63,189 nt of DNA, filler included, from Craspedostauros australis (GCA_030167865.1; 9 parts of 9 records of this genome joined end to end with filler, not necessarily neighbours in it), one strand, 5' to 3'. Shown: positions 1-63,189, counted from the whole stretch's first letter. The notes: generated from the sequence alone by a model not told the origin. A program made the numbers and translations.

Positions 1-2700
1 AGTTCCATACAGCACAGTTCAGGGGAGGAACGTCTTCACTGGAGGTACTGGGAAAGCAAGAATGTTGTGGTGGGTTTGTCAAGTTTTCTTGTGATGGAAT
101 ACACCATCCCCTGTGATGTTCCGCAGGTTCTTGCTTGCCCTGCAGAACTTGTTCGTCTTTGGGTTCAGCTTGAGAAACTCTTAATGGAGCGTCTTGGATG
201 ATTGCTGATCTGCCTCTGGAATTTCGGGGAAGGCAAACGCCAAGAGCAAACGGGATGCATCTTCAGGAACGTTCTCAGAATGATGCAAGAGGCCAAGGGA
301 AAACCTCGTTTCTACAATGCGCAGGATGTTTGCTTTTTGTCCCCTGTCACCCAATCGAGTGTTCATGTGAGTCAGTGGTTGTGGGAAAGGGATCCACAGT
401 TGCGTGAGAAGACAGATGAGGTTGGTGCGGAACAAAGTGAAGCCATTCGGACATGGAGAACCTGTGTTGCATTTGCCACAAGGCGCACTTACCGATCACA
501 ATCAGAGCTCCTCTCACACCATAGACACATATGCATGGTGAAGCACCTGAATCATTTCTTCGTCTGCCCGGAAGAGTGAGCAACATGTTTCATCTTGTGC
601 ATTCAGATATAGATGGGTGCTAGTTGGGAAATTGTGCACATGTTCCACATTTCCGAGGCGACTCCCCTTTCAGCTCTGTGTTCTGAGTTGTTCTCGTCTT
701 CATCTCTACAATGAATACCTCATTGTGTGCATCATTCGTTGGATCCCCCCACAATGCTCAGGAAATCGATGGAGGCACGTACGTAAGTTTTGCTCTGTTT
801 CCGGACGAGGCCAGCATGAAATGCAGCCTTGATGGTCGTGTTTATTCCACCCACACGTTCGCAGTCCATGACTGCTCTCATCAGTAGTTCCTCGTCTGCG
901 TGTCCCAGACATGTGTAGGCATAGGATTTACCATGCCAGACCTTCATGAACCATGCCTGCAAAGCTGTCTTTGCAAGCCGTTGCTGCAGTTCCAGTAACT
1001 GGAGTGATGCGGTGCCATCACTTCCTTTGCTGAGCACATCATTTTTGTTGCGTTCTCCTTGTGTATCAGTATGGTGACTGGAGTTACTGTTCCTTGTTGC
1101 TGCTGTGGCTTAGTCTGCATTGTTGGATGGGGATGAAGGATTGCTGTGCTCTGAGCTACCTCTATTGTCACGTGCAGCTGTGCTATCATCTGGTAGGAAT
1201 GCGTCAGTGAATGCTGATGTGTCTGCAGCCTCTGCTCTACTGGAAGCACCTGCATTCGACACGGATGTGGCAGTAGTGGGTGGACCAGAGGCAGATGTGC
1301 TCGATGCTGCAGTGTCGGAAGCTGGCATGCCTGATGTGCAAGGGGTTGGTGTGTTGAATGTGGACGATGTGGATTGTGAGGCAGGTGAGCCTGAAGTCTT
1401 GGGCGCAGATGCCGCAGCTGCGGCTTCTTCAGTGGGGTGTGTGTTACATGCCGAAGTTGAAGATATGGAGGATTGAGCTGGAGATGAAGGGAGAGCGAAA
1501 GTGCTGGCAACTGAGGTTGTAGATGTTCAAGTCTGCCAGCAGACAAAGATTGTCCTTGATGGCAGTGGACGGACTTTGTGCGCCTTGATGCTGGTGTGAA
1601 CCGAGATGGCCTCGTCCATCTAGAAGCAGATGACCTCGTGCTGTGCGTTGTAGATGTGGATGGAGGAGGAGCTGATGTGGCAGACATCAATGCAGACGAT
1701 GTGAATGAAGGGGAGGCACAACAACTGCATGTACTAGGTGCAATTGTATACCTGCCAGAGTTGTGGTTGATGCTGGCTGCAGCATCACTTGACTGCTGGG
1801 TTGCAGCAGCCTGGGCAACACTGACTCCCTTCTCACGGGCGATGCCGTGCGGGTCCTGCAGTTGTTTGTCGTCTGGCTAGGAGATGGAATGGAATAGTTT
1901 GCATTGGTCAAAGCAGTCATCATTGCAGTCTTGTAGAGGATGTCCATGTCCATTGAAAGCTGCTTCATGCACAGCCCTTGAAAACGGTTTGGCGGCACCA
2001 TGCAGTGCTTGCAATTTGCGTTCCCATGGGTGCTCAGGGTGAGGCTGAGCTTGTTTTGCAGCGTCTTGGCTGGATGCTTGTTTCCATTGCGCGAGCACAG
2101 ACAGGTGCAGACTTTCTGCTGAGCAGTCATCCTCTGACCATTGCGCAACAGAGGCTCGTAGGTTGGCCTCCAATTTCGATGAGTTGTCTTGTTCATTTGT
2201 GAGCCCCTTGTAGTGCACCTTTGCATCAAGCAAGGCCATTCCCACAGCAACACAAACTCTGCCATGTTGGGATCCAGCATCTTCCATTGCAGGCCCATAG
2301 AAGCCACTCGTTCTGGTTCTGTCAGAACTGGTTGTTCAACAATTCCGGATGTGCTGATTGCAGATGTGCTGGTTGTAGTTGTGTTAGTGCGAGCATCATT
2401 GGGGATGATGATGTTGGCGGCAGCAACAATGGCAGCAATCAGCATGGCTGCTGGTGCATCGTTGGCCACATGAGCATTGCCAACACGGTAGACTCCAGTA
2501 TCGACGTTGTTGGTGTCAACATTGCTTTCGTTGTGGACACCAAGGATGCCATCATTGTTGTCACTGTCAAGATCGATTGGGGCATCAATAACCCAGTCTT
2601 TGTATGAACTGTCAGTGTCATTGTTGCTGTGGTTGGTGGTGTCTGCTATGTGCTCGATGAAGGATGCGATGTCAGGCAAAGAACTCACGATGAAACAAGC
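1..2700 (-). pseudogene. Heavily decayed coding remnant, possibly a Mutator/MULE-like transposase
   Basis: Broken minus-strand frames give fragments such as YTCLGH, FRCFTMHMCLWC...RLVANATQVL, WVTGDKKQT and HPVCSWRL, which loosely follow MULE transposase motif order. Many stops, TG/CA-rich composition, and an adjacent palindrome cluster at 3011-3117. Confidence 0.3.
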
Positions 2701-3010
2701 TTCTTGAAGCTGGTGGGAACCTAAACAGTGTTGTATTAGAGGAACATTTGATGATGAAAGACGTTGATGGTACTGAAGGGGGCGACAATTACGATAAAAA
2801 TCTTGTGGTTACATACAAAGTTGTTGTGTTACTGTCTACAAGTCTATTGAAGTCCAAGGATGCGGTTGACAACACGTAAATCAACGCGACAAAATACGAA
2901 GCCAGCATCACAACCAGAACGCAACCGAGAGAAACAGGGAATTTGGAGGAGGTGGAGTGGTCGAAGTAGTCTTTTCTCAGATGAGCGAAATTCGACTACT
3001 TTTTTTGTGG

Positions 3011-3117
3011 TCGTAAGTGGACTCCTCAGTCCACTTACGGTAACTGGATTGAGGAGTCCACTTACGAAGCCCAAAAATGCAATGGAGTCGTAAGTGGACT
3101 CACCAGTCCACTTACGA
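3011..3117. repeat. Cluster of three ~28-bp palindromes (CGTAAGTGGACT-N4-AGTCCACTTACG), probable transposon subterminal repeats
   Basis: Perfect copies at 3012-3039 and 3088-3117; degenerate copy at 3040-3066. Confidence 0.8.
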
Positions 3118-3148
3118 AAACGCCCACACAAAAAATTCCTTACGGATA

Positions 3149-4417
3149 TTACATTGATGCAGTATGTAGGTAGGAATGCACGCGGGGGGTAGATCTCGAG
3201 TGCCTTGTTCCTCTCTCACGCGAGGCGTGGAACAGTGATGCGATGTCTTCCAAAGCAACATATGTTCGCGAGATGTGTGACTCTACGCACTTTTGGCCCA
3301 ACGCAGAGGTCACACTCTTTGTGTGAATGCCGAAAGCGGTCAGTTTGGAGCGTTCACTCGGCGGTACGAACTTCGCATCGCTCGTTTTATCCAATTGGCG
3401 ACAGACCATTGAACGTTCCTGCGCAGAGAGTTGGTTCCAGCAGAGATTCCAATCGAACAGGGTGTGTGGCAACGTCAGATGTTTAATGGATACCACAAGG
3501 CGAAGCTCCGTACTGCTGTGCTCGTACCAGGCTTGGAGGCAGCTCCATGCAGTTCCGGACACTTCTCGGAAGACAGAATGGTTGCGTTTGCTGTTGTATT
3601 GGGTCGTATGGAAGTTAAGAGTAATTGTAAGGCAGGCTAATACCAATAGAGGACATGCACATCGTGGGTGGGCAATGAAAGAAGAATGACTGGGGTGTAA
3701 GCTTGTCGTCGTCTCGGAACGAACTCGTGGAAGGTGCAGCTTCCACAACGGCCATGGCATCGGCGCGAGAGACACGGGGCGAGAGCAACGTAGAGCAGAG
3801 AGTGACTTGCGATGCGATACTCGAAGTTAAATCTTCTGCAATTCCCTTGTACTCATGCATCTACTGAATAGTCTGCCGGTGTTGTGAACTGATGGAAGAA
3901 GGAGACGTCTCTACTCTAGAGAGAGAGAGAGAGAGCTTCGTCATACAAGCCCATGCGGATGAACACCATTCGGAGATGTGCTTGTAGGCGTTTCCGCAGG
4001 GAGACATCACATCATCCATGTGGCTTATTATTATCGAGCTGATGAAAGTTGCACGATTGCTGGATGACTGCGAGCTACAAGTACGCTCTCTATTATCTGC
4101 ATCTTTCCCACTGGCACGGAGCACGATTGCGCTACGGGGGCTCTTCCTTCACCTCCCCTGATGTGATGTGATTTGGCGTACCCTAATTTGGCGCGCCGCC
4201 AAGGAGGAAGCGTGAAAGTAGCTGGTTCTGCTCGACAAGTAGACAAACTGGTCTCCTCGTACTCGCACGACTCCGAAGAGCACCAGGTAGGCGGTGTGAT
4301 ACCCACATAGTCCCGCGATGGGTGGTGTTTGTTGCGGTTGTTCCTGAACAAGGTGCTCATACATACCACACCCCTGATGCGGTCACACAGAGGGGAGCAC
4401 GAAGTCACTGTAGCCAT
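3149..4417 (-). pseudogene. Fragmented hypothetical gene remnant
   Basis: Chain of short minus-strand ORFs (4031-4417, 3861-4124, 3615-3860, 3149-3775) in shifting frames with protein-like composition; no recognisable family. Confidence 0.25.
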
Positions 4418-5159
4418 TCAGCCCAGTGACGAAACCGTCCATGCGACTTTTGGAACATGATGCCTTTCTGCGGGTCGGACAGGCGATCGATGCGCTCGGG
4501 GCTTTTTGGTCCCCGCAACCGCACCACGTCAGCGCATACACGGCCTAATGACAAAGTGACAGATGATTTCGTCGTTCGCAAAAGTCACACCCAAACCGAA
4601 CGTCGAGTACCTCACTGAGGTGTGCGAAAACGCCCTTGACGGCTGCCAAAAGAGCGAAACAGCCTCTCGTGGATGTTGTGGTGGTCTGGAGAGAGCGAAG
4701 AACAGCAGTTTCGGCACTGGAGCGAAATGTGCGAACCCAGCGTCGTTTGTGTCACTTTCGCTTTTCATCCACCACGAGCATCGCTACAACGCGGCAACAC
4801 GACCACGGTAACCATCCGGCACCGGTTGTTTGCGCCGTTCAGCTGCACTAAGTACGATTAGGCGTCTCTCGTGGACAATAGGGACAGAGAGAGAGGGAGC
4901 AGAGGGGAGAGCGAAGCAAGACAGAGAGGGAGTGGGAGTGGGACGGACAGGAGTTCAGCAGGGGTCTTGCAACAGTCCAAGAGCGTCACACACTCCGTGG
5001 ATCGCACAGGAACAGACAGCAGACCAAGATCAGACCAAAGAAGAGAGTCTCTGCCTTGCCAAAACACACAACTCATAAAAAGTGATCATCCAGAATCAAC
5101 AAACAACCGAATCAACACACTAACACTGTTACTCGTACAACACATCACAAATCTAAGCC

Positions 5160-6149
5160 ATGACTTCCGTCCTCCACACTGCCAACACCAGCGAAGCCAC
5201 CAGCGGCAGCACCACGCCAATCCACGCAAGCATGAATGTGAACATGGACACAACGCCAGCATCCTCAGCAGCAGCACCATGGTGCAACGCATCAGCACTA
5301 TCAACGCTACCAACACCTGCAAACAGCTCCGCACAAGCACAGCAGCAAAAGCACATGGCATGTGTCGTGGAATCATGTCGTCTGAACAACGGTGGCATCG
5401 CCGCCCTGGCTTCGGGCAACGCCGCGGCTTCGCTGGCCTGCTTCCGACGCGCCCTCAAGCCGCTCATCCAGCAGCTGCGCGAGGAAGCACACGACGAGAC
5501 CTTGATCGATCCATCCGCCACGCAGCAGCAGCAGAAGCTGACCTCCATGGTCCTGCCCTTCCACATCGCCGACACGGAGCGCTGCCTCGCCACCAGCTGC
5601 CCCATCGCCGCCAGCCACACCAGAAGCGACAGCGACAACAACAACGGCGTTCTGGGACAGGATGACCCACTGGCCAACCTCCACACCAGACCGTTCGGCC
5701 TCGTGGAAACCGCAATGTCCGCGGACCCGGTCGAAGACTCCAAGATCCGCTTCTCCATCGTCTGCTTCAACCTCGCCCTCGTCTTCCACCTCCAGGGCAT
5801 GCTCGAGAACAGACAGACCACGGAGCGCCTCAACAAGGCCAGATCCCTGTACCAGAACATCTACCGCCTTCTCGTCGAGAGGATACAGCAGGGCCCGACC
5901 GGCAACGCCGTCGTCGACATGCTCTTCATGGCGGTCCTCAACAACATGGCGCAGCTCGGCCAGGAGCTCGCGGATCCGCCGCTCTCCAGAACGACGACGC
6001 AACGTCTCCTGGTGGTCGCCAGCCGCGCGCAGATCACTGCCTACGGCGACGACCGCATCTCCACCTGGATGGAACAGCACTCCCGCGCCTTCCTCCTCAA
6101 CGTCGTCACCGACTCCTTTGCCCCACCAATGACTGCGGCCGCTGCCTAA
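5160..6149 (+). CDS. Hypothetical helical/TPR-like protein (329 aa) of a family common in diatoms
   Basis: Intact ORF with strong C-ending codon bias. Motifs LNNGGIAAL...ACFRRAL, IVCFNLALVFHLQG...KARSLY and AVLNNMAQL; ends in TAAAA. Confidence 0.75.
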   Translation: MTSVLHTANTSEATSGSTTPIHASMNVNMDTTPASSAAAPWCNASALSTLPTPANSSAQAQQQKHMACVVESCRLNNGGIAALASGNAAASLACFRRALKPLIQQLREEAHDETLIDPSATQQQQKLTSMVLPFHIADTERCLATSCPIAASHTRSDSDNNNGVLGQDDPLANLHTRPFGLVETAMSADPVEDSKIRFSIVCFNLALVFHLQGMLENRQTTERLNKARSLYQNIYRLLVERIQQGPTGNAVVDMLFMAVLNNMAQLGQELADPPLSRTTTQRLLVVASRAQITAYGDDRISTWMEQHSRAFLLNVVTDSFAPPMTAAAA

Positions 6150-7099
6150 AACCAACGCATTGCGAACAATCCGCGATTGCGGTAACCAGAGCGGGGAGAG
6201 ATATTTCATCGCTGGCGACCTTTCAAAGTCCGCGGCAACAATCTCTCCCGCACAGGGAGTCAATTTTCTCTTTTGGTTCCCCCATCGCTCTGGGCGCACA
6301 CCATCAGTTACACTCACGTGCCAATACCACGGTCGCACAACACAACAAATCAAGTGGCAACGTGCCATATGTCACCGCTTGATTTTGAACAAAGTACCCT
6401 TAACCAATCTAGCAATCCATAGTATCATACCGATACAACAACAAGCGTTGTCCTCTGCTCCACTCAAGAGACCTCACACCAACAGCACACTGCTTTCATT
6501 GGCTTCAAATCAAGCAGAGACGGGTACGTACGAGTGGCTCGAGCTTGTTCTAGGTAGTCCCTCGTGCCTTCACAACGACGGAAGTGACCGGTACCTATCA
6601 GCACTGGCCCAGTACCCATCACCAACGGAGAGGAAAATACCGCATTTGTTCCCATGGAAGAATATGCGTGGACGGCTTAGCCCGTAACTGCAGACGCAAA
6701 GCAGAATGACGGCAACAGGCAATCCATACCCAACCTCGATTCCACACGATGTCATAGAGTTAACAATGCATAGCTCGTGCATTGTCCATGTAGCGCAGCT
6801 TGGTTGAAGGTCAAGGTGTTGCAGACCGCCACACGATGCGACCAACAGAAATCTATAACTGAAGAACGACTGGGGTACTGATAGAGGAGGCAAGAGCGGA
6901 TACCTCATTCTACTTTCCAACAACATATCACATGTGGGATGCCATACTATCGTAGTACAAGTACAGCAGAGGCACAACCTGTGCCACCAAACATCTCAGT
7001 GCTCCCGGCAAGTGAAGTGGTCTCTCCAATGCTCCCTGTCTCATGGCCAATCAATTCTCTCGGCATCGGGAGATCCAAAAGAGGAGAGAAACCTCAAGG

Positions 7100-7103
<4 letters not shown>

Positions 7104-7135
<32 letters not shown>

Positions 7136-7140
7136 CAACA
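7104..7140. repeat. (GCA)n/(ACA) trinucleotide microsatellite
   Basis: AGCAGCAGC...AACAGCAACA run seen directly. Confidence 0.9.
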
Positions 7141-10100
7141 GTAGAAGACAAGAGAGGGATGCAACGGATCCCACAGCGCCCAATGCGGATTTTCCGTCCA
7201 CCAGTATCTCGCCGTGGATGCGCTTCCTGGCCGTGATGCTTGGGAAGGAAGAAAAAGGAATGGAACGGAAGCGAGCACCGCTGTGCCTGACGCACTTTCG
7301 CTTAGCCTCGGGATGGAGAGTGGACCTTCCCTGGACACAAGAGATGAAACCGCGCCATGGCTTCTCCTTGTGCAGGTGAAGGAAAGCTATTTGATGCGGA
7401 CGCCCGCCACCGCGTACCTACCAACCGCTCCATCTCCAGGAGGGGAGCAACGATGCGTGCATGGATGAATCAAATAGATCTTGAAGCTCAACCATGAGCA
7501 GATCATTCGCTCGAGCAACGGGATAGTCGTCATCCACCACATGGCCAAGTGACATCCCCATCTGCTCATCCAGAGAGGACTCTCTGGATGCAAAGATATA
7601 CGCAGTGTGCTCGCAACGTGGCGTGACATGACGTGACCCATGACGCGACATGGCATGATGTGACACCGTCAATGGCAGGTTGGCACCGCACGACAGAGTA
7701 CATAGAATACCTCGTATTGATACGATCTATGGTATGTATGGAACCAGACTCGCACCTCGTCAGCATGTTGACCTTGTCTGCATTTGCATCCAGTCTCTTC
7801 CCTGCGTCGCAGCCTTTTTGGATACATCCTTGACATCCGACACCGAGGTCGACGTCACAGTCCGTCCAAAGCCCCTGACAAACCGGTAGATGTCAGTCAA
7901 CGTTATCAAAGAAGCCAGCGCTATAGCGGACGCGCAAACTTTGGTGTACTCGTACCAGGATCTCCTCTGCTCTATCGGCTCGTCCGCCTTGCCGGGATTG
8001 GCTCTCGAGTTGTGCGGGTTGTGTGGGTGGCAGCTCTTCTCCAATGCAGAGCCACACCATGCTCAAAGGTGAACGTTCGTGAGTCCATGTCGCGGGAGAA
8101 GAGGTGGAGTTTGCGAAGTTTATGAAGTTTGCTTCCTGTTGTTTTCGCCTTGTTGTTCGGTTTCGGTTTTCTGATCTGTTGCTGACATCATCTGACGTGT
8201 CATGATCGCGTGTGAGGTAAGGGACGCTGTCTCTGGAGCCGCACACAGAAGACACAGAAGGAGTCTCTCCATTCCACACACATGCTGTGACATCATCACT
8301 GGTTCAACCAGGTCACCTTACTTTTGTCGTGGTGATCATCATGAGGTTTCTGCTGAGGCATGCTGTTTGATTGTATCATGACACGACTACTACGAGGGAC
8401 GAATTATGCCTGATGCTAAGCAGAATGTCAACGGAGCAACATGAAACGCATGGACGGATGGTTTGTCCAATGACATCGATCACTACGATTCGACGACACA
8501 GCGGAGGTACATACCCTTGTGCGACTACGAATAAAGTCAAGCACAAACAACGAGTACTTTTAGCCAGTTCAACCGCACCAACCTCGCTTGTTCTGTGCTT
8601 CAGCAAGGCGCATTGATTCTGTGACGTGTGGCCCAATCTCCGCCGTCCACCCGAGACTGGAGAGGGTGGTTCGCGCCACTTCAGCGAAACGATGTCACAG
8701 GCTCCTCCAACAGGTTGGCCGTGAATTCAGCCACTTTTTCTATCGTGTGTAGAACAATCGCAACGGCACTGTCTGATGACCGTAGTACGTCTACGTTAGG
8801 TACGATCTTCGAGTACAAACAAAGCCAGTGACTTGTTATCCGCCACAATGTTCTCCTCAACCATGGCGTGCTCTTTGTTGTCCAACAGAGCAGAGTACTG
8901 CGGGATGCACAGTCAAACACGACAGAGAGAGAGGACAAAACCAAAAGAGCGTAGGATTGGACCGCTGCGAGCTATCCTACATGTACTCTCCTCGACTCTG
9001 GTCTGCTATGCTCGTGCCTCATCCTCCGCGGCACCCCTGCGCAAGAGGAAAGCTCGTGCAGCAGAGAATGCATCCTGTACCATAATCGATGAACACAGAG
9101 CGGGGTAGAACGTGTGACACGTATTGAACGAGTATGGTAAAAGACAGATCACGAAGTGTGATACTGCGCTTGAGCATGTGTTGGTTGAAGGTCGTTCTTC
9201 CTGCACAGGTGTGTCAACCAACGTTCTCTCGTCCAGAGGATTGTTTGGGGCGTTGAGGCTGGCATCTGTCTGAATCTTCTTCCACGTTCACTTCGACTTC
9301 AACCTCCTCGGCAAATGGATCAGTTCAATTCAAATAGCGCATGCATCATCAACGACAATGCAGACAGTCTTCTCCTCTCTCTCCCTCTCTCCACAAGGAG
9401 TGAGAACAAGAGAGACAGACACGGCTGGATGATGGAGATTGAACGAATCCTTGCGTCTGGCTGTCGCTTTTGTTTGGAAGAAATGAAGGAATGAAACGTA
9501 CGTGCGTGTTGCACTCCCGAGCAATCGTACAAGAACAAGACGTGAACGACGATGAGAACAGAGGACATCATCAATGGAGTGATGGAGCAGCGTCTTTCGC
9601 CCATCTCGCCGAGAAGTTTGATCTTTTCTCTATTGTCACTTTGCTGTGCCCTGTTTGTTTTGTTCACACTGCGACTTGTGTGCATCTCTGCGCCGGCGGA
9701 GAATGTGAAAGCGATACCGTGTTGGTGCAGAGCCACGGACGGCGCCAAGAAGCGAATCTGTCTACCTTTGCTATGTAGCGTACGCTATGTCGAGTATAAT
9801 GCGATCTATGCCTAGGTTGTACGTGCGTAAAGTACGTGGAATCAATGTCTCCGAGCTGTCTCTCTCTCTCTTTCTCTGCACGTGTGCGCCAGAGCACTGA
9901 ACTGAGGTTGCAGCATCTGCTGGCCACCCATATCCATCACGCTTCTTCGTGCGTGTCCTATTATATCTGGGTACTTCACGTATCAGCTATGGATACTGGT
10001 GCCACTGATGTCCAAGCGTGGAGATTTGTCGCGAGTACTACTTCCACTCCAGGCATTTCGCTCTCATGCTCTGACTGCTTTGCATGAACGTCGTCATCAC

Positions 10101-11707
10101 CGGCACTGCGGCAGAGATTAAGCAGCTCGTGCTCGTGTGAGGGAATTGCGGCGGAGTATTGTGCTCCTGCGCCATGCGAGTAGTACCGCCCCAGTGGGCA
10201 TTGTGTGCGTGTGTGTATCCGTATCACACTCTCTCTGTCGTTCGCCCTGGAGAGAGCGGGTCCCAGCAATCGCAAAGGAAAAGACTGGCGCAATGCGGAC
10301 AGTATCCGAGGAGTATTGCTCCCCCCTCAGGATGTAGCGGCGACATTATGCCACGCTCGACGCGGTGATGGGGCAGACGTGAAGAGTTCGACCAAGAGTG
10401 GGGGAAAGAGTGGGGGCGGCACCAACCTCCAACGGTTACATCCGCGAATCGGGATGGCGATCACCTGAACCAATCGAGAGAAACCGGGCTTTGTAAGCAC
10501 ATCACACACTGGAGCACCGCCAAACCAAATCAGATCACCCAGGCAGGGCTTTTCCTGCCCGGTGGCACTGCATCATGTTCGTCATCAGTATTGTGCATGG
10601 TAGCGCGGGTAGGATGCGCCCGAAAGCCCTGACATACGAGCAATGTATGGTATACTACACGTGCATGAGTGCATATCTGCATGTTTTTCATCGAGCCGTC
10701 TGTGCCATCATCGTCACTGCTCTAGATCGTACACGGCCCTGTGTACTCTATGCAGTATGGTACCCTGCACTGTGCGAGGATAGAAGCGCTCCGCAATTGT
10801 CACTGTGGAAGAGTTCGGCCTCCCATCGTCGCTGTGGCGCGTGATCATTTCAGGTCATGACGCTGCCAGGCACACACAAGGCGAAACTCCGCGGGAATGG
10901 TGCGGTATCTCAACAACGTCTGGTTCATGGTTGGACGCCGACCAGACGAATGCGAGACACTGACTTTCCGACATGAAGGGTGACGATGATGCGGGGAAGC
11001 TTTTGGTGCTCTTGCCGCAACCCACCTCCTTGCTGGCAACCATCAGCCAAGCAACACCAAAAGTTTGCATCAATTCGCCAACACAAAATACATTTTGGAC
11101 GCTGAGTCGCCGAGGGGGTGAGCATCACAACTCCTCATAGCCCGACACTGCGCCACGGCACTTTTCGGCAATGATCCATTGTGCTTGTCTGACCCTCGTA
11201 CCCAACTCGAATCTGCGAATCACAACGGCGAAACGTGCGTTCGTCTCAACACAACAATTCGCGCGGCGACTGCCAAAACGAAATCGCTTCCAAAACCGAC
11301 TTGTCTGTCTGTTTCGTTGCTTGGCGCATGTGTTTGTTGTTCCTCGCATTTGTTTGTCTGTTTAGTGTTGTCGTTTCGGTGAAAGGGATCGATTTGTTCG
11401 TGCGAGCCGTTTGTATGTTTGGGAGAACACAAAGTCTGGCCATCTGCCGATCCAAGATGAAGGAGCCTCTGTATTCGCGTTAGTCTTTCTTCTTCTCACA
11501 TCACTCTGCAGACGACAAGTACAGAAGAGCGTAGACCCATCCAAGCCGTTCTGACCGGTACATACAGTGGAGTACATGGTAGTCACAGTGTCCCACCGAG
11601 TGGAATAGGGCAAGCATGCATTATATTACATTGTATTATACTGTATTAGTGTATGATAATTGTACAATGGATAGCATATACAGAATACATCCGTTTCAGT
11701 GTCACTC

Positions 11708-13375
11708 TCACTGGTCGTCATCATCGTCACTGCCATCGCCCTCCGCCACCAGCATCTTGCTCATGTAGGGACCGTCCAGCGTGTACCCCAGCTTTCTGTA
11801 GTAATGCCGCGTGCCGACACCCGAAATGACGAGAATCTTTTGCGATCCGTGCTCCTCCCTCGCAATGCGCTCCGCTTCCTCCATCAACAGCGTTCCGAAG
11901 CCCTGATGCTGGAACTTGGTGGGATCGCGCTCCGAAATGGCCACGGCCGAGCCGTAGACGTGCAGTTCGCGGATGATGCTGCAAGGAATATTGGTGATCT
12001 CCTTGAGGAATGCGGCGGAACTGGGCTTGCGCAGACGCAGCAAGCCGATGAGGATGTCCTGCGTGGGATCCTCGTACGAGATGAACGTCTCCCAACCCTC
12101 GTTGGCGACGTAATCGCGCCGAATCAATTCGACCTGATCGGGCGTGACCTGGCTGTGAATCTGCTTCATGCCGACCTCGCGCGTGCGAATGTCCCAGCAC
12201 GGCAAATCCCAATCCCTCATCTTTTGCAGCGCCAGCTCTCGCAGGTTGCCGTGCTCCACGCCGCTGCTGACCAAGGGCATCGGGATGTCTCGCTGGATGC
12301 GGTACAACCGCGTCCACGGCGGCACGAGGCTCAGGACCTTGGCGGTGAGCTCCACGAGCTGGTCCGGCGTGTAGTTCTGGTACCGTCCGGTCTTCCACAG
12401 TTCGTACAGCCCCGTGCCACGGATGACCAGAGTCGGATACAGCTTCATTCCGTCGCTGCGAAAGAGGGGATTCTCAAAGTACTCCTGGAATCCTTCGAGA
12501 TCGCGCTCGTATCCCATGTTGGGCAGATCCGGCATCATGTGCGTGACGACCTTGAACCCGCAGTCCTTGGCCAGGTGGAAGGAATGACAGACGGCAGCGA
12601 CGGTGTGGCCGCGGTTGGTCTCGCGCGCGACATTCTCGTAGATGGACTGCACGCCGATCTCGATGCGCGTGCATCCGTAGCTGAGCATCTCCTCTAGATG
12701 TGGCTTGAGGCAGTAATCGGGGCGCGTCTCGATCGTGATGCCGATGCACTTGGTCTTGGACTGTTCGGAATATCGGATGGATTCGGCGACGGAGTTTGAG
12801 TTGTATCCCGACAGGGCGTCGTGGAGGTTGCGCACGAAGTAGTCCTTGTACTCCTTGTCGAGGCTGAGGAAGGTGCCGCCCATGACGATGAACTCGACCT
12901 TGTCCACATCGTGGCCGATCGCCTTGAGCTGCGCCACGCGGCCCGTGACCTGCGAGTAGGGATCGTAGCGGGCCCGGATGGCGCGCATGGAGGTTGGTTC
13001 GTATCCCGTGTAGGCCTGCGTGCTGTACTCGAAGTCGGAGTCCGGTCCGCCGGGACAGTAGACGCAGACGTTGCCCGTGTAGGCGATGTGCGGACATCGA
13101 TGCGGCTTGCTCATGACGGCCACCACGGCAACGCCCGAAGCGGTCCGCACAGGCTTCGTCTTGAGGTACGGCCAGAGCTTGGAGCGGTACTGGATCGGCA
13201 GCGCCTGCAGGATGTCGGCCATCTTGGGGATGCCCTTGAGCTTGAACTTCTTGGAGGCGGTGCCCTTGAGCCTCGTGAAGTTGAGCGTCTCGCCATCCTC
13301 GTACGCCTTGATCAGGTCGTTCACGATGAACGAGATCGCCAGCGCGTAGTTAGACTTTGCGGACGATGTCGCCAT
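11708..13375 (-). CDS. ELP3: Elongator complex protein 3 (radical SAM + GNAT acetyltransferase), 555 aa, intronless
   Basis: [24 protein letters not shown]...CVYCPGG (Fe-S cysteines), IMGGTF-like [55 protein letters not shown]. Probable start is the ATG at 13375 (MATSSAK); the upstream ORF extension is low-complexity. Confidence 0.97.
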
Positions 13376-15340
13376 CGTGCCTCTATGTATGTGCGTCTGC
13401 GTCTGCGTGTGCTTGTGCGTGTGAGTGTGCTGCCGGGTATGGTGGATGCATTGTTTGATTCTGCCCAGCGCAGACTCCTCTCTTGATGGAGTTTCATCCT
13501 TCCGACATTTCTGTGTGTTTCGCGATGCCACGCAGGACCAACAAAGCAAAACATGGGCACAATGGCGCGCGAGTAGAAGGACAGACGTTGGGCATCCTGG
13601 TTGTGCACGAAACCTCTCATCAATCCGCACATGTTGGATGTGCTCGTACGAGCTATTCCATAATACTATTATATGAGCAGAGGACAATGAGAGTAGAGCA
13701 CATCGTGCATGGCCATCGAATCTCTAGAGAATATTATATTATATTCTGTGTAGTATGTCTAATACTCTATAATACAGAATAATAGGTAAATCAAATAATA
13801 CAGAGCATGATAGCAGTAATCAATGGAAGTTGCAGCGCCAATCTGCATAGGAGAGAAACCACAGGATGTCCGCGATTGCTCCACATCCGACCAGCGTCTT
13901 GGCTGTATACTAGCAGGATGATGCTGAAAATGGCAATCATGGAGTATGTATTACATGTAATCTCGTCTTGGTATTCTCCTCCTCCTCCACCACCACCATC
14001 TGCCAGTCATCAAATACTCGTACAATACTTCAATGCGTCTTCGCCATCATGCTCTGAGGCGATCTCTACGTGCTTTGAAATGTACCCAAACGCGTGACGT
14101 GAATGCATGCTACGCGCTCCACTGGCAAAATCCATCACAGATCGAACTAGAGAGCAATGCAGGTTTCATGCAGCTTGCTCCAACCCGCCACCTGTCTCCT
14201 TGAGAGAGCGAGAGAGAGAGAGAGAGTATCTCCACTTGCACCAACATCTGAAGAGTTCGTGCGATCAATAACCATGCAATCACGCCAATCCCACCACCAC
14301 CACCACATGTGGAGGAATTCTCCGAGGACATCAAACCTCGGCGTGTATCTCGATTGTTTTGACTGAGGCGATCATACCCGTGGCTCATCAGAGGAGGAGC
14401 AAAGCACCTCCACGAATGAGTTGAGTGAAGCGCTCTGCAACGCAAGCACTCAAGAGTACTGACACGAATATCCACGTACAGTCCTCCCAGTCCTCATTCA
14501 CCTCCTTTGTTGGTGAGTCTTCTTGGCGGATCTATTTTTGGTTACCCCAAGCTCATCGCAGAGACACTCCCGCATGTGGGGTCTGCAAGGTTCTGCTCCC
14601 AGGGACGAAACCTCGGCACCAGCCCATGATCAACCAATCTGGCTATCAAGTCAAAAAGCCCGCCCCGCCCATCCACCCACCAACGTGTGTTGGATCACGT
14701 TAACAAGACCGATAGGTCCCCCTCGCTGTGATGCCGGCCACATCAAGACTGGAGGTCGCCTCATCACCAAATCGCCCAATTGGGTCCTCACCAAGGTTGC
14801 TTCCCGTGGGAAGTCTTGTGGTGATTCGTTTTTGGGCAGGCCCTTTGATGGGCTGGACGATGATCTGTCGTGTCGTGTTGATGCCCAAGGACGCAGAAAC
14901 ACAGAAACGACGCGGTATGACTCATTCGAATGATATGAGAAGCATTCCTTCGACACAAATTGTGATGAACAGACCTTAAGTGACGCATGTCGCAGGACAG
15001 AAATGGCAAGAAGCGATTCTTGTTCTGTTCCACGTTCCTCACAAATTGAGTCGTTTTCACAACCCACGAGAAACCCACCTCTCGCCGTCCAAAAACCTCA
15101 GTTCACATAACACCAACAACCTGGCTAACAACAACGTCCAATCAAGCATCCACATCTAAAGACACATCTGTCTCCACAACACTCCACCCACAACATTCCA
15201 ACCAAGCAAGCAAGCAATCAAACACACAAAAGTTGCAATCGGATTCTCCAACAACAGCCACACACAACTTCACTCTCCAACGTACTCACGTCAATCACGT
15301 AACTCACGCGCACGCACACATACACACAAGACGTTGAAAG

Positions 15341-16852
15341 ATGATGAAGACGATCGGAAACCTGCTGCTTTTGGGCTCCATCCTCGCCGCCCCATGCGAG
15401 GCCCGTCTCTCCGGAACGACGAGGACCACCAGAACATCTTCCTCCGGACACACCATCACGCAGACGCGCACGGTTCGGCCACAACGTCAGGCGGAGGCAT
15501 ACCTGCCAGACAACCGTCACAAGGATGACACCTTGGTGGATACGCCAGAGAGCATGTTGCGTCGCAGCGGCCTTCGCAAGGACAACGTCCAGCATGAGAA
15601 GGAGGAGCACGGTCGCAACCTCCGCCACAAGCACCACCATCGCAGCGACGATGACAAGTTCCACCACCACCTCGATGGACATGCCGCGCACGAGCACAGC
15701 GAGCACTACTACCACCACGAGAAATACCACCAGTACGATGATGGTCACAAAGCGCAGAACAACCATGCCGGAGCCGATGACATGCTGCGCGGCAAGCGTC
15801 GCCAGTCCGGGTACCAGAAGGAGTCGACCACGAAGAAGGTGGAGCCATTGTACATCCTGCCACAATCCATGGAATCGCACTTCAACGAAACGCTCTTCGA
15901 ACTCCTTCACAACGCTCCATTCCAGATCTTTGAGGATGCCACGGGCCAGCGCCTCAGCGACGGCGAGTCCTTCCCAGTCTTCTCCATGCCAGAATGGTAC
16001 AACACCACCGGAATCTTCACCGCATTCTCCAAGACCGCCACACCCATGGTCATCGAGGCCACGCAGATCCTGCTGGACTGGAAGAACATCCAATCCACGG
16101 CCACCGGCGTGACACGATCCATCGAGGAGTACGCAGAGGAGCACAACTTCCGCGCCAGCTTGATCCTGGGACGTATCTTCGGCGCGGACTCTCGCAAGTC
16201 GAACTTCGTCGGCCTCGTCGCAAGCTACTACCAATTCGGTGTTGAGAAGAACGTGCTGGTCCCATTCGGACGCATCGAGGACTTCTTCGATGGCATGACC
16301 GAGAACCACATCCTAAACCCTTCGATGAGGAAGCTGGAGATGGACACCTTCAACAGCATGATGCAGCACAAGGGCACGTACAACGGCTCCGACAACAGCA
16401 TCCAAAGCAGCCACAAGCACGCACGCAAGCACAGCCACGACCACAACGCCACCTCGTTCGCCATTCCCGTGAACGTGGACATCAAGACCGCCAAGGAGGC
16501 ATCGATGGAGAACATCGAGATCACACGCTTCGAGCAGCTGTTCCAGGTGCTGATCCGCCGCGGATTCCTGTTCTCGTACGGATACGTCGACTGCCTGCAG
16601 CAGGACCCATACAACCTGCGCACTTGCCTTGACAACGTGTTCTACGACATTGTGCGACAGGAGACCAGCACGCGCGGTGCATTGGACGATGAGCTCGTCG
16701 AGATGTACGAGGAGCTGACAGAATACTTCCCGCAGTACTCGACAGAGGCCTGCATCAACGTGCAGGGTGGCGCGATGGATTACTTCGGCGCTGCGGGTTC
16801 ATGCTACAACAACGGCGCGCTACGTGGAATGCTGCAGTCCTATGTTTCATAA
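15341..16852 (+). CDS. Secreted hypothetical protein (503 aa) with His-rich N-terminal region
   Basis: Intact ORF with coding codon bias, signal-peptide-like MMKTIGNLLLLGSILAAPCEA, a His/Asp/Glu-rich tract, basic sites (RNLR, RGKRR) and a Cys-containing C-terminal domain. Confidence 0.85.
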   Translation: MMKTIGNLLLLGSILAAPCEARLSGTTRTTRTSSSGHTITQTRTVRPQRQAEAYLPDNRHKDDTLVDTPESMLRRSGLRKDNVQHEKEEHGRNLRHKHHHRSDDDKFHHHLDGHAAHEHSEHYYHHEKYHQYDDGHKAQNNHAGADDMLRGKRRQSGYQKESTTKKVEPLYILPQSMESHFNETLFELLHNAPFQIFEDATGQRLSDGESFPVFSMPEWYNTTGIFTAFSKTATPMVIEATQILLDWKNIQSTATGVTRSIEEYAEEHNFRASLILGRIFGADSRKSNFVGLVASYYQFGVEKNVLVPFGRIEDFFDGMTENHILNPSMRKLEMDTFNSMMQHKGTYNGSDNSIQSSHKHARKHSHDHNATSFAIPVNVDIKTAKEASMENIEITRFEQLFQVLIRRGFLFSYGYVDCLQQDPYNLRTCLDNVFYDIVRQETSTRGALDDELVEMYEELTEYFPQYSTEACINVQGGAMDYFGAAGSCYNNGALRGMLQSYVS

Positions 16853-18389
16853 GCAGCCAGCATCGTCACCCGCAGCAACCAACCATGAACAAACCGTGCG
16901 CGCATTGCACAATCGTTGCTTTTTCCGTCCGGAGACAAGAGTGTGATGCATCACACACTTGAGCACCATACATACTTGTACTCCGGACGAGCACAACGGC
17001 AACAGCTCGACACTGTGCGCATCCTGAGACACTTTCCCAGCGAACGAAACACGGCGCAAGACCAATTGCTTGCTGCTTCACCCTGGAGAATGCAGGATCT
17101 CACCGCACACGCACCCCAATGTACAATATCACATCACATCACATCACCAATCCCAGATCGCTTCTGGTGTACAGTAGCATTATTCATACACACAAAAAGA
17201 CAGAGCCGACGCGATGCTCCAACAAGCGGGACCTTGCCGCTGAGGAGGATACGGACACGCCATGCCACATGCACAGATACCGTCGGTATCCCTGCAGGAT
17301 GGCATGCATGCACAAGCATCCGCCCACGATCCTAAATCAAACACTAACAGATTACTAACGAAACACAAACAACACAACACGAAATGATGTGAGAGACGCA
17401 TCGAGTCATGAGTGGATCTGAAACACGAATCCTGTGACGAATTCGTCCGAAATGAGGTGCGCGATCGTGACGAAAGGCCGAAAATGGGACGCGATGAAAA
17501 ATGGAAACCAAACGGATGGGTGGTGGGAAGTTGGGAGAACAGTGGTGCGCGTGAGAGAGAGAAATAGAGAGGCGAATGTGCACTGTCGTGCACGGCACAA
17601 ACTGATGCCGCCACATCGAGTTGTCCCATTCCATTCCATTCTGCTCGACCCCAATCTGCTCTCATCGCACTCCCGTCAACAAACACTCGCTGAGGGGAGT
17701 CAAAGGAGGAAGCACTCGCCGACGGGAGCATTCATCAGCCCAATTCGGCCAAGGGCAGCCCCAACGGTATCATTGAGTCCAGCACGAAGACAAGACAAGA
17801 AAAAGAGATGTCGTGTGATCGGGTGTTGGCGCGCAAATGCATGCAGAGCACAGTCGCAGCAGCACATTCCCAACAACATCATCAGCTACAGCACATCAAC
17901 GGCATCAACAGCATCAACGGCATCAACTCCCACTCGCAGGAGACTGCATCAATCAACCAAACAGTCCATCCAACCTGCATCCACCCAATCAACCAACCTG
18001 CGTCCAACCATCCGCCGATGCAAGAGATACGAGCGACCGTATCCAAGCGAAGGCTGAGAATGACCGAATCGAATCCCCTTCACGTGACAAGACATTCCTC
18101 CGCTTTGCACGATTGGAAAGCACCGTCGGCGCCATCAGTATCGTCAGTACCACCACCATCATTGTCGTCGCAAAGGATGACCCACGATCCCCAGTCATCG
18201 CTGCCTCAGCCATCTCCGGCGCCGCAGTCGCCATCTTCAGTATCGGCGCCATCGGAATCCACAATGGCGTCCGCATCATCGCTATCGCGATCAGCAATTC
18301 AATCACAATCACAACTACAACTACAACCACTGCAACGACGATCATCACAAAGACGAAGGACGAGGACGAGGACGAGAACGAGGACAAAG

Positions 18390-21300
18390 ATGGACGAGAG
18401 AAACATACGATCGCGCACTTTTACACACGATCGTGGATCCCATCGCTTGACGCTCGTATTATGCGCGCTTGTGCATTTGTCACGACTGGTTTACGCTGCG
18501 GCAGCTGTGGAATCCATCATTGCGGACATGGGAGCATCCACGCAGCCGCAGCACATCATCATCGTCCAACCACCGCAGCTTAATATCAACCACAACGACG
18601 TCGGTTGTCCATCCATCGATGACATCTTCCCTTCGCGGCACATTCAGCTATTTGACGCCACATCATCACCACGCAACAATCGCACGGAGCCTGCAACCGT
18701 CCTCATCTTTCACAATCAAACCATCTGTGGGCGAGGCCGGCGCCAGCTGCATGTATCCTCGTATCCTGCGCACTCCTATGTGTTCGAACTGTGTTTAGAT
18801 TGTCAACATCGCTTCCGTTTGCACGCTGAGCCACTCGTTCCGGTCGCAACCACGACGGTGGTGTTGGGCGTTGGTAACCCGGCGCAACATGATGAACATC
18901 GGATGCAATACGATCAGGTCCGAGCCTACAGAATACGGCAGCCCACTTCGCAGGAAGAAAACGGTAGCGATCTTTCAAGTACGATCCTCCGATTGGAAGG
19001 ATCATCGCGCACGATGCAGATACAACAAGCGCGGCATGCATCGCAGTCAACGAGGCATCTGGAAGACTCCAACATCTTCTCAAGCAGCAGTGCAACAACG
19101 ACAAGAACATCAACGACGTCAACATCAACAACGACAAGAGTCAACTTCTTTGAGGTCGGACACTCCGCAGCATCCGGTGAAGAACTCACAGTGAATGAAT
19201 TCACGGCCGAACCACAGAACGTCACTACACCCAACGCAACCGCATTGCCCGCTTCTGCAACGCCAACCCAACACACGGGTTCGCCCACGTTTACGTCGAC
19301 GTCGAGTCAGCCGACGTTGCAATCCACGAATATGCCATCGGTCATGCCCACGACCATTTCTCCATCGTCCACGCCACCGACAGAAGCTGAATCGCTATCA
19401 TCTGCACCAACACAATCAACCACGCTGCCAACAGTCACAAATGCAGACTCCGACGACAACGCTGACGCCAACGCCAACGACAATGCCAACGACAATGCTA
19501 CTATCTCACAACCGCTCAACCGCACAGAGTACTTCAACAATACCGACCAAAAAACGAGCGACAAAGACGTCACTGTGGAATTCGTCATGGAAACCATCGA
19601 CGAAACCGACGTCCTCGACTTTGAACGTCCCCAAGAATGCGACTTGCGAATCCACCAATGCTGCAAGACGTTGGATTGCGCCACGCCCGGCAACATCTGC
19701 TCCAACCGCAATTGCATAGAACAGGGAAATCCGCGATTCACCCTCGAATGGGACGGCGATGATGACCTCGACCTCTACGTCGAAACACCCGGAGGTACCC
19801 TCCTCTTCCATGGCAACCTCGAGGACGCGGCATCGGGCGGTCGTGTCGCGGAGCCTGTCGATCAGTCCGGCAACGCCTTCTTCGTGGAGAGCATCGTGTT
19901 TCCCAACCGCGGTGCGCCAGGAGGAATCTACAAGTACTACGTGAGGCCATTGCTGGCGCGTAACAGGGCCGATCTATGGACGTTGCGAGTTGTCGAGAAT
20001 GGCGCGGAGGTCCGATCGCACATCGGTCGGGGATTCTCCGAGATCTTCTCCTACGATCGCGCCGTCAACAGCGAGCCGACCACATCGCCCATGCCGTCGC
20101 CGGCGCCCACCGTGCGGTCCTGTTCGACACCGTTTGACGAATGCTGCAGCGACAACCAGTGCTTGTTCGGTGGCGAGATCTGCGAGCACCGCAACTGCAT
20201 CGATCAGGGTGATCCGCGATTCACGCTGAAGTGGATCGGCGACGATGATCTCGATCTCTTTGTCGAAACGCCGAATGGGGCGGAGATATCCTTCAAACGA
20301 CTCATCGATCCAGAATCAGGCGGTCGCTTCGGAGAGGAGGTCGATCAGTTCGGTTCCGGCTACCACGTGGAGAATGTCTTCTTCCCCGCCGCTACCAGCC
20401 CGGCCGGTACCTACAAGTTCTTTGTGCGGCCGCTCATCACACGTGGCGACGCCTTCGACGAATGGACCATATCCGTTGTGGAGAATGGCAGCGAAATGGT
20501 GTCGTACACGGGACAAGGCATCTCCAGCGTATTCACATACAACAAGCAAACGGGGCCGACGAACGCACCGGTCAGCATGCCCACGACACAACCGCCGACA
20601 AACGGCGACTGCTCTATCTTCAATGATGAATGCTGCGCCGATACCGACTGTCAGGCTGGTGAGCTGTGCAAGCAAAAGAAATGCATCCAGGAGGGAAATC
20701 CGCGCTTCACGTTGTTCTGGGACGGCGATGACGATCTCGATCTGTTCGTGATCACGCCGGACGGGGTTGAGATCAATCCCGACGTCACCCTGGACATGTC
20801 CTCGGGTGGCCGAGTCGAGTTCGACCTCGACCAGACCGGATTCGGTATGCACATTGAAAATGCCTACTTCCCCATCCTCGGCGCGCCGCTCGGTGATTAT
20901 CGGTACGGCGTGCGCGTGGTCACACCGCGTGGAAACGGCGGCGATTTCTGGACCCTCGAGGTGCACGACGACGAGGAGCTGATCACGACGAACTTTGGAT
21001 TTGGCAATTCGCCGACCTTCACGTATGACCGCGAAGATGGCATCGAGGGACCGCAACGACCGCGGCCACCACCGCCACGTTGCAGCCCGATCTCGGATGA
21101 ATGCTGCATCGATTTGGACTGTCCTATCGACGATGATATATGCATCCAGAGGACGTGCATCAATGAAGGCAACCCGCGTATCGCGTTGGAATGGGTCGGC
21201 GACGACGTGTTGAATCTGCAAGTCCGCACGCCGCAAGGGCAGACCATCTTCAAGGGCAACATCGTGGATTCGTTGTCCGGCGGAAGGTTCGAAGAGGATT

Positions 21301-24300
21301 CGCGACAAGGGACCTTCGACTTTCATGTGCAGAATGTGTACTTTCCCACCTTCGGAGCGCCCATCGGTACCTACTCGTACTTTGTCGGCTCCTCCGCGAT
21401 CAATGGCTTCGGTGCAGATATCTGGACCATCCGAGTGCACGAGGACGGCAATGAAGTTCAGATGCAAACCGGTATTGGCGGAAATTCCAGAGTCTTCCTG
21501 TACGAACGATTGATGACGAACACAATCAGCCCGGCACCTGTCGCCCAGCCAACTTTGGCACCTGTAATGGCACCGACCATGCCGCCGTTCCCACCACAGT
21601 GCGACACATCCACAGACCAGTGCTGTGCGGATGCAGACTGCAATCAATCCAACCAAGTCTGCGTGCAACGAACTTGCATCGACAACGGGAATCCGCGAAT
21701 TCAACTGACATGGACAGGGTAAGTGCAATGCAGCGAAATGGAATATGACGAAGCGACACCATGGCATGTGCATACCGTCGTATGGTATGCGCACATGTAC
21801 GTGTGTGAGCGGCGTCATGTGTTTTTGTCTGCGCTGTGTTGTTGTGTTTCAGTGGATCGTTACGTATGGCATGCATTCCACCGACGTTGCAATAGATTAG
21901 TATCGACGAACTGCTATCTTCCATCTCCACTGTCTCTCTCTCTCTCTTGCTCACACTTACGATCTGAATATTTTTCCTTCTCTATTCGCCGACGTGTCCA
22001 AATCAACGACTGCGCAGCGATGATGACTTGGCATTACAAGTCCAGATCCCTGGAGGCGCGATCATCTCGGTATTCAACCCGATCGATCTTCAATCAGGTG
22101 GTCGGTTTGGAGGAAACTCAGTTCAGTCCGGACTTGGTCTCCACGTGGAGAACGTCTACTTTGCCACCCTTCCCGCTCCTCTCGGTATCTACCAGATCTC
22201 CGTGTCGACAGTTCAGACACGAGGCGCGTCGGATCAATGGCGCATTGATGTCTACGAAAACGACAGGGAGGTGGCCTTTCTCGTGGGGACTGGCAACTCG
22301 GTGCTGACCTACGATCGCAACGCATTGCCAGGGCCTACTCAGGCACCAGCGTCATCGCCAATTCCTGCTCCAACTCCAGAACGGCCGCCACCCAACCCAG
22401 ACAATCCACGACCATGCCCACATGAATGCTGTGCCACCAGCGACTGCCCAGCACAGGACAACGAGGTTTGCGTCCAACGCACCTGCGTCGAGGAAGGAAA
22501 TCCAAGATTCACGCTTACATGGACAGGGTGAGTAGTCATGCATGCCCGTACACTGCTGAATCGTCCCTTTGCTGCATTCTCTGGATCCCTTGAAGCTGTC
22601 ATCGTATCGTATTGACCACGACGGCGTGACACGTTTGTCACATGCCTACATAGGAGTCACTCGACCACACACGCACGCACGCAAGAAGCCGAAACAAAAT
22701 ACTCACAGTTGTATTGCACCCACTTCGCTATTCACAACCTCCCAACTTTCCTCTCTGCATGATGATACATCTTGGCGTTCCATGGAATGCGCAGAAATGA
22801 TGATCTGAGCCTTGTCGTCATCACTCCAGGTGGAGCCACGATATCATACCTGTCGCCGTTCGATTCGGTCTCTGGAGGAGAATTCAATGAAGACTCAAGA
22901 CAGCTGAGCTTTGGCTTCCACGTGGAGAGCATCAACTTCCCGCTCGCAGGTGGTCCCGTTGGAACTTACTCCTACTTCGTCAGGCGATTTGACACGCAGG
23001 GAACCGACGATCGCTGGGCTCTGCGAGTCTTCGTGAACGGAAGGCAGCTTGATTGGAACACTGGGACGGGAGATTCGCGGACGTATCAATTCACCTTTGA
23101 TGGGAGCGTCATGTTCCCGACAGCAGCACCAGGACGGCCCACGATTGCGCCAACGCAAATGCCTGTGACGGTGCCGACGGTAGTGACGTCAGCTCCCACC
23201 CGAGCACCTTCACCAAATATCCTTCCAACCCAACGACCATCTAGACCGGACAGATCATGCCTCATCGATTCCGACTGTTTGGCAGACTTTGAGGTGTGCG
23301 TCCAGCGCCAGTGCATCGACGACGGCAACCCGCGCTTCACTCTCCTCTGGACAGGAAATGACGACCTTGAGCTCTTGGTCGAAACGCCTGGCGGTGCCAC
23401 CATCTCCCGCGACAATCGGTTCGATCCAGAATCGAGGGGCTTCTTTGGCGAATCGAGTCTCCAAACACAGTTCGGAGGTCATGTTGAAAACATCTTCTTC
23501 CCTCAGGGTGGCGGGCCCACGGGAACTTACACCTACTTCGTCACCAGCTCCAATCAAGTCGGCGCCAATGATCAATGGTCGGTCTCCGTTGTGGTGAACG
23601 GCCAGACGGTGGCCTTTAATCAAGGTGCCGGAGGTTCCACGATGTTCACGTACGTCTTCGGTGGCGGCATCTTCCCAACGCCAACACCAACGACCGGACC
23701 GCCAAGTTTGACAGCGGCACCGATCATCCAACCGCCGACAACTGCGCCAACGGAGACCCCGACTCAATCGCCAACAAGGCTCATGCCTGTTGTCACAACT
23801 GGTCCCACACCAAGCTTTTGTTCCGTGGAACTTGATCCCAGCGTGGAGTGCTGCAACGACTCTGATTGCGTCTTTGGCAACGAAGCCTGTATTTTGCGCG
23901 CTTGCGTCGACGAAGGAAATCCGCGCTTTACATTGAGTTGGACTGGGTACGTTTTACTGTCATCGTTCGAGACATGGAATTCAAATTCAACGACGATGAT
24001 GACCATCGCGAGGGCGCTTATGTTCGCATGCATGTTGGCATGAATGGTTTATGCTGATGAAGTGTCACAACACCACATTGCATTTCGACTCAACTCGACC
24101 TTCTTTTTCACTTCTTCCATTTTCCAATTTCAAACTCCAACACAATCGAATCTTGCAGCGACGACGATCTTGACCTTCTCGTCATGACTCCGTTGGGGAC
24201 TGTGGTCTCCCTCGCTAATCCGTTCGATGAAGGATCCGGCGGCTTGTTTGGAGAAGATGGGAATCAATTCAACTTCGGTCGACATGTCGAGAATGCGTAC

Positions 24301-27300
24301 TTTCCAACGGAAGGAGGACCATTCGGAACGTATTCATACTTTGTACGAAGTTTCTTGAAGGAAGGCACCGACGATGTCTGGACCGTCGGAGTGTACGTGC
24401 ATGGAGTCGAAGTTGACACAATCACTTCAACTGGGAGCTCGGATCGGCTGACCTACGAGTTCTTCGGTCTGCCGCCGACCACGCCTCCCGTGCAGGCCCC
24501 AGAACCAACCCCATGCAACATCATCGAGGAGGAATGCTGCTCGGATGCACAATGCATGACGGGGGTTGAGGTTTGCGTGCAGCGGACTTGCGTCGATCGA
24601 GGAAATCCTCGCTTCAGCCTCACATGGACAGGGTACGTGGCCATGGGGCAATTTCATCGCAGTCGCATTGCGACTGCATTGCACTTGCATTCGGCGTTGA
24701 TTCAACGTTGTGCGAAGAAGCTGCAATGCCTAACGCAGCGTCATCACTGCCCATCTCATTTTCTTCTATTTCGCGGGTATGTCTCACATTGCTCGTGTAT
24801 ATTCTTCTCTTCCGGCACTTCTATTGTGATGCGCCTGCCGTGCGACTGCACAATTTCCCTTCTGCTGCTCTCAACCCACGATAGTGACGACGATCTTGAT
24901 CTGCGAGTCGAAACGCCATTCAGCACGGTCATTTCGTTCCTCGACCCTGTGGACCAGGCATCAGGTGGCGTGTATGGAGAAACTGGCGTCCAGCAGGGCC
25001 TTGGGATGCATGTTGAGAATGTCTTCTTCCCTCTTGAAGGCACCAGACGCGGGCGGTACCAGTACACGGTTGGAAACTTCGAGCAACGGGGATCGAGCGA
25101 TCGTTGGACCGTGAGCGTGTACGTGGATGACAAGCTTGTGGCTGTCAAATCTGGCAACGGCGCGGGCGGTCCCTTCATATATGACTTTGGTAATGACTCC
25201 ACGGTCGACGTCCCAACATCATCACCAACGGAGTGCATTGCTGACTTGGGCATGTGCTGTGACGATTCCGACTGCAACACAAACGAGCTGTGCACACAGC
25301 AAATTTGCATCGACCGAGGTATCCCGAGGTTTACGCTTACGTGGGCCGGGTGAGTGAACTTGTCATTTTGGCGCCTTCGCAGCTTCGTTCCCACGCAAAT
25401 CCATGCAAATTCATTTCAATCCAAGAATATGCCTCTCACACATCACATCGGCTTGCAACTTCGGTCTCATTGTATCTGTCCATTCCAACTCGTATCTATC
25501 TGTCCATCCGTTCCATCTCCATACGAATACAACAGCGATGATGATCTTGACTTGATTGTCGTCACGCCATTGGAAACAACAATCTCCGTTGCCAATCCGA
25601 TGGACGAGAAATCCATGGGAGTGTTTGGAGAATCTGGCGATCAGCTGAGAGCAGGCGAGCATGTGGAGAACATCTTCTTCCCGTTGACAGGTGGTGGTGG
25701 GCCGGAGGGAACATACACCTACTACGTGTCACCGTACATCATCAACGGAAACGCTGATGAATGGACTGTCAGCGTGTATATCGACACTACGCTGGTTAGC
25801 GCCATCACTGGTTCCGGACCCTCCGATACTCTCACCTTCGTCTTCCGCGACGGAATGGGACAAGTGGTGACAGACCGATGCAATCTGATGGAAGATGAGT
25901 GTTGTGAAGATTCAGACTGTTCAAGCACTGAGTTGTGCATCCAGCGGTCGTGCGTCGATCAAGGGGAACCACGGTTCACACTGACATGGACTGGGTAAGT
26001 GAATTGATGCAGCCACGAGCGTTGGTTTGAAGTGTCTGCTTGATGCACAGTTGGAATGGAATACAGGCTTTCCTTTGGGTGCATGACTAGTATGTGTTCA
26101 CTGCAGCATGTTGTATGCACTACGTCTTCCAATTCAAAACGAGTTGCTGTCGCACTCCTGTTCACGCATTATCACAAATAAACCACCAGCATCTCTCTCA
26201 CACACCCTCCATCCATCCTTCCACCCATCCATTCTGTGTTTTGGTTTTGCAGAAATGACGATGTGGATCTCGTGGTCACAGGACCTGTGGGCGGTGAAAT
26301 CTCGTTCATCAATCAGATGGATGTGGATTCCGGTGGCGTCTTTGGCGAAGATGGAATTCAGACGGCATTTGGAATGCACCTGGAGAATATCTACTTCCCA
26401 ACCGGGATGGCGCCTGCTGGCAACTACACGTACGAAGTGCGTGCGTTCCGACAGGTGGAGACTCCGGATCCTTGGTTGTTGCGAATCTATCTCGGCACGG
26501 AGCTCGTCATGTCAGAACGCGGATCTGGAAGCACCGGGGAGCGGCAATTCGTTTACTCACGCAACGCCCTGATGGCAACACGAAGCAGCATGAACGAATG
26601 CTCCATCGAGAGAGACGAGTGCTGTGCAACTTCTGACTGCCGCGGGGCTGGCGAGCTGTGCGTCTACAGGAGCTGCATCCACAAGGGTTCGCCACGGATG
26701 ACACTGACGTGGACCGGCAACGATGACTACGACTTGCAGGTCACGACTCCCGAGGCCACCCTTGTGTCGTTCCTGCATCCGCTCGACTCTGCCACAGGCG
26801 GGCGATTCAACACCATCGGAGCACAGTTTGGGTATGGTAATCACGTGGAGAGCATCTACTTCCCGCCAGCCATGACGATTTCTGACAATTCGTTGATCTC
26901 CAAAACCACCTCTGATTTGTTGGTGGATGCGCCCTTCGGTGACTACTCCATCGACGTCCTCAGCTTTGGTTCGGACGGAAGCACGACGTCTGATTCATGG
27001 CGATTGCAAGTCTTCGTGGGTGATGTCCAGGTGTACGATCATTCGGGGATGGGGACGAAGAAGCACATGGTGTACAACTACCAAGGTGCCAGCGCCGCCA
27101 CTGCCGCACAAGTGCATGACACCAGCGGGACCATCATGGCCAGCGGAGCCAGGAACAACAAGATGGTTTGCATGCGAACCTCCGAAAGCCCCTGCTGTCG
27201 GCACGAAGACTGCAATCCATCACAGCCTTTACCCTCGGACACCAGCTATGTCAGCGGCAGCAGCAGCAATAATGGCGATGGGATCTTCAAGAAGATCTGC

Positions 27301-27660
27301 GTCCAGCAATCCTGCATCTCGAACGGCAACTATCGGATCACGCTGCAATGGCACGGCGCTCAGGATCTCTACGACCTGTCCATCACGACACCGAACTGGC
27401 AAACTATGACCGAGACGAACGGCAACGACTCCGTGATCTCCAGATGGGCATCCATCCATAAATCGCAGCGACATGCCATCACCGTGTACTTGGACGATGC
27501 CGTGCCGCTGGGAACGTACGTGATCGTCGTGAAGTGCAAGGATGATGAAACGTCGAAACTGGCAGATCAAGATCGATGGATCGTCGGCGTTGGTGACGGA
27601 AGTCACGAAGTCACACACTCTGGGGTTGGCACTGGGTACTTTCTTTACCAGCACACGTAA
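18390..27660 (+). CDS. Giant extracellular multi-module protein (~2598 aa; ~2792 aa if started at 17808) with 13 x [Cys-rich motif + YfaP/DUF2135-like domain]
   Basis: join(18390..21718,22018..22527,22795..23946,24159..24632,24885..25349,25536..25994,26253..27660) gives one open frame of 7797 nt. Repeat consensus: C-x-ECCxDxDC-x-CxQRxCIDxGNPRFTLxWxGxDDLDLxVxTPxG...SGG...G.HVENIxFP...GxYxYxV...DxWxxxV, separated by Pro/Thr linkers. Hydrophobic N-terminal segment LTLVLCALVHLSRLVYA. Start codon uncertain. Confidence 0.88.
21719..22017 (+). other. Intron 1 of giant gene (phase 2, 299 bp)
   Basis: TGG ACA GG|GTAAGT...TGCGCAG|C GAT GAT GAC TTG restores WTGDDDL. Confidence 0.9.
22528..22794 (+). 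other. Intron 2 of giant gene (phase 2, 267 bp)
   Basis: TGG ACA GG|GTGAGT...GCGCAG|A AAT GAT GAT CTG restores WTGNDDL. Confidence 0.9.
23947..24158 (+). other. Intron 3 of giant gene (phase 2, 212 bp)
   Basis: TGG ACT GG|GTACGT...TTGCAG|C GAC GAC GAT CTT restores WTGDDDL. Confidence 0.9.
24633..24884 (+). other. Intron 4 of giant gene (phase 2, 252 bp, no in-frame stop)
   Basis: TGG ACA GG|GTACGT...CGATAG|T GAC GAC GAT CTT restores WTGDDDL. Confidence 0.88.
25350..25535 (+). other. Intron 5 of giant gene (phase 2, 186 bp)
   Basis: TGG GCC GG|GTGAGT...CAACAG|C GAT GAT GAT CTT restores WAGDDDL. Confidence 0.9.
25995..26252 (+). other. Intron 6 of giant gene (phase 2, 258 bp)
   Basis: TGG ACT GG|GTAAGT...TTTTGCAG|A AAT GAC GAT GTG restores WTGNDDV. 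Confidence 0.9.
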
Positions 27661-28043
27661 ACAAATATTATATAATATTATAGAGTACTCGAAGCTGTGC
27701 AACGATGTGATGATGTGAAGTGCGTGCTTGTGAATGGTGCATGCGGATACGACTGCGATAGATTATTACTTGGAGTGCGAATGCTGTACCATGTATGGTA
27801 CTAGTAGTGATGTATATGTTGGCAGTGTGCTCGATTGGAGATCGTGTTGCAGAGATACGAGATGCTCTCTGAAGCACAGTCCTGTGTGGTGTGCATGTAG
27901 TAGAATATATGTTTGTAAATACGAAGTTCTCATTGCCTTGGGCTTCATTGTGGGGGCTTCATTGCGGCGGCTTCGTTCGATTGGGTTTGTGGATGGAGAG
28001 GGGCGTCATCGCGAAGAAGTTGCCGTTGCTGTGAATGTCATCA

Positions 28044-29708
28044 TTAGAGCCACTGCATGTGACCGGATGTGATGAGCACGGTTTCGAAGATCAAACTTGC
28101 GTTGTGCTTGCCTTTCCGGTGACACACCTCGGGGATCAAGGACTTGATGGTGGCCGCGTCGTGCTGGTGGACCATTTGGGACCATCGGGCCTTGAACTGC
28201 TTCAACTTTAAGCGGCTCTCGACGAATGGGAGTATTTCATGGAATACTGTCTCACCGTCCATCATGTCAAAGATGCGGCTGGTCACTATGATGTCTTCGT
28301 CGCCGTCGAACTCGGTGAGTTTCAAATCATCAAGATGCGAGCTCTTCCTGACAGCTTCGAATAACGAGGCACTCACGGCATCGTATTCATCGTCGTCACC
28401 ATCGTAGTCAAAGTCATACTCGTCGTTTTCGGAGTCATTGTCGTTCCTGTTGGTGTCGCCGCCCGCGTCGCCGCCTGCGTCTCTACGCATATCACCACCC
28501 ATGCTGTCATCATCAGATGAGCTCTGGACTTCGAATTCCACTCGGGCGACGTACTTCACGGAACGAAGATGCTTGGTCTGAATCAACTTCAGCAAGCCCG
28601 GGAGCCAAGCCGCTCTGTCGCATAAGAAGTATAGCTCGATCTTCGCGAGCTCCTCGTGCCTGCAGATTGAATCGATGACGTTGTGCATCCGTGGAGTTGG
28701 GAGGATGTCGTCATTGTGACGCAAATCGATACGCAACCGGGTGATGGACGAAAAGCGTGGTAGTTTTTGAAGGAACCGAGAGCGTTCGAAGTTGCATTTC
28801 TTGAAACCAAGGGTTTTTGTGAAGCATCCCTCCTCCTTGAAGGGCAGCTCGAAGTGTGGCACATCGATATTGCAATGCTCCAAGTGCAACGAGACCGCCA
28901 AACGTAGCGCGCATCGCATAAACTGCAGGTCTAAGCCGTCTTCTTCGACATGTCGGATAAACAACGAGCCGATCGGCAATGCCTTGATGTTGCGTTTTTT
29001 GTTGTTGTTGTTGTTGTTGCGATCCAGGAAAGGGTTGCACCAGAGCAGCCAGAAAAAGTCTGTGCTTGCCGTCAACGTGCACTTCCGTTTGTCGACCTCC
29101 ACACTGCTTCCGAATGAAGTTCTGATGAGTCTGCACAACCACCCGTAACGAGCAGCAAACTCTTTCTGCTCGAGAGGGTCTCCCTCCATGCCGAAATAGA
29201 AGTCGTAAGTCCTGAAGTTGATGCAGAACACGCCCTGGCTGCTATCCAAAGCGTCTGCTGACATGAATACGTCGTCATCGTCGAATGCGTCGTCCTCCAC
29301 CACGAGCACACGCAGGTTGTCATCGAAGTAGACCTTCGTGTTGTCCGGCACAAACTGGTTGAAGTCTTCCCACGTGGCCCCAGCGCGCGCCTCGGAATGC
29401 GGAAATGTGAAATGGTACCCGTGGGGGCAAAACTGGTCGTAAGGCTGGGGGCAGTATCTGGTATTTGTGCCGTAATCCAGGGGCGAACATTGCGTCTCGT
29501 TCTTCTTGTGCTTCTTTTTGCTGTTTCGTTTCCGCTTTCCGTCTGCTCCCTTGTTCTTGTCGCGGCTCCCACCACGATTCCTCTCATGGCCAGGAGGGCG
29601 ATGCTCGAAACAGCGGCGCCATCCCTTGGTGAGTTTATCCTTGATCCGCCCCAACTCGGCTTCATCTGGACGGTACGGCAACGAGATCGTAAGGCTGATC
29701 TTCACCAT
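28044..29708 (-). CDS. Hypothetical protein (554 aa), possibly with degenerate LRR/RNI-like repeats
   Basis: Long intact ORF with a basic NLS-like N-terminal patch (KRKRNSKKKHKK), LxxLxL-like segments (SLHLEHCNI, ITRLRIDL, LAKIELY, LDDLKL) and an acidic tract. Confidence 0.7.
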   Translation of the reverse strand: MVKISLTISLPYRPDEAELGRIKDKLTKGWRRCFEHRPPGHERNRGGSRDKNKGADGKRKRNSKKKHKKNETQCSPLDYGTNTRYCPQPYDQFCPHGYHFTFPHSEARAGATWEDFNQFVPDNTKVYFDDNLRVLVVEDDAFDDDDVFMSADALDSSQGVFCINFRTYDFYFGMEGDPLEQKEFAARYGWLCRLIRTSFGSSVEVDKRKCTLTASTDFFWLLWCNPFLDRNNNNNNKKRNIKALPIGSLFIRHVEEDGLDLQFMRCALRLAVSLHLEHCNIDVPHFELPFKEEGCFTKTLGFKKCNFERSRFLQKLPRFSSITRLRIDLRHNDDILPTPRMHNVIDSICRHEELAKIELYFLCDRAAWLPGLLKLIQTKHLRSVKYVARVEFEVQSSSDDDSMGGDMRRDAGGDAGGDTNRNDNDSENDEYDFDYDGDDDEYDAVSASLFEAVRKSSHLDDLKLTEFDGDEDIIVTSRIFDMMDGETVFHEILPFVESRLKLKQFKARWSQMVHQHDAATIKSLIPEVCHRKGKHNASLIFETVLITSGHMQWL

Positions 29709-30553
29709 GTTTGCTCACGTGATGTTCTCTCGGCCAAGGGGGTATATCGTGGCATCAAGTTTGCCACGGTGGATGGTGCGAGTGTGTATACGCAGTGGTC
29801 CAATCAGGCTCGTCCTCGTCCTCGGATGGGGAGGTGTCGAGTGGAGTATTTGTGGGCATGTGATCAAGCTGGCTGTGATGGAAGCTCCAGACGTTGCGTC
29901 TTTGTTGTTGTGAAGTCCGTCCATGGTGGAAGCAAGTTCAGCTTCTGGACTCTGGAGAGCGCAGAGAGATGATGTCACCGAACAGGTTCTGATTGTGGAC
30001 GTGCGTGCTTGGATTTGGCCGTCGCAGCTTTTCTTGTGTTCGGATGTTGTGGCTTCTCGTGGCCAATCTGCCCGCGAGGATCGCTGAAGAGGTCGCGCTG
30101 TTGGTTTCCACGTTGCTGGAGAGTACTGCCCCAACGCGTACTGCCTCGCGGCAACAGTGATGGCGCGCTTCGCAATTCGAATCTCCGCCGAAAAGGCGAT
30201 TCTCTGTGTGAACAGTCGCATTGATCCAATCACCACACATGCTGACGACGATTTGGTACCCGTGACTAAGTACAGTCACTAATCAATCATCACGTTTCTG
30301 GGACACCCGGCAAAAAGCAACGGAAACGTATTTCGACTAGTACGACTACTTTGACATCCAAAACCAATTTTGTCACTCAGACACAAGAAGCCCGCAATTG
30401 ACATTTCACGATTGGCGAAGAACGAATCTCCTCTCGAAGAACTTACTGAGGAATTCTGTTGGACCTATTTCGGAGAAACAAACCGAGGCATTGATGCCGC
30501 TGGCCAAATTGATCGAGTCCCGTCTATACCGATGACAAACAGCTTCTAATTCT

Positions 30554-30707
30554 AAATAAATCGAATGACGGATAAATAAATCGAATGGCGGATATTATTT
30601 TCGAATGACGGATAAATAAATCGAATGACGGATAAATAAATCGAATGACGGATATTATTTTCGAATGACGGATAAATAAATCGAATGACGGATATTATTT
30701 TCGAATG
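30554..30707. repeat. 20-bp tandem minisatellite with two unit variants, truncated by scaffold end
   Basis: Units TCGAATGACGGATAAATAAA (A) and TCGAATGACGGATATTATTT (B) in order A,B,A,A,B,A,B from 30561. Confidence 0.95.
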
Positions 30708-30807
30708 NNNNNNNNNNNNNNNNNNNNNNNNNNNNNNNNNNNNNNNNNNNNTTAATTAATTAANNNNNNNNNNNNNNNNNNNNNNNNNNNNNNNNNNNNN
30801 NNNNNNN
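30708..30807. other. Artificial scaffold-join spacer (first of eight)
   Basis: 44 N + TTAATTAATTAA (stops in all six frames) + 44 N. Identical spacers at 33180-33279, 37707-37806, 42047-42146, 48495-48594, 51282-51381, 56509-56608 and 58166-58265. Confidence 0.98.
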
Positions 30808-33179
30808 TGAACTCAGACGCCAGCCTCTTCAACGTGCGGCACATCAAGTCCTTCATCCAAGTGGGAGACAGCACGAAGCTGGACTCTCCCAAGATCGGAT
30901 CCATCCGCTTGAAGGTCAAGCAGCGCGACAACACTGGCCACATTTTCNNNNNNNNNNNNNNNNNNNNNNNNNNNNNNNNNNNNNNNNNNNNNNNNNNNNN
31001 NNNNNNNNNNNNNNNNNNNNNNNNNNNNNNNNNNNNNNNNNNNNNNNNNNNNNNNNNNNNNNNNNNNNNNNNNNNNNNNNNNNNNNNNNNNNNNNNNNNN
31101 NNNNNNNNNNNNNGATTCATCACAGGAGTGCAGATGCATCCCATCATGCCAACTGAGGATGACAAGGCTTCCACAGCCATCATCAAGAGCCCATCCAAGG
31201 AGGTGAGCGTGGTGAACTTGCATCGAATGCTCCATCACGCACCACTTGAGACCATGAAGCGGACAGCTGCTCAATATGGATGGAAGATCATCGGCGAGAT
31301 GCTGGTGTGTCGCGACTGTGCTGTCGCGAATGCGAGAGTGAAGAACATCTCAAAGACTAGAATCCCAAGAGTGACTCGCCGTGGCGAACGCCTCTTCATC
31401 AATATCAGTTACACTAAACACATAGGCTTCGGAGATAAACGCTACTGGACCTTGATCGTGGACGGCTTCACGGACTACTGCTGGAGCTTCTTTCTGAAGA
31501 ACAAGAGGGGCCAACCAGGGTATCAAACGATTCATGCAGACGATCAAGTCACACACAGGTGATCAACAAATCATTTTCCAAGGCAATAACAGCGGAGAGA
31601 ACAAATCCACGCAGGATACTCTCATCGATGCAGGACTGAATGCAAAATTCGAGTCCATGGCGTCCAACACGCCACAGCGGAATGGTAGAGTAGAACGCAA
31701 GTTTGCGTATCTCTACACCAAGATCCGCTCCATGCTCAACGGAGCACAACTCAACAACAAATAGAGGCATGGCCTGTGGGCAGCAGCTGCAAGCACTGCC
31801 ACTGCCATTGCCAACTCTTTGACAGCAATCCACCATACGCAGATGCACTCCGCACATTTGGAGAAGTGGGTGTCGTGAAGACTACCTATGGCGGGATCAC
31901 CGCCAAGCTCAAGAATAGAGGAGAAGAGATGGTGTTCATTGGATATGCACACCAACATGCATCAGGAGTGTACAACATGCACAGACCATCGACCAAGTCA
32001 CTGGTCTGTTTCTGCAACATCAAATGGCTCAACCAATCATATGGACAGTTCTGTGGCTGGGCGCAAGCACCAAACACACTCAACGATTCAGAAATGACGA
32101 ATGCAGATAGCTTCACAACCATTGGACGGAAGGGAGCAACGCCAAGGACGGCAATGCATCAAACAACAGAACCAAGGAGAGTATCCTTTGCCAACACGAA
32201 CAAGTATCACATCCTATCGGACAGCGATGATGAGGATGAGGAAGCAGCAACCCAACTGCTCGAGAACGAGGAAGATCGGAGCGAGTCCGACCCTGAGGAT
32301 GACGAGATCCTACCATCCGGCGACGAAGCCNACGATGACAAGGGCATCACTCCTCTGAACACACCAGCGAGGCCTGCGCGTGGTACACCATCAAGACCTC
32401 CACCAACCAAACCAAGCAAGCGTGACATAGACAGAAAGGAGAGACTCCGATGTCACAAAGCAAGAGGCAGGAAGGGACAGAACAATCCCAAGGCAACTGC
32501 AGGGAAGAAGATTCCCAAAGCACTGTGCGCGCTTGCAGACAACAACAGACCAGGTCAAAAGGAACAAGGTGATGAGAACGAATCATCATCAAACGAGGAG
32601 ACCGACAAACTCAGCGACAAGTTAGCTGACGAACTGAGTGATGACAACAAGAACACAGACGATGAGGAAATCATAGATGAGGAAGAAGAGACAGAGGTTA
32701 TCCATCACAGCACCAACAGACTATACGGGATGAATGCAATCGTTGCCGAGATACCAGCGATCGACATCGGACTGTCGATTCAGGACCAGAACGAAGAATC
32801 CGAGAAGCACATCGAACCGACGACGTTCAATGGGGCGTTCAATCATCCGGATCCCATCCATCGAAAGGGATACCGAGCAGCCATCAAGAAAGATTTCAGC
32901 TCCATGGATACACGCAAGGTGTACAGCAAGATCAAACGAGACGCCACCCCACGAGGCCGCAGATGCTGCAAGTGCAAATGGGTCTTCAAGTTGAAGCGTG
33001 ACGGCACACATCGAGCGCGACTCGTTGCATGTGGCTATTCGCAAGTCGCAGGAGTGGACTTCCAAGAACACTACTCACCTGTCATCCACGATGTAACATA
33101 TCGAGTCATGATGGTGATCATGCTGATCAAGAAGATGGACTGCGCACTCGTCGATGTCGTAACGGCATTCCTACACGGA
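30808..33179 (+). mobile_element. Degenerate Ty1/copia pol fragment (pre-integrase zinc motif, integrase, start of RT)
   Basis: LHRMLHH...CRDC, YWTLIVDGFTDYCWSFFLKNK, TPQRNGRVERKF, CKWVFKLKRDGTHRARLVACGYSQVAGVDF, DVVTAFLHG. INT precedes RT; frameshifts and stops present. Confidence 0.93.
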
Positions 33180-33569
33180 NNNNNNNNNNNNNNNNNNNNN
33201 NNNNNNNNNNNNNNNNNNNNNNNTTAATTAATTAANNNNNNNNNNNNNNNNNNNNNNNNNNNNNNNNNNNNNNNNNNNNTTCGGTCACCGGTCAATGGGG
33301 ACATGAAGGGAAAATACCAATTTTCAGCAATTTTTCAGTGACATCATGGTATATTGCAACTAGAATGTTTACCAGAACTTTCGCAGAGGAAAATCAACGA
33401 CAACAACAACAACAGCAAAAATGATGGAGATTCATCGAACTTGCATCTCTTTAAATTGTATCAGCATGGTGCACGTGAATATTCTGAACAGAGTGGTGTG
33501 CATCGGCTGGTGTCTTCTGCCATGGGTTTGCAATGCGACCGAGGATGTCAATAGGACTGAGAGTGTGAA

Positions 33570-35600
33570 TCAATGTTGGTTGCTAATACTATGAGAGATT
33601 GCATTGATTAGGTATGGAGTTGCGGTCTGAACTCTTGCTCGTGTCTTGCCCTGCTCCAGGAGAGAAGTGGGCGCAAGGTGCTCGCTGTGCGTACGTCGGC
33701 CAGGAGAGTCACGTGCAGGAGTAGCATCAATACACTCTTGCATAACTCCCAACATGCTCTGTCTGGCTGTTTTGCCACTGTCAGGAGTGGGTTTGAGGCA
33801 GATCTCTTGCATCTTGCGATGATAGGCCGTCGGATGGTGCTTCGTGAAGTAGTCTGTGAGATTGTCCGATCTGGGGGCCCAGTAGATGATGAATTGGACT
33901 TGTTGTATACGATTGCGTACCCAGTAGAAGCGCATGTCCATGTCCATGGCTCTGGTGCATCGTTGCTTCATTGTGCTGTTGATAATTCCTGATGCAGTCG
34001 AATTTTCCATCTTGATGGGTGTAGGCGGCTGTGTGTGGCCGAGCTCGTCGAATGTGGTGCACAGCACGGAGGCTGCCATGCAATTCAGGTATACTGCGCC
34101 GACTTCGGCTTCTGCTGCCGAACTCATGACGTTCTGAATCTTGTTGCACACGGTGTGGATGGCTTCGTTGTTCGGGGGCGGGTTGGTCGGGGCTTTGGTG
34201 CCATCTTTGGACTTGCTGCTGAGGTACATGTGGTCACCCGCATGGCTTCTGGCCTTAGGCAAGCTCAGGTATGATGTGTCACTGTCTACATGTAGGACCA
34301 TGTCACTTGCATGATACACGATGGTTGAATTCAGGTGCAATGTACAGTAGTCAAGTAGCTGTCGGAATCTGCATCCCGTGTTCTGTGTGGCATACACTTG
34401 TTGTGTGGCAATGTCACTGACTGCTGGGAGGATGGTCGGGTCCACTGTAATAGACCCAAACATGATGACTGTTGTCTTGATGGCTGTAGCTAGCTGTTGG
34501 TAGAGGCTTGATTGACAAGTGGTCCAAACGTGAGTCTTTTGATCACAAGTAGTCCATTGAGAATACTGATGATGGGTGAAGAAACATGCGGATTATGAGT
34601 GATATTGCCATGATTCTTGTTCTGGGGAGGATCTCCTGTGGTTGCCCAAAGTGAGGGTCGTACGGAGTTGCAGTTCAACTAAGAACCGACGACTTTCCTT
34701 TTAGAGTGTCCCGTGTCGTTGCTTGAGATTGCTTTTGATACACAATTGTCCGAACCCGACAACGGCCAGATCTTTCCTTGTCCTCCCCTCTTTTCAGTCA
34801 CTAACCATTCCCGGTTTACATGCTACGGTTCATCTATCCAACCAACACATGTGGGAACTATATGCTCCCCAGATCCTGTCAGATGGGCTTCACCTGGATT
34901 CCTTTCCACTGCCACGACATCCGCTGACTATACTGGATCTGTTGTGGGCAATCCAAGCTGCTTCAACCACAGCAATGGAATCCTGACGCAAGTCCAAGCC
35001 GCTGACTCCTGCTGCATCGCTCCAGTTGGATTTTTGTGTAATCATTGTGACACGATCCGGAAGGGAAGACCTTGCTGACTGCCAGATTCAGTGAAACTGA
35101 TGGTGCAGTTAGCGAGGATGAACTGTCTGGGTGATAGTTGTAGGTGACAATGAGTAGATTAGAATGGTTGTGCTGATCTTGAGTTGTGCAATTTGTTATA
35201 TTGAATAGTCTGCATTGTGAGTCGATCAGTCTGAGATGTAGGATGAAGAAACGATGTTCAATTGGATAGTGCGGCGCTGCACTGACCATCAGAGGTTCAG
35301 TGCTGAGAACAGACAAGCCCTCTCTCTCTTTCTCCACTATCTGTCATAGTTGTTCTACATTCAAGTACAAAGTCTTGACATCTTGATTGAGGTTGTAGTT
35401 GAGAACACAGGTTGTCAAGCAACGGGAATTGTAGTTGGATTCCCTGCTTGTGTTGAAGCAGGATGGATCTCCTTGTTGTTGTTGTGTGGAGTTGTTAGCT
35501 GACATGGCTGACAATGGAATCGAGATTAGCTGTAACACAAGGGTTCAGAGGAGCATATAGTTGCTGGAGTGCATTGAATTCAGTGAATTAAGTGGGATTT
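33570..35600 (-). mobile_element. Degenerate Ty1/copia remnant (RT end/RNase H in 33570-34463; eroded integrase tail upstream)
   Basis: LHVDSDTSYLS, VMSSAAEAEVGAVY, QPPTPIKMENSTASG, AMDMDMRFYWVR, NLTDYFTKHH. Most of RT is deleted. Confidence 0.88.
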
Positions 35601-38600
35601 GAGTCCGCAATAATTCATGAATGAGAGTGGGAGACGGCGGTAAAATGGGTATTTCTGTATTTGTAGGTGGAGGGTTTCGCGCCGTAATTGACGCGCAAAA
35701 GCAATTTCAAGGTGCGACACTGGACACACTAAGTGAAAGTAGTCTGTTCTTTAGAGGAACTTCGACTACCACCTTGATTCACATTGCCATTGGTCCTTTT
35801 TCGGGACGTTCGTGCCAGACGTTATTGATAGTCACAGTGCGTGTCATTTTGGGAAACTGCTTTGGGCTTGAGGAAGTCTCTATTGAGGGAGATTTAACGA
35901 GAAGCACGTTTCGGCGTCGTCGCATAGCGAATTATGACTCTGCACAAGAGATCGCACACATCCACGCTCCGATCAAAAGATCCATCACCCAAAACGAAGC
36001 GTACAATCCCTGAATACCAACAAGCACCAACCAGGTGGCCAATCCTCCGCTTCACCCTGTGTTGGCAACACCCAGAGCTTCCGCATCAACGTAGTCTCCA
36101 CGAGGACTCCATTATGTTGAACGTGCGGTGAGCGAATGTTGGTGTCAAATTGAAGAAGTGGAAGTCTTCTGTCTTTGGTTTGTCGCAACAGCATCGCCCT
36201 GCTGCTGATCGCAAGGACTTCCTTTTGGACGCCTTGAGGCGAACTTGAAATCCGTCTGAGTGTTGGAAGGACCCGCCCGCAAGAGAAAGAACAGAACTCT
36301 TGGGTGTCTTCTCAAACATAAAAGGCGCTGACCATGAGGCTGGCAACATTCAGACATGCCCACAGCGAGGAAAAGAATAGGCGATTGACGACGGTCTCCT
36401 ATCACCCATCGCTCATCCCCTTCATCGCTTCTCGTTCTTGTCCACTGCATTCTGGTTATTCATGGATTCTTCATGGGGTGTGTTGTGCGGATCGCCAGGG
36501 GGGATCGCCAGGTAGGATCGCCTCTTTGTATGACAGGTATGGGCGCGGGTGCATGCTGTGCCAGCCCGCAGCGCCGATTCACCACAACGCACTGCCGGCT
36601 TTCGCACCAACCTTCCAGGTCGAAGATCTGCGCCGAGGACCGGAACCAACCATGACGTCGGCAGGTTCAGCAACGCCAGGCACTGTCCAAATCCCCAAAC
36701 AAACGACGAACCTCCAAACAAATGCCAACCAACCACGGAGCAAATCGTTCACTGTTTTGGTACCAGCAGGTATTGCCGTAACCTCGTGTGTGGACAGTTC
36801 CCCGTCCGAGGAGTGGAGACAAGCATGTTGACATGTGCGTGTGATGTAGTGTGATGCACCAGTACGGTCGACATGCTCTGCCATTGGTGGTGGTGTCGGT
36901 AGCTACAGTCTCATTCCACGCCACCGGGCTCATTGCATCTCGCGCATTCATGGCGCATCGAACACAACACACTCGCGACATTCACAAGAATCACTTCGTT
37001 GTCTCCGAAATCGACACCAAAGTCTCACAAAACAATTCAATCATCAGATTGGAAACGCCAGCAATCAGCAATCAACTAACAACCAACAACCAACAACCAA
37101 CAGGCATTGGAAGGAGACGACAAACCCCTTTGAGGCCGCAACGAAGCAAAACAACTCGAAAGGTACGTGCACATCACGAAGAAAGGAGGATGGAAGCCTG
37201 GCTAATGCAAGAGGAAGAATCGACAACGCACATGCACAGACTCGTACCTATACAACGGAGAATGCAGTAATTTTGCAAAACCGACGTCAAGACGCACACG
37301 AACCGCGGATAGTGTCGCAGATGATGCAGCAGCACTGATGAAACGGCAGCACGCACCAGCGGTTGAGATGCAAGATACCTGCGAGTACGAGCACCATGCC
37401 TGCATTCCAGTCAATCTTCGCAGATCGTTATGCAGCGATGCTGCGGCCCTTGTCAGTGACCACAATCTCGTTCAGGATGCCTCGTGTCATGCCAATGCCA
37501 AACACGCGCCGCTTCACATTCCGGTGTTCAAATCCCACACCTCGTCCAAGCCGAATTAACTCATGCTGCTCTTTGCCATAACCATGGCTCCTTCTCTCCC
37601 CTTCCCTTCGCACGCGCAACTGATGCCTCCTGTGTGCGCAATCTTGACGTGATCGAATCTTCACGATGTTGTGTCGATTGATGGATATCGTTGATCTTCA
37701 TTGATTNNNNNNNNNNNNNNNNNNNNNNNNNNNNNNNNNNNNNNNNNNNNTTAATTAATTAANNNNNNNNNNNNNNNNNNNNNNNNNNNNNNNNNNNNNN
37801 NNNNNNGAGCCCTTGATGTTGTCATTCCTCTGAGCGACCGTCTTGGTTTCTGATGTGCAATTCATAATGAAAAGGAAGGAGCAAGCGTAGACATATCGGC
37901 AGAAGACAGGCGTGGGTGAGGTAAGCGAGATGAACCAAGCGGGTACAGGCGTTATGCGAGCGAATCATTCTGAATGGAGAGGTTGCAACTGGCGTCTCTG
38001 CATGGTGAAGATCTATCGCGGCGACTACTACTATTACTATTACTGTTGCTATTGCGCTTGTTCAACCCCTGGGACGTCATCACACGCAATCGGTAGATCA
38101 CAGACGAATCAGCTGCCGATGGAGAGACTGATTGATTGGTTGTTTCTTGTTGTTGAACGTACCTTTGCCCGAAGTGCAGCCCATGAGCGCGCTCATGCAC
38201 GAAAGTGCAAGTGCAGCTTTTCCAAACGAAACCATGGTGAGATGATGATGATGGTGGTGGTGGTGAAGGGATGTGTGATATCGTGTGGGTATGCTATGTT
38301 TTGGCAGAGTGCGGTTGTCAAAACTTATGTGTGCCTCTTTTGTTTTTGTGAGCTGTTGACCGATCTATTCGTGTGAGCAACTCTGCGCACAATGTGGCTG
38401 CTTTGCTGTTGAAATGCAGGTGGCGACGAGAGATCTTGAAGATGGCTGCACATTCAAGATCGTGACACCCCTCCATGCTGACCATACTTGCGCAGCACGC
38501 CGGCTTGGTCTCCCAATGTTACTCCCCATGAGCAGGATTTCCATTTTTGTGTTCCAGTCAACACCAGCGAACGCAGAATGGCAACAGCGAAGTGTCATTT

Positions 38601-38831
38601 CGCCCCGTCCTTTTCTCTCTGTCTCCTCGAAACTGCTCCACAAAAACGGATCGACATTTTCTGTTCCTTGTTTTCGTGGGCGTTGGATTGTTGGACTCGG
38701 CCCATTCCATTCCTCAACGGAACAACGGTCGTGGCAAACGTGGTGGAGGAACCATGAATTCGTTGAGTCCGCGAATGATACTTGTGCGTTTACGGGAGCA
38801 TGCACGGTGGCTGGGACAAACAAGGGCGTAG

Positions 38832-39070
38832 TGTTATCATGAATTAGTCCAGCTGATCGATACGACACCAAACCCGAACCAGCATGCCGCTGCGTCAGCA
38901 ACGCCACGATTAGGAGCGCCCGCGACGCACGCAACATTTAGCGAACTTGACGCAAAGTCAAGACCACAGTAGAATAAGCTCACAATCCCATGGGACCTTC
39001 CATGGGCCCTCTCAATGGGCACAACTCAACTTTAGCACACACACACGCACTCACACACTTGCCCGTAGCA
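38832..39070 (+). repeat. Candidate 5' LTR of copia element
   Basis: TGTTAT...GTAGCA ends, followed by a PBS-like sequence. The left boundary is tentative. Confidence 0.5.
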
Positions 39071-39074
39071 ATTA

Positions 39075-39086
39075 GGTTATGAGCCT
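39075..39086 (+). promoter_or_regulatory. Primer-binding-site-like GGTTATGAGCCT
   Basis: Resembles the copia half-tRNA-iMet PBS (GGTTATGGGCCC); lies 4 nt after a CA LTR-like end and just upstream of gag. Confidence 0.6.
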
Positions 39087-39174
39087 GGACCGCAGGCACT
39101 GCTTGTTCGTCACCTGCCGCACCACACGGTGCTAACTGCACCATGGCGAACGCGCTCCATCACAGCGATGCCGC

Positions 39175-41280
39175 GTGTGGATGCACATTGCCGACAGCGA
39201 CCAAAACACAAACAAAACTCTCACCGTCGCAATCATCCAACACAAACAACAACACAACGCAAAGCTCATGGACACGCATCGTCAACAGACAACGAACGCA
39301 ACCTCCTCCAGTGACACAGACAACTCCGACCCGCCTTCGCTAGCAGAAGAGCCCGAAGTCGCACTCTCCGAGATCGCAGCCGACGACCCTGTCCCTCCTC
39401 TCGGACGACAACAACAACAGGCAGAGACCGTAGCCGACGCACTCGTCCCTCCTCTCCAGCCACCTGAACAAGTCGAGACCGCAGCCGACATCACTGTCCC
39501 TCCTCTCGCACAGCAACAACCTGAGACCGCAACACCTACCTCTCTTCATCAACAACCTGCAGCGACCGAGACTGCTCAAGCAACCTCTCCTCCTGCACCT
39601 CAAGAGACAGCACAGGACCCAGGCGGACGCGCCTCTCCTTCTGTTTCAACAACAACAACACGAGCTGCACAGGACACCAGCACACAGGCAGCTGGCGTCT
39701 TCGCGCAGCAACCACAACTTCCGCGTGACAGAACTCCTCTTCGGACAGAACCAGAACTTCTTCTGGCTGAAGGCGATATTCTGGACTTAACCTTGGACAC
39801 TTTTGAATCCCAAGCCCTTGAGGAACTCCAGTCAGCCCTCGCAGATCCTGGCAACATTCGTCCTGGCATTTTTGCTGACACGAATCTCACTGTCAAAATT
39901 CCTGCTGATGTCACTGACACAGTAACCGGTGAAACCGCCATTCCAACTGTTCGCGCGACCCACGTTTCGGCCTCATCCACGACTCGACCAAGGATGTCAC
40001 GTTTCAGCGCGGATCCCGATGATGCGGCCACCCGAGCCAACAACCGTATCCTCATCACCAAGGAAGAACGCGCTGCACTCGAAGGCAAGGACCGCACCAA
40101 GGTCAGAGAACAAGCCGTTGAGCCTCTCGAGCCGCTCTTTGTGATGGTGAACCAAACCACTGCCATCAATGACAACAAGTTCCTCAAAAAGAACTATGAC
40201 TTCGCCCGACTCAAGGAAAACCTCCGCAGCCGCCTCAAGATGTACTCAATGTACGAGCCATTCCAAATCATCCGATCCACTTGGAACGAGGCCGGGGATC
40301 TTGTCTTCGATCGAACCACCGCAGACGATACCTTCATTGATCTGCTGGACAACGCGTTCACGCTCGACCAAGATGTTGTACTCCGTTCTACCGAGATCTA
40401 CTCTCTCTTCGGTGGGAAAGTCAATCAGCAGAACCTCCAATGGTCGCTTGAGCTCATCCTTTCCTCTTGTGACGACTCTCTCATCGAAGCCATCGCTGCT
40501 CGCATGCAACAGATCCCAGAGGAGCTCCGCACAGGACCAATGGCCTACTACTTCATGGAATGCATCGCTGCAAGGACAACATCTGAAACTGCTCGAGCTA
40601 TCACGAACAAGATCGCTCAGTTCAGGATGACCAACATCAAAAGTCAAAACATCGAAACATTCTGCCAGATCATGAGAGCAGCCATCCATCGAATCAAAGC
40701 CTCACTGCTTGGGATTCCAGCCGACATGAACGACATGCTCTTGAAGGTTATCAGAACCTGCACAAACAAGCCCTTTGTTGACTACTTCAACATGCGTGAA
40801 GCTGCCCTCGACGCAACTGGCAACGACCCTTTCACTTGGGAACAAATCCTCGAAATGGCTCTGAAGAAGTACACCAGCCTCATCAATCAAGAGATATGGT
40901 TCGCTCCGACCAAATCCAAGAACACCCGATTCAGAGGCATCAGGAGCAAAGCCAACACCAACGTCAAGGACTCTTCAGGACGCAGCCGACCTTCCCCTGA
41001 CCGCGGAGGTCAGCCCATCGACTACACGCCTCCAAAGCAGGGCGAGGCACACGAGCGCACCACCCACGGCAAGACTGAATACTGGTGTGACCATGAAACC
41101 TGCAAACGATGGGGCAACCATCCAACCGACGGACATGACGACTTCGTCTCTCGCCAACGCAACCGTCGCGGCCGAGGTAGAAAGGGATCCTCAAACAACT
41201 CCAACAAGCAAACGGAACCAAAAGGGAACGACAACGAAACTCGCAAGCTTTTGAGATTCTCTGAACAAGAGGGTTTTTAA
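39175..41280 (+). CDS. gag: Gag-like polyprotein of copia/CoDi-type retrotransposon (~700 aa; exact start uncertain)
   Basis: Intact ORF downstream of LTR/PBS, with Pro/Gln/Thr-rich N-terminus, RTGPMAYY capsid-like region and variant zinc knuckle YWCDHETCKRWGNHPTDGH. Confidence 0.8.
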   Translation: MWMHIADSDQNTNKTLTVAIIQHKQQHNAKLMDTHRQQTTNATSSSDTDNSDPPSLAEEPEVALSEIAADDPVPPLGRQQQQAETVADALVPPLQPPEQVETAADITVPPLAQQQPETATPTSLHQQPAATETAQATSPPAPQETAQDPGGRASPSVSTTTTRAAQDTSTQAAGVFAQQPQLPRDRTPLRTEPELLLAEGDILDLTLDTFESQALEELQSALADPGNIRPGIFADTNLTVKIPADVTDTVTGETAIPTVRATHVSASSTTRPRMSRFSADPDDAATRANNRILITKEERAALEGKDRTKVREQAVEPLEPLFVMVNQTTAINDNKFLKKNYDFARLKENLRSRLKMYSMYEPFQIIRSTWNEAGDLVFDRTTADDTFIDLLDNAFTLDQDVVLRSTEIYSLFGGKVNQQNLQWSLELILSSCDDSLIEAIAARMQQIPEELRTGPMAYYFMECIAARTTSETARAITNKIAQFRMTNIKSQNIETFCQIMRAAIHRIKASLLGIPADMNDMLLKVIRTCTNKPFVDYFNMREAALDATGNDPFTWEQILEMALKKYTSLINQEIWFAPTKSKNTRFRGIRSKANTNVKDSSGRSRPSPDRGGQPIDYTPPKQGEAHERTTHGKTEYWCDHETCKRWGNHPTDGHDDFVSRQRNRRGRGRKGSSNNSNKQTEPKGNDNETRKLLRFSEQEGF

Positions 41281-42046
41281 AGGCAGCTTTCATTGTCGTA
41301 AGTCCGATCCTGCTATTCCCATCTCTCCTCTGGCACCTGCTCGCATCCACATTCACAGCATACGTCCTGGCATTATCCGCCAACTGTCACCAAACCTTAA
41401 ACCACGTCAACATCATGCGCGGACGCAAGAACCATCGAGTCTGTCGCTCCAAAGCACCACCGACCATATTTGCCTCAACGCAACGTATGAGGATGGGCTT
41501 CTGGAGTCGTCTCTTCCTTCTATCCGCTGTAATGATCCCATCGACGACACTATTCTTCCTTTCAACTCTCACTACCGATCGCTGGAAACACCCACAACGC
41601 TTTTACAACAAACACCAGCCTCTCGACTACGATCAACTGCTCTTTGGCGACGGATGGAACGACGAGCACACACGCAAGAACGACCCGCTGCCAGCTCACT
41701 TCCTTCATCTCTCCGGATTCCATGATGAGTTTGACTCATTCATGATGAACCGACGCATTGCCGCAGATGCCCAACAACGCGCAATGTCTCTACCTCCGTC
41801 TCAACCAAAGCACTGCTTTTCGATCACTCCATCTTTCTTCACCCTTCAGTCAGATAAACTTCGAACACAGGTGCAAGCCGTCTCCTATCTGGCCTCCACT
41901 GCCTATGAAGCATCCAAAGCACCGAACTTCATGGACGTTCTCGTCTCCCGTCACTACCATACTCCCGGTCTCACCAACAAGCGCGCCATGTGTCCCATCA
42001 TCCTCGACACTGGGTGCTCATTCTCCATGACATATCGAAAGGAGGA
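41271..42046 (+). CDS. pol: Pol N-terminus in the -1 frame (hydrophobic region, then aspartic protease motif), truncated by scaffold end
   Basis: The -1 frame is open from slippery GGGTTTT (41271-41277) through IILDTGCSFSMT. Confidence 0.75.
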
Positions 42047-42146
42047 NNNNNNNNNNNNNNNNNNNNNNNNNNNNNNNNNNNNNNNNNNNNTTAATTAATT
42101 AANNNNNNNNNNNNNNNNNNNNNNNNNNNNNNNNNNNNNNNNNNNN

Positions 42147-43429
42147 GCTGCGAGGAACCAGTCCTCGCGCAAGTTGTACTGGCAGAATGCATCGGCGAAG
42201 TTCTTCTCGGTGTCAAGCCGGATTGGTTCAGCGGCGTTTTGGAGATGAAGCACGCTCGAGAGGTCCAGCTTGGGGATGGGATTCGTCTTCCCTTTGGGGC
42301 TCTCCACGGCCTCGTTGTACTTGCGGGTGACCAGCCGATAACCGAAGTCAGGGGCAGCGCTGATGTGGCACCTGTGCTGCGACATGAGATCAACCCAGAG
42401 CAATGGGTTGCGGATGAAAGCAATCGGCGAAATCATGTGAGAACGATAGGCACCCGCCAACGGCGCAATGCCCATCTCGATGAGGCCCATGTCGTGGTAC
42501 TGGGGAAGCCAGGAGCATGTCGCGATGCGCTCCGGGACTTGGCTTGCGCCACCCAGCTGGTCTTTGAATGACTCTAGCCAGTAGCTCTGAACGAGCTCGA
42601 TGTTGGCTCTCAGCGCGTTGTGGGTCACCATCACGCCCTTGGGGTTGCCCGTGCTTCCAGATGTGTACTGGAGGAAGGCGAGGTCCGAGCCTTTGATGTT
42701 GGGCTCGTCGAATGAAGGTGGCGGCGACGATGAGCGGCCGGACACGAGGCTGGAAAAGAAGCCTGTCTTGGCTTGCTTGTTCCTGCCGTTGGTCTTGTCC
42801 GCGATGAACGGATCGTGACGGATGATGCGGTCGGTGACTTGGTACTTGACACCGCTCGGCCACATGGCGCGGCTCTTGGATGCTGGGTTGGCGCGATCGG
42901 CGGCGCGGAACAAGTTGATGGATGTTTGGGTGAGGATGATTGCCGGGGCGCAATCCTCGATGACCTTGTTCATCTTGGTGAGCGACTTGACGAGCGGCGG
43001 TCCAGGAGGGTAGACCAACACGGCTGTCACTCCCGCACGGAGGCATCCCAGGAACATGGCGAAGAAGTGGAGTCCAAAGTCGTAGCAGAGGACGACGCGG
43101 TCATCTTTCTTCACACCCCATTTGTTGCGAAGAAGGTGGGCGCAGTGTCCTGCTTCATCCCAGAGCTGTTGGAAGGTGTAGTTGTTGGCTGCCTTGCCTT
43201 TTTCATTGTACCAGGTGGAGAAGACGGTGTCGGACTTGAGTTCGACGATGTACTTGATGTGTTCGACGAAGGACTTGGTTTGGATGGACTTGTGGATGAT
43301 CTCGTGCTCAGTGGTGATGGTGTTGGCCTTGGTGGTGCCAGCCTCGATGTCGTTGACAGAGACAACATCGCGCTGTACTTGCGCAGCCGTGGAGCTCTTC
43401 GAGTCCACACAATAGGGTTGCTTATCCAT
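42147..43429 (-). CDS. Fatty acyl-AMP ligase (FAAL)-like adenylation enzyme, 3' truncated
   Basis: YTFQQLW, FLGCLRAGVTAVLVYPP, LAFLQYTSGSTGNPKGVMVTH, SWLPQYHDMGLI, SPIAFIRNPLLW, APDFGY, LDLSSV...NAAEPIR. Confidence 0.9.
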
Positions 43430-44252
43430 GGTGACGAAACACTTTCTGTGGGAGGATGATTATGCTGTGTTTGTTCGTTAGTTTTGTGAGTTTGTTTGTT
43501 AGTTTGTTTATTTTGTGTCGGCATGCATTTGATTTGTGTTTCGTTGCGTGTTTGGGACGCGCCTCTCTGGCCCATCTTCGTGGTCGAAGTCCAAACAACC
43601 GTGGAGGCAACAGCAGAAACAAGTGTGAAGAACTCAATCCGGAGGCCTCACCACCTTTCGATGGAGGGGTCATCCTCGGCTCTCCCCCCAACAACCACGA
43701 GTGGATTTCGCGGCGACTGGTGTCTGTCTGTTGAATGCAATCCAGATCTTCGGAGGCGAATGCAACAGCGGTGATTCCACGACCAGATCAAAAACCAAAG
43801 GGGTCCTGCTGGCGCCAGTGCATGCAAAACATGACACACAGTCTCCGGTCATTTGTAAAAGTGGGGGTCACTTTCTCGCAAAGAGCCAGCAAATTCATTT
43901 AACCCAACCCGTCTCCACAAATGACCAAACTCTGCAAGTCAGTAAACAGGTACAAGTCAGTAAAAAGGTAATTTCACCACGCAAAAGCTAGTAGTGGGGT
44001 TTTCTCTTGTTTTGGGTCGTGATTGTTGGCATACGTACGCAGGACAGACGTCCGCAGCCTCCGCCTCTGAAGAGTGACAACGGAGACAGTCTCCTCCCAT
44101 AAATCCATCATTAGCACACACACACACACANNNNNNNNNNNNNNNNNNNNNNNNNNNNNNNNNNNNNNNNNNNNNNNNGCTATTGTGATCACATCCTCTC
44201 CTTTCTTCGTGCTCTTCGTTTCAGGACGTTTCATTCCCTGGCCTCGAGCTGT

Positions 44253-46022
44253 ATGCCCTCTCGTCACCCTTTCTTCGCTCCGCACTTCGTTCCACTCTCT
44301 ACCATGGCCCCCGCTGATGACACCGCTCCGCCCGCTGCGACGGTGACAACCGCTCAAACCATTTCGCTTCGCCTTGGATGGAAATGGTTTCCGACCGCCA
44401 TGGAGGAGCTGCAGGTGCGCACTGACGACGAGCTCTACGACCTCTTCTACGCGCCCGATGATGGCTTTCACGAGTGCCTCTGCGTGTGGTCTGCAACGAG
44501 CCCACTTCATGTGCGGCACTTGTGGCGCCTTCGCGCGTGGTATTTGCAATCCGGCGACACTGACGAGCAGTGGGCATCCAACCTCTCGGCGCGCGAATTC
44601 CGTCCTTTCATGCGCCTCGAGAATCCGATTCCGCCCGACTTCCGCTCCGTCCCCATGTCGGTGGCCTCTGTCGCTTCGCGCACTGCTCACACAGGTCTAC
44701 GCGCGGGTGACGAGGTCGTGGACATCTCCAAGGTGGCCGATCCTGCTGCGACCGTGCCGCCTGAAGGTGATACTCCTCCTCGCGACGACAGCACGCCTGG
44801 CGATGGTGCGGCTTCTACTGCTCCTGCTGTGGACTCGCATACTCTCCCGCCTGCTGGCTTCGAGAGTCCCCGTTGTGAGACCGCGGATTTCGACTACGTC
44901 ACCGACTCTGGCGTGGACTACTCTGTGGCTAACGCCAGCCCCGCATTCCGTCGGCACCGTACCTACGAGGTCCCACCCGCTCTCGAGCGTCTGGACTACG
45001 GTGTCGGCCCGGCGTGGGACAAGTGGCGTCTTCCCCTGAAGGACAACTCGCCAACCGCCGTGTTCAACTGGTATGGCCAGTTCCAGGCTGCTGCCGCATG
45101 CGCGGACTTGCACTTTTGCCCGCTGAGCTCCTTCCAGCCGTCCACCTCTGTCATTCCGCGCAATGTTCACGGTCCCCGTGTCTTTGCCATGAATGATCAG
45201 CTGGTGGTTAAGCTGCAGGCCGACGGCATCATCAACCTGGAGCATGCGGCGCTTCGCCTGAAGTACACCAGCAGCATAGGCATCATGCCACATCGGCTGT
45301 CGGCGTACGTGTTCCTACACACCCTGCTCCCTGGCGCGTACGATGCGGTGCAGACACAGGTCCACAAGGCGCCGGCGTTCCATGGCTTGGTGGCCACATA
45401 TGCTGAACAGCTTCTCAGCTATCAGCTCGTGGAGAGCCTTGTGTTTCGTCGCCACATCTCTCAGCTGGAACTCACCCACCACTTCCTTGAGGAGCTCCGC
45501 GGCCATGGGTACGAGCTGGGACACTTTCATACCGCGGTTCGTGGTGTTGCCTCAGCCCGAGAGCTTCCGCTCAACCTACGCGTGGAGCAACTTGGGCAGG
45601 AGGTTGCCGATCTTCCCCAGACTCCTACACGGGGTGTCGCACATCGCGTCAACACGCGCAGCCAAGGGCGCAATGACGGTGGTGGCCGCGGGCAGCGTCC
45701 AGAACGGCGCCAGCATGCATTCTACAAACCCATGCCTGGTGCCTTCTGTGAAGCCTGCTGCAACATGGGCCACACCAAGGACACATGCAAGACTTTTGGG
45801 TGCCATGCGCACATGACCGAGTTCGCCACGTCTCACCCTGATTATGCGGCCAGCATGCGCGACAAGTTCCGCGGGCACTTCACCAAGCAGACTTTCAAGG
45901 CAAATGCTTGGGCCATACAGCGTTTTGGCGGTGAGGATCACGAGTCCCTCGCTGGCCTCATGGTGTCTGATGAGGTACTTGAGTCCGTCGATCAGGATTT
46001 TTGGACTGCCGGCCAGGAGTAA
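44253..46022 (+). CDS. gag: Gag with CCHC zinc knuckle
   Basis: 589-aa ORF (start may be the ATG at 44304) containing CEACCNMGHTKDTC = C-x2-C-x4-H-x4-C. Confidence 0.82.
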   Translation: MPSRHPFFAPHFVPLSTMAPADDTAPPAATVTTAQTISLRLGWKWFPTAMEELQVRTDDELYDLFYAPDDGFHECLCVWSATSPLHVRHLWRLRAWYLQSGDTDEQWASNLSAREFRPFMRLENPIPPDFRSVPMSVASVASRTAHTGLRAGDEVVDISKVADPAATVPPEGDTPPRDDSTPGDGAASTAPAVDSHTLPPAGFESPRCETADFDYVTDSGVDYSVANASPAFRRHRTYEVPPALERLDYGVGPAWDKWRLPLKDNSPTAVFNWYGQFQAAAACADLHFCPLSSFQPSTSVIPRNVHGPRVFAMNDQLVVKLQADGIINLEHAALRLKYTSSIGIMPHRLSAYVFLHTLLPGAYDAVQTQVHKAPAFHGLVATYAEQLLSYQLVESLVFRRHISQLELTHHFLEELRGHGYELGHFHTAVRGVASARELPLNLRVEQLGQEVADLPQTPTRGVAHRVNTRSQGRNDGGGRGQRPERRQHAFYKPMPGAFCEACCNMGHTKDTCKTFGCHAHMTEFATSHPDYAASMRDKFRGHFTKQTFKANAWAIQRFGGEDHESLAGLMVSDEVLESVDQDFWTAGQE

Positions 46023-48494
46023 GCGAACTCTGGTGAGCGGCCATTATCCAACGATCGCTACAGCGGGAAACCAGCAGGTCATCGCAATGATGAGGTTTCC
46101 GCGCTTTCTTCACCTGCTGCTTCGGCAATCCAACCACTCAAGCTTGTGGGATATGCCGTGGTCAGGGCTTGCCGCGTCCATGCCGCTCGCACTGATGGGC
46201 CCCGCGTCCGGGCTTGGAATCCCTTCAATGGAGTGGGCCAGTGTGACATCGGCGCCAATGTGAGTGCTACCCCATACAAGGAGGTTTTGCGGGGCCACCA
46301 GCCATTCCCGTCGCCACTCATGCTTGCGGCTGCCGATGCCCATGCCGAGTCCATGGTGTGCCCTGGTGAAGGCTTCCTGGACGTGCCCACATGTGAAGGG
46401 TCTTCCATCTCCGTCCGCACTGCGCTGTGCCCTCATCTGGCGGAGACGCTTATCTCGCCACAGTCCATCGTGCGGCAGAGCGACAACGACTTCCAACGGT
46501 TCACCTTCGCGTCCGACTCAGGAGGTGCCACCCTCACGTTCCATGGTGCGCGTGGCGATTGCTCTGCATCCATGACCCAGTCCAATGGGCTGTACTTCTT
46601 CACTGGTGACGCCACTCGGTCGCCCATGGCGTTCTCCATCCAGACTTCGTCGCCCGCACTGCAGGCCGAGCTTTGGCACATGCGCCTGGGGCACCCTGGC
46701 ATGTCACAGCTGGAGAAGCTCCCGGCACATGCTACTGGCATGCCTGGCAAGCTGAGGTCGAGCGCACATCCTATGCGGCACTGCGAGACGTGCAGCCAAG
46801 CTCATCGGCAGAAGGCAGCTCGTGGACCCAACGTGGATTTTGTCCAGCCACATCCGGGCGCTCGCTTCCATGCCAACTTTGGCTTCATGCGTGCTACCAA
46901 TGAGGCTTATGGCGCTGCCAAGCTTCGTGGCAAAGGTGCTCACCGCCGCGTTGTGCTATCCCTTGAGGGGTTCACGTCGTACCTGCTCATCACTGATGCA
47001 TACACGCGGTACACCTGGGTGTTCCCGACCAAGGACAGATCACCTCCAGTTGAGATCTTCACTAAGCTCCTGGGTGATTTTGGTCGGCGCTCAGGTCATC
47101 GCGCGGTACGAGTGGACACTGGCGGCGAGCTCGCTCGATCTGGGGCTTTCCAAGTGGCCGTCCGTGATGCCGGGTACAACCTTGAACCCACTGGCGCTGG
47201 CTGCTCCTGGATGAATGGAAAAGTGGAGCGGCTGAACCGCACTTTTGGCGTCATGACGAGGGCTCTGCTATACTCAGCTGGTCTCAAGCCACAGTTTTGG
47301 GCCCTTGCACTTGTGCATTCGGTCTACTTGAAGAACCGACTGTGGCATGCGTCCGTCTCCAAGACGCCATACGAGCTCGAACATGGAGTCAAGCCTGATC
47401 TTCAACACCTGCGTGTTTTTGGATCCCGCGTCACTGTCCGAAAGCCTGGGCATCCGCCTGCGAAGCTCGACATACATACCTACAATGGCGTCTTCGTGGG
47501 GCACACTGCGACACCAACCCTTCATCAATACTACGACCTTGACTCTGGCCGCATCAAGACTGCTGGCAACATCGTGTTCGACGAAGCTCACTTCACGTCC
47601 AGCAGTCGGCCTCCAGGACCGCAGCTTTTGTTCGAGCTGGGATTTCACGCACCTCATGGCGTTGACGCATCGGTCCCAGTGAAGGGTGGTCATATCCCAG
47701 TCGACGGTTCCGGTGAACACCGCATCCTGGTCGAGTCCTGCGTGGCATGCGGTGATTCAGAGTTGCACGCCGCCGCTGCAGCATGCTCTTCCACCGTTCG
47801 TCACTTTGCGCGATCGCTGGAGATGGCGAGCGAACCTTTTGGCTTTCCATTCGCACAAGACATTGAGGTGTCTGGCTCGGACCCGTGCGCTGGACTGGTG
47901 CTTGTGCCCGACGATGCGCGAGGACGGCTGCAGCTGCAGACGTGTACACCTGACACTCCGGCTGCTCGCATTCCCCGATGGCGGTCATGTCTCCGGTCTG
48001 CACATTTGCTCACGCTGGATGGCAACAACATTTCCAGTGGTGATGAAGTCGTTCGCGTCATCTCGGATGCACGGCAGCGCAAGGCGGGTCCGATCGTCGC
48101 GATCTTCGCTTTTGATGAGGCACGCAACGCGCTGTCACAACAGGGTGTCCCGCAGCTCTACTTCGACCAGCTTCGGCATGTCCACGACGTCCTTCGGCAG
48201 ATTTCGCCGCAAGCTCGCGCTGTCACTGATGCTCCCAAGCTCACACGGCGCAAGTTGTTGCTGCGGGATGACTGGGATGAGTGGCAAGCTGCGGAGTTCA
48301 AGCAGATGGAGCAGTACCACCATCAAGGGATGTTCGGTGATCCAGTGGACGCTCCTTCCGGTGCAGCGGTGTTCAATTGGGTGTGGGTGTATGTTGTGAA
48401 GGCCCATGAAAACAACCGCAAGAAGGCCCGCGCAGTCTGCGATGGTTCCACCCGAGGAGGCAACGTCCGTGTCTTTGGTCATACCTATGCTGCC
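46023..48494 (+). CDS. pol: Pol (protease, pre-integrase, integrase, PDZ-like insert, RT start)
   Basis: CDIGANVSAT, LWHMRLGHPG...CETC, YLLITDAYTRYTWVF, VRVDTGGEL, NGKVERLNRT, WVWVYVVK...RKKARAVCDGS. Same frame as gag, directly after the single TAA. Confidence 0.9.
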
Positions 48495-51429
48495 NNNNNN
48501 NNNNNNNNNNNNNNNNNNNNNNNNNNNNNNNNNNNNNNTTAATTAATTAANNNNNNNNNNNNNNNNNNNNNNNNNNNNNNNNNNNNNNNNNNNNGCAGTC
48601 TCAACATGCTGGCACGTCACGAGCTACCATCAGCGAGTTTAGAACTGTGTTGTATTCGCCTGCTCCCTTGCTGCCATCTCCTGTACCTGCCATCAGGCCA
48701 TCGGGAACGGTGTCAACTAACGCAACGAGCGGCACTTGGAGCGCGCGACTTTTGAATACCTATTGCACCATTCCGACCACCGTGTCTTGCAGCTTGCATA
48801 TAATCTGACATCCTTGCAATCTCGCCACGCCATTATGTAAAGTAAACATGCCTATGATCGCATTCAATTTTGCGTCAATAACAAGCAATCAAAGGCCTTC
48901 TGTGCCTTTCTGAGGGTGGCGTAACAAAGGAAGACTTGTATGATGTCAATATCGGAGTAGTTGTTGACAATAGTGTGGGAAAGTAGCCTGTGGTGCAATC
49001 TGAACGAATGGGCGACCACTTTGCCATCAAACTATATGTAGCACAGTCGCTCTCGAAGGGCGATTGGCAATACCTCGGGATCGCCACCATGGTTCAAGCG
49101 AATGAATATACTCTTTCGAGTATAGTACTCTGCCAAAGTTGACGTACGTGTACGATCTATCCGAGGTGAGCCTCAGTGTTGCTGTTTCCCCATTGTGGTA
49201 TTACTGTTTGCGTCATCGAATAGATCGTACGCACTCTACGCACTCTGACATCAACTTCGCTTTCCTTTTGTTCAGCCAACACCTTCCTGACTGAACCTCT
49301 CCAGAATGGGAGCGACTGGAATGATGGAAATCGTGTGAGGGTGCAATCAGTTAGAGCTCTTTGGGTATACTATACGATCTACTCGACTCAGTAGCTGTCC
49401 ACTCGAGAGTATTCTATTCGACTTCATTTTGTAGAAGTCTAATAGTTGCTGTGTGTGGTTGAGGCTGTGATGACTGTATTGGGGCCAATTCGTGGAGTCC
49501 GAGAATTTGTGGCGAGGCACTTCTTGATGCAAAATTGGCGATCCATCTCAGTGTCCGATGCGATCTGGCGAGGACACGAAGTCACTCAATTTCTTTGTTT
49601 GCACCACACGCGTGTGTCAAAGACCGATTTGTTTCTCACCATTCCCAGAGCCCGTATTGCAAGAGTCTACTACTCCATCCGCTGCCAGCCGAAACAAGCA
49701 TCGAGTGTCCGGCGATCAACAGCACCCAGGATGCTTCTCTTCAAACATGTGTGTACTTAGTGACGCAAGCAAGGATGCGATTATGAGCAGGTGTCAGTCG
49801 TCCCCTCCACTCCGTTCAGATCGCTTGTAATACGTTGCTTGTGGAGATATTACATGATGCGCCCTACTATATGTAGTCTGTAGAATGCGTACTGTAGAAT
49901 GCATACTATGGAANANCGTCTAGAAGCTCAGAGTCCTCNGNAGAAAANGCNATGCTGGCGAGGCGCTCCCAACCAGTAAAGTACGCGTAGAGAATGCAAC
50001 AAGCAGCTTGTTGCGTCAGCACACGAGTGGACGGAGACGGCAGTACGGTGCGGGCATGGTACAGATTGGATGCATGAACACAAGGAAGCACAAACGACCT
50101 CGGGTCGTGCAAAATCTGTTTCGCTCCCTGATGTGGCGCTGATGATGCAATGTGGACGGTGCAACGGGCAATGAATAGAACAAGAAGAGGGGAAGTAGAG
50201 ATCCGGGGACGGTTTTTGGTACTTGCTTGGTTTTTGGCATGCTTTCTGGAATCTGAACGGCTGTGATTTGCATCAACACTCGTCCAATACCACGTACCAC
50301 GCAGTGCGCGATATGACCATGCATTCTCTGCCATCAGCATCGCTACAATGCAATCCGCAGATGCACGTGATGGTCCTTCTCACCACGCTGATTCGAATAT
50401 ATCTGGTCCGGTTCACAAGAGGGCGAATGCTGCATTCTCGCTCACACCATGGCAAGTGGCATTAAGCAACATGTTGTATCATCGAAATAGGGGCTGGAGC
50501 AAGGCGGCCGTTGGATTCATCCTCACTTAATGATGCAATTCTAAATACGACCATGCGCAGGACTCGATGATATCTTGCAGCCGCCGTACCGATCCCTGAG
50601 GAGAAGATGAATTGTACACAAGTGTTTTGATGCAGAGGCAAGATGCGATCATGGATGTGTGTCGACGGGCACACAAGAAATTGGAATGTGAGCGTGGATG
50701 GATGGATGCGTGCATGGATGGATGGATGGATGGATGGAGATGCAGCAACACTTCACGGTGCTTCCATCCATGCAGCCCATGAAAGGTGGCAGACGAGCTC
50801 AAACTTTCCACGAGGCTGCTGGCGGATTCAACCACGAAAGCATCACTGACGATTGCATGATATAATGCACCACTCATCATCTGGTGTTTGTCGGTTGTTC
50901 CCCACGCACATCTGGGTGTTCGGGCGACATCATCCCTTGATCAATGACAGCACGAAGTTAGACAACGTCAGCCGAATGCAACATGAGCACATTCAGATTG
51001 AGAGGAATGCAGAGGCATCCGCGAACATGACCGTGGATTTGATCTGCATCGAGCAACTCGACCGTGGACAGCCACGATGGTGATGCTGAGAGAATTGGCG
51101 GACGCAAGAACAGGCCAATGAGCGGGCCAACGTATCGGTGAAATGGCGCCAAGCTCTCCAACAAGGCGCGCGGCCTCTCGAAACACCTCTTCTCTTGATC
51201 ACGGTCACTCTTCTCTACACTGACAATGCTGCCTTCGTCCAACCGCTAATGCAGCAGAGAAGCAGGATCGTGGTCTGCGTGNNNNNNNNNNNNNNNNNNN
51301 NNNNNNNNNNNNNNNNNNNNNNNNNTTAATTAATTAANNNNNNNNNNNNNNNNNNNNNNNNNNNNNNNNNNNNNNNNNNNNAGGACTGGACTGATCGTGC
51401 CAGAACCCCATGTTCTGACCAAGTGTGAT

Positions 51430-51782
51430 TGTCGGTGAGCATGTGAGAGGAGTGAGTGAACAACACGGAAGAGTGTACCGAATGAGTGATGGATGCCTGA
51501 TGAGAAGAGAATGAATCAAGGATCAACATGCATGCACCTCAGGAGTGTAGACGGATATCTCAACAGATGAGCATGGTGAAATGCACTTGTCATGAGCTAT
51601 GAAATGGAGATGACAGAGAGAGATTGTAATGATGATTATGAGGGGGCAACTACAGGAGGCCACCAGCATCATCATGGGCAAACGAGTTGATGATTTGAGA
51701 AATGAGTGTGTTGTTCTCACAGTTCTAAAACGGTACAGTTTAATAAGCATTAGACTATATCTATAACCCCGGATTTCCAACA
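51430..51782 (-). repeat. Candidate LTR (353 bp) of a second element nested in the RNase H of the neighbouring copia
   Basis: Ends TGTCGG...CCAACA. RNase H similarity stops abruptly at ITFGNN exactly where it begins. On the minus strand it is followed after 8 nt by TGGTCAGAAC (PBS-like). Confidence 0.6.
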
Positions 51783-54700
51783 CATTGTTGTTGCCGAACG
51801 TGATCGTTGGTGCTTTGACTGTGACTCCCAGAGATCGGAGTGCGTATCGGAGTGCAATGATTTCCTCGGTAGCCAAGCGCATTGCATTGAATTCTGCTCT
51901 GTATGTTGATGTTGCGACTGATGTCTGGCGTTTGCTGGAGAAGTGTACTGGGGTGCGCCCCAGGAAGATGATGATGCCGGTGTTCGATCTCCACGTGACC
52001 AGATCATGTGCATGGTCCGCATCGACGAATGCGCACATCTGGATCCCAGGATATATCGCTGCCGGCGCCTGGTCATCAATATCCTCGGCCGCTTCGGGGT
52101 ACTCTTCCTTCATCTGTGCAACCATCTCTGGGTTGTGCGATTCTGGATTGGAGTTCTCGAATGCGATGGGCTTTGAGTCGATCATGGTTCTGAGCGTTGA
52201 TTTGTTCTTGAGGTATCCCCATATCTTAAGCGCTCGTGTGAGATGCCCTTTCCGTGGTGTCGACGTGAAACGCAAGAGAGAAGAGGTTGCAAATGCGACG
52301 TCGAAACGTCCGAGCTGTACAACCCAGTTCAGCATGCCAATGAGCTGCTGGAACTGTTGCTGCTCGTCAGGTGTTAGTAGTGGTGTATCATCCGTTTCCG
52401 GGTGATCCTTGCTCTTCATGGGTACATGTTGGTCATGCAGTTCCCCATGGAGCCATTCGATCTTGTCCAGAGCATTGGAAATGTATTTGTTGCATCCGAC
52501 GCTCCATTTTCCTTTTGCGTTCCTGGAATAATCGTTGCCAAGATAGTACTTCGGTGGTCCAATGTCTTTGACTGTGTAGACTTGTTGGATCGCTTTCATG
52601 TACTGATCTGGGTCTTTGGCGACTATCTTGAAGTCGTCCACGTGGGTGCAGATGTAATCGTAGCCAGAGTCGTCTCTTCGCTGGATCCATACATCTTGAT
52701 CATGCCGTGATGGCGTGAATCCCATCGATGAGAGAGTGTTAGCGAAGTGTGCATGGAATCGTTGAGCGCTCAACCGAAGACCGTACAGTGCTTTCTTGAG
52801 CACAATGACTTGTCCTTCTTTGTCGTCGAATGCCTTTCCTGCTGTTGCGTAGATCTTCTCATTGGTGTACGCATTAACAAATGCATTGCCGACGTCGCCA
52901 CATAGCTGTTGCAGGTTGTTGGCATCTGCAATCGCATCAAGGATGCGGACGCTTGTCGACTTGACGGTTGATGAGTAGACTCGGATGTTATCCGCCAGCT
53001 CGATGAGATGCCCGCCTGCTACCAAGCGCCCCTTACGTCGCAGATCTTGCTTGACCGCGAATATGAGTCAGAGTTTCGTGCTCTGGTAGTCTGCTGGTGG
53101 TTGGTATGTCGATGGGTGGAATGTGAAGCAGTCGAGTTCGATCAATGCGTCGATCTCTTTCTTTGCCACGTCTCTCCATTGGTGATCCCCATTGGCTTCA
53201 TCCAGTTGCAATGCATGTTTCATGTTGCGTGGGACCTCGACACCATATTGGTATACGGTGGCGAAGTAGTCTCGTTTTGGCTTCTTCTTGCCTGGACGGA
53301 TTCGTCTGATGATGATGATGATGTTGTCATTGTCATCCGTTGTGAAGACTCGAGTTTGTTCGATTCTTCGGATTCTGCGCCTGATGGCTCGCAGAGCATG
53401 TTTCGCCCACTTGAGTAGGACTTGCGATTGTCGATTGTGTCGACCGTTGCGTCGTGGCTCGTTGTCGATGATGTACCGCGCTACCATTTCGGGATGGTCA
53501 GCTCGGATCACGTCGTAGCGGAACCATTGCGTTTCAATGTTGGACCATTGTATGTTGAAGTGTAGATGTCCGTCTCTGAATGCGTGGCTGAGGATTGATT
53601 AGATTGCCAAGTCGTCAGATTTCTCGTTTTCGACCTGATTTCGGAACAGCTCGTCATGCTCTCTCTCGATGAGAGAGGACTCACGCCCCTGAGAGCGGTG
53701 CTCCGGAGGATCTGGCATCGCCGTGACGTCGGAGTCATCGGCCTCCTCAGAGATGTTACCCGTGGATGCGTCGCCGTCGTCATCCGAGATGACGCCGTGT
53801 GCATTATGTTCCGGCCTGTCGCCGTCGTTGGGAATTATGTTGGGTTGACCAAACCATCGGTCAGCCGTGCCAGCTGGCGTATTATTAGCGGACACGCCCC
53901 TGACCTCCTGCGTCTCCGGCTCCGGTGGATCCGCCGCCGCCCCTGATTGCACAGCAATCGCGTCGATGGCCTCGCGGACCTGTCGAGCGAGCTCCGCCGG
54001 CAATGTCTTGGTTCTGGCGCGTTCGCCGGACTCGCCGCGCGTAGTGGTGTGGACGATGTCAAGTTGAGCGATGCGGTTGATCTCCGCGTCTGTGATGCGT
54101 GGAGGAACGGCATCCTCGATGACACGCGGCTTGACGATGTTGCGCACAAGCGCGGTGCCCTTCATGATGTCGTCGCCCCGTGGCGACCAGATGTTGTAGG
54201 TGAATGGATCGCCGTGGTTCCACGCGATGCCAAGGAAGTATCCTGGCTTGAATGGATGATTGGGAAATTTGGTCATGGGTTCGAAGAACCATATGGGTTG
54301 GAAGAACGTGAAACGAAACATCGAGATGTCGGGAGTGTTGCCACGAAGAATCTCGATCGGAGTCCGCCATTGAAGGCTTGCCTTCGCCGTGTAGTTCCAT
54401 GCGTCGATGGCGTGTTGCACAGCGTAGCACCAGAATGAGAGTGGCACCGAGGCCGCCCACAGTAGTTGGTATGCATGCCGCTTGACATCACCGATCGCCC
54501 GTTCTGCGTGGTTCTGATTCTGATTCATCGGCACGGTGAACTGATGCTTGATGAGATACCGTGTCGTCACCGCATTCCATGCCTTGCCCGATTGCACTTG
54601 CGAATTGTCGGATACGAGTAGATCCGGAGCGCCGACGCGGACGATGAAGTCCGTGAGCGCCCCTGGCGCCATGGCCTCGCGGCTCAGTGGCTTCGCCCAA

Positions 54701-56450
54701 ATGAATTTCGATTGGCTGTGCGAGAAGAGCTGAAAGCATTTGTAATGCCGGATGGACTGAATCGTAGAGAAGAACGTGTCCGTGTCGACTCTGCCATTGA
54801 CTCTTGTGGGTTGCAGCACTCCTGCTCGCTGTGCTCGATACTGCCGCGGGATAAGCCTTGACTCTGCCTCGATCGGAGTATCCGCCAGCTGAGTGGATGC
54901 CGCCATTGTCTTCTCCACCACGTGTGGTGGAAGGTGTCGGAAGATTCGCTTGAAATCGATTCGACCCGCGTTGCGTCGTAGACGCTGATGTCTGTCGCAT
55001 ATGATAATATGCCGTGCCGTCGCCATCTCGTGGGCTGTTGGCTTTCTGATGGGAATTCGGAGCGTGTTGCCGTCATGGTTGTCCAGTGGAATGCTGATTT
55101 CGTCCGATGAGACCCGCTGCTGTCCCTGATGTTCAATTAGGCGATCGTAAACGTTCAGTCCGGACGCGCGCATATGATGTGTGTTAAACAGTGATTCCGT
55201 CTGCTGTGGATGCTTGTCGAGAGCCACGTAGTTCGCTTTGATGAGGATCACGCCGCCTGATGGGGGCTCGTATGCTGCCACCGCGTCNNNNNNNNNNNNN
55301 NNNNNNNNNNNNNNNNNNNNNGTCGCCCCTCGGGCACGAAACTCTTGTTGGTGTGTGTGGGTCACCTCCCAGCCCGACGCATGAACGATGTCTCCGTCCG
55401 CCCCTGAGTCTAGGATGATAAAGCCTTGGCTATTGGTCGTTACTCTTGCCCTTCGGATGCAGTGCTCCACTGTCGGGTGGGTTGTGCACGGACGGGACTC
55501 TTGTGGTACCTCCGGACGTGCACGTCCGGGCATTCCCGCTGCGGTCGTCACGCTCGCCTCCCTACAGTCGCGGGGTTTGAGGTGGATGACAATCTCCGAC
55601 TGACAGCGAGTTGTGCCCGTCTTTGATTGTCAAGAACCGGCGTTCCATGGTCCTTGGGTGCCGGGTCGTCCGGTCTTGTGGTCGCCCTCGCTGGGTCATT
55701 GGCAACTCGAGGTTGCGCGCGTACTCTGTTGGCTTGTTGCGCTTGAGGGTGTCCTCATCAATTGGTTTCCCGGTGGTGCGGAAGTGACGAGACGCTTCGA
55801 CGAGGAGCACTTGAGTGCTCACCGGCATGCGACGGAAGATGGAGTCCGGCAACCAAACGATGCGGTGCCCTTGCGATCCCACTTGGAGGATTCGCATGGC
55901 CTCTTGCGGTCGTCCTTGGTGTCCTTCTGCTGGTAGCGACGGTTGCGCTTGGGAGAGTAGTGTCCTTCCGACTTCGTGAGGAGCGCGTCATGTTGCATGA
56001 ACGCCTCACGGATTGCGTTGAAGGATTGTTCTGTGTTACGGAATCTGGACATCTCGCTTGTGAAGCGATCGTCAGTGATGTTGCGAAAGAACTTCGCGAT
56101 CTTCTGCTGGTCGGTCATCTGCCTTCCGTTCTGCTCCATGACACGAGTTAGGATTCGAGCGTAGGCGTCGCGAATCGGTGGAGAATGCCTCGTGAATCTG
56201 CCGGCTTCGGGATAGCCGTGTGATGCAGTTCAAGAGAGGTGTGCTGTTTGAAGAGTTATAACTTGTAACGATGAGAAGTAGAGTGCTTTGTAGCTAATCC
56301 TTGTCTGTTATTATGAGTAAGCTTATTGGTGTTAGTAGGGTGAAGAAACGATGCCACACAACTAGGCGAGACCCTGCACTGATGCACTTGATTCAGTGCA
56401 ACAGAGTAGACAGTCAATACAGTGCCTTGCTCTCCGCACATGTAGTTACA
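51783..56450 (-). mobile_element. Near full-length degenerate Ty1/copia element (LTR, gag remnant, PR, INT, chromo-like domain, RT, RNase H)
   Basis: IILDSGADG, DTDTFFS, LVSDNS, QNQNHAERAI, RKGRLVAGGH, GDVGNAFV, LKKALYGL, YICTHVDDF, FVDADHAHD, SKRQTSV...AEF. In-frame stops at 53599-53601 and 53068-53070; gag frameshifted. Confidence 0.93.
56264..56450 (-). repeat. 5' LTR (187 bp) of the minus-strand copia element
   Basis: Perfect terminal inverted 6-mers TGTAAC...GTTACA, immediately followed on the minus strand by PBS-like AGTTATAACTC. Confidence 0.7.
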
Positions 56451-56904
56451 CTGCAGTGTAGGTCATGACAATCAGTGATGACGGTCATGAAGCAGTGGCT
56501 GTGGCTGANNNNNNNNNNNNNNNNNNNNNNNNNNNNNNNNNNNNNNNNNNNNTTAATTAATTAANNNNNNNNNNNNNNNNNNNNNNNNNNNNNNNNNNNN
56601 NNNNNNNNTGACATGTGCGCGGCGCAGAGCAGACCAAAAAATCAGGAATGGAAAGCGTGCACACAATAGGCGCATTGGAGGAGTACGACTTTTGGAGCTT
56701 GTGGGAACACCTGTCATTCACTCCTTCATTCTTTTCCATTTGTATTCTCACTTCATGTCATGCTCACAATTGAATCAATGTCCGATTGGTTGGCATGATA
56801 TGATATGATACGAACTGCGCCCATTCTGTGGTACTGCTCGCACACACTCTCATCCCAAATGATGGACTCCACTCCAACCATGTGTCTGAATTGCTGCAAT
56901 ATCG

Positions 56905-57526
56905 TCTCGCTGGAGGGCGCGGTGCGCGAAAAGCGCACCAAACCACCCGAAGACTTCATCGCAGTTGCTGAGGATTTGATTTGGTCGAAAAAATGAAAAG
57001 CCAAAACATTGGCCATCCGCGGCGGATCCGGCGGAGGATTGGTGGTGCGGATGCTTTCGTGATGCTCCTGAACTGTTCGGCCAGTGCATTGCACAGTCGA
57101 TCCATGACATGAAGCGGTCCAGAGATCTTCAGTCGGATGGCACACCCGGTTGGACGAGCGAATTTGGTGATCCGGAGACGTCCGATTGGAGATGTTCCTG
57201 GGGTAGACCTCGCTGTATCACAACATCAAATAGGATCAAAAATGTCCACCAATCCTATTCTCTGCCGCACGAACGATGATCGGATACACCCAGCGCATAC
57301 GTGCAAGATGGTGAAGAAGCTGTGGAGCCTGGTTCAGGGAAAGCAATGGCTGTCATAATACGATGAGAGTGTGGAGGGCGGGAATGGTCTGGCTGCAACG
57401 CCGACGCAGAACGCCTTCATGACCGTGCTGGCGTATGATTTCATGTTCAAGACGTCGTCAAAGAAGGCCGAGAAGTCAGCTGACGAGAAATGGGCTGGGT
57501 TTGGATTGATGCACGCTTTGTTCTAA
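56905..57526 (+). pseudogene. Prolyl oligopeptidase (S9A) catalytic-domain pseudogene
   Basis: Across frameshifts and stops: EDFIAVAEDLI, LAIRGGSGGGL (GGSNGG), PELFG, WTSEFGDP, SLYHNI, NDDRIHPAH.CKM, ESVEGGNG (ENxEGGHG), QNAFMTVLAYDF. Confidence 0.85.
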
Positions 57527-57799
57527 TCGTGTACCATACCATACATAGCAAGCACATGTGCGAATTGAGTAGATGCACGACGATGGAGGTTCCATAGTGC
57601 ATGTCTAGATCGCAGCAACCAATAACATTAGAACCACTCTATACATACCAACAACAGCTTCCTCCCGTAATCCCTGTGAACACGCAGCTACTGCTGTTGA
57701 TATCGCCATGCTGCGAGTTGATAGTATCAATGTTACATAGACTATTGTATTACAGACTCCATTAAAATACTGGTAGCATACTTGCAGTGGTCATCAGGA

Positions 57800-58165
57800 T
57801 CAATCATCGGAAGGTAGCAGATTGCCATCAATCACATCAGCGTCCTGCCCGTCATATGGGCGATCATCCAGAACCTGCTCTTCGTGCGCTTCTTCGCTTT
57901 GAGTGTTCTCCTTGGATGCCATGATCCGCAGTTCCTGCATCTCGTTCAGGCACTCTTCGCACTCCTCGTCATCCAAGTAGCCATTGTTCTCGAGGTATCT
58001 CTCCGCTCGACCGTCAGGAGCTGCCAGGAAGCATTTCAGGTACGTGATGTCCACCTTGATCCTCTGCTCCCAATCAAGCAAGAAAGGCCCGGCCATCAGC
58101 TCTTCGTGAAGCACATGAGCGCTCCTCCTCGTGTCTGGGTTCCTGCAAGCAATCGCAGCATCGCA
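57800..58165 (-). CDS. C-terminal fragment of a hypothetical protein, 5' truncated by scaffold end
   Basis: The frame is open from the gap to the stop at 57800, with an acidic protein-like tail. Confidence 0.4.
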   Translation of the reverse strand, partial: CDAAIACRNPDTRRSAHVLHEELMAGPFLLDWEQRIKVDITYLKCFLAAPDGRAERYLENNGYLDDEECEECLNEMQELRIMASKENTQSEEAHEEQVLDDRPYDGQDADVIDGNLLPSDD

Positions 58166-61100
58166 NNNNNNNNNNNNNNNNNNNNNNNNNNNNNNNNNNN
58201 NNNNNNNNNTTAATTAATTAANNNNNNNNNNNNNNNNNNNNNNNNNNNNNNNNNNNNNNNNNNNNAAGTGGAGGGCAAGAGTTTTTTGGTGGGTGGCGGC
58301 GGACACACCACGTGACTTCGCTCGTGATGGGTGCCATTGGCAAGTCACCAAAATCGCAAAGCCACCCATACAAGATGTGTTCGGAATCAACTCAAGATGA
58401 CCAGGGCGGAGCCTTCTCCACGGATACGGTCTGTAAGAGGCTGCAAGGTGGGATGCACACAAAATGGGTTTTTTTGGGTATCGCAAAAACTCCATGGTGA
58501 CATCAGCACATGGAGGTGTACCTTTGGAGGTACGAACTCCCAACCCATTCTGAACACATCAGTGTGTCGCCANAGAATGTGGGAANGCATGAGGGGCATG
58601 TGGAGGAGCTGCAAGGATCGTATCGACGAGATACGGATCCAAATCCGAATGGCATCAGCATCGAAATCGTGTTTTCAAAATTTCTGCTTTTCAGTGCAGG
58701 GACAGTTCGGAGTATGAGATGCGGCTATCCGTGGAGAAGCTTCATGAGGTGGATAGATGGGGGGTATCCGGAGCCAATGTGATGCGCAGATTGCGAAAAT
58801 GCTAGGGATGATAATGATGATCATGGGTGCTGAAGGTAGGGCAGCATGGTGCCATCGAGAATTTTTGCCACCCACCACCTGACTGACAGCAAGCCAAAAC
58901 GACATTAAAAATAAAGTTCATACAAATTTAACTTCGGTATTCAGAATCAATGATAGCCACGCGTCCGAATTCACTGTCTAGTTTTAATTTTAAATGGTGT
59001 GGTGTCGAGATATAACATCATAAGCAGTTGTTTGGATGGTTTTGGGTGTGCTCTATTTTAGTCTACTTTATCACGACTCATCACGAGTAAAACTCAAAAA
59101 ACACTCCACAACTAGTGCTATCGCGACACCGTTTTACATTGAGTGCAGGTCGTAGATGTGGGAGAGCAAAGTGTAGCCGAGTGCAGGGTACAAATGCTCT
59201 GCTCTGGAACTCTTCTCTGTCACCACACGTGTTATACACCTTTGTGCCTGACCTTGGTTGTTGTCGTCTAATACGGGCTACTATACTACTCTGTGTGCTT
59301 GTATTCTCTGAGAGTACCGCGCGCGTATGGTAACAATACTCTCTAGACTGACGGTATGGGGTTGTATGTATGGTCTGTTTGCCTGAGAAATAGAGGGGTT
59401 CGAGTGGCTATTTTTTGGCATGGCCGGCGACCCTAGCCAATCAAATGGCTTAGACTTTATCATTGCTACGAGCAAGCCATCCCATTGAAGGGTGAATTGA
59501 GGGGAGTTTGGGTCAATTTTCCCAAGCTTTGTTGCGCTTGGGGTTCTCATTTGGAACCATGTGACGCAGACGATCTGTTCCCTGTCGGATCGATTCTCGT
59601 TGTGAACGCTGGCAGAGGCGGTGGGATTGCGCGGTTGGTTTCGCACGAGGGATTGTGGAACTTTGACACTTTCTCAGAAATCACGTATTGAGCAAATAAA
59701 CTGCAATTATTTACGTGCAGTATCTCCGTTTGAGTATCTCTACGTGACAAACTGCATTGTCGTAACTGAACGACGATTCCGACCGATACATTCATGATAT
59801 CGTTGCGATGGTACTATCGTATGCTCAGTATTGTTGTCGTTTAGTACTAGTATTACCGCAATAGTACCAAGACATACGCAACATTGACAAAATTGTTTTC
59901 TACAAAATCCCAACAAAACAAGGACAGAAGTGTTCCTTTGATGTGAACGGCGACACAGCAGTTGGCTGTTGAGATACTTCTGTCGGTAGCATCCGTTTTG
60001 GTATCATGTCGTCGGCTGTGACTTTGTGAACACAGTTGTGAGTGAGATTCTGGGTCTTTGTGTGACACCAGAAAACAACAACAACAACAGCAACAACATC
60101 GGCATCAAGATTAACAATGGCATCGGTGCTGTCGCCAAGTACAACTACCCACAGGTCTGTGTTAGCTATCAGTATGAGCTCACGCTACAAATGTACACAA
60201 TACTTGGCACACCGGTCATATGCAACATGCGCACATCACAGCAAACCAATAACAAAAATGACAATGCTGATTACAATGGCATAAACACGCTGCTGTTTGT
60301 CACAGTCACCACTGTGACCTGCAATATGGGTTGAATTCAGGATTGCAGTTTTGGCAACTTCACTGATGGGGCATCTGCTTTGGTGGTGGGCATGCCATAT
60401 TGGCCGCAGCACAGGACCCACCCACCCATCTATTCATCCATGAAGATCATCNATCCTTGTACCAGTTCTGGCGTTGGNATCCAGGTTGGGATCTTTCCTC
60501 TACATTCAATGGGCAGAGATCCTTTGAGAAGCGTATGATTGTTGGCGTTGGAAAGAGTGTTGGAGCAATGTTGTGGTGGCCTTGCGCAAGCAACAGGAAG
60601 CCTTGACACCATTGGACTCCATTCAACCTCAAGCATCCAGCTGTGTCGAGATGTACATGCGTGCATATGTCAAGATGTACGTGTATATGTGCATCGTTCA
60701 CCTGTTATTCTCTTATTCATGTACGGACGGTACAACTACATTCGTGTCATTTGTATACTGTGATTTGTCAGAATTACAGTGGAAATGGAACACACGAAAA
60801 TGAGCAGATTTTCTGGAGGAAATTTGCAATCAACGATTTCTGAGAGAATCAGGAACATCATCCGTCCATCCATCAATGGAAACATATGGTATCGAGCGAA
60901 GCTCGATGTACCTCCCAACTAAGCCCCAGATGATGATATCATCTGAAAGACCACAGCATCACCAATGGAACGTGACATCTGGAGGAACAGGAAGACGACA
61001 GCTGACATAGACAGGATGTCATTGTGTCACCATGTCAACATCTGTCTCCATGTCAGAAGCAGAAGGTGAAGATTTGATGACCAAAGGGCATCAAGATCAT

Positions 61101-61439
61101 GGATACACTAGATGGAGTTCAAGTGGCAAGCACTCGTGGAGTAGAAGTCAGTAGTGAACAAATGGAGCGTCGAATGTGGAGTATGCATTGAACACGGAGT
61201 ATCATGTAGCATGAGCATGCAACATTGAGAAGAGAGAGAATACGAATAGTAGCGAGAGAGCATCTCGCGTACCAACTCATAGTCGGAGACCAATCTACAA
61301 AACACGGAGACGCGCCAAGAGCATTGGGCAAGAGAACGGAGACACAAAGAGCATCGGAGTGCTCAAGGAATGAAATAGCAAACAGAATGACTATCAACCA
61401 ACACCGTCTTCCACGATTGCAAGTTATCCGTCCACGGAA

Positions 61440-63189
61440 CTTGCTAACATGTGTGCTTTGTTCTATGGATACTCTGGTGTTGCAGATTTGTAGCTTGTTG
61501 GTTGTTGCTGATTGCTGATTGCTTTGCAGTAGGTTTGATGGTCAAAGCTTGATGCCTTGCCTGCTGCTGGTTGCTTTCTCCTGGATCCTTTCCATGGATT
61601 TGTTGTTTGTGGCTGCATGCTCAGCTCTCTTCTGGCTATGCTTTTCTGGAATCTCTTGGTTGGGTAAACTGTGGATTCTCTGGTTGGGTCAAGTGGTGTG
61701 CTGGATGGTCCTCCCTCTCTCTCTCTCTTGTAACTCCTCACTGCCAATTCACTACTGCTTGCCAAATGACATCTGGCAAGGATCACTGCTGATGCATTGA
61801 TAGTTGGTGGTGGCAGAATACTCTGATCGATGCTCAGCCGTGTGTGAAGTTGTTGGGTGTGATCAGAAGCTCTCCAGCTGCTGTCTGGACCCACCCACTC
61901 ATTGTTGATCGTTGGCAGATGTTTCAGCTCCTGCCGCATGCTGTGTTCTGATTGGCAAGTTGTTTCAGAATACAGAATGCAGTCTGCATGTTGGATAATG
62001 CTGACAAATTCATTGTACATTGGTGTCTGGCAGATGCTTCGCTGGATGCTTTGCCTGCTGTTCTTACACTGGCAATGTGTGATCTGATGAGATGGTGAAG
62101 ACAGAGCAAAGGAACAATGGATACACCATGCATGCCCACTTCAATTGTTGCAAAGGATGATGGTGTCATTGCTGAAACGATCAGTGACGTAAGCATAGCA
62201 TGCCAAGTCCATGACTCGGTGCACTGCACATCTGCAACAGTCAGGAGGTTCTGCAATGAATGACAACTCTGTTGCTTTGCTACAGTGAGGAAATGTAATG
62301 GAGCCCAAACGTAATGGCTGTTGTCTTGTTGGCTGTTGATAGCTGTGGGCAGAGGCTTGATTGGCAAGCGGTCTGAACGTGAGTCTTCAGGATCACAAGT
62401 AGTCAATTGAGAATACAAATGATGGGTGAAGAAACGTGCAGATTATGAGATTAGTGCTAAAGTTCTTCCCTGCGGGGAGGATCTCCTGTGGTGTCCTGAG
62501 TGACAGTGTGTATGGGTTGTGTAGCCCAAGTACCGTGGGTCGAGATCCCTTGGCTGAGTTCTGTGAGAGACAATGGGTGATGATGTGCGATGCCGGGGCA
62601 CTGTTTCCATGTGTCGGCGTTTTGGCGATGGTGGGTGTCAGTGGCTTGGTTATTGGAACCCTTCTGGTTCCTTGACACGGATTCCAAAGATCTTCTTCAA
62701 TGTTCTGGATCTGTCCCCAAACGTGGGGGCCGGTGTAGTATTCGTTCGATCTACTGGAATGCTGACGGGTCAGACAATTCGTAGTCTCTCTCTCTAAGGT
62801 GGGTACTAGTTTAGCTCTATTACAATGTGTGACGGATCCCATCAGGTTGTCCACTACAGCTGGGACAGTCTTTGTTTGGTGTGATGTGAGACAGGATGGA
62901 GCATCCCCCAGGTGTNNNNNNNNNNNNNNNNNNNNNNNNNNNNNNNNNNNNNNNNNNNNNNNNNNNNNNNNNNNNNNNNNNNNNNNNNNNNNNNNNNNNN
63001 NNNNNNNNNNNNNGGCTGAGTATGAGAGGGTGGGAGACTGTTGTGTTGGAGTCTATTTGTTGTTGGGGATTGTTTGTTGGCATGGCTTGGGTTCTTGGCG
63101 TGACTTGCTTCTTCTTCCACTCTCGATCCCACTTTCACATGAGCTACATACTTGCTCTGCGGATGAAGTTGAGTTGGAAGGAAGGGAGG
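61440..63189 (-). mobile_element. Highly eroded copia remnant related to the 33570-35600 element
   Basis: 62380-62492 aligns by eye with 34531-34641 (GATCACAAGTAGTC.ATTGAGAATAC..ATGATGGGTGAAGAAAC.TGC.GATTATGAG...GGGGAGGATCTCCTGTGGT). Boundaries are uncertain. Confidence 0.6.

Follow-up and report, generated by a model that had tools for sequence, protein, structure and literature searches.

Six introns at one glycine codon of a repeated module in a predicted seven-exon diatom gene

Genes built from tandem modules, with symmetric exons arising from exon duplication, are well known among animal matrix and plasma proteins, and in the kringle IV repeats of apolipoprotein(a) an intron lies inside each kringle. 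The gene considered here, predicted from a stretch of diatom DNA of 63,189 nucleotides (the window), resembles these animal genes in having a repeated module, introns at the same codon and in the same phase in many of the copies, internal exons divisible by three, and a copy number that differs between relatives (12–15 motifs among the orthologs). It differs from them in that the intron lies inside the fold, at the turn between strands β1 and β2, rather than at a domain border, in that only 6 of the 13 copies carry it, and in that it occurs in an intron-poor type of diatom, in a gene whose orthologs are apparently intronless. The pattern, with introns that recur along with the units of a tandem-module gene, is a familiar one, tidy but not unprecedented.

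Gene model and splice-site anatomy

A sequence-based gene model confirms the interval 18390–27660 on the plus strand as a single predicted gene of seven exons, with six GT-AG intervals read as introns; the joined exons, 7797 nt in total, form a frame of 2598 codons without an internal stop. Exon 1 (18390–21718) begins at a putative start ATG (MDERNIR...), placed by alignment to the N-termini of the orthologs, and encodes a hydrophobic, signal-like stretch, an N-terminal region with homology to that of the orthologs, a Ser/Thr-rich region, the unsplit modules 1–4, and finally the Cys knot and strand β1 of module 5, where it ends in TGG ACA GG. Intron 1 (21719–22017, 299 nt, GTAAGT...CAG) splits the Gly codon of module 5 in phase 2; a (CT)n run lies near 21930–21950 within it. 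Exon 2 (22018–22527, 510 nt) holds the remainder of the module 5 sandwich, a linker, and the Cys knot and β1 of module 6, whose Gly codon is split, again in phase 2, by intron 2 (22528–22794, 267 nt, GTGAGT...CAG).

Exon 3 (22795–23946, 1152 nt) spans two units, namely what remains of module 6, then the complete module 7, whose W-T-G-N-D-D at 23348 is unbroken, and the knot and β1 of module 8. The remaining introns, all on the plus strand and in phase 2, split the Gly codons of modules 8 (intron 3, 23947–24158, 212 nt, GTACGT...CAG), 9 (intron 4, 24633–24884, 252 nt, GTACGT...TAG), 10 (intron 5, 25350–25535, 186 nt, GTGAGT...CAG, in W-A-G) and 11 (intron 6, 25995–26252, 258 nt, GTAAGT...CAG), and they are separated by exon 4 (24159–24632, 474 nt), exon 5 (24885–25349, 465 nt) and exon 6 (25536–25994, 459 nt). 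Intron 4 is open in frame, and its retention would insert 84 residues without a stop. Exon 7 (26253–27660) completes the gene with the rest of module 11, the intronless module 12, which carries a 17-residue insert, a degenerate module 13, and the stop codon.

An earlier note on this DNA had proposed that all six introns split the same Gly codon of the repeat. This holds for every intron, each of which interrupts W-x-G|DDD between the second and third bases of the Gly codon; it does not extend to every module, as modules 5, 6, 8, 9, 10 and 11 are split and modules 1–4, 7, 12 and 13 are not. The splice-site consensus given in the same note, W-[T/A]-GG|N followed by GTRAGT or GTACGT and closed by YAG, was borne out at all six sites. 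The donors are GTAAGT, GTGAGT and GTACGT, twice each, preceded by TGG-NNN-GG (W-T in five cases and W-A in one), while the acceptors end in CAG five times and in TAG once (24884) and are directly followed by N-GAY/AAY-GAY. Each interval thereby has GT at its 5' end, AG at its 3' end and a consensus-like donor, as do spliceosomal GT-AG introns.

Removal of the introns restores W-x-G-D/N-D-D-L-x-L, as found in the seven unsplit modules of the same gene, and this motif is contiguous in 311 of the 354 copies scanned in 173 homologs. Introns 1 and 3 would shift the frame if retained, a stop occurs at the donor in introns 1, 2, 5 and 6 and internally in intron 3, and the GC content of the introns (0.43–0.51) lies below that of the exons (0.52–0.57). 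Because the introns bring frame shifts or stops and are poorer in GC than the exons, the gene model is not a product of chance. A pseudogene in decay is very improbable here, as is an artefact of assembly with insertions that break the repeat by chance, since all six interruptions have the form GT[AG][AC]GT...YAG and restore the frame exactly, and since all 13 modules retain their Cys pattern and conserved residues, with no stop or frame shift over 7.8 kb. One contig from a sequencing run (kind guessed as RNA, at a 0.11 share of words) covers 26765–28500 and beyond, a range that includes none of the junctions.

The module and its fold

The protein comprises 13 modules, each with a Cys knot and a β sandwich, and would be a 2598-residue secreted product of a raphid pennate (Bacillariaceae-like) diatom gene. 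In the predicted arrangement, each module consists of a six-Cys knot followed by a weakly TerD-like β sandwich of about 110 residues, with Pro/Thr-rich linkers between modules. The signal-like N-terminus and the Pro/Thr linkers make a surface protein plausible. Pairwise identity among the modules ranges from 28 to 54%, and the best-conserved part is strand β1 (R-F-T-L-x-W-x-G); the intron site falls in the tight turn between this strand and β2.

The top structural match of the module model by VIA is a TerD-type calcium-binding β sandwich, the TerD homolog 2qz7_B (Z 8.0, rmsd 3.5, 115 aligned), although by the tool's own note a Z around 8 is within the range of common arrangements; the second match is TerD 2kxt (Z 6.8). 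Like TerD, the module has an acidic stretch, D-D-D-L-D-L, after strand β1; unlike TerD, it has a Cys knot before the sandwich. Foldseek gave the TerD match a probability of 1.00 with an E of 5e-3 and a TM of 0.43–0.45, and returned no match at E <= 1e-3. The Pfam/NCBIfam search of the module likewise gave no family at E <= 1. Some homologs carry the JGI label 'YfaP (DUF2135 family)', and an ESM Atlas lead pointed to DUF2135 as well (score 0.80, with 10% of cluster members carrying the family and all scores below 0.9); no Pfam match to DUF2135/YfaP (PF09906) was obtained at E <= 1 in the exon 1 modules, exon 3 or exon 7, and a literature search on DUF2135 gave no match.

Age of the array and history of the introns

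Orthologs are found among the multi-module proteins of other Bacillariaceae, represented by P0192/P0024, P0025, P0026, P0027, P0028, P0034 of Nitzschia sp. Nitz4 and a 5' part in the locus L001, which have in common with the studied gene the N-terminal region, co-linear modules and a degenerate C-terminal module. Their identity to the studied protein is 41–46% overall, and P0024 reaches 56% over a four-module exon 1 query. The positional orthology of the modules is clear: they cluster by position with their counterparts in the orthologs of six further diatom lineages, so that the array is older than the splits between those lineages. Ten of the 13 modules (1–4 and 6–11) are 53–66% identical to a P0024 module, with co-linear best matches, and trees of 74 and 85 modules recover positional groups with support of 99 for modules 6 and 9, 100 for module 3 and 87–97 for others.

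The orthologs differ from the studied gene, with its six introns, in that at least three of the six lineages appear to have a single unbroken ORF of 2437–2778 codons, on contigs of 13–31 kb, whose size is the basis for regarding them as genomic. The proteins concerned are P0192 (2778 aa) and P0024 (2484 aa), encoded on contigs of 15.5 and 30.9 kb, P0027, with two near-identical copies (2503–2505 aa) on contigs of 13.4–15.2 kb, and P0028 (2437 aa) on a contig of 22.5 kb. All 12–15 motifs are contiguous in each of P0024–P0028 and P0192. A metagenome scan gave one locus, L001, which covers the 5' part of an ortholog (modules 1–4 only, a region also intronless in the studied gene) and keeps the upstream neighbour gene (E 1e-60). 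Nothing was found in the homolog scans of genome contigs and of viral contigs, and a word-indexed protein search for exon-sized homologs of 86–275 aa gave none. To call the gene 'a clear record of growth by exon duplication', as the earlier note does, overstates the case, given that the modules are only 28–54% identical and group by position across diatoms, that the introns have no sequence in common, and that several orthologs of 2437–2778 codons appear uninterrupted.

The account that we favour, with slightly better than even confidence, is that of a constitutively spliced seven-exon gene in which an old intron of the β1–β2 turn was copied along with the modules and was later lost in places. 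An intron at or next to the turn would have been present in the ancestral module, and would have been copied with it during growth of the array, well before the divergence of the Bacillariaceae lineages of today. Modules 7, 12 and perhaps 1–4 here would later have lost it, as would the entire gene in several of the related lineages. We thus infer that the six introns are copies of one intron, and that the relatives lost theirs. Six of the 13 modules have an intron at the same homologous position and in the same phase, as module duplication would produce. In the tree of the gene's own modules the intron-bearing six do not group as one (4 changes of the label are required), and constraining them to do so gave a p-AU of 0.042, which counts against the favoured account. 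A clade of modules 6–12, supported at 91/90, takes in modules 7 and 12, which lack introns; this topology fits duplication plus loss without demonstrating it.

The introns themselves look old, as they lack mutual similarity, terminal inverted repeats, flanking direct repeats and module remnants. The best match among the six is 13 nt, the intron termini score within the range of shuffled sequences in all six, no target-site duplications or flanking direct repeats were found around them, and the window holds no further copies of an intron family, low-complexity runs aside. Within the 63 kb, therefore, neither of the marks of introner elements, mutual similarity among introns or terminal inverted repeats with target-site duplications, was found. 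An origin of the introns from tandem exon duplication was also considered and rejected, as a module profile gave no signal against their six-frame translations (best E 0.57).

The main competing account is lineage-specific parallel gain, in which the ancestor was intronless and introns were inserted independently at one codon in six of the thirteen modules; DNA or chromatin at the β1–β2 turn would then be a preferred site of insertion or fixation. We regard this as possible but not likely. It draws on the same orthologs, since at least three lineages appear to have ORFs unbroken across all modules, and under an old intron every such lineage must have lost all of its introns. The absence of a common sequence among the six is also what is expected if they are not copies of each other. 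In addition, the neighbouring genes, ELP3 (671 codons) and ORFs of 504 and 556 codons, are single ORFs, so that six introns in one gene stand out, and one study reports introner elements from algae among the stramenopiles, a diatom being one of them (PMC12130899). Six insertions in one codon of a single gene, however, would demand a highly specific mechanism, of which the sequence gave no sign: besides the lack of inverted repeats, target-site duplications and an intron family in the 63 kb, the exon flanks are without the classical (A/C)AG|G protosplice site, and module 7, although it shares the TGGACAGGAAAT junction sequence with module 6, is intronless. In the consulted portion of a review, parallel gain is put at roughly 8% of the intron positions that are shared (PMC3488318).

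Introns at or near the site in relatives bear on both accounts. In the Nitz4 model P0034 an exon starts exactly at the N of N-D-D-L-S-L in module 6, which hints at an intron at the studied site in a distant ortholog, since an uninterrupted Gly-Asn sequence could not give the acceptor's AG; the model is a single automatic one, visibly defective elsewhere, and counts against parallel gain to that extent. Nitz4 lies within the clade that includes P0028. Otherwise the exact phase-2 site shows no intron in any of the 173 database proteins, none of which ends in W-x-G followed by a stop, and this can be read in favour of parallel gain.

In more distant members of the family, introns lie in the same β1–β2 turn and are accompanied by exon-shaped ORFs of permuted modules; they differ from those of the studied gene in being in phase 1 and in the first or second codon past the Gly, 2 or 5 nt downstream. 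One case is P0016 of Fragilaria crotonensis, whose unspliced ORF, P0076 (229 of 269 columns identical, 33 columns being a gap in the model), derails past T-W-S-G into S-K-S where the annotated P0016 reads N-D-D-H-T-L; others are P0014 and P0022, in which short in-frame introns are read through. At least 24 of the 173 homologs derail straight after W-x-G into G-K, G-E, S-K, G-T or x-G-K/E, residues that correspond to read-through of [G/A]|GT[AG]AG, and at least 10 exon-shaped ORFs begin just before DD-L-D-L and finish just after W-x-G. These observations speak for an old intron near the site in the wider family, as the favoured account supposes. The idea that the 2-nt offset is an alignment illusion was dropped, since the studied site is pinned to GG|N by its donor GT and by the spacing of D-D-D.

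The two further positions within 5 nt also resemble a repeatedly used hot spot, which favours parallel gain. Intron sliding by more than 1 nt finds no support in the consulted portion of the review (PMC3488318), and this, together with the exact phase-2 site being unseen in relatives, counts against the old-intron account. That the turn after W-x-G is a true insertion hot spot, with six independent gains here and others 2 and 5 nt away in paralogous genes of other lineages, seems doubtful to us.

Exon symmetry and the meaning of the pattern

The internal exons, of 510, 1152, 474, 465 and 459 nt, are all of phase 2-2 and divisible by three, as the earlier note had observed, so that any subset could be dropped in frame. 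They also carry circularly permuted modules as described there, running from β2 to the last strand of one sandwich, through the linker and the Cys knot, to β1 of the next module. Such symmetry might suggest regulated cassette skipping, in which the five exons, each of which could be skipped in frame, are variously left out to give an in-frame ladder of isoforms with chimeric sandwiches; since conservation within the module is highest in β1, these could plausibly fold. That the exons agree in phase and are divisible by three, however, results from six introns lying at one homologous codon of a periodic repeat; the symmetry is automatic and is no separate evidence for cassette splicing or regulated skipping. 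Moreover, apparently intronless orthologs make the same kind of protein without the option of skipping, and here the introns are short (186–299 nt), the exons long (459–1152 nt) and the six donors all strong. Short introns, long exons and strong donors favour intron definition, in which errors lead to retention rather than to skipping.

Exon skipping has been reported for the diatom Phaeodactylum, where it affects 2,444 genes out of 12,177 (PMC5859163), but the same source counts fewer genes, 1,730, that have two or more introns, and by our own reading the category cannot be strict cassette skipping. Regulated skipping therefore appears quite improbable, and we infer that splicing of the gene is constitutive, as in the favoured account of an old intron copied with the modules.

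The pattern occurs in diatoms, whose genes usually have few or no introns; for Phaeodactylum, the same study gives an average of 0.7 introns per gene, with 53% of genes intronless (PMC5859163). The module, a Cys knot with an acidic, weakly TerD-like β sandwich, is abundant in diatom secreted proteins and is without a curated family, and it deserves a name. If the hot spot were true, the family would offer many replicate and datable intron gains in a defined context of sequence and structure, in an intron-poor group. With its apparently intronless orthologs of 12–15 modules, and with the introns of distant members a few bases away in the same turn, the family is a compact test bed for wholesale intron loss versus repeated gain at one site.

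A predicted seven-exon gene with introns at one glycine codon

In this eukaryotic DNA, a + strand frame without stops runs from 17694 to 21722 and is followed by shorter open frames, shifting in phase, until a stop at 27660. Each break between open frames is preceded by TGG-NNN-GG (six of six introns); its first six bases are GTAAGT, GTGAGT or GTACGT and its last three CAG or TAG, and the next exon opens with N-GAY or N-AAY followed by GAY. The six introns, all on the + strand, are intron 1 at 21719-22017 (299 nt), intron 2 at 22528-22794 (267 nt), intron 3 at 23947-24158 (212 nt), intron 4 at 24633-24884 (252 nt), intron 5 at 25350-25535 (186 nt) and intron 6 at 25995-26252 (258 nt), and they delimit internal exons of 510, 1152, 474, 465 and 459 nt. 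Once joined from the ATG at 18390, the exons give 7797 nt, or 2598 codons, with zero internal stops. If left unspliced, introns 1 and 3 would cause a frameshift, read-through at the donors of introns 1, 2, 5 and 6 yields G-stop, and intron 3 holds an internal stop; moreover, GC content is 0.43-0.51 in introns versus 0.52-0.57 in exons, and splicing restores at the six split sites exactly the motif spacing of the seven unsplit modules and of the homologs. For these reasons the six introns are judged real, and the predicted gene model is very probably correct.

The coordinates and lengths re-derived here agree exactly with those of the earlier note, and its claim that every intron splits one Gly codon was borne out for all six. 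Introns occur only in modules 5, 6, 8, 9, 10 and 11, i.e., in six of the 13, and modules 1-4, 7, 12 and 13 are uninterrupted. Intron 1 contains a (CT)n microsatellite (21930-21950), and its matches elsewhere in the window are only similar CT-rich runs.

Some of the surroundings can be described as well. An ELP3-type gene (11708-13723, - strand; ELP3_N, Radical_SAM and GNAT) is a single 671-codon ORF; with neither it nor the other neighbours showing an intron, a gene with six is locally conspicuous. Copia-type retrotransposon pieces, with Pfam RVT_2, gag_pre-integrs and SH3_retrovirus across the three, lie at 30756-33227 (+), 44115-48542 (+) and 51523-53067 (-); within the second, the ORFs 44115-46022 and 46023-48542 share one frame with a single stop codon between them. 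The - strand ORF 42095-43459, which encodes an AMP-binding enzyme domain (E 7e-44), adjoins + strand ORFs at 39136-41280 and 41265-42098, for which no Pfam family was found. In addition, the only public sequencing run (RNA or DNA) found to contain part of the stretch gave one 3090-letter contig over 26765-28500, which passes from inside the last exon through intergenic space into a convergent minus-strand ORF (28044-29714) and crosses none of the six junctions.

The split codon within the module fold

The predicted protein consists, in order, of a signal-like N-terminus, an N-terminal region, a Ser/Thr-rich stretch and the 13 modules, which are separated by Pro/Thr-rich linkers. Each module comprises a Cys knot (C-x6-CC-x4-C-x6-C-x4-C), the motif G-N-P-R-F-T-L-x-W-x-G-D-D-D-L-D-L and a beta domain. 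The structure of module 2, predicted from 30 aligned module sequences (mean pLDDT 89.6, pTM 0.83), places strand beta1 at R-F-T-L-K-W-I-G (residues 33-40) and strand beta2 at D-L-D-L-F-V-E (residues 43-49). With the strands so modelled, the split Gly would close beta1 and the intron would fall in the beta1-beta2 turn within the sandwich, so that an internal exon is predicted to encode one sandwich from beta2 through its last strand, then the linker, the next Cys knot and the next beta1. The expression "circularly permuted modules", used earlier for the exons, is apt.

Regarding relationships of the fold, the module model matched a TerD homolog (2qz7_B, Z 8.0), TerD (2kxt, Z 6.8) and the C-terminal beta domains of subtilisin-like proteases (Z 6.0-6.4), all middling matches. 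Foldseek with the module model returned no match at E <= 1e-3, and neither Pfam nor NCBIfam had a family matching the module. Some homologs are labeled "YfaP (DUF2135 family)" by JGI, a Pfam profile without a match to the window's protein.

Age of the array and history of its introns

The homologs comprise proteins of diatoms (Bacillariaceae MAGs, Cylindrotheca, Nitzschia and Fragilaria) and many unnamed metagenome ORFs. Six are co-linear orthologs that carry 12-15 modules and share the N- and C-terminal regions of the window's protein: P0024 (whose cluster mate P0192 is full-length), P0025, P0026, P0027, P0028 and P0034 of Nitzschia sp. Nitz4. A metagenome locus (L001) carries the 5' part of a further ortholog beside the same upstream neighbour (E 1e-60). 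This neighbour is, in the window, a single 504-codon ORF (15338-16852, +) without a Pfam family, whose product has a signal-like start and a stretch rich in His; its counterpart at 5002-5772 of the locus has 37% identity (E 1e-60), with position and orientation beside the ortholog kept.

The window's modules share 28-54% pairwise identity, and ten of the 13 (1-4 and 6-11) each have a counterpart in P0024 with 53-66% identity, these best matches following module order. Trees of 74 and 85 modules group them by position rather than by species, with support of 100 for module 3 and 99 for modules 6 and 9; the remaining modules mostly receive 87-97. Because of this grouping, the array must have existed already in the common ancestor of all these lineages, and the duplication that built it is old; the lack of similarity among the six introns is consistent with this.

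The W-x-G-D-D-D motifs are contiguous throughout P0192 (ORF of 2778 aa, 15.5-kb contig), P0024 (2484 aa with a GTG start, 30.9 kb), P0027 (2503-2505 aa, 13.4-15.2 kb, including two almost identical copies found in other assemblies) and P0028 (2437 aa, 22.5 kb). The GTG start of P0024 is a sign of a gene caller that does not model introns, and for contigs of such length that carry a single ORF of 7-8 kb, the simplest reading is genomic DNA with intronless genes. If so, either all introns were lost in each of these lineages or six were gained in that of the window.

We lean towards inheritance of the introns with later loss. According to one published account, parallel gain explains about 8% of shared intron positions, which favours inheritance, and intron sliding by more than 1 nt is, as described there, without support (PMC3488318). 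A single origin would imply losses within the window's gene too: modules 6-12 group as a clade (91/90) to which the intronless 7 and 12 also belong, and constraining the intron-bearing modules to one clade is marginally rejected (p-AU 0.042). Parallel gain at a hot spot in the window's lineage is a possible but rather unlikely history, for which speak the apparently intronless orthologs, the unique phase of the window's site and the cluster of nearby intron positions in the family; introners, moreover, are described in stramenopile algae, a diatom among them, in a report on such elements (PMC12130899). Module 7 has a junction sequence identical to that of module 6, yet no intron. The introns bear no sign of recent insertion: searches of all six for terminal inverted repeats, flanking repeats, module remnants and copies elsewhere in the 63-kb window found none.

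The nearby positions, which lie in the same turn, emerge from proteins of the wider family. P0076 aligns with P0016 of Fragilaria crotonensis over 269 columns (229 identical, 33 a gap in the model) and ends T-W-S-G-S-K-S, where annotated P0016 goes on T-W-S-G-N-D-D-H-T-L; the two are the unspliced and the spliced reading of A/GTAAG...ag/AT (slashes mark the junctions). Derailment straight after W-x-G occurs in at least 24 of 173 homologs (G-K in 6, G-E in 4, S-K in 4, G-T in 2, K in 1 and x-G-K/E/T/I/R in 7), with four more besides, and at least 10 ORFs, about 150-230 aa long, have the shape of an exon. In the metagenome proteins P0014 and P0022, short in-frame introns at W-x-G are read through, adding about 22-30 spurious residues each before resumption at D-D-x-x-x-L; P0014 carries Hint (hedgehog/intein-like) domains too. 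These wider-family introns are in phase 1, at the first or second codon past the Gly, which puts them 2 or 5 nt downstream of the site in the window, and W-x-G followed by a stop, as expected from a GTAAGT or GTGAGT intron of the window's type, was found in 0 of 173 proteins.

For Nitz4, an exon of P0034 opens exactly at the N of N-D-D-L-S-L in module 6, fused to the end of module 4 (...Y-A-Y-V-R/N-D-D-L-S-L). Since uninterrupted T-G-N gives no AG in any phase, the Nitz4 genome should have an intron ending at, or no more than 2 nt from, the acceptor of intron 2 in the window. Nitz4 lies inside a clade with P0028, P0025 and P0026 (supports 90-98 across modules), and this intron, if real, would be ancestral and several times lost; it is only a hint, the model being faulty elsewhere. 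The public P0034 model, which spans 5655 nt against 4701 nt of CDS (954 nt excess), is probably wrong in two places: it leaves out the Cys knot of module 3 together with that module's first strands (residues about 85-100), and it joins the end of module 4 straight to beta2 of module 6 (residues about 320-325).

Exon skipping and the interest of the gene

The earlier note proposed combinatorial skipping of the symmetric exons. That they can be skipped in frame is correct, but this follows from the geometry and is no argument that skipping was selected for. Orthologs that seem to lack introns produce the same architecture, and their module count varies from 12 to 15 all the same; the combination seen here of short introns and long exons with strong donors points to intron definition. 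Regulated combinatorial skipping is very improbable. Among 12,177 genes of Phaeodactylum, a published survey gives intron retention in 2,924 and "exon skipping" in 2,444, with only 1,730 genes having more than one intron (PMC5859163), so that, by the figures in that survey, its skipping class is not strict cassette skipping. The sequence itself offers one in-frame alternative, retention of intron 4, the sole intron that is open in the exon frame and without a stop, which would add 84 residues between beta1 and beta2 of module 9.

The observation of six introns in the same codon stands, and its interpretation is partly supported. The gene is of a known kind; what adds interest is how it differs from the orthologs that seem to lack introns, along with the clustering of intron positions, across the family, in a single structural turn.
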